Shown one piece after another: positions 1-64,000 of a DNA stretch of 64,000 bases. The stretch comes from Cycas panzhihuaensis. Lineage: Eukaryota > Plantae > Cycadophyta. The DNA is taken from positions 157,239,741 to 157,303,740 of the forward strand of contig CM041465.1 of the NCBI GenBank assembly GCA_023213395.1, given 5' to 3'. How positions within the stretch are numbered: the stretch's first letter is position 1; every line of letters starts with the position of its first letter. The translations under genes and the position numbers were made by a program. Under the pieces are notes generated by a model. That model worked only from the letters and a program-made list of their open reading frames with translations, was not told the origin of the DNA and searched no databases.

Positions 1-1275
1 TAAATATGGTCTGCTGTATAAACCTAATTCAAACTTCAAACTTTCTATATACACAGATTCAGACTTTACAAGAGATAAAGATACAGGAAGATCTACTTCT
101 GGGTATATAACGTTTCTTAGAACAGCGCCAATATCATGGAGATCTAGACGGTAGAAGATAGTTACAAATTTAACTGCCAAAGCTAAATACATTGCTGCTT
201 CTAAGACTAGTAAAGAGGTGATATGGCTTAGAAATTTATTAGAAACATTGAATATCACCTAAATAAGTTCTATCGACCTTTATGTGAATAATCAATCAGT
301 AATCTACATGGCAAAAAATCCTATATTTCATTATTGTACCAAACACATAAGTACGAAAATCCACAAGATTAGAGAACTTGTTCATGATGGCACAATTCAA
401 TTGGAATACTACCCCATAGCAGATTAAGTGGCTGATATTTTCACTAAACCACTACAAAAGGTGAAGTTTAAACAGTTTTGAAGGCAACTCAGCCTTAGGG
501 CCTCCATCTTTGACTAATCAAAGAAGATGGCAATAGAATCATCATATTCTATTCTCTTCGTGAAAACCCCTTGTGACCAAGGAAGAATAAGAGTAAGTCT
601 CTACTCTATTCTATTTGTGAAAACCCCATGTGGGCACAGAAGGATAAGGGTTGTACTAGTTTTGGAAAATCAGAACCTGTGAAAACCCAAAAGGGCATAG
701 GGGATGATCAAACGGTATATGGAGACTTAGCAGATTAAGCTGCACATTTAAGTTGCTTGGCTATCAGGTTACATCAAAGAGCCACCTTAGCTATTTTAAT
801 TTATAAAAGGGGCTATAGATCTTAGAAAGTTTATGCGTTTTTATTCCCCATAAGGGTTTTCCCATAAAAGTGTCATTTAGAATTTCAATGTAATAATAAG
901 GCTCAAATGAAGACCTCATAGAATAGATTTTCTCAAAATTTACCTTTCACCATTAAGGGGAGGATTGAAAGAGGTTACTGTGTCAAGGTTATTTGTGTAG
1001 ATTAATTATGTGACCTTAGGATATATTGTTAGTATTAGTCTCTTAATAAAATGCACTTTATATGCATTTAGATGTAATTTTGAGTTCATATCATTAGGCA
1101 AAAAATCCTAACCCTAATGCTCACCCTTAATAATAAAAGGTGAAATCTCAAGGAGGGAGTCATTATTCATTCACACCTCTAAGCTTGTTCTCATATCTCG
1201 TTTCATCTCTTTTTCATTCTCCATTGCTATTATATGCATGTGAGTGATTTATTCCCTAGATCCATCCTTCCTTCA
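1..1275 (+). mobile_element. 3' end of a Ty1/Copia LTR retrotransposon (RNase H, 3' UTR, PPT, 3' LTR); diverged relative of the element at 54143-61740
   Basis: 1-517 aligns base-for-base with the RNase H region at 60490-61009 (RSTSGYITFL...ADIFTKPL...LRASIFD*). PPT aagggggagga at ~954-964. LTR TGAAAGAGG...CTTCA at 966-1275. Confidence 0.9.
966..1275 (+). repeat. 3' LTR of Copia element
   Basis: TG...CA ends, follows the PPT, shares blocks (aaatgcactt, cctaacyctaatgctc) with the LTRs at 54143 and 61443; LINE ORF2 sequence starts immediately after it. Confidence 0.8.
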
Positions 1276-3265
1276 CTAAGTCAGGCTGACAAGATACAAT
1301 TGTTATCTAATGTGCTTCAGAGTATTCTAGTATATATATGATATCAGTCTTTAGGATCCTGACCAAAGTTATTATAATATTAGAATCAATTTAGAAGAGA
1401 TTTCTTTGGTCAAGGGTTGAAGAGAAGGAAATGGTTCATCTAGTTGCTTGAGAGAAAGTTTGTTAACCAAAATGAATAGGGGGTTTGAACCTTAAGAGAG
1501 TGGCAACATTTAACAAGGCCCCGATGGTGAAACTCAAATGGCATCTGGCTATGGGAAAAGGAGCACTCTCAGAAAGGATCTTATCCTAAAAATATCTCCA
1601 TGGTTAGAATTTTTTGTTGGAGCATCTTGGGACCCTTTTAGGATCTCCTATATAGAGAAGTATAAAATACTCTAGACAAACATTAGTTGCAGGTGTGCAA
1701 TGGAGACTAGGCAATGGAGCTTCCATAAATTTCTAAGAAGACATGTGGTGTAGGCTAGTATAATTGTCCAAAAAGGGAGATCTAGAGCCCTTAATGGAAG
1801 AATATATTAAAATTTATGGTACTAAGGTTAAAGATTATTGGGAGGGCTAATGCTAGACAAGAAGATGGAGATCATTTGAGGAACTTGAGAGGAACCTAAC
1901 CCTCAAGAATGTGATGGAGGAGCTTAGAAAAACCCTTGTGTAATGCTACATTCCCAAATTTAAAGTGGTTGATGATATGGTCTAGCTCCTATCCCCTTCT
2001 GGTGACTATACTGTAAAGAATGGGTATCTTTTCCTATGTCTAGAGGAAGGAGCACTCAATTCTCCTTTGTTGAACAAGGTTTGGAGGATGGGTCTAACTC
2101 CCAAAGTGGCAGTTTTCTAGTAGTTATGCCTAAAGAACAAGATCTTGACTATGGATAATATGTGAAGAAGGGGCTTTGTGATGGCTAATAGGTGTGTTTT
2201 ATGTTGTGAGAACAAGGAGTTAGTGGATCATATCCTCCTTCATTGCTCTTACTCTAGAAATGTTTGGAAGGTCATTTGGGCCAAGTTTGGGGTGGAATAT
2301 ATGACAATGAGAACTATTAAGAAGTAATTTATGGCTTGGGCCAGCCCTTTTAGAAGTAAGAATCTAGCGTACATATGGTAGATTACCATGCATGAGTGAG
2401 CACAGAACCTATAGAAGGAGGAGAATATGAGGGATTTTCAGGAGAAGAAGAGGGATGAAACTGATCTATCAGGATCTATTCGTAGTGATATCCTAGAACT
2501 AGTAAACATGCAACTAAAGAAGAGAGATTTATTATGGGTTCAGAAGAGATTGTCCTAAAATTTTTGGGAGTAGAAAAGGTGATTATTATACTTGAAAACA
2601 GAAAGAGGATATGTCCATGGGTTCCCCTCTCCCTTGAAAAACTGGATGAAAATTAACTTTGACAGGACTACTAAAAGAAACTCAAGGGAGACTGGGGGAG
2701 GTGGCATATGTAAAAATCTAGAAGGTGACATTTTGTGGGATTTTGTTAATTATTATGGTAGCTAAACAAACCATAGGGCTGAGATGTCAGCTATGAGGAG
2801 AGCGGTTGAGATGGCTCTTTAGGAAGACCATGAGAGGGTTATTATTGAGGGGGACTCCCTAAATATAATAAATATGCTTAGGGAGGAGGCTGCAACTGAA
2901 TGGAAATTAGCAACCATGATTAAAGATACTCAAAAAGTTCTTAGGAGCATAGAATATGTGAAGACTTCTCACATGTATAGAGAAGGGAATGGAGATGTTG
3001 ACAGACTGGATAATTAGGGTGTATCACACTAGAGAAATTACGTATAAAAAGAGGATTTCCCTTAGGAGGTTTTGAGTTAGGTGAAGGAGGATTTGAAATC
3101 CATAGTTTACATGGAGGATTAGAGCTATCCATTAGGCTTGTCGTGGTAAGGGGAGGATATGGGTTTATGATGTCGAGGATGGCAATTTTAATTATCGATA
3201 AGGTAACTTTGTAAAAAGGGTTAGGACTCTATAAACCCCTTCATTTATACCATACTAAAAAAAAA
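1276..3265 (+). mobile_element. Degenerate L1-clade LINE, 3' half of ORF2 (post-RT region, zf-RVT, RNase H), 3' UTR and A-tail
   Basis: Translates as LSQADKIQLLSNVLQSI..., NRCVLCCENKELVDHILLHCSYS, MKINFDRTTKRNSRETGGGG, VIIEGDSL, HMYREGNGDVDRL; collinear with 13510-15470; A-run at 3257-3265. Confidence 0.9.
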
Positions 3266-3591
3266 GTGGTTATAGCATCGATTAAGAAGTAACATATGTC
3301 ATAGGTTGAACATATTGACTAGAGCCAATATGATATTCTGATAGACAAGGTTAACAAGCCAAAGTAGATTAAGATACCCTCTCTAATTAAGAACTAATAA
3401 AATTTGATGAGTATAAGGGTAGATTTTACATCAAGGGAACAAAAGTAGAAGGAGCAACTTGAGTTCCTAAGGCATACAAAATCAAAGTTAAGAGTGCCCA
3501 ATTATAAGAAAGAGTGATTATGCAAGGGGGACTTAAGAATTTAGTAATAAAAGTATTATAACTTTAAATATAAATAATTAAAGATAAACTT

Positions 3592-3922
3592 TGGTAGGAC
3601 ACCACTCCTTCAATGACGATAATACACCAGTACAACACCCAGATAATACCAAAATAGAGCACTTGTATTGTAATACCCTTTGAGAGGGAAACTTTCCAAT
3701 CACATATAATAGCAATGATATTTAAGATACTACACTCTAAGGATTACATAAATACATATAGGGATTTATGGATACTACATAATCTCCTACTTATGCATGT
3801 GGGATATTAAGAAGAGAAAAGAAGCAGAAAAAATAAAAGATATAATAGAAGATAAGAGAGAGAAAAAGTAGAAGATATAAAAGAATATAAGAGAAAGTAA
3901 GTTAAGGGTTAGATCCCTAATA
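3592..3922 (-). repeat. 3' LTR of chromoviral Gypsy
   Basis: Direct repeat of 9957-10306; adjacent to the PPT. Confidence 0.85.
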
Positions 3923-3939
3923 ATTCCCCCTCTTTAAAA

Positions 3940-6900
3940 AATCTTTGCCCTTAAAACTTGTTGATCTTAGGATGCTAATAGATAAATTGTCCATTCTCCT
4001 AGGTTGCATCTTTTTATGGAAGTTATTTCTATTTAATAAGATACTTAATGATTTATCTAGATCATAGATGTTGGATTCTTCTATTGATGATGCATTTTGG
4101 AATGAGTTGATGTTGCCCCTACTCATTTGAGATAGGTAATTCTGTTTGAACTTATACCTACTTCCTAATTACCCTCTTAAGATATGAAACATAAAAGACA
4201 TTATGGATCCTTGATGGTGGTGGTAAGTCCAAGGCATATGCAACTTCACTAATATTTTTAAGAATTTTATAAAGTCCATAAAATTGATGTTGTAATTTAT
4301 GCAACCCATCCCTTTTGAGAGATGCCTACTTGTACAATTGCAACCATAAGTATACCCAATCACCTAGTTAAAATGCTTATTCACTTTGCCCTTTATCTGC
4401 ATATTATTTCATTTAATTTTGTGCAAGGTTTAGATTTTTCTTGAGTAGCTTGAGAATCTCTATTGTTTAGTAGATGTGGTTCTCAACTGCTTGAACCTTA
4501 GAATTGATTATGGCATAATTCTTATGTGTGGGTGGTTCATAGCTATATAATGCTTAGAATGGAGTCATTTCTATTTATGCATGATAAGTTATCTTATACC
4601 ATCATTCTGTTAAGGGAAGCCAATGATGATACTCACACTACTTGTCTAAAGCATAATAATAAAGGTGTCCTTTAAGGCACTTATTGACTACCTCAATTTG
4701 ACCATCTATTAATAGATGGTAGGATGAGCTCATTACCAGTTTAGTACCAAGCAAATAGAAGAGTTTCATCTAGAAGTTGCTAGTGAACTTTGGATCTCGA
4801 TTACTAACTATGTGTTTAGGCATGCCGTGCAACTTGTATATATCTTTTTAAATGATATTAGCAATTTGCTTTACGTTATATGTAGCTTTGATTCCATAGA
4901 AATGAGCACATTTAGTTAACCTATTAATAACCATAAGTATAGCATCCTTTTATTTTGACTTGGGTAGACTAATAATGAAGTCCATAGAAATTTCTTCCTA
5001 TTATTGATTTGGTATAGAAAAGGGTTGTTGCAGTCCTTGGGACTTAACTGTTCTTTTCTTATATCATTGATAAATTTCACATGAGAAAACATATCGCGTT
5101 AAATCCCTTTTTAGCCCTTCATATTCTTGTACCAAAGAATATTTGTGGACCATGTGTAGTGGGTTGAGTGCCATACCCTAGCTTAAAGGTCTTAAATAAT
5201 ATGCTTTATAAAAGGGTCGTGATCCCATTCTTACTTAGTGACTATTATCCATGAAGAATCGACCATGGTAATGGAATATAGTGCAAAGCCTTCTTCCTTA
5301 AAAGATAAAGCATCAGCCAATATATTATCCTTGCCTTTTTTATATATGATTTCAAAGACAAAAGCTCATATTTTAGCGACCCATTTGTTTGTTCTTCAAA
5401 TGTTGTCCTTTGAGCTAGAAAATATTTTAAGATGTCATGGTCTATTTTAATTTGGAAATGCATCCCCAATAAATATTATCACTATTTCTTGGAGAGAAAA
5501 TATAATTGTAGAAGCAATGTGATAATAGAACTTTAAACCATGCAAAGAACAAATAGCATAAGTCAAGCACTTAATAAAGAACACTAGGAGATTTAAGTAT
5601 AAGCATAGACATTTTATTAATCTGAGCAATAGCTCAAGAATTATAGAGATGAATAAACTCCAACTCTTCTCATCGACTCATCAAAGACTTATCCACAACC
5701 ATGTTACATGTTCCATTACATAAGAATATATAGACACAACATTATAAGATATTGCCTTGCAGTTTTACAACACAATGGACATAAACCACAGGCCAACAAA
5801 AACATCCATATTTTTTTCTATGGGGCTCTTGCCCCCAAACCCCCACCTAGAGGACCATTGACCCCCTAGGCCCCCTAGTTAGGGGCCCTATAACAGACCC
5901 TTAGACCCCACAAAGTATAACTCTTATACCCATATACCACTTGTAAAGTGTTCAACATATCTAATATTTCCTAACTGTATGAAAATTTATTAATATCTCC
6001 TTCTCATAAGTGGATTTGACTTGAGCCCTAGGTGTAAGTTGATGACTTTCAAAGGCTAAAGGTTTTTCTTCTTGTATTAAAACTACTCCAATGCCTTGCC
6101 CTTATGTGTCACATTTAATAATGAAGGTCTTTGTAAAGTCTAGTATTGCAAAGACTAAAATGGTAGTTAATGCCACCTTTAAGTGTTTAAATTCTTCAGA
6201 GGCCTTATCATTCCAATGAAAGAAATCCTTTTTTAATATGTTGGTTAAAGGGGAAGAAATCCTAGCATAACCCTAAACAAACTTTTGATAATACCCTTTG
6301 ATTCTTAAGAATCCATGAAGGTCCTTAATGTTTTTGGGTTTAGTCTAGTTTGTAATAACTACAATTTTCTTAGGATCCACCTTTACTCTTTCTTAGGAGA
6401 TAATATAGCCCAAATATTCTATTTCTATTTGTCTAAATTGACACTTCAATTTTTTGGCATAAAGTTAGTTGTCTACAAGCACCTATAATGTCTTATCAAT
6501 ATGTTGAAGATGGTCTTCCCAAGTACAATTAAACATCAGAATGTCATCAAAGAAGACTAACATAGACTTTTTAAAGTAAGGCCAAAAGAGTTTATTCATA
6601 AAGCCTTAAAAGGTGGTTGGGGCATTAGTCAGGCGAAAGGGCATGACTAAAAAATCATAATATCCTTTATGTTGATGAAATGCCATCATATGAACATCCT
6701 TTGCTTTGATCCTAATTTGATGGCATCTTAACTGCAAGTCCAATGATATGAAGAATGTTACTCTATAGAGCTTGTCTAAGAGTTTATCAATGATTGGAAT
6801 AAGAAATTTATCCTTGATGGTTATCTTATTGAGATTGCAATGGCCTACACATGTAAAATAAGCCATCCTTTTTTCTTATTATAATCACTGAGTCAGAAAA

Positions 6901-8680
6901 GGTAGTTTTACTTTCCCTAATAATACCAATATTAAGGAGTTCTTGAACTAGTCATTCAATTTCATTCTTTTATTAGTAGGGGTACCAATATGGTAAAATA
7001 CAAGGAGGATTGCTTCCGCTACTAGGTCAATGATATGATTTTGGTCATGTATAGTAGGAGACCTAGAGGAATATTATAAAAGACCTAGTTGTGGTGGTGA
7101 AGCACCAATTTTAAGTCATTTAGGATGCCATCATCTTAGAGAATGTCCCTTTCCATTAGAAGTTTCTAACCTTCCATAGCATAACATTTGGCAAACCACC
7201 CTTTTTAATGAGCTTCTCCATATGGTGTGAGTTGATGATTTGAGTTGGGAGAGGAATGATCCCATTCAATTGATGGTTGATTCTTTCATAAATAAATCAG
7301 ATGAAGAGCTCATGCATATTTAGTTGAATGGCTCCTAGTGGTTTAAGCTATTATATCCCTAGTAGAACATTGACTCCTCTAACATAAATGATATATATAG
7401 AAGTGGAGAGTTGATAGTCACCCATTTGTAACTTGATATTATGGAATCTTCCCCTATAAGAGAGTGTCCCTCCATTAGCCACCATAACCTAAAAATTTTA
7501 TACAGGATATGGAAAACAATTGAGTTCTTTAGCAAGTTTCTGATTAATAAAATTATGGGTACTCCTAGAATCTATGAGGATGAAGACTTTCCTTTTCTTG
7601 ATATACCCAATAAGTTTGAATGTTTATGGGACTATAATTTCCACATGGGCATGCATGGATATAGTAGCGGTATCTTCGTCTTCTTCCTTAGATAGGTCAC
7701 AAACATTATTTTCTAGCTCTAAGGGGACTTTTTATGTTGGCTTATCATCTTAGACATCCTCAATGATGAATAAATATCATTTAGGACAAGTATGTTCTTT
7801 GTTCTACATTTGATTGTAATGAATACATAAGCCTTTTAGCCATTTTTCATCCATCTCTTAGGAAGTCATTCATAGCATACCAGGAACCTAAAATTATAGT
7901 CACTTTTCTAGAAATGTTCATGAAAAGGATTAAGATACCTTATTTTTTGCTTTGATATATCAAGTAAAATTGATAGTTATAGAGGTGTTATCAAATTTTA
8001 GGAGACGCAACTCATCTCTGATGTCATCTCGTAACCCATTGATGTATAACTCAAGTAATTTATCCTAAGAGAGACCATCAACCCTTATGGAGAGACATTG
8101 ATATTCTATCATATAAGCCAAAATAATGCCCTTTTATATTACTTTAGCGAACTAATTAAAGTAATCATGATCCCAAGTACTATCATATTGAGTTTGAGGT
8201 CCTTAAGAAAACTCTCCTATTGATAATTGAACCCGCTAATTATTTTCATAATCCATTGGTATCATTGGTAGGGTTTAGTTTCCATGTGCAAAGAGGTAAG
8301 AGAGATCTCCTTATCAGCTAAAACCTAGTAAAGAGAAAAGAATTATTCCATTTAGGTGACCCAAGTGTACATATTTGTGCCATTAAATTTCTTGATTTCT
8401 ACCTTAGTAAGGAAGTTAGGACATAAGTGTCTACTATCATTATCTTCATCTTTCTTATTGAAGCAACCCTCACATATGTGAGTAGTGTCATCAAATTCAA
8501 TCTTTTCTTTAGACTTGTAATGGTTGCCTTCTTCTTTAGAAAGTTTCATAGTTGTGAGCTCTAGTATTACCCTTTCAAATTTTTTATTGAAGTCAATTTA
8601 GATTTGTAACATGTCTTCTCGAAATTGTGTAATAGCATCTTTAAGATCTTGAGTCCAGTTAGGATTCACCTTAAAGTCCA
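3940..8680 (-). pseudogene. gag-pol of chromoviral Gypsy, many stops and frameshifts
   Basis: RT fragment ORF 6606-6866; gag fragment 8352-8549 (KVEIKKFNGTNMYTWV); integrase and chromodomain motifs at 3950-5250. Confidence 0.85.
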
Positions 8681-9956
8681 TCTGTTTGTCAGACCTAAGT
8701 TGAATATTAGTTAGTAAATATAAATGAAAGGGGTTTGATGGGGTGTCTATAGACTATTTATCTCCAATGTTTTACAATTAGTTCTAAAACTTTATTTTAA
8801 ATTCAGAAGTAAAAAGGGGGTTAAGGCAATCTGGTTATAAAATGAGGAGTATATAAGCTTCTTATAGATTTTTGGGTCTCTTAGTTAGGTTCAAACCCTT
8901 GTAAGGTGAAATTCTCCCACTTTTGCAAAAAATTGGAAATCTAGATAGAGGATTTTTGGTCCCAAATTATAAGAGGATTCTACACCCAAATTTGGGAGGA
9001 AAATCAAGTTATTAGTGATGAGTTATGATCAAGAGAAGAAAAAATAGAATTTGGGAATTTCCAAGAATTCAATATGGAATTTGGGTAGGAGTCATCAAGG
9101 GAGATTTTATGTAGAATGATGTTTTGGATGGTCCTCTAAAGTTTTAAATGAAGTCGAGCTCCTTGTAATGAGATATCTCCTTTTTGGTGAAATTTTTTGG
9201 ACTTTTTTAATCTCTTATAATCAATTGACTAACTATGTGTGTATGAATTGATGATAAATTAGCTAGATACACTAGGTTTTATACATAATGATGACTAACT
9301 CATAGACTAACTAGGTACATATAAACCACTAATAAATTATCGAGGTACACTAGGTTTGGGATTGTATGATTTGTAGGCCCTCTGATATACTGATCCTAGT
9401 CATAAATAGTATCAACTTATAGAGGCTAATGCTCTACTCTATAGTTGTATTATACCATCTTTAGTGTATATAGAAAGTAACTTCCCAAGCTAACCACTTA
9501 TCAGTTCACTACAAATTACAAACGATCGATAAGTTTCACATAGTTACCTATACTAGGAATGCCTACCTAAAGGGTCTTCATATATACTTGCAGGTATGTG
9601 GAGGCATAATTATATAGCCAATTTCTGTCTAAGGCTTAGTTCAAGAGTGTGATCTTTAGTCTTTCATATAAGGGGTAAAATTTTCATGATATGCTTAGCC
9701 CAAAATGATAGTTCCTTATGATATTTATAGATCCCCATCATAGGGTTTATATTTAAATGTAGAGGAAAATTGCCAAGTGGTTGTGTCAAGGCAATTGCCC
9801 GATTATAATGTTGTCTACCCCTACAAAGTAGAAGTAACTAAGCAAAAATTTAAAATTAGAATAAATATTGATATGAATGAAATCGATAGAGAAAAAACTA
9901 ACTATTCAATACCTTCAAATCTCCCACAGACCGTGGATCAACTACTCTAATACACT

Positions 9957-10212
9957 TAAAAGGATACCACTCCTCCAATGATAACAACACACCAGCATAG
10001 CATCCAGATAAGACTAAAAGAGAGCATTTGTATTGTAATACCCTTTAAGGTGGCAACCACCCAATTACATACAATAGTAATGATATTCAAGATACTTCAC
10101 TCTAAGGATTACATAAATATATATAGGGCTCTATGGCCACTACACAACCTCATACTTGTGTATGTAAGATATTAAGAAGAGAGAAGTAGGAGAAATAGAA
10201 GATACAAGAGAA

Positions 10213-10247
<35 letters not shown>

Positions 10248-10306
10248 AGAAGTAAAAGATATAAGAGAATATAAGAGAAAGTAAGTTAAGAGTTGAAACC
10301 ATAAAA
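9957..10306 (-). repeat. 5' LTR of chromoviral Gypsy, containing a (GA)~15 run at 10216-10246
   Basis: Direct repeat of 3592-3922; adjacent to the PBS. Confidence 0.85.
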
Positions 10307-11048
10307 AACTTAATACTATAGGCCTAGGTGGAGTAGTTTCTATATGAGAAGGAGAAGGTGACTCAAAGAGTGTTAATTGAGAGTGAACTAAAGATTCACC
10401 TAAAGGATGTGAAGTATGGAAAGTCTCCTATTAAGGAACATTCTCTATGAAGATATTCTCTTCAGAGGGACCAAAAGCGTGATGCATACCTTTTATTGTA
10501 ATAGAAGTAAACATAAGGAGAAGCCTCTAGATTACTAAGAAAAATATAGCATTCAAGAAATACTTAGTTATAATGTATGATAAATGAAAATCAAGCTCAA
10601 AATAAATTCAAGTAGTATGAAAATAAGTTTATAAAGGGCCAAATAATGATCAAACTTTATACATTAAATTAAATTTAAAGGATGAGTAAAAAATCCTAAA
10701 TGATTATTTTTTGTAACGATGTCTAAATTAGGAACCCATCAATTTAAACAGTTCATAAAACATGTGTTATATAAGTGAGATATGGTTAAAAACGTAAAGT
10801 GATATTGTTAAAGAAATGTATTGAGATAACAAAAATTTTAAGATATGCATTATTAAATGTTGATTAAATGGGGTCATGCAACCACTCTTTTCATCCACAT
10901 GTGAATAAGGATCATGCCAATTTAGATAAAACACAAGGATCATATGAATAAAGATGGTGATGGAATAAATAGAGAATACAATTATCACAGTATAAGTGAG
11001 TTACAAATAAATTAACAATGAATATAGGTCATAAAAGAGTTGTTTTAG

Positions 11049-14000
11049 TGCGACAAGGGAAAAGGAAATAATGGCCTAAATCGACCTGGGGATCCAAAGT
11101 ACTCTTAAGGAAGGGGGTGTGTTTGAAGGCCCCCTCCTAAGAAGCAGGAAAGGATGATAGATACGGTTCTGACCATGAAAGTATTATCCTAGAACATTAG
11201 GGGTCTTAATGCACCATCAAAGCAAAGAGTGGTTAGGGAAATGAAACATAAAAAGGAGATGGAGGTATTCAAGAAGATTTGGAGGAGGGGGGAATGCTGC
11301 ACCTCAGAGGGACTAGCAGGCTCCAGGGGGTTGGCTTCTCTCTGGAATCCAGATTAAGTGGAAAGGTTCTGTGGTAGTCAAAAGTGAGCAATTTATCACA
11401 CTTGGATTGGTTTGTATGAGGACAAACAGACTTTGTTGGATAACCAATGTATACGACCCTACATCGATGGAGGGAAGGAAGAGGTTATGGGAAAGAATTA
11501 TGGAGGTACATAAGGAGTAGAATCGCCCTTGGCTGGTGGCTGGAGATTTCAATACGGCCCTTAACCCAGACGAAAAGAAAGGGGTTCAAGAGGGATGGTC
11601 TAGGTGTATGTCTGACTTTGGGGATTTCCTTCAATCTAGTGGTTTAATGGATATCCCCTTAAGGGGAGCCAAGTATACCTGGTCTAACAGGAGATTGGGC
11701 CATAGTCATATCCAGATCAAGTTAGACAGAATGTTATCAAATTATGAATGGACCTCTCAATTTGAGGATATCAAGCTAGAGGCTCTTCCAACAATAGCCT
11801 CGGACCATTCCCCTTTGGTTATGGAGTCTTCCTTTCTAGGGAAGTTAGGAGGGGTCCCATTCCACTTTGAATTAATGTGGCAACAACATCCTGATCTCAG
11901 AGTGAAGATTAAGAAATGGTGGGGACACTCGGTCCCAGGGTTTACCATGTTCAAATTTTTGAAAAAGCTAAACTGGGTTAAAAAATAGATTAAAATATAG
12001 AATAAGGAGATGTTCGGTAACATCTTCGAAGATAAGGTAATCATGTGGGAGGAGATGAAGAGGATAGAAGAAAGAATCCAAATTGAGGGTAGATCCCTGG
12101 ATTTGGATCAACTAGAACATTCTACCTCCAAAAGATTAGAGGAGGTTTTGGCTAGGGAAGAAATTCATTGGAAGCAGAAATCGAGGGAGCAATGGATTGA
12201 GGCGGGAGATAGAAATACTAAGTTCTTCCATATGTCAACATTAAAGCATAGATCTCATAATAAAATAAGCAAAATTTGCAATAAGGATAGAGTCCTGAAG
12301 GACACTGAAGATCGGATTAGAGGAATAGTGATGGATTATTTTAAAGAGCTATTTATTGAACCTGGGTGTCAGGATCCAGATTTAAGGACAAATCTGCTGC
12401 AACATATTCCGAGTGTACTAAGTGATGCCCAGAATAGGAAACTAATAGAACCAATATCTTCTAATGAAGTTGAGAAAGTTGTTTTCAAAATGGAGAGGGA
12501 TAAGGCCTTTGGACCGGATGGGTTTCTGCCTGGTTTCTTCCAGGAATATTGGGACATCATAAAAGACGACTTAATCTTGGCACTGAATGAGGTTTTTTAA
12601 AGGAAAACTATCTTGAAAGGATGGCAGGCCACCTTTTTAGTCTTGATTCCGAAAAAGGAGGGGGCATAAGCAATGGAGGACTTTAAGCCTATAAGCCTGT
12701 GCAATGTAAAATATAAAATTTTAGCTAAAGTATTGGCGAATCACCTTAGAGAGTGTCTACCGTTTATTATCCCACCCAACCAGGATGGGTTCGTGATGGG
12801 CAGACAAATAATAGATGGGATAATAACGGTTCATGAAATAGTTCATTCGACCTACCACAGAAAAGAAGAATGGATGATTATAAAAATAGACATGTCCAAA
12901 GTCGACGACCGGGTGGCTTAGGACTGTTTGTTGGAATGTCTCAAAGCATTTGGTTTTAGGGAGGTTTAGCGAGAGTGGATGAGATGTTGTATATCTAATA
13001 TCTCTTTTTCGATGATAATAAATAGTAGATCGACTCCCTCTTTTCTAAGTTTTAGGGGCCTGAGGCAAGGAGACCCATTGTCTCCCTTCCTCTTTATTAT
13101 AATGGCCAAAATGTTAGGAAGGGCTGCCAAGGCTGCTAAGAGATTAGGGTGGGTATCAGGCATGAAGCCATCCTCCAATCTGGAAAATATTGCCCATCAT
13201 CAGTTTATGGACAATAATATCTTTTTAAGTAGGGCATCCCTTGGTGAGGCTCGAGCCTTGAAGCATGGTCTCCAGGCCTATGAGAGGGCCTCAAATCATA
13301 GAGTCAACTTGGAAAAGAGCTCTGTCTTTTTCATTAATACCCCTAAGAGGCTTTAAAGATGGATAAGCATAATATTAGAGATTCCCATCAGAAATCTTCC
13401 CGCTTCTTACTTAGGGATGCCTCTCTTTATGGGTGGAATGCGCAAGAACATCTAGGATCAGATTGTGGGGAGGTTCAATAAGAAGCTGGCAGGATGGAAA
13501 GGGGCACTATTCAGCTAGGCGGGGAAGATTCAACTAGTTATGGCCTCTCTCCAGAGTATCCCAGTCTACCAAATGTCTTTATTTAAGATGTCGAGCAAGA
13601 TCATTTCAGCCCTCGAAGGTATAATGAAGAGATTTCTTTGGTCAGGGTCTGAGGTTAAAGACAAATTTCATCTGGTATCTTGGAAAAAGGTATGCAAGCC
13701 CAAGTGGGTAGGCGGGTTAAACGTTAGGAGACTGGGACTTCTTAATGAAGTGCTCCTAGCCAAAGTGGGATGGAGATTAGTCAAGGGGGAAGGAGCTTTG
13801 TGGGGGGAAATTATAGACATAAAATATTTGGAGGGTAAGCATTTCCTGAAGGACAAGGTGGGTGAGGTCTATGGATCTCCCATTTGGAATGCTATATGGT
13901 CTGCGAGAGTGATACTGAGAAACGGTTTATGATGGAAATTGGGAGATGGGGAAAGTATAAGATTCTGGGAAGATAGATGGTGTGGCTTCTATAGGTTGGA

Positions 14001-15471
14001 TAAGATTCCAAATACTAATAACCTGCGAATAGTCTGTGAGGATACTTATGGCAAATTAGTGAATCACTACTAAGTAGGAGAGGGCAAGAATAGGCAGTGG
14101 AGAATGTTTAAAGATCTGATTGGCTTCGAAGAGGAAATTTAGAGGGTAAAAGAGGTATTAAACAAATAATACATTATGAAGAGGGCTCCTCCGGATTCCT
14201 TGGTTTAGCCTTTGTCTCCTTCAGGATCTTACTCGGTCAAAGATGGTTACAAGTCACTGTCAGAGAGGGAAGGATGGACTAAGGATGATATTCTAGTGGG
14301 GGTTTGGAAGGTGGGGCTTATCCCAAAGATTGCTATCTTTTGGTGGTTATCTCTACAAAATAAACTCCTAACAATGGATAATTTGCTGAAGTGTGGTATC
14401 TATGTGGTGAATAAATGTGAGTTATGTAGGGAGGAGGCTGAGTCCTTAGATCACTTGTGTTTATATTGTCCCTATTCGAGAGGGATTTGGAGTGGCTTCT
14501 AGTCTAGAACGAGAATAGGTTGGGTCCCTTCTTTGTCATTGAGGGACTAGTGGAGATCCTGGACTTCCCCATTTAAAAGTAAAACATTAGGAAGATTCTG
14601 GAAGCTCATCCTCCCAGTGGGTACCTAGAATATATGGAAGAAGCGCAATAGGCGAATTTTTCAAGGAAAAGAGATGGAGGAAGAGAAATTGTTTGACATG
14701 ACCAGAAGGGACATTCTAGAGATGTTAAAACCTCCCAAGGAGGATAGCATTCCTATAGGGGCGAGGAGCATTTTAGATGGATGGGGCATATAGCAACTGA
14801 TAGGTGGGAATGAGAAGAGGAAGAAAATGAATTGGATACCGCCTGAGGTATCAAGGATCAAAATAAATTTTGATGGTGCAGCGAAAGGTAATCACGGGGA
14901 GGCTGGGGGAGGTGGGCTGTGTAGGGATCATATGGGAACGGTGATATGGGCATTTGTTGAATACTATGGCTATCAATCGAGTCATGGAGTGGATGTGAGG
15001 GCTATGTGTAAGGCTGTAACCATGATGGAAGAGATGGAGGAGCAGAAAGTTATTGTTGAAGGTGATTCCCTGATTATGATTAAGAGCTTAAAGGGGAAGC
15101 GAATCGAGTGGAACATCAAGTAGCTCATTAGGGATGTACAAGATATACTGAGATCCAAATAGAGTGTTCAGATCCAACATACATATAGGGAAGGAAACAA
15201 GATGGCAGACTGGTTAGCAAACTGGGCAGTGGTAAATAAAAGGAATAGGGAATGGAAAAGGAACTTCCTGGAGGAGCTTATGAGTCTGATTAGATTAGAT
15301 TCTTTTGGACATAATGGTGTTATGTAGCAGATGAGTGGTGGATGACTAGAGTGAGCTAAGCCATGGGCTTGTCATGGCCATCTTCTTAGGCTGGTTATCC
15401 CTTGATGTACAAGGTTTGGGGACCTGACAAAAAACCCCTTCTAATATTATTTTTTACCTTATCAGAAAAAA
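11049..15471 (+). mobile_element. 5'-truncated L1-clade LINE with RNase H
   Basis: 16-bp TSD AAAAGAGTTGTTTTAG at 11033-11048 and 15472-15487; A-tail. It starts in the last ~35 codons of ORF1, matching 63800-63904. Confidence 0.95.
11175..15327 (+). pseudogene. LINE ORF2: AP endonuclease, reverse transcriptase, zf-RVT, RNase H; multiple premature stops
   Basis: Motifs GDFN, KLDRML, SDHSP, GDRNTKFFH, GPDG, GLRQGDPLSPFLF, HHQFMDN, CELCREEAESLDHL, KINFDGAAKGN, VEGDS. Confidence 0.95.
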
Positions 15472-15521
15472 AAAAGAGTTGTTTTAGCTAAAAAATCAAC
15501 GTGTAAGCGCCCTTTGTTCAA

Positions 15522-18500
15522 GTCATGGTAGAACCTTCATGGACATCACAACCATAGGTAAGTGAACATGTGATTATTCCTTTCTTAGCTTATTTTAGTG
15601 TAGTTTAGAGTAGTTATTTTATAAGCATATGCCCTTGTTTGCCTGTTGATCTAGTATATAAGTATGTTTATGCTTTGTCCATGATGATTTCAACCATGGT
15701 CGATGGCCTTATTATTGTCCATTAGAGCTTAATTAGTTAAGAACAACCTCTTAACACCTCAATAAGACACATCTTGTCTTTCTTTTTCTCTGATTATGTC
15801 TTTCCTCTTCTTAACCTATTCTTTTGGTCCTTTTTTCATGTAATTTGATCTATTTTTTATTAATTTTCTCTCATCCTACTATGATTGTTGCTTGTCCCAC
15901 CCTATTTTTGTCATACCATGCTACTTTTTAGTTTTCTTTACTGATTTTTTCATAGAACTATCAAAAAATCTAGAGGTTTATGGTACTACAAAGAATTTTC
16001 ATGGTATTGTACTAAACTTTGCAATATGATATTTTTCACTTGCAATTTTTTTACGCTTATGTTTGGTTGTGCATTTATTACACCAAGATATGGGCCCTCC
16101 TTATGGTTTTATCAAAGCCATGGTTTCAATCCCATAGATTTTGAAGAAACCATGGGTAAAATCCCATGGTGGGAAATGACAAGATTAGACAAATAATGGC
16201 CCATGGTTTCATCAAAACCATGGGTTGGCCATGGGTTTTAGTGAAACCATGGGCTATTAATTGCCTAATCTTATCATTTCCCATCAAAATCATGGTATTT
16301 TGCCCATGGTTTTAGCCCATGGTTTCTCCCAAATCTATGGGCTTAAAACCATGGACCCAACGCTTCACTCTTATCCATTTATGCACCTATTTTCATGAAA
16401 ATAGGAGGTTATACTACAAGTTCATTATTTTATCATTATGCTACCAAATTTTCATCAGATTGCTTAAGTTCATCTAATCTTTCTCATTAGCTTCCACTCT
16501 TGGCTTCAAGTTTGATCACTAGAAGTTGTTAAAGCATTCATTGACTAGAGAAAATAGTCATTAACATCCCTCCATCTCTCTAAATGGGACAATCCCCCCT
16601 CCAACAATTCTAGGATTTTAATCTATTTTTCTAATATTTTATTTATTTTTCTTTCTAGCATTGATTTGCCTTTATTTCTACTTGTTCATTGTGTTATTTT
16701 AGCTTCTTTTATTTTTTATGTTTTACCTCCTTTGCTTATTAGTGTCTTGTAATTGAATGGGGCCCTAGTATTATTTGTTTTGGATCTAAAAGGGATGGAC
16801 AAGTTCACAAATTTTTAGGCCTATTTCACACTTACTTTTAACTCCTTTAAATATTTGGTTTACTTAGCTTGTTTGATATCTTTTTTGCATCTATTTCTTA
16901 CGATAGTGTTGTATATCATTAACTTGGATAGTTGGTGGAGATCTACAGGTTTTATTATAGATTTTTTAGTGCATAGAGTAGCTTGGGGATCCTCCTTCCT
17001 TCTTCCTCTTTCCATCCTTATTCCTATTAAAGTTTAGTGCCTTTTACAAAGTCATTATACTGCCAAAATTCCACTAGAGAGGCCACATAAAAGGTGAGCA
17101 TCAAAGTTTGTTTAAATACTATTTTGAGTATTTTCACTCTTTAAATAAACTTTTTTTCATCATAACCTCATCTAGCAAGTAGAAATGTTGCTAGATTTTT
17201 ACTAGAGATCTTCTTTCTAATATCATATGTTACAGAGATAAAAGTCTATTTTGAAAGGGCTACAATTGGTGATTTGGTGCATCTTACTAAGTACTTTTCA
17301 CAAACACCACCTTTCTAGCTTTATTTACAAAAAGGAAAAACTCATATGTTGTCATTTTGACTTGTTAGTCTTGCATTGAAAAGAGGAACAATAGGAAAAG
17401 TTGGTTTTCTTGTATGCTTGGAGCATTACTTGTTACTCTTCTTCCCCTTTACTCATAATATTTCACTTTGGAAAGGCAAAGATAAAAGAATAAGAGAAAA
17501 AAGGGCTAAAAAATAATCTTTTTCTTTTTCTTTTTACTTTGCATATTATATTTGCATCTTTGCTTTCAACATGTGCTTTCTTGAAGGCCCAATAAAGAAG
17601 AGGTTTGTACTTGTTATGAGTCCTTAAATTCATGGGGTAACATTTTCTTTTGATTAGCTAGGTTATTATGTTATTTGCGTATAACTAAATATTACATGTT
17701 AGTTGCATTAGATGTGTGACTTGTTTACTTCCTGAATTTCTTTTAAGGTCTAGGGTACTTCTTTCCATTATAGAGGGGGGTAATTTTCTTTCTACTCAAG
17801 TGTCATTACCGTATGAGAGGCATTGTCTTATGCCTTTAGGTATCATGCCTCTAATCTATGTTTCAAATAAACACCCAAAGGGTACCTACCCTTGCCATGT
17901 GTTAATGTGTAGTATATGGATAGTTGAGTGAGCATCATCCCTCCTATTAAGAGTGATGACCTCTACCTTTTTCACCCTCTTAGAGTTTGAGATTTATTAG
18001 AATTAGATGCAGGCACTACTAGGCCACTCTTATACTTATGTAAGAGCCATCACCAGTATTAACAAGTCCCCATTGACTTATCTATGAGTGGATTTATCTT
18101 ATAATATTTATTCACTCTAATCTCTTACTTAAGGTAGTCATTTCCCTAATTCCATAAATTAAGTTTGTTGCTTTTAGATTGGGTAGGAGTTTGGGTTAAG
18201 ATAGGTCAGTTATCTTGAAGAGTTTCATTGTATAGGATAGACACATAGTAACATAAGAGTTATAGGCATTCGTGCTTGATTGAGCCCCTTACATTATGAA
18301 GGCCTTTCTATATGCTAATTGGTCCTTCTAGGGATATCACTTATGGTTTGATTGATTTCATCTTAAGCTATTATTAGTTAGGTTTTAGTTTATATTCTTT
18401 GGTTGATGCATGTTTGTTTAATATACCTCCTTGCATTGCACTCTCTTTTTCATTTGTTAGTTAGTTGCTGTTGACATTTATTTTCATTTTATTATCATAT

Positions 18501-18716
18501 TTTCTAGACACGTTGCATACATCTGCATATTACCCTTAGCCTAGCTAGTCAAGAACAGTGTTAAGCATCCATATATCCTCATACAAGAGATGCATAAGTG
18601 CCCTTATAGGGGATGTATATCTGTACCCTTCCCTGCTCGAGTCCCTCTCACCCTTCAAGCCCATTTTAGGGTTGTGATTTGCATGTCCTCTACCCTTGCT
18701 CGTCAGCATTCACTAA
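15522..18716 (+). repeat. 5' LTR (~3.2 kb), with an apparent ~0.7-kb deletion just after its start
   Basis: Begins gtcatggtagaacc like 30253, then jumps to sequence matching 30931; collinear with the 3' copy after that. Confidence 0.75.
16117..16355. repeat. ~235-bp imperfect palindrome rich in CCATGG inside the LTR
   Basis: 16117-16222 is the reverse complement of ~16230-16355 (e.g. gggaaatgacaagattag / ctaatcttatcatttccc). Confidence 0.85.
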
Positions 18717-18986
18717 TGGCCATACTAGGCACTCGCTAATAAGGTGTTAAATCACATTGTATTGTTATCCCCTCTTCTTCTTCTTTGTCTTAGCCTTTTG
18801 AGATAAGGTGATGATTTGCTAACTATATTATCCACTTTTTATGAGGATCTCTCATCTTTTATCCTTAACTTTGGAGCCTAGGTTCATGTCATCCTTGATG
18901 CCTATCCTTTTTATTCCACTCTTACCTCTTATATATGATGATTCTCTTGTTATATTTAGGGCCTCCCCCCATTTATTTTAGATATA

Positions 18987-19923
18987 TTCTATCCACCTAA
19001 TTCTTTACTTGATTAACATCCCTCAATAGCAAGTATGTTCCCCCTTGAGTGGTGTTAGGACCCCTTTCAAGCTTTACCTTACACTAACCTCAAGACACCT
19101 ACTCAACCCAGGATCCTTATCGAACCCAAGATACGTATCAAGTCTATATCCACAATTGTTCCCAATATATAAATCCTTATCCTTCCCAACACCCTTATCA
19201 TTAAGGTGTTGACCCAGCCTACTAATCTTGTGAAGTAAAAGGGTTCTATCAAAACCCTGTGGGGTCACTTGCTCATGTCACTATAGTTGTCAACCCTTAT
19301 GATCCCTCATAGATCCCCAAGTCATTAATTCAAGCTTTTCCTTTTGACCAAGCCTAAATGGGAGGATGGCTTGGGTAACTATTTGAGAAGGAACCTTGGG
19401 CTAGTTAGAAGATGATGGAACTAGAATAGATGAAATAGAGGTAGGGGTACCAAAGAATAAGTGATAGGCTCAAGTAGAAGTGGCCTCTCTTACAACTACC
19501 TAAAATTATTCCCTTAGGGTCTACCATGGGTCTAAAACCTAATCACCCACTTAGGCCTAGTTAAAAGAAAAAGCTTGAGTTAATGACTTAAGGATCTGTG
19601 AGGGATCATGGGGCTAGGTAACCCCAATGATATGAGTAGATGACCCTACAAGGTTTTTATAGAACCCTTCTACTTCATAGGCTTGGTAGTGTGTGTCAAC
19701 ACCCTCTTTATAAGGGTGTTGGAAAGGATAAGGCTTTACAGATTAGGACCAATCTTAGATATAGGCTTGATATAGGTCTTAGGTTTGATAAGGATCTTAG
19801 GTGGAGTAGGGATCTTAAGGTTGGTATAAAGGTAGAGCTTAAAAGGGGTCTTAGTACCACTCATAGGGGCATTGGCCCACCATCGAGGGATGATTATTAG
19901 GCAAAGAACTAGGTGGATAGAAG
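18987..19923. repeat. Inverted repeat with ~375-bp arms (18987-19362 and 19546-19923) and a ~180-bp loop
   Basis: The ORF track shows the same peptide on opposite strands (19074-19268 minus, 19640-19900 plus); arm ends checked by eye. Confidence 0.9.
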
Positions 19924-21049
19924 AGGGTGGAACTAAAATAGATGAAGTAGAGGTAAGGGCACTAGAGAATAAGTGGTAGGCATAAGGAGGAGTGGTCTCT
20001 CTTATGGGTATCTCAAATTGCGTCAATAAACCCCCCATATCACAAGTCATTACCTCTATCACAAGACCAATGGCCCTATTCATGGACTCTAAGACCTCTT
20101 ATTGGTAACAATAATAAGATAATGGATTACCTAACTTCTATCATTTTCTCATTTGAATAAGTGATTAAAGACTTAAAACCTTAACGATCTTCTAATTAAC
20201 CTAAGCCACATATCCCCTCGTATAAATATAGACTAATTCATCAAATAGCTCAAACTATTTTATAACCTAATGGAGCCAATCTTGCCCCTTCCCAAGATAG
20301 AAAGGCCCTACACCCACACCCCCACCCTCCCAAAAAGAGGTGATATTCTATTCATAACAATTACACCCATTATAATGCCCATTGTTAGACCTAACATCTT
20401 GAATAAACATCATCCCAGGATCCTCCTCTATAATTTTTATCTATATCCAATCTCAAATAGCCAACCCATTAGGACCTCTTATTAAGCCATGATGACCCTA
20501 ACCAACCAACCCAATCACACAACTAATGAGAAAGGGAATGGCCCCAACCTTAAAAGAGGTTTCCACCTAGCCCCACTCCAAACCAACCCAAGAATAAACC
20601 CTAACCTAAGCCCATAGGCTCTCCTTCCTCTAAAGCCTAAAACTTGACTTAAGCCACCCGATGATATGATACTAAGGATAAAAAGCTCATCTATATACTC
20701 AACCACCTAACAACCATCTATTGAGCCCTTTCTAATAAAGATTCCTATCTTGCCTAATATAATTCCTATTCACCCTAGTTAATACAATTTTAGAAGGGCC
20801 CTTCCCCAACCCATTATCAAGGGGAAGTTTTTTTCTATAGTGGAAGAGCTTCATACCATTTATATGGGTATGCCCACAATGGATATCCTATAAAGCTACT
20901 TTGACCAATAAAACTTGCTTATGGAAGAGGCATAAGGAAGTTTCTATCCATGTTGTTAGCACTACCTCCCTAACCAACTTATCATCTCATTTGATCCCAA
21001 TGACCTACCATCTACTAAAGACTATGATAACTTTTGGTATTATCCCTTT

Positions 21050-24000
21050 GTCATCACCATTGAGACCCTAGAGTTTACACTAAAAAGTACTATCATTAAC
21101 AATAGATCTTTAGTGAATGCCATGCCCTCTCAAATACTTGAGAAACTTGGCCTCAGGGCACTTAAGCTAGTCCCATGGAAGTGCCAAGGATATGATGGGA
21201 ATGAAAAGGCACCCCTTGGGATAATCATCCTTTTCTTTACCTTTAAGGATAAAAATATCCCCATTAACATTATTATCCTTGACATTAATATTGATTATAA
21301 CCTCATTCTAAGATGACTATAGTTAGACCAGATAAGGGTAGTGTACTCTTCCTCATGGGGTAAGTTAAAGTATGTTCATAATAGAAGAGTGTGCATCATC
21401 ATATGAGAATCACCTCCTTCTTAATCCTCCCAACCTATAGGATAAGCCATCTTTAACACTAAGGATAATGAGACCATAAAGCTTGATCCTTCCCCTATGT
21501 CCTTTTCTGAAGGTCCAAGCCTCCAACTTGATGATGAACCCCTTTTACCTAAACTAAATATGGTTTATTTTACCCCAATAATATAGGTAGTTATAGGCAT
21601 TTATTTGTTCTCAGTTACCCAAAAATAGATGATGAAGGCCCTAACCTCCCAACATGGTAAATGGCTATCATTTCTCAAACCCAAGGGGAATAAACTCAAG
21701 AGTATATTCCCCCACCTTTTAGTCCTCATCAAAGGGTCCTTTGATTATCTTAAACTTAATAGGGTCTCTTTGAGAACCTATAAGTAAAGCCCCTATCCCT
21801 TTGACCCTACAAGATATCTTCTTTTTAGTGAGCTTGTCTAATCCACCATTCTAACCAACTCATCCATAATTATCATCCTAATTGCCCCAAGACATAACCA
21901 TACCCATCTTTCAACTTAGTATCTAACTAACTTTCCATATAAGAGTCCCCTTACTAGTTTCCTATTTGGATAACATGCTTAGGGCCCCTAATCCCCCCTG
22001 CCCCCCCCCTCCCCCCCACAACTAAGACTGACCCTTTATCAGATACTAAAGTCCATCCCCTTTCTCTATCATAAACCATTAACATGATTTGTTATATGTA
22101 GGACTTCCTAGATCCAGTTGTTATTTAGCTAGATCTCAACCAAGTCCCTCCTATTTATGATTTATACAAAGAGTGAGACTCAATTTTCTCTTATAATAAG
22201 TATATTATTTATAACTCTCCCCTACTTCTTCTTTTCCATGAGCCTATTAGTCCTCTTGTCTTTGACTCTAAGCCAGAATAAAACCTATTTGGTCCTCTTC
22301 TTAACCCTCTTATTGGAAGGTTAGGCCTTTCTCCACTTGACATCAATACTCAAATTCATTTGAGGAATCACCCCACTACTTTGAGTAGGAGCTTAATCAA
22401 TATATAAACCCATCTATTGAAAGACTCAAGCCTCCTACTCTATCCAAGACCTTATATGATGTTGACTACTTTGAGACTGTTGAGGTATTACTAAACATTT
22501 CATGGAGGAATCCTCTAACCTCCCTCTAAACCACCATAAGCTAGGATTTTAGAAATGCTTTGCCATCGAGTCACCCCTTATTGAGCTTTTCATGATCCAA
22601 CCTCTTCCAAACCCACTTGTTAACCAAGCCCTCTCCCCCACTCCCCACCCATCCACCCATTTTGAGGAGAGAAATGTCCTCTTTTTATGAGAAACCATTT
22701 ATATTACCTTGGCCCCTATTAAGATTATCAAAATCAAATCTAAATACTCTCTTAATAAGGTACTATAATATAGAATATTGTTCCAAGAGTTTTATGATGT
22801 TTTCACATGGGATTACACTAACATGAAGGGCATAAGCCTTGAGATTATTACCCACAACCTTACCACGATTCTCAGAGCTAAGTCTATGAGGAAAAATAAT
22901 GTCCCATTTATCCTAATCTTTTGGTAGTCTTTAATATTAAGATTAAAAAATTATACAACGTTAGCCTAATTACCTCAATTGACTACCCCATTGGGTGTCT
23001 AATATTATGCTTATAGAAAAAAAGAATTGGGCCATTCACATTTGTATTGATTTTATAGACATAAATAATGCTTACCATGAAGATAGCTTCCCCCTCCCAT
23101 TTATAGATCATATCATCAACAAGTCAACAAGCTTTGAGTCATGTCCTTAATGGATAGATTTTTGAGGTATAATCATATCTAAATCTCACCTAAGGACTAC
23201 CACAAGATGGAACTTACCACTCTTTGGGGGACATTTACCTATATTGCCATGTCTTTTGGTCTCAAAAATGCTAGTATAATGTACCAAGAAGCCATACATT
23301 TTATTTCCCATGACCTCATTAACAAGATTTTTGCGATGTTCATGGACAATATTTTAAGCCTTTCATGGAACAAGAGTGACCACCCCACATATCTTTGGAA
23401 ATTTTTCTTAAGATGTCAAAAGTTTTATGTTACACAAGTGTGTATTCATAATCACAACTAGCAAACTGTTGGGCTTTCTTATTTTTCAAAAGGGGATCAA
23501 AGTTAATTTTGAGAAAGTGAAGTTGTCTTAGATATTTAAAAATAGATCAAGTCATTCTTGGGGTGTCTAGGTTTTTATGGCATTTCTTGGTGAACTTTAC
23601 CATGAATGCCAAACCATTGACTAATCTCCTTGAGAGGGAAAGCTTATTTATCTAGACCTTAATAGGCCATGCTACTTTGAAGAACCAAAGTGAGGCCTTA
23701 TATTGACCCCTATCCTAAACCTCCTAAGGCTTGATTGACCCTTCATCTTATATGCATCTTCTACAAATGAATTAATTAAAACTGTGCTAGCTTAAAAAGA
23801 TAATTTAAAAGCTAAATGAGTTATATATTTAATTAGTCAAACCTTAGTTGTAATTAAGATTAATTATACCCATTTTGAGAAAGAGTGCCTAGCTCTAGTG
23901 TTTGTCATAAAAAAATTAAGACCCTACCTATTAGGCAACATGGCAAATATTATCATTCAGTCAAACCCCTTATGCTTCCTAATAATTAAGTTAGACCTAA

Positions 24001-25443
24001 CTAGATAGAAAGGAAATGAGGAGTACTCTTATAGGAGTATCGCCTTAGGATCATTAATAAGAAGTCTAAGAAGGAGATGGTCATGGCTAAGTAACTCACT
24101 CATGCACCTCTCCCAAATTGCACAAATACATTTATTAATGATTCTTTGCCTAATGAAACTATTTTTACCACAGAGCAAACAAAAAGCTAGAAGCCAGTCA
24201 ATGACCAATGGTACAGCAACATCATATGCTATATCATCTACCAAAATTACCCTAAGAATGTAAGTAATATGATTAAGTAATGCATTAGGGATATAGCCTT
24301 CCAATATCTCCTTATCTAAGATGTGTTGTATAAAAGGTCATTTAAAGGAGTTTTCCTCAAATACATCAATCTAGATGAAATCAATTAAGTCCTCCATGAC
24401 TATCATGATGTGTAAAGGACATTTTAGCGGGTAATCCATAGCCCAAAGAATCTTGTAAATGGGTTTCTTATAGTCGACATTGTTCAAGGATGACCATGTT
24501 TATGTGCAAAAGTATAAAAAGTGTCAAGAACACTCAAACTTTATGCATCGGCCTTTGGAGACCTTGCACATTATCATCTCACTGTGGCCTTTTTCCCAAT
24601 GGGGCTTTGATTTGACTAGGGCTATTATACCCCCTTCTTCTACCTAATAGAAGTCCATTCTTATAACAATAAAGTACTTTAACAAGTGGGTAGAATCCAT
24701 TTCTCTTTCCTCATCCATAAGCAAAATGATTACCACATTCATCTTTTAGCATATTATTTGTCACTTTAGGGTTCCTAATATCTTGATCATAGATAACAAG
24801 ACCCTATTCTATAACAAGGAATTTGATCAATTATCCAAAACTTTTCACATCACCTATAAGACCTAACCACCCTATTACCCTCAAGCAAATGGGAAAATTA
24901 AGGCATTTACTAAAATTCTAATCTTAATTTTAAAGAAAATGATTACCAATCTCAATGAGACTGGCCCTAGCGGTTGTATTCTACCTTGTGGGCCTATCAT
25001 ATATCCATATAAATTGTTATAGTTATGATATCCTTTTCTCTTGTTTATGGGTCAAAATCCATCCTTCCACTTGAAATAAAGATACCATCTCTAGGGGTGC
25101 ATATGAAGGGTTTTATTGATGAGAAATGATATTTCCAAGCACGCTTTCTTGATTTAGAGGCTTTGGATGAGAAGTGCCTTGTTACTTATTAAATGAATCT
25201 TACATAAAAAAGCAAAGCTCAAAAGGCCTATGATAAGCATGTATGGCCTAAGTAATTCATCCCTGGGGATAAGGTCCTAAAGCTTGAGTACTTTTATGAC
25301 TATTTCTAAAAGTTTGGATGTAAGTAGGTTGGACCCTTTATGGTGCTACAAAATTTGGCTAATGATGTGTATTACATTGCCACACTAGAGGGTCGAAAGT
25401 TTGATAAATTTATCAATGGATAATTTCTAAAATATTTCTATAG
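21050..25443 (+). pseudogene. pol: Gypsy pol relic (protease ~21050-21400, RT ~22780-23600, RNase H ~23700-24100, integrase ~24350-25443)
   Basis: Motifs DYNLILR, ICIDFIDINNAYHEDSFPLPFID, WGTFTYIAMSFGLKNA, EKECLALVF, WPFSQWGFDL, PYYPQANG. Confidence 0.9.
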
Positions 25444-25477
25444 TTGGTCATTCCCTTATTGGGGGTACCATTGCTTT

Positions 25478-26222
25478 GAAATGAGCCTAAACTACTTGTG
25501 CTATGGTAAGAGCCTAAACTACTAAGGTGCTCCAAAATAAGCTTAAACTATTGTGTTCTTAGGATATTTCATACCTATCATGGCATGACATTCCTCAGTG
25601 TCTATTGTGACACTCATTACTCTATCATGAGAAACACTTTCCCCCCTTTAGGCAAACCCCCATGGGGGCATTACACTCCCCCACAAGCATAAACTAGACC
25701 TTACTCCATCAAGAGTATAAACTGCCACTTGTAATTATTATTCTCAAAAAATAAAAACGAAAAAAGTAAAAATTATAAAACAAGAAAAAATAAAACAAAA
25801 AGAAAAAAAAATATTCTTTATCATTTGTACAAACTTATTTTCCTTCCATTTTGCTTCGAAATGAGCCTAAACTATGATCGATAAATGTCATGTTTTTTTT
25901 TCCTATTTAGCACCCCCTAAAGCTTATGCCTATTAAGGCATGTTAAGCTCTAGTAAGAGCTTAAATTGCTAATTCACTCTAAGAAGAGTATAAACTACAA
26001 TATTCTCTACAATGAGACTAAACTATATCCTTTAATAATATCATTACATTTCATGCCTATTATAGCATGACAATCATTTGTGCCTATCACAATACCTAAC
26101 TCTCCATTGTGAGTCATTTCCCCCTTGGGCAACCCCCATGGGGGTATAGTACTCCACCATTAGTATAAACTAGTTCACAAACTTTGACATGAGTATAAAT
26201 CATCACTTATCAATCATGTCTC
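25478..26222 (+). repeat. Post-integrase duplication (~480-bp period) with a reiterated GAGYMTAAACTA motif
   Basis: ~25480-25745 resembles ~25950-26222; the short motif occurs about 11 times. Confidence 0.75.
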
Positions 26223-27419
26223 TAAGGTACCATAAATATTCTAAGCTATTGAATGATTCATGAATGTTGTATATACACTAAACTGTCATCCATAAGATGA
26301 AGTAAAGCAAGTACAAGTAACACTCATAGCTCAAACATAAATGTGATGTGAGTGACATACGTATAAAAGCTAAGTACATAGATATAAGTCAAAGTATAAG
26401 AGCTCAAGTTGGCCCCCATATATATATATATATATATACACATGAGTGTCTTGAGGGAGCTAGGTCTCTGCAATGGTCTACAATCACCCAATGGACTACA
26501 TAATACTCACACCTTAACCCTTGCAGGCCCAAGTTACGTCTCCTAAAACCAATGGTATAATATGGATACAACTATAATCATGGTGTAATTCCCCCTTATA
26601 ACCATTCTCTCTATAGAGTCTCTGAGCTCTCTAAATGTGGAGTAACTTGTCATCAATAAGAGGGTCATGCCTAGCTCTCCTTACCAAGGTCCCTTCTTAG
26701 ATCTCCCTATTATGGTATGGTTATACAGGTCTAAGAATGGCTCCTCGATGACCTATTGGCTAGGCATTTAACTAAGTGGGTATATCTCTACTGAACCTCA
26801 GCTTTAAGTATCTCAGCATGAGCACTCTCTCTTGTCATAGCTATAAGTTATGCCTATAAGACCACAATTTGTGTCTTTGCCTTAGGCACTACCTATAAAG
26901 GGAGCATGATTGTGGGATCCTTACTCTTTCCTGTGGAGCCTTTCCACCCTTTAACTCTCTGATATGAGCATATAACTTGCCTCACTTCACTCTCCACATC
27001 GTTAGGGTCCTCAAAAAAGGAGTAAACATGGTTGTATAGGGGTGATTAATGGCAAGCTCATCTATGTCTATCATAGGGTATTGCCCCTCTATATACACCA
27101 TTAGGATTAAAGTGTTGAGTACCTAGTAAATAAAATCTAAAGCAAGCCCTTCACCTTTGATCAAGCCAAGTCCATGATTAGTAACTATGATAATGATCAA
27201 ATCATTAACTAATCAAAACTTTTAAAATATAGATCATGGTACAAAAGTAAAAGAGTTGGGATAAGAAACATGTAATTATCATGACCCTCCTTCCCACCCT
27301 CCTCTATTACTAGGTCCTTGTCTCCCTTGGCTCCTCCCTCATTAGTAAGCTCTCCCTCTCCATCTCCACCCTTACCACTAACTACTGGCATCACCTTGTC
27401 GACATTAAAATCCCAATAG

Positions 27420-28230
27420 ATTCTTGCATAAGGTTCTATCATGTAGTCATCTATCTTGACCTTGTCTAGTGATACATCATAAATAGTCCTACTTATTTAT
27501 TCAAGGGCCATAAGGTTCTTGAAGTAGGTGGGCTATCTATGAACTAAGGGGTCCCCATCGGCCACTAATTATGGGCCTCCCCTTGGGCCTATACCTCTGA
27601 GTTAATTGAAAAACCAACACTAAAAAAAGGTGTAATATGAGAACCCCTATATGGCTTAGTGCTTAAATCTGGCTAAGCTAAATCCTAATATTGGCCATTA
27701 TTAAGGTCACCCAATCTAGTCATTCTCCCTCCTCACACCACCACACCATATCTATATGTCCACCTGAGATCTCATGGTAGTTTTGGAAACATGAAATCTT
27801 GAATAAAATCACACAGATGATAAGCTTGCAAACATGTAGAATCCTAGAGCTTATCATCCTCCTCACATTACCTTCACATATGTCTCAGTGCCCTCTCCTA
27901 TAGAAGAACGTTGTCGATACTTGATAGGAATTAATCATACTAGGAAGGATGCCCAATTTGGGTGGTGGTCCTATAAAAGTGGCTTAGAGTAATCACCTCA
28001 CATCCTGTGGGGTAATCATAACATCATTGACCTAGGGAAGGTGGAAGGTTTGTCACTAGTTATCCCATTAGGACATGATATTGATTAATAGGGCTTGGTT
28101 TGAGACATACTACCTATATATAACTAGCTTGAGTAGCCCACAATATCTTAGGATATCTCTATCTCTATCATTTATCATTGTTATAAGAACTAGCATAGTT
28201 GAGCCAATGTTCTCATTATTATCAATCATG
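27420..28230 (-). pseudogene. Antisense extra ORF: Plant Mobile Domain (aminotransferase-like, MAIN/MAIL-type) relic
   Basis: Minus strand reads DRDILRYCGLLKLV...NQALLINIMS*WDN**QTFHLP*VNDVMITPQDVR*LL, then DWVTLIMANI, FF*CWFFN, PLVHR*, YDVSLDKVKIDDYMIEPY. These are PMD motifs in the expected order. Confidence 0.75.
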
Positions 28231-31200
28231 ATAGTGGGCACCACAACAAATAAAATATAGGTCAAATATGCAAATAAAAATATATCTACACTTAGAGAAC
28301 ATAAAAAATGCAATAAGAAGCCCTAATTTAATGAATTTGTCACAAAAAATGTCAAAATTTATGTGTTGTTAGTCATCCCACAAAGTTTTTTATCTGACCC
28401 ATGATAGAATAAAGCATCTTGCTAAGATTCTTGTAGTACAACTTGGTTGTTCATGGTACCACAAAGAACCATAACCTATATTGCAAGGTTTTGCGTGACC
28501 CCCAAAAGGATATATTTTCATTAAAAAATTTTAAAATTTAACTTTTGGGTTTAAATTTTATCTATTAGAAATGATTGGGGTGAAATTTTTCCTTAGTCTA
28601 GCCTAAAATAGAGCTCTTATTGGACTTCATTTAATTGGAAAATGAAAATTGAGGACATTACTCTACAAACCCCTAAAATCTTTAAAAAAAAAAAAAAAAT
28701 CTAAAAAATAGAAAGGTTTGGCCTATCAAGTCCAAAGCCTAGGCATCCATCTCAATGTTCTAGATCCAACATGTCTAGTTGAGTGAGATTCTAATGGTAC
28801 ATTTGTCTATTATGAGCCTGGGAAGTTTGTTAACCAAAGTGGGTTTTAAGTTCTTAGAATTTTTTTATAACTTTCATAAATGAAAATGAAATCAACCAAA
28901 AACCTATTTTTATAAAGGCCCAAACCTAATTTCAAGATCTCTATTTTCATCTTATCTATTTCATTACGACCCTAATTTTCTAAGTTTTTAATATGTACAG
29001 TCAATGATACCATTGTTATAGTAGTTACTTTTTGAATTGTACTTTACAATATCGTTCATGTCTATTGGTCCAATAATTAATAAGTTTATTAATCACTCTA
29101 TTATCATTCATTTATTACCTAGGGATAACTATCTCTTGGCATGCTAGTGTTTACAGTCCACATGACCATTTTGGAACATTGGATTCATATTTTTAAGTCT
29201 TATAGACCTTTCTTTTATTAAGCATTGCATAACCCTTTTTTTAATGCACTTTTACTCAATAAGAGCCCTTAGGTAACCCCTCCTATATATAGTCATATTT
29301 ATAGTTAAAAGTCTTAATGTTATGAAACTATCTCAACTACATAGTTAGCTTATGAGTTTCCCATGCCATCTAGTGTTCACCCTCTATAGGACATTTATAC
29401 TCATCATTTTTATTTTGAAAGGTTTTGTGTGTGACTGAGTTGTTTTACAAACTAACTATTTTCTCAGTGTATAGCCTAAGCTCCCAACAAATCTATCTCA
29501 TAATATGCTTCTTAATAGGAGTCCCACTTAATCCCTATTATAGTAGATGACCCAACTTGTCATGATTGCCATTTCAAAGGCCTCTTTTTCAATTATGTCC
29601 TATATGAAATCTCTTAAAGATTATGTGTACAAACTACCTTATTCTCCCTATAGTTTGATGCTCATCACTAGATTCTCAAGTTTTTTATATATTCATTCTA
29701 TTAAAATAGTCTATCATATATTGATTTACTTAGTGTCCTATGAGTTAGATCATCATCACAACACCTTTTCATATTGAAAAATAGGAAAAAAATGCATGTA
29801 TATACACCCCCCAAAAAATATAATACAAAAAAAAAATTATGAATTTATGTATATATATATATATATATATATTCCTCTCACCACATTCTTAAAATCTGGT
29901 ACAAGTTGCATGTCATCTTTGTTCCCACCTATAATTTACAATTTGGGTCTAGACATATGGGTCGTTCAGGACCTACTAATCTAATTTTTGGGTTAATCAT
30001 GGCCTTAGTCATGATTGAAACCTACTTGACATTTTAAAAGCTATAAAATAAACTATAAAAACTTACCACGATAATGATACTAAGCTACTCATGGGGTCCA
30101 TATTTGACTTAATTATATAGTCAAAATAAGCATTTAAACTTGATATCTAGTGGCATTCATTGATTCCTAGTCCATCCTCCTTATTTATTGACTTATCGCC
30201 AAGTTGTTATTACATGTCCCCATGGTATTGGTCATCTATATAGATGGGGGTAGTCATGGGAACCCTAGCCCCTCTATTGTAGCTTGGACTATTTGAGACC
30301 ATTTAAGACATCTCTTGATTTGCTTTGGGATCTATTCACTTAGAGTAACTACCAAGCATAATTGAGTATATTGTTAACATTAAGGCATTAACTAATGTAC
30401 GACATGTTTAGTGTGGCCCTATCTTATCACTTTCTAACTCTTAATTAATTGTCTTCTAACTTATTAAGATCTATCAAGTCTATTACCCTTAACTACACAC
30501 TTTTACTAACCATGCTAAGTCACTCTTATCCCAGTTTTCTATAGTTTCAATCTAACACATTTGATGGGGACATAACACTGAGATCAATTACTTAGTTGCT
30601 CTTATTATTGAGTGTCATCTACCATAAGTAGGTGATTCCCTTTAGGACTATCAACCTTACCAATGAAACTAGGCCTACAGGTCAACCTCCTTATTGCCAC
30701 CTTCAAGAAGCACTAAAGAGGTTAAACTATGGTAACTATGGTCTTTATAGTTTAGGGCAACATTCTCTAAACACATGTTAAGGAGGCTAACCTATGGTAG
30801 ACTACCTTTCCTTTTGTTTTTTATAAGCTCATTGTTAGTCTAACTGGGGTATTATTGATAGCATTCATCATCTTATAACCATCATCTAAAGAGGTTATAT
30901 TACCAATGAGGCAAGTATTTCTCACAATCTGGGAACTTCATGGACATCAAATTCATAGATAAGTGAAGGTATGTATTTATTCATTTCTTAGTTTAATTTA
31001 GTAATTATTTTACAAGCACATGCCCTTTTTTTCCTATTGATCTATTGGTTGAGTATGTTTATGCTTTGTTGATAATGATTTCAACCATGGTTAATGGCCT
31101 TATTATTATCCATTTGATCTTAATGAGTTGATAACATCTCCTTAGAACCTCAACAGGACATGTCCCACCATTCTTTTGCTTTATTTATATATTTCCTCTT

Positions 31201-32255
31201 CTAAACTTGTTCTTTTAATCCCTTTTCATCTAATTTAATCTATTTTTCATTCATTTTCTCTCATCACATTATGATTGTTGCTTGTCCTACCATATTTTTT
31301 GCCATATTGCACTAATTTTTTTTTTTTTACATTCATTTTTACACAAAACTATAGAAAAAACTGAGATTTATAATACCACGATGATTCTTCATGGTACCAC
31401 ACCAAACTTTGCAATATGACTTTTTTCGCTTGTAAATTTTTTTAGGCCCATATTTGGCTACATATTTATGGTGTTAAGATGTGAGCCCTCTTTAGGGATT
31501 CATCAAAACCATGGTCTAACCATGAGTTTTGATGAAACCATGGGCCATTAATTTTCTAGTCTTGTCATTTCCCATCAAAAGCATGGGATTTTACCCATGG
31601 TTTTGGCCCATGGTTTCTTCTAAATCTATGGGCCTAAAACCATAGGCCCAATGCTTCACCCCTATCTATTTACACCCTCTCTTTTTATTAAAAGGAGGCC
31701 ATATTGCAAGTTGATTAAGTTGTTTTTATGTTTTTGAATTTTTATCAAATTATTTATGTTCATCTAACCTTCCTCATTGGCTTCTACTCTTGGCTTTAAA
31801 TCTAATCACTGAACACTATTTTAGCATTTGTTGGCTAGAAAAGATAATCATTAGCATCTCTCCATCTCTCAAAATGGAGCAATCCCCCCCCCCCAACAAA
31901 TTTAGGATTTTCATCCATTTTTTCAAGATTTTACTTATTTCTCTTTCTAGCTTTGAATTACCTTTGTTTATACTTATTTGTTGTGTTATTTTGGCTTTCT
32001 TTCTTTTATATGTTTCACCTCCTTTATTTGTTTATATCTTGTAGCTAAATGAGGGCCTAGTATTATTTATTTGGGCTTCAAAAGAGGTGGATAAGTTTAC
32101 CATTTCTAAGGCCCATTTCACACTTACTTCTACTTGCTTTAAATGTTTGGTTTACTTACCTTATTTGATAGTTTTTTTCTATTTATTCCCTATAATAGTG
32201 TTATATATCACTAACTCATGTAGGTAGTGAAGCTCTATAAGATTTATTATGGGTT

Positions 32256-32694
32256 TGTTGGAGTTAATCATCATCACTCCACTCCTATCTTCCAACTAGG
32301 ATTGTACACCTCATCAACCTCATTTTACACGTGGGTGCTCAACATGTGTAGGTAAGTTAAGTTAAGTTTAACTTTGATTTATGTTAATTTGAGTTAGTTT
32401 CATTTGAGTTAAGTTAGCATTATTTTATTGTTAATTTAAATTTCAGGGGTTGAGGAGTTTCCCTCCTCCCCCAAAATTATAAATATTGAGGGGTGTGTAA
32501 CCCTCATGTCTTTAGACACTGCCCTCATTTGGGAAATTTGTAATGCTCACTTCTCACAATATGGCTTAAATACAATGCTTTCATGGTTTATGCTACATTA
32601 CAACATTGATGTATTGAAAATTTGTATTGATATATTGATCTATTGAAGTTTATTCTATGTTCTGCCCTATTCTCCTGCAATTATATTTCCAACA
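32256..32694 (+). repeat. 5' LTR of the cargo element
   Basis: TGTTGG...CCAACA, followed by the PBS. Confidence 0.95.
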
Positions 32695-33947
32695 TTTGGT
32701 ATCAAAACACACGATTACTGATCTATGAAGTTTTTGTGAAGAAGAAAAGAGATCTACTGACATTTGAGGCAGATTTACTCATAAGCAAAATACTGGTTAT
32801 ATTTATTTTCTATAAATTTTTTTAGCAAGTTTCATATATTTTTCATCAAGATTTATTTATTATTAAGTTATATTTGACAAGTAACAAAGATATTTCAGAT
32901 TTTTCTTCAGATTTGTGCAGATTTATGAAGGAGATCAGTAACAAACTACATATTATTCAAGTTTTCTTCATATTTGTGATATACTTTCTTAGATCTACAT
33001 TTTCATCAAATATTTGGTATTTTTCAAGCAAATTTCTGTCTATTTATCCTTTTTTTTTTATAGATTTATGCAGGATTGTAGTTGCATATAATATTTACTC
33101 AAGTTTTTTCTCAAATTTGAGCTATATTTCTTCAAGATCTGCCTTATATTTTTTAAATCTATTATACTTACATCAGATTTGCAATATTTAGCTTAAGATC
33201 TACAATATTTAACAAGTTTTCTTTAAGATCTATATTTTTACTTCAGATTTGCTAAAGTTTTCTTCAAATCTGAGTTATTTTTTCAAGATCTGCGTATTTT
33301 ATTAAGCATTTTACCATTTTCTACAATATTTGGTTTAGATCTGTTTATTTTAGTTATTATTTTAACATTTTCTGGCATATTTATTTTAGATCTACAACAT
33401 TTAGTACAGATCTGTTATATTTCATTTTAGATTTATATTTTTCATCATATATTTGACCATATTTTTAAGTTTTGTTTACAGATCTGCATTTTTTTGAAGT
33501 ACATACAATAGATCTATCTATTGGAGAATGCATTTGAAAGTTTGAATAGATTATCTATAGCTACATTTCCAGGTTCATCATTTTTTTTTTCAGATTTAAA
33601 CATTTTTTTCTGATATATCTACTTCATATATTTGAAATTTTTTAAATACAAATACATGTATTTCATTTGTTTGATATTTTTTTTTTTATTAAAATATTTA
33701 AAATTTTCTGGTTCATTTGTGTTCCATTGAATTAATAGAAAAAAACTCAACATTATTTTCATATTCTCTTTGTATAAATATATGATTTATTGAAATATTA
33801 CATCCTTTATAAAAAAGGGGGAAATACAATAACTAGTTACATATCGTTTATTAGGTCTTACCTTGGAATGGCAAGCTAAAATTGCCTCTTCAGAATAAAA
33901 GTAAAAGATTTCTGCAAGAAACCATGCCTCAATATCAGTAGGTTGAT

Positions 33948-34104
33948 CAAGCCTCTAATAAAAATATTATAAGTATAAACATTAAGTGAAAGCCTTTCCT
34001 TCAGCATGTGATTATAGTATCTCTTAGCTATATTAATCCTACCATTTCTCAATAAAACATTAAAAATTATTGTATGCCAAAATAGTGTGCCTCACTCCTA
34101 ACTG
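33948..34104 (-). pseudogene. Captured fragment of a P-class PPR gene
   Basis: QLGVRHTILAYNNF/NVLLRNGRINIAKRYYNHMLKERLSLNVYTYNIFIRGL (one frameshift), about 1.3 canonical 35-aa PPR motifs. Confidence 0.85.
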
Positions 34105-34180
34105 ACCCCTTCTTTGCGTAGACATTTAAAAAATGAATGCCACTTTGGCAAACTATTCTCTCTTCCTTGATGGTCAACAA

Positions 34181-34236
34181 GCCATATGTTCTCATCATCA
34201 TTGTCCACAAGAAAAAGTTTGTTCAGGCATCTTGTC
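34181..34236 (-). pseudogene. Captured short fragment of a PLS-class PPR gene
   Basis: DKMPEQ/FFLWTMMMRTYG (one frameshift), resembling the FDKMPERNVFSWTAMIxxY junction of PLS PPRs. Short, so less certain. Confidence 0.6.
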
Positions 34237-34500
34237 ACCAAGTTCTTCAGTTTTGATCACATACTCTGCAACAGTGTCCCTGAAATCTATTGGCTTTGTC
34301 GGCCAACAATGCATGTTTCTATATTTAGCGGGGAAAGTTATTGAAGATAACATATCTCCCCAGCCCAACTATTGGTCTTCAAAAAATGTAGGCTGACCAT
34401 ATCCCTAGTTTGAATCCAGGCCTAATTTTGTTGCATTCGTTGGTTGCTTAACGTACTCTTTCTTCTCTTTTAGATGAAGTTGGGAGAATTCCCTGACAAC
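34237..34500 (-). pseudogene. Captured fragment of a 2-oxoglutarate/Fe(II) dioxygenase (DIOX_N region, SRG1-like)
   Basis: VVREFSQLHLKEKKEYVKQP...*GYGQPTFFEDQ*LGWGDMLSSITFPAKYRNMHCWPTKPIDFRDTVAEYVIKTEELG. Confidence 0.92.
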
Positions 34501-34710
34501 TCTTCTCGTTGCTATCTTTCCAATTGCTCCCTCTCGTGCTGTAACTTTTCTAGATCTCTGCAATCACCCTAGTTAAGTGTCTTTTCTTGAGCTTTCAGAA
34601 TCATGTTAGTAAACTGACTCCTCAGCAAAGTGGCCTGAAGAACTTTATCTAGGGAGACCTATCTCTCAGAGCATCTTCTACATCTTAGTGTCTCCTATGT
34701 CTTATGCTCT
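34501..34710 (-). pseudogene. Captured fragment of a BET bromodomain transcription factor (GTE8/9/10 type, C-terminal coiled-coil region)
   Basis: SER*VSLDKVLQATLLRSQFTNMILKAQEKTLN*GDCRDLEKLQHEREQLER*QREE versus the recalled family consensus ERQVSPDKLYRAALLKNRFADTILKAREKTLxQGDKGDPEKLRREREELERQQREE. Confidence 0.88.
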
Positions 34711-35053
34711 CAGCATATCCACTAAAAAAAATTTTGTCACTTGCATCTTTAATGCCTGAGGGTACGTGATTAAGGGCTATTTTAGTGCTAGATAAAGCAT
34801 GATGGATATTTTTAGGTAAATTCTTTGTATCCCTAAATGCACTGATGGCCACGAGACCTTTATAATCTAACTTAGAGAGAGTTGAGCTTATATTCTATGC
34901 AATTGCATGAGGATCCACTCCATTAGGAACTGGGCAATTCTCTATATCCCACCATACAGATATCTTTGCGTTGGAAAAATCCTCATACTGACATTCTCAT
35001 ACTGCACGACGATCACATATGAGCAATCTTTGCATTGTACTTGCCATTGCCAT
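34711..35053 (-). pseudogene. Captured fragment of a NYN-domain (Limkain-b1/MARF1-like) ribonuclease, N-terminal half
   Basis: [111 protein letters not shown]. Confidence 0.95.
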
Positions 35054-35149
35054 TACTAGTTACTGGTGTTATTGCAGAGGAAATATCAATGATGCAGCAA
35101 TAATTACATTGCTGTGGAAGAACCAGAACAAACAAGGGTTAGATTTACA

Positions 35150-35465
35150 CGCGGGAGGAGGAGGACGATGGCGACGATCTTTGCACTATTATATTTATTT
35201 ATAGTCACTCAGTTTCTCTCTAAACAGCGTCCACGCTCCTTTTTTTAATATTTTTTTTATTATTCTTTTATATTTTTAACATAAATTTATAAGTATATAT
35301 GAACTATCTTAAGTTGCTAGGTAGATCAATTATTTTTATTAAATATCGATCAGCCTAGAGCTTTGATTGATCACCATATGAGTCGTTTTTGCGATTTGCA
35401 TGGATTCGGCTGTGCACTACGCCATGGGGTGTGGCAGATAGCGCACTATTGGTGACATCAGTGCC
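35150..35465 (-). promoter_or_regulatory. Putative antisense Pol II promoter of the cargo cassette
   Basis: TATAAATA on the minus strand at 35196-35203, followed ~35 nt later by a pyrimidine patch (tcctcctcctccc). Local cluster of retained CpGs at 35150-35235 and 35383-35443. Confidence 0.55.
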
Positions 35466-36964
35466 ATTTTTTAAAATTCAAACATTTCATTTTTTTATTT
35501 TATAAGGTTTTAAAATAATTTAATTTTACTGTATAAACTTTTGAATTCTGAGGTTTTAAGGATATAGTCCTCTTTTCTTTCAGCCCTCATTTATATTCAT
35601 ATTTACATGACCATAACGCATCATTAAATGGGCTAACAAACCCTTTATAAACTTTTTTCTTTTTATTTTTTTAAATTTTTTATTTTTACATAGAGTTACT
35701 GGCAAATTTTTGCCATAACTTCTGATTGCGCCATCAGTTTCTAACAAAATCAATTTCATTGCATCATAAATTTTTAGTATATCAATTTCAACTAATCATA
35801 TGACCAATTTGGTGTTAGTTTAACCCCGTTTCGGTGGATTTAAAGTCAAGCAGTCATATTTTGAGTATTTTTTAACTTTTTTACAAAATCACTTTTTGAA
35901 CTGATTATATTTTTCTGCCAGGAGATTATTTTCTACTTGGATCTATTCTACAATGATCTACGTTCAACGAAATTCATTATCCACTTTTTATTTTATTTTT
36001 TAGAATCTATTTTGATTATTATTTTAATCATCAAAGGTGCCACTTTAGTGGTTTTTAGCATTTTTCTTAACATTTTACCATAAAGGTACTTGTTACCATT
36101 TTCATTATAACTTCTATGTTTTGTATCAAAATTTAGTTCTATCAGTTTCGTTCAAAAGATGACTCACACCCCTTCGAATTGACATAGTTTTTTATAAGAT
36201 TTGAAGTGATTTTATTGATTTTCAAAAGCATCAAAGTTGAGGTATTTAATTACCTCAAACCTGCCATAATTACACATTTTGTGTATAATATTTCTCAAAA
36301 TTTTTAATTGAAAATATATTAAGTAGCACTCTAAGATAAATATAACCTTTTTACATTAATTTATAAAGTTTTATTAATATTTTTATAAGTTTTTGAGCTT
36401 CCTACTCTTATTAGGCCTAAAAAATATGCCTATATCTTGGATCATCAAAATTTGACTTATAGGAACTTGTTTTCAAAACGGTTAATTCCATTGGATTCAT
36501 ATTTTATTAATATTCATACTGGTGAAGTTTCATATTCTTCTGACATTGTTTAGTATATTATTAAAGTAGTCAAACTTGAGGTTGTCCTTTAACGCTTCTT
36601 TTAAAAAGTTTCTTCATACTCCTTATCTTTCAAAGTAAAATATATATATATTTCATTTTTTTATCATTATATATTATCATTAAGGCTAAGGATTTATTGC
36701 ATTAAGAATTTATATTTATTCATTTAAAGAAAATCCAAAGGTTAAGGTCTTATTTCAGATTTGTATCGTTAAAAGGATATTAGTATATATTTTTAAAGTT
36801 GCTTCTATATTCATTATTTCCTTATTGCATTTAGTTCATTTATTTTTAAAAGGCATTACATTTCTTTTGAAAAGTATATTTGACATCATATAAGTTTAGT
36901 CACATATTGACTTTATTTAATTTAGTAAAAGCATACATTTTATGTACTAAAGTTTTTTGATAAA

Positions 36965-37675
36965 ATGACACAATTTCCTATATTCAATAGGCATAATTTT
37001 TCATTATGGTACAAGACTATGCAAGACTATTTTATTGAACATGATCTTCTAAAATATTTGTAATATGAATGTGATCTAAGTTTTAAAGAAAATTTTAGAA
37101 AAGATAATGAAGTTTTAGGTTTATTATTTTGCATTATAAATGATGATATTTTTTCAAAGGTTTGTGAATTAACTACTTCTAAATCAATTTGGGATGTATT
37201 GATTTCCACTTATGGGGGAGATACCCTCCATGTATTTGATGATATTTTTGATGAACATGTGAGATAGGTGATAGAACAGGTGAATCATAATGATAACAAC
37301 CATGAAGATTCAGATCAAATGTAGGACCAACTTACTACATAAGTACTTGATCCTCCATTTGAGGGGGAGAATGAATCATATGATATGACAAAGAATTAAC
37401 CTGATGATATGACAGTTGTTCATAGCATAAAAACTACAAAAGATAAAGTTCAAGTTTAAAGTTATTGTAATGCTTCAGTTGATAAAGTTAAAGTTGTAGC
37501 TATTCTTTTTTGTATAAATCAAGCATCATTTACTTACAATTTTTTTACATCATTCCATGGTAAAGAGACATATGTAACTATAACGATGAGAAGAGTTGAT
37601 AAATATCAGATTTTTAAAGTTTTTTTCAAGTACAAGTTTCATAAGTTCAAAGAGAAGATACAAGTGTTCATGATG
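36965..37675 (+). pseudogene. gag: Truncated Copia gag (N-terminal ~90 aa) continuing in frame into an acidic tail
   Basis: MTQFPIFNRHNFSLWYKTMQDYFIEHDLLKYL*...KDNEVLGLLFCIINDDIFSKVCELTTSKSIWDVLISTYGGD. The frame is broken only by TAA/TAG codons consistent with CAA/CAG deamination. Confidence 0.8.
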
Positions 37676-37692
37676 ACCATTAAGGAGGAGAA

Positions 37693-38132
37693 TGTTGGAG
37701 TTAATCATCATCACTTCACTCCCACCTTCCAACCAATATTGTACACTTCATAAACCTCATTTTACACATGTGGGTGCTCAATATGTGTAGGTAAGTTAAG
37801 GTAAGTTTAACTTTGATTTATGTTAATTTGAGTTAGTTTTATTTGAGTTAAGTTAGCATTATTTTATTGTTAATTTAAATTTCAGGAGTTGAAGAGATTC
37901 CTTCTCCCCCAAAATTATAAATATTGAGGGGTGTGCAACCTTAGTGTCTTTAGACATCGCCCTTATTTGGGAAATTTGTAATGCTCACTTCTCACAATAT
38001 GGCTTAAATACAATGCTTTCATGGTTTATGCTATATTGTAACATTGATGTATTGAAGATTTGTATTGATTTATTGATCTATTGAAGTTTATTTTATGTTA
38101 TGCCCTGTTCTCTTACAATTATATTTCCAACT
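37693..38132 (+). repeat. 3' LTR of the cargo element
   Basis: Direct repeat of 32256-32694, preceded by the PPT. Confidence 0.95.
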
Positions 38133-40703
38133 AGGTTTTGGAGTGTGTAGAGAAGCTTAGTGATCCTCCTTCCTCCTCCCTCTTTCCATCCTTATTCTTA
38201 TTAAAGTTCATTGCCTATTATATAATCATTATACTTCTAAAATTCCACTGAAAAAACCACATGAAAGTTTAGTATCAAAGTTTGTTTAAACATTATTTTA
38301 AGTATTCTCACTTTTTAGATAAACTTCTTTAATTATAACCTAATTTGGTAAGTAGAAATGTTATTAGATTTTTCTTATAATTTTTGTTTCTAATATCACA
38401 TATTGGCCTAATTTATGTTGAGTCTCACTGGCAATTTAGAGAGCTAAAAGTCTACTTTGAGAAGGGTTAAAATTAGTAATTTGGCATATCTTATTAGGAA
38501 TTTTTCATAAACCCATCATTCTAGCTTTGTTTACAATAAAAAAATATTAATAAATTATAATTTTGACTTGTTAATCTTGCTTTAAAAAGAGGAACAATAG
38601 GAAAAGTTAGTTTGCTTTTCTTCCTCCTTGCTCATAGGATTTTATTTTGAAATGGCAAAGAGAAAGAAGGGTCAAAAAGAATCTTTTTACTTTTTGCTTT
38701 ACATATTGTATTTGCATCTTTACTTTTGGCATGTGCTTTCCTAAAGGCCTAATGAAGAAGAGATTTGTACTTATTATGAGTCCTTAAATTTGCGGGGTGA
38801 TATTTTATTTTGATTAGCTAGTTTATTTTGTTATTTACATACAACTATAGATTGCATGATAGTTATATTAGGTGTGTGAGTTGTTTGCTTCTTTAGTTTT
38901 TTTTTAAGGTGTAAGGTCCTTCTTTCCACTAAAGAGGGGAGATAGTTTTTCTTCTACCTAAGTGCTGATATCAAATGAGAGAGACTATCTTGTACCTTTA
39001 GGTGCCAAGTCTCTAATTCATATTCTAAACAAATAGTTTAAGGGTGCTTATCCTTACCACGTGTTAATGCATGGGGTATGGATAATTAAGTAAACTTCAT
39101 CCCTCTTATTGAGAGTGGTGCCCTTTATCTTTTTCACCTTAGAGCTTGAGATTTATTAGAATCAAGTGTGAGCACTACCAAGCCACTCTTGCACTCATGT
39201 GAGAGTTATAACCAGTATTAACGAGTGCTCACTAACTTATCCACGAATGGATCTATCCTATGGTCTTTATTTCTTTAGACCACTTACTCTAAGTAGCCCT
39301 TTCCCTAATTTTTTAGGTTGAATCTATTACTTTTAGGTCAAGTAGAAGTTTGGGTTAAGATAGTTCAGTTAGCTTAGGGGGTTTAGTTGTATATTATAGG
39401 TAGATAATAACATAAGAGTTATAGGTATTCTTGCTTAATCAACCCCCTTACATTTTGAGGGCCTTTTTGTATACTAATTGATCCTTCTAAGGATACTAAT
39501 TATGGTTTTATTAATTTCATATTAAGCTATTCTTAGTTGGATTTTAGTTCACATTTTTTTATTGACACATATTTATCTTATCTACCTACTTGCATTGTCC
39601 TCTCGCTTTTATTTTTTAGTTAGTTGTAGTTAGCATTTATTTTCTTTCATTACCACCTTTTTCTAGTATGTTACCCTTATCCTAACTAGTCAAACACAGT
39701 GTTAAGTATCCCTATATTTGTGTATAAGAGTTATATGACCACCCCCACATGGGTCATATGTTTGTGTGCTTTCCCACTCAAGTACCCCTCGTCCTCGAGG
39801 CCTATTTTAAAGTCATGATTTACATGTCCTCTCCTCTTACTCATCCATATTTACTACTCAAATCAATACTCTAATTAGGTAAAAGTGAGAAGGATTATAA
39901 GTTTTAAAGTGAGATTTAGAGGGTAGAGAGGCATTGGTGAGTTATAATTCTTTGAAAACTTTTGTGAGTGAATAATAGTGAATTTCAAGAGAATTTTTAA
40001 TCGATCAAGAGTTTGTAGGCTATGGTTATATAGATCTATAACCATATTATAAAGAGAACAAAAATTTAATAAGCTTTAATTAGGTTTTATATGGGTAAAA
40101 TACTAATAAGTGAGGATTTAATTAGAGTGTTTTTTGAAGGGGATAAGATCCAAGAGGAAAACTGATCCAATCAGTGAGAATAAGTTATGGGTTATAGATT
40201 TATTAATAGAACATAACTAGGGTGAGAAAGTAGAGTGATTTTTTTATCAATTTTTATGAATGGTAAAATGTTAGTTTAGGTCATTCGTAAAAACAAATGG
40301 CCATTTGGAAAAATAAGATATTATTTATAAAAATATAGGGCCATTTATAAAAAAAATAAGAGTGTAATTTTAATTTTTTTTTAATAAGATTATTTTCTTA
40401 TGAGAGAAAACTTTAAAAGATAAAGAAAGTATAAAATATTTTTTTTTTACAAAAATAAATGAGATTAAACTAATTAAAATTGACAAAATAGGGTGTCATT
40501 TGTTGCATGTAATATCCAATTATATTAGATATTATCCCTAACCCATTTCATACTCTCTCAATATTTTATGAATATTATATTGTAGTTACCTTAACATGTG
40601 TGCTATTTAGGAAATATTCTAGCATATAAAGGTTGACCTAGAGGGTTCTCCACATGAGGTGAGGGATTTTATAAATATATACTATTAGATAATGTGATAA
40701 TAA

Positions 40704-43490
40704 TGTTTTGGAAGCAAAAAATCTTGATAGGTTGGCAGCACAGTTCTCCCCCCCCCCCCTTGCCTCCTCCCTACAAAGAGAGAGTTTGAGGGTGGTAACT
40801 CATGACCCAAAAAGTTAGCACTATAAAACATACTAAATTGTAAAGAGAATCGGGGTCGTTCATTGAAAATACCCCATATTTGATAGTTAAGATTTATGCC
40901 TTGTATAACTCTATTATATAGCCTAATTTAGGATATTTTTTATGTTATGTTGATGGTATTCGATGTATTGGATGTACTGTATTAAGAAGAGGTAGCTGGT
41001 TGTTATTACTGCCAGCATTCTGCTACAGATTATATACATTTCTCTATTCTTAGATAATAAAGATCGATACCTTTCCTGTGTGGATGTTTCCATAGTACAC
41101 TACTAGGGTTTTACCATTACCACATTATATTTTTTGTATATATGATGCTTTGGCTTTCTAATTCATTTATTATATTATCTCTAATTTAAGAACTTGCATA
41201 TTAAATTTCAGTTTTAATTGTTATAATTAGTTACAAAATAGTTTAGATCTTGGTGGTTATTTCTGGTTATTGGGACCTAGTTTTCTTAATAAGTGGTATC
41301 AGAGCTATTTTTATTTTTACAACGAGTTTGTGAAGGTTTTAGTGTCATGTTTTTCTATACCAAATAGTAAAATTGATGAATGCAAAGTTTGAAGTGGAGA
41401 AATTCAATGGCAAGAATAATTTCAAGTTATGGAAGCTAGAAGCATATGATGTTATGGTATAAAAGGGATTGTACAGAGCTCTTGTAGGCAAACCGAAGAA
41501 ACCCATAGGGATGGATGAATGGCATAGTTGAGTACATGAACAGGACACTCTTAGAAAGAGTGAGAAGCATGTTAAGTAATATAGGAGTGGAACAAGGCTT
41601 ATAAGTAGAAGTTATTTAGACAGCTTGTTATTTAGTGAATGGGTCACTATCACTTGCAATTGATTACAAAATTCTTAAAGAGGTACAAATTGAATATCCA
41701 TGTAACTATTTAAATTTGAAAGTTTTTAGTTGTGATGCTTATGCCTTAATTAATAAAAGTCAACATTTAAAGTTAGACCCAAAATCCAAGAGATGTATCT
41801 TTGTTGATTATGGTGATAGAGATGGTGTGAAGGGATACAAGTTATGGAATCCTACTACCTATAAAATCACTATTAACAAAGATGTTGTGTTTGATGAATC
41901 TCTCTTTCTAAAAGTAGATAGTATAGAAGTTGGATTGAAACAGGAGCAGAAAGCCAAACATTAATAGGTCAAGCTTAAGACCCAACCATCTTTAGAAATG
42001 AAAATATAGGAAGAGCTTTCTGAAGATAAATCTATAGCAGATTTATAGAAGTATGTGGATACTCCTCCAAAAAAGGTTAGAAAATCTATATGAGTCAGTC
42101 ATCTACTTGACAAGTACAAACCTTCTATTTCAATTACTTTAGTTTCTAATGATGATGAGCCTACATGCTATCAGGAAGTAGTAGATAATATCCATAATGA
42201 GAAGTAGAAGAGGGTTATGTAACAAGAAATAGATGCTTTAAAGAAAAATAATTTATACGACTTGGTAGAACTTCTACATAGCAAGAAGAATATTGATTAC
42301 AAATGGGTTGTCAAGAAAAAAATAAATGTTGATAGAAAGGTTAATAAATACAAGGCAAGATTGGTGGCTAAAGGCTTTATACAAAAAGCAGGTATTGATT
42401 TTCATGAGATTTTTTCACTAGTTGTTAAACTTGTTTCAATTTAGGCTCTATTAGCATTCGTAGCTTCTCTTGATTTGGAGTTTGAGTAGTTAGATATAAA
42501 AATAGCTTTTCTACATGGAGATTTAGATAAGGAGATTTATATAGATCAATCAGAAGGGTTTGTATAGGATGGTAGAAAAAGACTTATTTGTAGGCTTAGG
42601 AAATCATTATATGGCCTGAGGTAATCACTTAGGAAATTGTACAAAAAGTTTGATACCTTCATAGAGAGCCAAAATTTTAAAAGAAATGAGTATAATAACT
42701 GTGTTTACATTAAATTCTTAGACAATGCCTTATTCATTATATTGGTATTATATGTTAATGACATGTTGGTTGTAAGCAAGAGTATGGCAGAAATCAACAA
42801 GTTAAAGGCTCATTTGGATATGACTTTTGATATGAAGGATCTAGGAGCTACAAAATAAATCTTAGGCATGGAGATAGATAGAGATAGGAAAAATGGTAAG
42901 CTATGGTTATCATAGTAGAAATATGTAGAGAAGGTGCTAACCAAATTTGGTATGGCAAATATGAAACCAGTGAGTATCTCATTGGCTTTCCATTTCAAGC
43001 TTTCTTCAAGTATGAGTCCTAGTAATAAAGAAGAAAAATATTATATATCTTGTGTATCTTATGCAAGTACAATATGAAGTTTTATATATGCCATGGTATA
43101 TACAAGACCTAACATTTCACACGTAATCAGTGTAGTTAGTAGGTTTATGGCAAATCCAGGAAAAGAACATTAGGCAGTAGTGAAATGGGTGCTTTGATAT
43201 TTAAGAGGCACGAGTAACTATTACATCATCTTTTGTGGTATAGGTAATCAGGTTTGTGGATATATTAATTTAGATTTTGTAAGATATTTAGATAAGAGAA
43301 TGTCTACTTTGAGTTATGTGTTTACTCTTACAAATGGTCTGATTAGTTGGATGTCAAAATAACATAGTACAATTGTATTATCAACTACAGAAATAAAATA
43401 TATTGTTGTGACACATGCTAGTAAAGAAGAAATCCAGTTGCAAGGTCTATTTATTGAGCTTGAAAGGAAACAGGAAAAGGTAAAGGTATA
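40704..43490 (+). mobile_element. Tork/Tnt1-like Copia fragment: 5' LTR, PBS, gag start fused to integrase, RT, partial RNase H; 3' end lost
   Basis: PBS tggtatcagagc at 41294-41305; KFEVEKFNGKNNFKLWK; MNRTLLERVRSML; KLDPKSKRCIFVDY; YKARLVAKGF; LVLYVNDML; FDMKDLG. LTR start approximate. Confidence 0.85.
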
Positions 43491-45227
43491 GGGTTGCTTA
43501 GGATGATTTTTGAGCAGTCAAGGTTGTAGTAAAAGTAGATTCATCATCAACATAGTTGGCTTCAGAGGATGGTGAGATAATTAGGCAAAAATATTTGCCA
43601 TCAAGAATTTCAGTCATAACCACAGTATTTGAAGGAGGGTGAATGGCATAGAGTTTGATTATTTGCAATTATACTCAAATCAAATCCATGAGAAACAAGG
43701 GTAGATAGGGAGAGCATGTTCATCTTCAGAGTAGGAATATATGAAACATCAATAAGGGTAAAATCTAGAAGGCCTGAGAGTTTCAAGTAAACAGTTCCAA
43801 GTCCTTCAACTAGCTGAGATGATTTGTCAGCCATGTATATAACATCATAAACTTCAGAGTTAAAATCTTAAAAGAATTAGTGATGGCAAGTCATATGTTA
43901 TGTTGCTTCAGTATCCATAATCTAGTATGAAGTATTTGAGATGGCACTGCTAGCAATTTCAAGTGGTGAAGGCAGAAGTGAATAAGCATAACCATAATAA
44001 GCCTTAATACACTTAGTGGATTTATTAATAGTATTTAATGAAGTGACCCTAGTTTTTTAAAGATGTGCATGAGCAAACTGTATTCCATCGAAAGCATCTT
44101 TGAAAGAAGTATCATCAACATTATGTACACTATAGTACTATTGATAACTTAGTAGTATGTTGGTGGCAGTTCTGTAATTTTTAGTATAATGTCCTTTTCT
44201 ATGACACCTTCGACATAAAATTATTTAATTCCTTATCCCATAAGTAGCATCAGGTTGGTTAGATTATCTCTAATTACTAGATCTGGGTCTAGGTTGATTA
44301 TTTTGGCATTGGCCTTGAGACTATTTTTGTTGGTATTGGGGAACTTATTAACGATGAGGACATTGCCCTTATTATCTACTTCTACCTCTTCCATGGGAAT
44401 TACAACCTCTGCGAGAGAATTAACCTTGATTTTTAATATAAAAAAGAACTTCTTCCACTTGAAAGCAACATTGGTCCTTAAAGTTTAGGGTCTTCAAGAT
44501 GCCACTAGATTAAAGACTTACTAATAGATTTTTATAATATTGGATACGGATACATGACTAAATCAAGAAAGTCCATGTAATGTATTGAGTCTTAAAGTCT
44601 TTATTTATGGCTTGCTTGATGGGATAAAGGAGATTAATTATCTCATTTGTGTATCCTTTCTACATTTTTAATTTGTTCATCTTCAACACTAAGTGAACAA
44701 ATTTTACGTCTAATTTAGTGTTAAAGTTCTTCTTCAGAACTTCAAAAACTTTTTATGTTATATCATGTATAGCCTCATCAATGAGGTTATCTAGGGAATA
44801 ATTAATGACAAGAAGTATCCCTACATAGATTTTATCATCATCAAGTTCCCATTGATGTTTGCTTGTAGCTTTAGTGGGAGGAGTTGGAGGAGTTCATCTA
44901 GAGGCAAGTGTGATAGTAGTGGCAGTAATATTTAGTATAAGTTGTAGGTGATCTCTCCAAAGACCTTCATACTTTACAATATTTCTAACACCAGTGAACC
45001 ACATGTCCTAATTTTCTTTCCCTTTAAGACAATTCATATTCGCTTGAACTATGAAGACATGGTATCTTTTGAGAAGGGAAGAAATGAACAAGAGACTATG
45101 AAAGTGATGGCAATAAATGACTAATCATTGTTTATAAATGGGAGGTGTAATAAAGTAGTGTAGCAAAAGGAAGAATAAAGAAGTAAGAATGATTGCTCAA
45201 AAGTAAAAGGAGTAACTTAGAGAAAAG

Positions 45228-45425
45228 TCACCAATATTTGTGACAAATATTAACCTAATGTAGCAGGAATATGAGAAACACTATCATAAAAATTGGCCAC
45301 CAATACTTATGACAAATATTAACCTGATGCAGTAGGAATATAAGAAGCACTATGGTGAAAATTGGCCACCAACACTTATGGAAAATATTAACCTAACGTA
45401 GTAGGAATATGAGAAGCACTATGAT
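45228..45425. repeat. 3 x ~69-bp tandem repeat upstream of gag (2 copies at 56160-56290 in the sister element)
   Basis: Unit caccaayayttrtgacaaatattaacctratgyagyaggaatatragaarcactat... Confidence 0.85.
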
Positions 45426-46833
45426 TGTGATTACACTATGGATCACCTTTTATAAATAAGTGATTAATATACAAGATTATAAGTCAATGTAGAAGCTGAC
45501 ATCATTAGGTGTATATAACTTTTAAACTAAAATATAAGATGTGTAATCAATCCAATAACCTCTAACTTATATCTAATGTATAGTTCAAGTTACTAAAGGG
45601 ATGCTTAGGCTTCTAATAGAATTAAATTGGCCTTCATCCATGATACTCGTAATTGTACTTGATGATGAAATCTAAGTTACAACAAAGCCCAAGCACTCCC
45701 AATCCTCATCCCATTCATCAATGAGTAGCTATATACCTCCTCCAAAGAGTGGTAAGTGCATACCCATGGCTATGATGGATATTGGACTGGGTATATGTTA
45801 ATCTTGTATTAAAGTTTCAGTTTTCTTGATTGGTTATCAAGATGATCCCTGATTGAGACACAATGGTATGGCTAATTAAACCTCACCAATATTCTAGTTA
45901 AGTCCAGACCCAACTTGAAACCCACGCCTCTCTTATGGAACAATATTTTTCCAACCAAGGTATCTCAACTTTGGCAAGTGTATGAATAGGTACAAGATGG
46001 GGAAAATGGCATACATGATGTATTCCTTTTAGGGAGAGTAAAAAGATTATCGAATTTGCATCAACGTATATATAACTGAAACTAGAGTGCTTGATTAGAG
46101 TGCTTTTGGAGTGTTTGCTTGGAGTGCTAAAATGAAATGTTAAGAAGTGAGGTAAGGGCACTAGATATTGATCTGATCCAGGTGTTTTCCACTCACTTTT
46201 ACAATGGGCTTTGAAGCCTTGGAAAAAGAAGAAATTTTCTTCACTTTTTTTTTTTAATAAAAAAGTAATCTTCACTAAAATAGTAATAACTTTCTCCAAC
46301 AATAACAAAATTGAGTACTAGTTTTTGCACTATAAACTATACTCAAATCCACATCTTTAGGAAATGGAATCAAGTCGAAGTGGGTTCTGTAAAATTTTTG
46401 GCAATCCCATAAAGTGGATAGAATATAGTTTTCTAAAATTCTTACTCAAAATAATTACTATTCACTAAAATAGTAATAACATTCTTATATGACAACGAAA
46501 TTGGGTGTTGATTTTTGCACTAAAAACTAGACTTAGAGTCACATCTTTAGTAATTAGAATTAGGTCAATTAGAGCTCTATAGAATTTTTGGTAAATCTAT
46601 AAAATTTAATAAGTTGATTTTATTTCTGTAGAAAATCTAACTTGTAAATATCTTATCAACACATGATACCATATAAAATTTCCATTATTTTTTATTACTA
46701 GGATCCTGATATGGGTAAGGTGAGAGTATACAATGATAGAGATTTTAAATAGCTCTAAATTATTTTTAAACATGAGTAGAACCTCCCCTTACAAACATTC
46801 TTCAAATGCTAGAAAATATTTAGTAGCATTTCT

Positions 46834-51125
<4,292 letters not shown>

Positions 51126-54100
51126 TTTCCCCTTGTTAAATGGACAAAAAGATATTAAAGAAAAGAAGAATGAGATATGCACAAATAGCTACCAAAGATT
51201 GGAATCCCTGGGCATTACAACTCCTTGTATTGTTCTTCTAAACCTATAAAAGAGAAAAGGAAAGCAAACAATACTAAGTATGTTATGATTAAAACTTGAA
51301 AATATTTCCAAATCTACTTTCACAATCTCCTTCACCATATGGATTATCCGTGAGAAGGAAGCGATGGCTCCATTGCAAGTACAAATGAGAAATATAAAGG
51401 AACTAAGCTTTGATATCACATGAAAGGAGGGGATCTATCCTTCATCTCTATGCACTATACACAAAGGTAAACATGGGAGTAAGAGAGACTTGAGAGAAAA
51501 ATAGTAGCTCTCACAAAATAAGGAGGTAAAAATAAGCCTCTTCCATTGAGCTTTTACCTTTATATTGAGAGAGGGAGCATTAGAGTTAGGTGAAATAAAA
51601 TTACACATAATGCACATGAAAGTGCATTTCACTTAAGTGATCCAATCTAAAGTTTACTTAAAGCCCTTTTATGAATAATCAACTAATGTAATGACCTTGT
51701 AATATTAATCTATTTCACATATAAGGCTTTCTTGAGCTTATAAACTAAGTTTTCTTTAGTTGAAATAATATAGCCAAGAGGTTGCTCCAAGAAAACCTCT
51801 TTTGTAAGCTCTCTATTAAGAAAAGTACTCTTCATATTCAATTGGTAGATTGGCCAAGTAAATTGGGTTGCTAATGACATTACTAAATAAAATATGTTTA
51901 TGTTAGTTATCGATGCAAAGGTCTCATCATAGTTGAACCCTTCTTATTATTTGAAACCTTTTACAACAAGATGATCTTTGTGATGCTCGACAGTGTTGTT
52001 TGTATGGAGTTTAGTTTTATAGAGCCATCTATAATCAATTACATTTTTCTCAGGTGATAATTATGTTAGCTCTCAAGTTTCATTTTCTAGGATGGAGTTC
52101 ATCCCTTCATCCATATCTACTTTCTATGTTTTATCTTTGATTACCTACTCAAATATGGAAGGCTTGGGAGTTTCTAGGACACATGCTGTTAGGACAAAAT
52201 TGGTGGAGTGTCTCATCTTTGATGGCCTTTTAGCAACTATAGGAGGAGAAGGAGCATCTTTTAATAATTGTTAAACCCACTTGGAAAGTTGTTGAATACT
52301 AATGGTTTCCACCTGAAGGTCATCAACTAAAATGTGTGGCATAGAGGTGCTTGCATCTGATATAGTCATTGAAGATGATGTGGCTAAAGATGAACCTAGT
52401 ATATAAGAGGATGTAGGTGTTGGTGGCTCTAGAATTGATGCAAGAGGCACTTGAGATGCATAAACATCATCTTCTACTATATACTAAAGTTTTGAGGTGT
52501 CTAGGTCCTGAGCATCTTTAGCAAAAATGACATCCCAAGTGGTGTGGGCTTAGTTCCTAACAATAATAAATACTTTATATGCTTTGCAACTAGGTACATA
52601 CCCAAGGAAGATGTACTTAAGGATCTTATTATCTAGTTTTTTTCTATTCTCCTTTGGAACAAGTTTGTTTATCATACATCTAAATATTTTTAAATGTGTA
52701 ATTGTTAGTTTAAGTCTTGTCCAAGCCTCCTCAAGAGTGATGTTTCTAACAACCATTATGGGACTCTAGTTTATGAGATAGTCAGCTATTATGATAGCAT
52801 CATCCCAAACTCTTATAGCAAGGTTAGCCCCACTCAACATAGCTTTAGCTTTATTCACTAATAATTAGTTCATTCTCTCAACTATACCATTTTGTTGAGG
52901 TATGTGAGGTGCAAAAAACTAATATTTAATGCCATGTTATTTATAGAAATTAGTGAATTGATTTAAGATATACTACCCTCCATTATCTGATTTAAGGGTC
53001 TTAATAGTTAATCCACTTCCATTTTCTATCTTAACTTGAAACTCCTTGAATTTATCAAGGGCTTCATACTTATTCCTTGAGAAGTATACTAAAACTTTCG
53101 TAGAATAATCATTTATAAAAGTCATGAAAAATAGACTACTATTGAGGGATTAAATTGGCATAGGCCCATAAATATCTCAGTGAACCAACTCCAATAGTTT
53201 AGAGACTCTCTATGCATTCTTAGATGGGAATTTTTCTATTTATTATTTTCCCATAAGGCATGCCTCACAAATACATATATTTCTCTTTATCTTGGGAAGT
53301 CCATGCATTATATGAAGCCTAGACATGAGGTTTAGACTCTACATGTTTAGGCGACCTAGGCATTGATGCCATAGTTAGTCTTTAACACTGTTTGAGGGAG
53401 CCTCCTCATCAGTAAAGGAGCATTCACCTAGTTCTTGAATAGAAGGTTGGTCCTCTACCATTATTTCCTTACCCTTGTCAAGTTGGGTACTTTGAGCCAT
53501 TGAACATGATTCTATAGGTGGATTATTTACTAGAGGAACACCATCAATCTTGTATAAGTCATTGTCTTCATGTCTTGTTGCTATAAGTTATCCAATTGTA
53601 TGAGTTATAATGGTGCAGATACCTTGACTAAAGAGGATATCCAAATTCTTCTTATCGATTTGGCTAACTAAAAGTAGATTCATTTTTATGCTTGGAACTA
53701 GGAATACATTATTAATACAATACCTTATTTTAGAGTCCTTCAAAGCTATTAAAGCCCTTCCAATTTTAGTCACATTATATATCATATTATCTCCAAATTT
53801 GACTATTTGTGTATTAATTAAATAGGTCTCTTTCAACATATCTTCTATGCTAGTCATATGGTAAGTAGCACCTGAGTCAAATATCCAAGAGTTATTATCA
53901 TGTTGAGATGATAATGCTACAAATAATAGGTTTTAAAAGGAGGTATCATAAGCATCTACCATATGGCCTCATTCTTAAGTATTGGGGTTCGTCCTTTTAT
54001 TCCTGAGTAGGAATCATTGCCTATTATGCTATTATTAGTTATGTTTAGGTCTTTGGTTCTTATTTTGTTGATAGAATTAGCCTAGTTATTTATACAATGG

Positions 54101-54904
54101 CCCTCCTTATAGATAGATAGGGCCTCCTTGTTGTGAAATAGGTGAAAAGGGTTAATGACACAAGGTCATTACATTAGTTGATTATTTTGAAAAAGGGTTT
54201 TAACTGAACTTTAAATTAGATCACTTAAGTGAAATGCCCTTTCATGTGCATTATCTGTAATTTCATTTCACCTAACTCTAATTCTCCCTCTCTTAATATA
54301 AAAGTAAAAGCTCAATAGAGGAGATTCATTCTTACCTCCCCATTTTGTAAGAGCTACTTTCTTTCTCTCAAGTCTCTCTTACTCCCATGTTTGCCTTTGT
54401 GTTTAGTGCATAGAGATGAAGGATAGATCCACTCTTTTCATGTGGTATCAGAGCTTGATTCCTTCATATTCCTCACTTATACCCACAATCCATGCGGTAA
54501 AGGAGATTGTGAAAGTAAATTTAGAAATATTTTCAAGTTATTATGATAGCATATTTTGTATTATTTGCTTTTCCTTTCTCTTTTATAAGTCTAGAAGTAT
54601 AATATAAGGAGTTGTAAGGCCTAAGGATTCCAATCCTTTGTTGGCCATTCACGCTATCCCATTCTTCCTTTTATTTCCAGTCTTTTTGTCCATTTAATAA
54701 GGGGAAATGTTGCCAAAATTTTTCCAGCATTTAGAAGAATGATTGTAAGGGGAGGCTTTACCCATTTTTTTAAAAAGAATTTTAATCTATTTAAAATATC
54801 CATCATTGTATGCTCTCACCTTGCCCATATTGGGATCTTGGTGATCAAAAAATGATGGAAATTTCATATGGTATCATGTGTTAATGAGATATTAGGAAGC
54901 TAAA

Positions 54905-55280
54905 ATTTGTATAGAAATATAATTTGATTGTTGAACTTCACAGGTCTGCAAAATCTTCTATAGAGCTCTAATTGAAGTGATTATAATTGTCAAAGATGAG
55001 GCTCTGAGTCTAATTTACAGCACAAAAATCAACACCTAATTTGGATGCCGTATGAGGAAGTTATTGTTGTTTTAGTGAATAGTAGTTATTTTTAGTAAGA
55101 ATTCTAGAAAAATATAATTTCCTAACTTTGCAGGGCTGCCAAAAACTTTCCAGAACTCATTTGGACCTGATTCTACTTCCTAAAGATGAAGCTATGAGTC
55201 TAGTTTGCAACATAAAAATTGACACTCCATTTTGACATCGTGGGAGAAAGTTATTACTGATTTAGTGAAGACTACTTTCT
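54905..55280. repeat. 2 x ~190-bp tandem repeat in the Copia 5' leader
   Basis: aaagatgaggctctgagtc at 54992 and aaagatgaagctatgagtc at 55182; the same pair is inverted at ~46260-46640. Confidence 0.8.
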
Positions 55281-56449
55281 TTTGTATTAACAAAAAAAAA
55301 AAGTGAAGAAAATTTCTTCCTTCTTTTTATAAGGCTTAAAAGCCCATTATAAAAGTGAGAGAAAAAAAAAATACCTGGATCTGAGAAATATCTAGTGTCC
55401 TCACTCACTTATTAGCATTGCATTTTAGCACTCTAAAATCACTCAAAGTAAGCACTCTAAAGACACTTCAAGAAAGCATTCCAAGTAAGCATTCTATTTT
55501 CAGTTAAATGTACGTTTGATGCAATTCGATAATCTTTTCACTCTTCCTAAAAGGAATGCATTACGTACACTATTTTTTGCCATCTTGTACCTGTTCATAC
55601 ACTCACCAAGGTTCATATACCTTAGTTGGTAGAATGTCTTACCATAAAGGAGGTGTGGGTTTCAAGTTGGGACTAGACTAAACCAGAATATTGGTGAGGT
55701 TTGGTTAGCCACACCTTAGTGCCTCAATCATGGATCATCCTGATAACCAACTGGGAAAACTGAAACTTTAATACAACATTAAAATATACCTAATCCAATA
55801 TCTGTCATAGCCATGGGTATGCACGTACCACTCTTTAGAGGAGGTATATAGCTGCTCATTGATGAACTGGATGAGGATTGGGAGTACCCAGGCTCTGTTG
55901 TGACTTGGATTTCATCACCAAGTACAATTGCGAGTATTACAGGTGAAGGCCAACTTAATTCTACTAGAAGCCTAAGCATCATGTCAACAACCTCAACTAC
56001 ACATTGGACACAAGTTAGAGGTTATTGGGTTGATTATGCATCTTACATTTGAGTTTCAAGTTGTGTAAACCTAATGATGTCAGCTTCTATATTGGCCTAC
56101 AATCTTATATATTGATCACTTACTTATTTGTAAAAAGTAATCCATAGTGTAATCACAATCATAGTACTTCTCATATTCCTATTGCATCAGGTTAATATGT
56201 GCCACAAGTGTTAGTGGCTAATTTTTATCATAGTGCTTCTCATATTCCTACTGCATCAGGTTAATATTTGTCACAAGTGTTGGTGACTTTTCTCTAAGTT
56301 GCTCTCTTTATCTTTGAGCAACCATTTTTACTTCTTCTCCCTTCTGCTACACTACTTCATTACATTTCCCATTTGTAAAGAGTGATTGGTCATTTATTGC
56401 CATCACTTTTATAGTCCCTTGTTTATTTCTTCCTTTCTAAAAAGATACC

Positions 56450-59400
56450 ATGTCTTCACAGTTCAAGCAAAATGTGAACTGCATTCTAAAAAGGAAAGAA
56501 AATTGGGACATGTGGTTCACTGGTGTTAGAAATGTTTCAAAGTATGAAGGTCTATGGAGAGATCACTTACAACCCACACCATCTATTGCAGCTATAGCTA
56601 CCAAAACTGCTTCAAGAGGAGGTGCTCTAACTGCTCCCACTTAAGCTGTAACTAAACGCTAATGGGAACTTGATGATGATAAAATCCATTCAAGGATACT
56701 GCTTGTCACTGATTATTCCCTGCATAATCTCATTGATGAAGTTATACATGATACAGCATGGAAAGTTCTTGAAGTTCTTAAGAAGAACTTTAACACTAAA
56801 TCATACTTAGAATTTGTTCACTTAGTCCTGAAGATGAACAAATTAAAAATGTAGAAAGGACACGCAAGTGAGACAATCAATCTCCTTTGTCCAATCAAGC
56901 AAGCCATTAATAAAGATTTTAAAACTCAATGCATTACATGGGTTTTCTTGATTTAGTCATGTCTCCATATCCCAGATTACAAAAATCTATTGGGAAATCT
57001 TCAATCTAGTGGTACTTTGAAGACTCTAAACTTTGAGAACCTTACTGATAAGTTCATTGAATTTAATAAGACCTTTGATACCAACTTTACCACTATATCA
57101 GATCAAGTTGATGCTACTTTTGAAGTGGAAGAAGATCTTTGCTATACCAAAAATCAAGGTCAATACTCTCGTAGAGGTGGTAATTCTCGTGGAAGATGAA
57201 GAGGTGGACAACAAGGACAATGTCTTCTTAGTCAACAGGCTTCTCAACTCCAACAAAAATAGTCTCAAGGCTAAGGCCAAAATAATCAACTTGGACCTAA
57301 ATCCAGTAATTAGAGACAATCCAACCAACTTAATACTTGGACTAGAAATCAAACAATTGTGTGCCAAAGGTGTAATAGAAAAGGACATTATACCAAAAAT
57401 TGTAGAACTACCACCAACAAACTACCAAGTTATCAATAGCGCCATGGTGTACATAATGTTGATAATACTTCTTTTGAAGATGCTTTTGGTGGAACACAAT
57501 TTGCTCATGCACACCTTTAAAGAATTAGGACCACTTCATTAAATATTGTTGATAGATCCACTAAGTATATTGAGGCTCATTGTGGCTATGCTTATTCACT
57601 TTTGCCTTCACCACTTGGAGTTGCAAATAGTGCCACCTTAAATACTTCATCGTGGATCATGAATACTGGAGCAAAATAACATATGACTTGTCATCACTAG
57701 TTCTTTCAAGATTTTGACTCTAAAGTTCGTGGTGTTATATACATGGCTAACAAATCATCTCAGCCAATCGAAGGACTTGGAATTGTTTGCCTGAAACTCC
57801 CATGCCTTCCAGATTTTACACTTGTTGATGTTTTATATATTCATGCTCTGAAGCAGAATCTGCTCTCCCTGTCCACCTTTATCTCTCATGGATTTGATCT
57901 AAATGTAACTGCAAACAATCAAACTCTTTGTGTCATTCACCCTCCTTCAAATGTTGTGGTTATGACCGGAACTCTTGATGGCAAACTTTTTCACCTAACT
58001 GGCTTACCATCCTCTGAAGCTAACTATGTTGATGATGAATCTGCTTTTACCACAACCACGACTCCTCAAAAGTTGTCCCAAGTAGCTCTATGGAATGCTC
58101 GTATGGGCCATATCAAAATTGATCATTTAAGAGAACTACAAGACACTCTTCCTAGTTTGCCTAAGTTCCCCTCTAAGCCCTTTAAATGTGAAGCATGTAT
58201 TATTGCTAAATCTCAAAGACAACCCTTTCCTCGTAGTCAATGGAAATCTAGCCAACCTTTGTAGCTTATACACTTAGATATATGCAGTCTTATGCCCATC
58301 CCTTCTCTCAAAAAGAAGTGGTACTATATTACTTTCATTGATGATTTTACTAAGAAAGTATGAGTTACTTTTCTTGCAAAGAAAGATAAAGCTTTTTCTA
58401 TGTTTCAAGCTTTCAACGCCCACATGGAAAATGAATCTAGATTCAAGATCAAAATACTCAGCACTGACAATGGTGGTTAGTACACATCCAATGTGTTTGA
58501 ATTGTACCTACATCAACATGGAATCAAACATCAGACCAATGTTGTAGGTGCACCCCAACAAAATGGGGTTGCCAAGCACATGAATAGGACCATTATGAAT
58601 ATGGCTCGTGCTATGCTGGTATATAAGAATGTCCCTATCTATCTTTGGGTTGAGGCTATTTGGACTGTTGTTTATTACATCGACACTATTAGTCCCTCCA
58701 AGCTCAGCCCCTCTCCATATGAAATGTGGTATGGACAAACCCCCTCTATCTCCCACTTCAGAATTTTTTGCTCTACTTGTTATGGTCATATTCTGGAGGA
58801 ACATAGAAATAAGCTCAAAGATAGAGCCATCAAAGGCATCTTTGTCAGATACCCTATGGAAAAAAATGGATACAAGGTTTTCATACCTTCACAGCGAAAA
58901 ATCATCATCACTAGAGATGTTATCTTTGCAGAGACTGAAGATCAATTACTCAGACTTGACTCCAAGATGCCTTCATATCGATTTAATGATGACATTGAAT
59001 TTGATATCTAGATTCCAAAATTTAGGGGGGCAAATGCTGAACAGTTGCTTAAAATCTTAGAATTTGACAATAGTACCTTAGAGGATACAAGTTGTGACTC
59101 CAAGCCAATGTGTACACATCCAATATAATCATTTATGAATAGCCAAGTTGACAAAGGCAAAGTTATAGTAGAAGGATCATCTTCTCCAACATCTGTGGCT
59201 GGCCCATCTTCTTCAGCATCGTCAACTTCCTCCATGCCAAATATTTCACATGATCCTTTTCAGGATCAAAACGAAGATCAAAAGGTTGTGGAAATGAAAA
59301 CCTCATTCCCAACTCAAGGTTTTCGTGAAGCCTACCAGCTACATAATGATATGCAACTAGATGAGGTAGGCAAAACTAACACTAGAAGTGCCCATAGAGC

Positions 59401-61009
59401 AAGGATGCATGAGTCACTTTCTGTTGAGCTTGAACCAGTAGAACTGCATATTGCTCTTAATGAAGAGCCCCTAACGTACCAAGAAGTTGTAAAGCATGCA
59501 GCATGGAGAAATACCATGAACGAAGAGTATCAATCTCTTATTAAGAACAGTACATGGGAGCTTGTTGATCTACCACTTGGAAGAAAGATAGTTTAAAATA
59601 AATGGGTGTTCAAAAATAAGTATAGATCAGATGGCACCCTAGAAAAACACAAGGTGAGGTTGGTAGCAAAAGGATTCACGCAAAGGGAAGGCATTGACTA
59701 TACTGAAATCTTTACTCCTACAACTAAGTGGCCTACAATCATAACTCTTATAGCCTTGGTTGCTTAATAAGGTTGAAAAATCCACCAACTCGATGTTAAG
59801 ACCGCATTTCTCAATGGGGACCTTAAAGAAGAAATTTACATGGCTCAGCCAGAAGGATACAAGATTGACGGTCAGGAGCATAAAGTTTACAGGCTCAAAA
59901 AGTCCTTGTACGGCTTAAAGCAAGCCCCTCATACTTGGTTTACCAAGTTGTCTGAAAGAATGAGGCAGCTTGGATATGAGGTTTGTGACTATTAAGATAT
60001 TAATGCAACATTATTCATCAAGTGCCAAAATAATAACGTCACTTACCTCTTAATCTTTGTAGATGACATGCTCATAATGGGGAATAGTGAACACGTAATC
60101 AACCAGCTAAAGAAGGACCTTGCTAAAACTTTTAAATTATCTGACCTCAGGTTGATGAAATATTACTTGGGAATTGAAGTAACTCAAAACGATGGCAAAA
60201 TCTTTCTCTCCCAAGAAAAATATATGAATGATCTTCTAACAAAGTTTCAGTTGGAAGGTGCTTGACTAGTGGATACATCTATGGAGCCTAATATTAAACT
60301 CTTAGTTGATGATGAAAATAGGGAGGTAGACGCAACACTCTATAGGCAACTTGTAGGTAGTCTCATCTATACTACCAACACAAGGCCAGATATTACACAC
60401 TATGTCAGCATTCTTGCAAGATTCATGACAAATCCTAAGCAGAATCATTGGCAAGCTGCAATATGAGTATTAAGGTACCTAAAGATGACTAACAAATATG
60501 GTTTCTTGTATGAACCTAATGCAGAATTTAAACTTTATGCATACACAGACTTAAAGTTTGCTAGAGATAAAGACACATTAAGATCTACGTCTGGGTACAT
60601 AACATTTCTTGGAATAGCACCAATATCATGGAGATCCAGACGACAGAAGATAGTTGCGGACTCAACTACCGAAGCTGAGTACATTGCTGCTTCTGAGACA
60701 AGCAAGGAGGTGATATGTCTTAGAAAATTATTGAATACATTAAATGCCACCCAAACAAGTTCTACTAGCTTATATATAAATAATCAATGTACAATCCAGA
60801 TGGCCAAAAATCATGTATTTCATGATCGTACCAAACATATAAGTATAAAAGTCCACAAGATTAGAGAACTAGTTCATGATGGCATAATTCAACTAGAGTA
60901 CTACCCCACAGCAGATCAAGTGGCTGATATCTTCACCAAACCACTAAAGAGGGTGAAGTTTGAACAGTTTCGAAAGCAACTTGGCCTTAGGGCCTCTATC
61001 TCTGATTAA
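56450..61009 (+). pseudogene. Copia gag-pol polyprotein (gag, CCHC, PR, GAG-pre-integrase, INT, RT, RNase H) with premature stops
   Basis: ORF pieces 56450-56644, 57743-58264 (LWNARMGH...CEACI), 58493-59011 (PQQNGVA), 60068-60466, 60485-61009 (RTKHI, ADIFTKPL). Confidence 0.95.
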
Positions 61010-62474
61010 TTGAAGGAGATGACAATAGGACCATCATACTCTATCTCATTCGTGAAAACCCCTTATGGGCACAGAAGAATAAGAGTAAGTCTCTGCTCTA
61101 TCCCATTCATGAAAATCCCATATGGGCACGAAAGGATAAGGGTTCTATCATTTTGGAAAATCGGAACCTATGAAAACCTGAAAGGGCATGGGGGATGACC
61201 AAATGGTATATGGAGACTCAGCAGATTTTAGCTACAAAATTCATTGTATCGATTGGCTATTTGGCTATATTTAAAGAGTTGCCTGAGCCAGGTTAGTAGA
61301 TTAGAAAATTTGTGGGTTTTCTTCCCCATGAGGGTTTCCCACAAAAGAGTCATAGTAGTTTGCTTTGTAAGAGGCTCAAATAAAAACCTCATAGAATAGA
61401 ATAAAATATGATGAAATGACCTTTTACCATTAAGAGGGAGATTGAAAAGGGTTAATGACACAAGGTCATTACATTAGTTGATTATTTCGAAAAAGGGTCT
61501 TAAGTGAATTTTAAATTAGATCACTTAAGTGAAATGCACTTTCATATGCATTATGTGTAATTTCATTTCACCTAACTCTAATGCTCCCTCTCTCAATATA
61601 AAAGTAAAAGCTCAATGGAGGAGATTCATTCTTACCTCCCTATTTTGTGAGAGCTACTTTCTTTCTCTCAAGTCTCTCTTACTCCCATGTTTGCCTTTGT
61701 GTTTAGTGCATGGAGATGAAGGATAGATCCACTCTTTTTAATAGGGCCCCCTTATTGCAAGTAAAAGGCTTCTTGTTGAAGAATAGGGCCTTCTTGTTGT
61801 AGATAAAGGGCTCCTTATTGAGAAATAGGGCTCTTTGCTATAGATAAGGGGGTCCTTATTAAGGACATGGTCCTCCTTATTAAAAATTAGTTCCTCCTTA
61901 TTAGTAGTTAAGTGCTCCTTATTAATAAGGATGTTAAAAAATAGCATTCAAGAGAATTTTAGTAGGCGAAACAGGAAGGCGAACTGTGTATAGTGCTGGA
62001 GGCAGCTAGGGTTTGTTCGCATCGTGGGCGAAGACGGGGGGACATCCTCCCAGACGGGAAGGCTAGATGGCGTGATGCCTCTAGCAGATCAGTGTCTACA
62101 CGCTGACGGAGACGCGAGGGAGAGCAAACAGCTCGCTGCCCAGAAGACTGCGAGAAGGCCAATCCGGCCAAGTTTTATTCTGTATGCTCGTCCAGAGCCC
62201 GTGGAAGGTGTGTGGGCAGGGAGATGTTGGAGCACAGACAGAAGGGGTCAGAGTTCTTACAAGGTAATGGCACTGAGAAGGTTAGGAGTACACGTCCGAG
62301 GGTTTCAAGGACACAAGAGAATCAGATCAAGAATGACATACATGTCCGGGACTGGTGTTCTAGAAGCTTAGCCAAAGGGACTCGATTTTGCATAGACAAG
62401 TTAATGGTGAGTTTAAGCTGCTTCAGCAAGTATTTTAAGTTCTTTTCTGTGTTGTTCCCATGTTGCAGACATCC

Positions 62475-63904
62475 ATGAACCAGTCTCAGTCTTCCCCTTT
62501 GGGGAGGACTTACCTTGATGTATTAAGAACCGGAAACCAAGAGGAACAAGAAATAATCCCAGTCAAAATTGGAAACAGATATAAAATTTCTATACCGAAA
62601 GAGGTTACCGAGAAGACCATTCAGTATTGGGAGAATAGCCTGGTTGGAAGGTTCTCCGGTCCTAGGCTAGGTTTGGATATCATTAGGGAGTGGATTAGAA
62701 ATAAATGGAAGACTAGAAATCCTGTCCAAGTCATGGAAATGCCTAAGGGATGCGTCCTTTTTAGGTTTTTAAATCAGGAGGACATGATCTCCATTTTATT
62801 GAAGTCTCCATGGATGTTTGGTAGGAAGGCCATGACACTGGAGAAATGGCATCCAGATTTTAACCCAGGCATTCCTGTGGTTAAACAAGCTCCGGTTTAG
62901 GTTCAATTTCCCGGACTCCCCCTACACTTCTGGAATCCGAAGACGATCAAAGGGGCGGCTAGAATGATAGGGCCACTTTTAGCTTTGGATTCAGCTACAA
63001 AAAATAGATCTAGATTGATGAATGCCAGATTCTGTGTTCTGGCTAAGCTTGACAGTGAGCTCCCGACTGAGGTAGAGATCGAATCAGATGGTAGATCTAT
63101 TATCCAAGACTTATTTTATGAGGTGGAAGGCTTCAGGTGTACAAAATGCAAGAATAAGGGGCATCTCCCCTTTCAATGTCCAGGGATCCCTCCGAGTGAG
63201 GATTTCCAGGAGGTAGGGAAGGAGGAAGAAGAAATTAGGAGGGAGACTCTATCAGGAGAAGATAGACCAGATAAGGTTGACATTAGAGAAGAGAATGTCC
63301 ATAGTGAGTCTTTGGGCGGCGGGAAGGACTTTGCGGAGGCCTGCCCCACAGATAAAGGAATCTTATCGGTTAATAAGGAGATTCAGGAAGACGGGGGTAG
63401 GTCTAAAGGTGAAGTGACTGAAGGTAACTCATGCCTGGAGTTGGGGAAGGTGCTTGTGGATGTCAATGACCATTCAATGGACCTAGATCGGATGCAGGGG
63501 GAAGGGGACCCTCAGGCTACAACTGATGAGATGGCAATAGCCAAGCTTGCCAAGAACATAAACTAGGATTTGGAGGACTATTTATCTGAGCCTGAGGAAG
63601 GGGGCCCCAGAGATCAGGGGCAAGAGGAGAGACAGGTTAGTGCATCAGAAGGAGGAGGCGAGGTTGGCCCGGAGGAGCGGTCTGAGATAGAGGAGGAAGC
63701 GGGACATAGAAATGGGTTTCAAAAAGTAATACATCAGAACTAAGGAAGGCCCCAGACTATGGGATAGAGAAGAAGGTGGGCAAACCCCCTAGAAAGGCCA
63801 CCAGAGAGAAAGAAACTCAAGCCCAGATAGACCTGGGTTATCAGAGTACGCTAAAAGAGGGGGGTGCACTAGATGGCCCCAACCTCAGAAGTAGGAAAGG
63901 ATGA
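62475..63904 (+). pseudogene. LINE ORF1 (DUF4283 plus zinc knuckle) with in-frame stops
   Basis: SLVGRFSG...WIRNKW...LFRF...PWMFGRKAMTLEKWHPDFNP...PV*VQFPGLPLHFW...CTKCKNKGHLPFQC. Confidence 0.9.
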
Positions 63905-63926
63905 GGGGCGAGGCTACCGGTCACCC

Positions 63927-64000
63927 ATGAAGGTACTATCTTGGAATATTATGGGGCTAAATGCCCCATCCAAGCAGAGATTGGTCAAAGAATTAAGGAT
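63927..64000 (+). CDS. Start of LINE ORF2 (endonuclease), truncated by the window edge
   Basis: MKVLSWNIMGLNAPSKQRLVKELR. Confidence 0.85.
   Translation, partial: MKVLSWNIMGLNAPSKQRLVKELR

Follow-up and report, generated by a model that had tools for sequence, protein, structure and literature searches.

A decayed LTR retroelement in the 64-kb stretch of Cycas panzhihuaensis DNA analyzed here (the window) carries, between its leader and the remnant of its gag gene, a mosaic of host gene fragments whose verified pieces abut without spacers, share one strand and lie antisense to the element. Our preferred reading, to which we assign a probability of about 0.55, is that this mosaic was passive cargo already aboard when the present copy integrated, the carrier being an old, nonautonomous Ty1/copia-derived element in the LARD/TR-GAG-like range. 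As judged from sequence similarity, the verified donor families number three, namely an NYN-domain, a 2-oxoglutarate/Fe(II) dioxygenase (2OGD) and a PPR family, with a BET/GTE bromodomain family as a probable fourth. The cargo has decayed alongside the element and encodes nothing.

The interval 32256-38132 represents one LTR-retroelement integration, which spans 5.9 kb and is half foreign DNA. Together with its flanks and a paralogous site elsewhere in the window, it is organized as follows:

16958-16967 (approximate): paralogous "empty site", with AGATT at the position of the left target-site duplication
32251-32255: GGGTT, the 5-bp target-site duplication on the left
32256-32694, plus strand: 5' LTR, 439 bp, with TG...CA ends
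32697-32708, plus strand: PBS-like TGGTATCAAAAC, 2 nt past the 5' LTR
32709-33840, plus strand: AT-rich, CpG-free leader (CpG observed/expected 0.14)
35064-36767: noncoding, CpG-retaining DNA to the right of the mosaic
36965-37264, plus strand: copia-type gag remnant of about 100 codons, with a stop following 37264
37682-37692, plus strand: polypurine tract (PPT) AAGGAGGAGAA, directly adjoining the 3' LTR
37693-38132, plus strand: 3' LTR, 440 bp
38133-38137: AGGTT, the 5-bp target-site duplication on the right

The LTRs, with termini TGTTGG...CCAACA of which the final base in the 3' copy is mutated to T, are 92.7% identical and differ by 25 transitions and seven transversions (5' LTR vs. 3' LTR), corresponding to a K2P distance of 0.078. 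An older copy of the host repeat, at 15535-18715, is uninterrupted across the insertion point, whereas the element splits the paralogous copy into 30936-32255 and 38133-39856, with 73-78% identity on both sides; this empty site and the target-site duplication together rule out two independent LTRs that happen to flank host DNA. The PBS-like TGGTATCAAAAC we take to be of the tRNA-iMet type, two G-to-A transitions off the canonical copia PBS, and the leader beyond it contains degenerate tandem repeats, such as a 51-bp unit at 33286-33393. The gag remnant matches Pfam Retrotran_gag_2 over profile positions 35-78 of 172 (E 5.9e-6), with a score of 26.3 bits that falls just below the 27-bit curated cut-off, and has an internal stop at 37061-37063; elsewhere in the internal region Pfam found neither pol nor any other retroelement domain. 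The LTR element recognized earlier from the letters is thus borne out by its LTRs, 5-bp duplication, empty site, PBS, PPT and copia gag remnant.

With LTRs, PBS, PPT and a gag-related coding remnant only, and no pol, the element resembles LARDs and TR-GAGs (PMC13570524). The latter retain a gag ORF and have a smaller proposed size range, although some gag-only families are already larger (PMC13570524); here, in contrast, only about 100 codons of gag are left, stops among them, in an element of 5.9 kb that is half foreign, so that we set a strict TR-GAG assignment aside in favor of a LARD-like element or a defective derivative. No further copy is present within the 64-kb window. In the metagenome scan the start of the LTR returned 0 matches, and the pattern of LTR end plus PBS occurred in 33 unrelated plant-derived contigs which, with 35643-35692 masked in the comparison, have nothing else in common with the element.

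Read along the minus strand, from right to left in the window, the mosaic and the short repeat that brackets it comprise the following:

35055-35063: ACTAGTTAC, the right-hand 9-bp direct repeat; on the minus strand it lies 3 nt ahead of the NYN ATG
34711-35052, minus strand: 5' part of a limkain-b1/MARF1-type NYN-domain gene, from the likely start codon to about residue 127
34501-34710, minus strand: putative C-terminal fragment of a BET/GTE bromodomain protein, with four TAG stops
34228-34500, minus strand: internal piece of a plant DOXC-type 2OGD, about residues 88-177 of about 350, with two TAG stops
34105-34227, minus strand: stretch read earlier as "PLS-PPR" (34236-34181) plus 75 bp, with no family assigned
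33945-34073, minus strand: P-type PPR piece of about 1.3 repeats
33841-33947, minus strand: terminal stretch of about 110 bp, with no family assigned
33832-33840: ACTAGTTAC, the left-hand 9-bp direct repeat

The NYN/MARF1-like donor proposed by the sequence-only reading is confirmed: a phmmer search among 1.84 billion proteins returned 159 matches, the top full-length ones carrying Pfam NYN, and local tblastn with a full-length NYN protein (P0002) aligned 84 aa at 34984-34733 with 75% identity (E 2e-34), the match resuming past the single frameshift of the piece and continuing to 34711. Three stops interrupt it, the first of them 20 codons past the ATG and one at the NYN/BET border; a PDB search with a 69-aa piece was blank. 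A P-type PPR donor is likewise upheld, with Pfam PPR_2 (E 1.1e-10) covering residues 7-49 of the stretch 33879-34091. For the 2OG dioxygenase the proposal stands in part, since 34365-34228 aligns to residues 132-177 and has 16 matches in the PDB search, all of them plant 2OGD structures (best E 5e-4), whereas the N-terminal half at 34500-34369 found nothing in PDB and is assigned by eye only. The adjoining BET/GTE piece, whose stop-free stretches reach at most 29 aa, was blank in Pfam and PDB, and we take its probable identity, by eye, from the conserved C-terminal motif of the family. The stretch singled out as a separate PLS-PPR piece, together with the 75 bp that follow it, has no match in Pfam, PDB or the ESM Atlas, so two PPR donors are not established; by eye, 34105-34227 may be a further, frameshifted repeat from the P-type donor already named. 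The terminal stretch at 33841-33947, which includes the unknown piece of about 90 bp, matched nothing in PDB or the ESM Atlas; on the minus strand it contains a 5' splice-site-like CCAAG/GTAAGA at 33866-33856 and an AATAAA at 33852-33847. The initial count of at least five host genes accordingly contracts to three families found by search and one recognized by eye.

The broader architecture described by the same reading is, on the other hand, plainly seen: a head-to-tail antisense chain of host fragments lies between PBS and gag, and co-orientation, antisense polarity and absence of spacers hold for all verified pieces. Their frames, as had been noted, do not join (2 then 0 for NYN, 1 for BET, 0 for 2OGD and 1 for PPR), and with the domain pieces also partial we reject a natural multidomain gene. 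The reading path through the mosaic crosses at least two frameshifts and 11 stops, eight of which are TAG, a proportion that fits C-to-T decay. Among 40 family-conserved NYN codons, four are changed by a total of five substitutions, which yields a decay of about 5% per nonsynonymous site (Poisson-estimated 95% range about 2-13%), near the LTR divergence of 3.9% per LTR. The closeness of the two values fits cargo that lost constraint around the time of integration and not much later, although an estimate built on five substitutions, with such a range, is still compatible with a younger insertion.

Base composition sets the cargo apart from its carrier. CpGs persist from 33845 to 36767, a block of about 2.9 kb inside an otherwise CpG-free element whose core retains 5 CpGs against 51 expected (observed/expected 0.10), and this difference argues that the block is foreign. 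Its left edge coincides with that of the mosaic, where the flanking DNA is CpG-free with 16-23% GC. The sequence-only reading had placed the right edge of the cargo at 35053, which is now doubtful because the block runs on to about 36767, through noncoding DNA (35064-36767) in which Pfam, Rfam and tRNA scans on either side of 35643-35692 found no protein family, RNA family or tRNA. CpG observed/expected is about 0.95 at 35055-35470 and about 0.5 in the remainder to 36767; the former value is odd for DNA that has resided in a silenced element for as long as the LTR divergence implies. On the minus strand, TATAAATA is found at 35198-35205, about 150 nt upstream of the NYN ATG.

If the mosaic was indeed aboard at integration, some 2.9 kb of foreign, host-derived DNA would have come to reside in the leader, its left 1.2 kb being the spacer-free antisense mosaic of an NYN 5' part, a probable BET/GTE C-terminal piece, an internal 2OGD piece, PPR repeats and about 110 bp of other sequence. 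Two routes of acquisition may be envisaged: reverse transcriptase could have switched templates onto co-packaged host RNAs, or host DNA could have inserted into a progenitor copy that kept transposing. Genes transduced by LTR elements are usually found in sense (PMC7264820), and with sense orientation as the rule, the antisense state calls for either a selection argument or a nonstandard capture route. Cargo in antisense would be expected to last, since splice and polyadenylation signals of the host then go unread in the genomic RNA of the element.

The most substantial competing explanation, which we hold to be possible but on balance unlikely, is a secondary insertion, whereby a 1,214-bp chimeric DNA (33841-35054) was put into the leader later, at a 9-bp staggered break, with the element as landing site only and the source either a LINE-mediated, multi-mRNA template-switch retrocopy or patchwork filler from double-strand-break repair. 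It draws on the copies of ACTAGTTAC, which bracket the coding-derived mosaic at both of its exact ends, with an empirical chance of 1.4-1.9% in the window for a repeat that was, however, spotted post hoc. The LINE version finds further encouragement in a LINE-type reverse transcriptase within the window, in an AATAAA that precedes the downstream copy of the repeat by 6 nt (minus strand) and in the pieces themselves, which are co-oriented and spacer-free like reverse-transcriptase template-switch chimeras. Chimeric retrocopies made by L1 have co-oriented pieces joined without a spacer, and LINE template-switch retrocopies more generally combine several RNAs in one orientation, again spacer-free, between short flanking direct repeats; processed LINE copies typically have target duplications of variable length and a 3' poly(A) tail. 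The mosaic shares these traits but differs from such retrocopies in having no poly(A) tract at its minus-strand 3' end, and both the plant context and a chain of four to five mRNAs would be unusual; a start 2 nt before the NYN ATG is, moreover, an unlikely cDNA 5' end. Pack-MULEs, which make target duplications of 9-11 bp, and Helitrons, which insert between A and T and leave no duplication, are called to mind by the short, abutting pieces of unrelated genes, about 1-2 kb in all, and in the case of Pack-MULEs possibly by the length of the 9-bp repeat. In contrast to either, the mosaic has no terminal inverted repeats and no 5' TC or 3' CTRR behind a GC-rich hairpin, and gene-derived sequence comes as close as 2 nt to the right repeat, leaving no room for a terminus. 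We rejected a Pack-MULE on the missing terminal inverted repeats (the best inverted alignment of the mosaic ends scores 21, whereas shuffled sequences average 19.6 and reach 31), and a Helitron because no hairpin precedes the CTAG at 35057-35060 (z 0.23), no termini are present and the flanking 9-bp duplication also speaks against it. Thus, of the secondary insertion with termini of its own that the sequence-only reading had allowed for, a 9-bp repeat resembling a target-site duplication is present, whereas terminal inverted repeats, Helitron ends and a poly(A) terminus are absent. Composition weighs against a later arrival too: DNA that retains CpGs and is richer in GC goes on for 1.7 kb past the right end of the mosaic while the left flank is CpG-free, and given this compositional step at the mosaic's left edge, the insertion would have had to hit a pre-existing boundary by coincidence.

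Two further proposals grant the mosaic an activity, and we consider both improbable. The sequence-only reading itself had envisaged an array of transcript snippets, built up serially and mobile to this day, that acts as RNA, either as an siRNA/TAS-like precursor or as a host-mimic shield, and to this we give very little credence. A transcript started in the LTR would run antisense to four host families, whose mRNAs it could pair with, and there is a precedent in the small RNAs that arise from gene fragments captured by Pack-MULEs. Serial construction and mobility, however, receive no support, as nothing points to stepwise addition or to more than one copy, the window and the metagenome scans having disclosed no second one and a homologous-protein search with the NYN, gag and PPR pieces having yielded no candidate within the length range that it covered. 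A function as siRNA/TAS-like precursor or shield is similarly disfavored: the copy is old and dead, with an LTR K2P of 0.078 and a truncated gag with stops; its mostly transition-type decay erodes 21-24-nt identity to the donors; the element contains no long inverted repeat for a hairpin, which is one hallmark of such precursors, the other being a miRNA trigger site with phased small RNAs; and in the sequencing-run index the stretch was found in DNA runs only (shares of at most 0.11), with none recorded as RNA. Even less probable, in our view, is an exapted antisense unit in which 35055-35470 serves as a live, unmethylated promoter of a chimeric NYN-BET-2OGD-PPR transcript or gene. Antisense promoters are known inside plant LTR elements, for example that of Grande gene23 (PMC7264820), and the CpG ratio of about 0.95 upstream of the NYN ATG (minus strand), compared with 0.10 in the core, and TATAAATA about 150 nt upstream of that ATG would suit such a role. 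Yet the frame stops 20 codons past the ATG and meets the full complement of stops and frameshifts thereafter, the pieces differ in frame and do not join, DNA of 30% GC is rich in TATA-like words, and here too no run recorded as RNA was found to contain the stretch.

Returning to cargo carried at integration, we tentatively raise a more specific and, as we see it, rather unlikely version, in which the copy belongs to a gag-only copia family whose leader is a recurrent "cargo slot" for antisense mRNA mosaics. While making the plus strand, reverse transcriptase would in that case leave the minus-strand DNA for cellular mRNAs packaged along with it, thereby writing the complement of each mRNA into the plus strand of the element. 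Such template switching would explain why the pieces are antisense, co-oriented and without spacers, and a chain that ends at the 5' end of its last mRNA, NYN. Such a slot might constitute the LTR counterpart of Pack-MULEs, by a capture route that we did not find described in the literature on LTR capture, a suggestion that we advance with equal reserve.

Host gene capture by LTR elements is itself well documented, with 425 intact LTR elements carrying host gene fragments in maize (PMC2774510) and LTR-captured genes numbering 672 in rice and 1,343 in sorghum (PMC3726574, PMC7264820). The present element departs from those genome-wide surveys in uniting several genes in one element, and in antisense instead of the usual sense (PMC7264820); no multigene chain was reported among the 425 gene-carrying maize elements (PMC2774510). 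A close parallel in structure may be sought in maize Bs1, a low-copy, pol-less LTR element whose internal region likewise joins pieces of unrelated host genes (PMC13317346, PMC7264820). Bs1 carries three transduced host gene fragments, and its hybrid ORF is reported to be transcribed and translated (PMC13317346). Host gene fragments in the internal region are a feature that the cycad element shares (NYN, 2OGD and PPR); sense cargo within an expressed ORF is not, as the verified pieces are all antisense, with unjoined frames full of stops, and they derive from at least three and probably four families. Antisense extra sequence, in some cases with a promoter of its own, also occurs in the plant LTR elements Grande, RIRE2 and Retand (PMC7264820). 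There, however, the ORFs follow pol and precede the 3' LTR, are shared in conserved form by different copies and lack homologs among host genes, whereas here the cargo precedes gag and is plainly host-derived.

The element is an unusual variant of known LTR gene capture, with no sign of function: since multigene chains are rare and transduction is usually in sense, a mosaic in which three to four families are joined in antisense and without spacers makes an unusual specimen. Taken alone, this one decayed copy is a curiosity with no demonstrated effect on its host. Should it prove true, however, that the corresponding place in related elements of this genome is filled by antisense mosaics of other content, this would amount to a retroelement route of capture or exon shuffling with a defined polarity, and such differences in cargo among relatives would provide a concrete test bed for the capture of host RNA by reverse-transcriptase template switching.

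The interval 32256-38132 is a single integration of a non-autonomous copia derivative, as follows from its pair of long terminal repeats (LTRs), its priming signals, its gag remnant and an uninterrupted paralogue of the target site. The direct repeats at 32256-32694 and 37693-38132 are 92-93% identical, start with TG and finish with CA; the priming signals are given here together with two further retroelement pieces of the window.

2 nt past the 5' LTR, plus strand: primer-binding site TGGTATCAAAAC (sequence reading)
Adjoining the 3' LTR, plus strand: purine run AAGGAGGAGAA (sequence reading)
12979-13353, plus strand: LINE-type reverse-transcriptase ORF (RVT_1, E 2.4e-7)
58493-59008, plus strand: copia pol piece (SH3_retrovirus, E 2e-26)

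TGGTATCAAAAC departs from the copia tRNA-iMet primer-binding site by two G-to-A changes. The gag frame at 36965-37264 matches copia Retrotran_gag_2 (E 5.9e-6, profile positions 35-78 of 172), carries one internal stop and is ended by the next after ~100 codons; the domain search returned no other retroelement domain within the element. An older repeat lies on both sides (30936-32255 and 38133-39856), and its paralogue at 15535-18715, 73-78% identical, runs uninterrupted over the insertion point, providing an empty-site control that reads AGATT where the element is bordered by GGGTT and AGGTT. The LTR retroelement proposed by the sequence-only reading is thereby confirmed, and the flanking pentamers and uninterrupted paralogue rule out a chance enclosure of host DNA by two LTRs. 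The LTRs differ by 25 transitions and 7 transversions (K2P 0.078), corresponding to ~3 My at 1.3e-8 per site per year and to at most ~18 My at slower rates, all substitution rates being our assumption.

The window as a whole is a nest of transposable elements. It also holds an inverted duplication of ~3.4 kb (43488-46838 versus 58091-54695, 80-84% identity) with more shared pieces at 51109-51722 and 54724-54138, and a 296-bp repeat, 95.6% identical, at 54143-54438 and 61738-61443. In the leader of the element, a 121-codon stop-free frame (32826-33188, plus strand) lies in an AT-rich tandem-repeat stretch and most likely reflects repeat periodicity, not coding. The 22-nt LTR end plus primer-binding-site pattern TTCCAACATTTGGTATCARARC has exact matches in 33 metagenome contigs, which have nothing beyond it in common with the element; the pattern is apparently a generic combination of copia LTR end and tRNA-iMet primer-binding site, contributed by plant DNA in the metagenomes.

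Between leader and gag, where fragments of at least five host genes had been claimed, each piece was examined through its stop-free stretches on the minus strand: three donor families are recovered and a fourth is likely, whereas the count of five is unsupported. For the NYN/MARF1-like piece, a 69-aa stretch matched 159 proteins of a 1.84-billion-protein library, the top full-length matches bearing Pfam NYN and several also DUF7625 and OHA. A full-length NYN protein (P0002) aligned to 34984-34733 in a local tblastn (75% identity over 84 aa, one stop, E 2e-34), with the match resuming past a frameshift as far as 34711, and the piece comprises ~127 codons from a plausible native start codon at 35052. 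Another database protein, P0001 (409 aa), carries the N-terminal segment of NYN three times in succession (Pfam NYN, 3 stretches, E 1e-61) and so shows that this 5' region has been partially duplicated in tandem in another genome. Within the proposed 2OG dioxygenase piece (34500-34237), a structure search with 34365-34228 returned 16 solved plant 2OG dioxygenases, matched over their residues 132-177, and no other protein (best E 5e-4). The ~130 bp preceding this stretch look, by eye only, like the neighbouring portion of that fold. A P-type PPR is recovered at 34073-33945 (PPR_2, E 1.1e-10). The putative BET/GTE piece (34710-34501), with stop-free stretches of just 29, 18 and 13 aa, resembles in translation the motif conserved at the C terminus of plant GTE proteins, and is likely the fourth family. 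The separate PLS-PPR piece is not borne out: it and the adjacent 75 bp (34236-34105 together) gave no match in Pfam, PDB or ESM Atlas, and by eye could be one further, frameshifted repeat of the P-type PPR donor. The final ~110 bp of the mosaic had no match in PDB or ESM Atlas.

As originally described, the verified pieces all lie antisense to the element on the same strand with no spacer between them, and the native frames do not join (NYN 2 then 0, BET 1, 2OG dioxygenase 0, PPR 1). Of the 11 stops along the reading path 8 are TAG, and among the 5 substitutions in NYN codons conserved across the family at least 3 change G to A, a pattern that fits the proposed deamination-type decay. Those five substitutions alter 4 of 40 conserved NYN codons, or ~5% per non-synonymous site, against a per-LTR divergence of 3.9% since integration; small as the counts are, and with captured coding DNA richer in mutable CG/CHG than the LTR, this fits a loss of constraint near the time of integration.

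We favor, with a probability of about 0.55, the mosaic being passive cargo already aboard at integration. Either the reverse transcriptase would have switched templates to host RNAs, or a progenitor copy would have received an insertion of host DNA; the antisense orientation of the cargo would persist since splice and poly(A) signals of the host go unread in the element's genomic RNA. The CpG profile bears on the extent of this cargo: the element core (both LTRs, leader 32696-33840, gag and 37271-37692) retains 5 CpG versus 51 expected (0.10), whereas CpGs are kept across 33845-36767, with observed/expected ratios of 0.31 in the mosaic, ~0.95 in 35055-35470 and 0.52 in 35471-36960. Such persistence inside a CpG-poor element indicates that the foreign DNA probably spans ~2.9 kb, its left edge coinciding with that of the mosaic. 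CpG retention is highest immediately upstream of the NYN start codon on the minus strand, with TATAAATA ~150 nt upstream of that codon; both would be in keeping with co-capture of the native NYN promoter and 5' UTR, and hence with acquisition as DNA.

Pulling in the opposite direction, a 9-bp direct repeat, ACTAGTTAC, at 33832-33840 and 35055-35063 brackets the coding-derived mosaic exactly, a 9-mer being common to two zones of such size and spacing in 1.4-1.9% of trials within the window. Such a repeat could be the target duplication left by a later-inserted chimeric cDNA or filler DNA, for which the LINE reverse transcriptase encoded in the window shows that an enzyme is available in the genome; however, the mosaic ends display neither terminal inverted repeats nor a Helitron hairpin, and at the minus-strand 3' end poly(A) is missing, AATAAA and a GTAAGA resembling a splice donor being the only signals there. 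The check for Helitron, MULE or LINE termini thus found a bracketing repeat but none of these hallmarks, and we consider such post-integration insertion possible, if somewhat unlikely. The functional role as RNA suggested by the sequence-only reading found no positive evidence and is highly improbable, given an old and decayed copy, a lack of any long inverted repeat in the element and no RNA run found to contain it. Still more improbable is a live antisense transcription unit, whose ORF would end 20 codons past its ATG.

Plant LTR retrotransposons are well known to capture host-gene fragments: maize, rice and sorghum provide cases numbering from hundreds to thousands, and the LTR element Bs1 contains three captured genes (PMC13317346, PMC3726574, PMC2774510). 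Elements that carry only gag are recognised as part of a continuum with non-autonomous elements of other kinds (PMC13570524). A family-level slot, in which the leader of gag-only copia derivatives would repeatedly hold antisense host-gene cargo, seems doubtful to us. None of 425 gene-carrying LTR elements in maize contained fragments from more than one gene (PMC2774510) and transduced sequences are mostly in sense (PMC7264820), whereas the C. panzhihuaensis element is multi-gene and its cargo antisense; what it adds to known LTR gene capture is therefore the combination of multi-gene, antisense and leader-located cargo.
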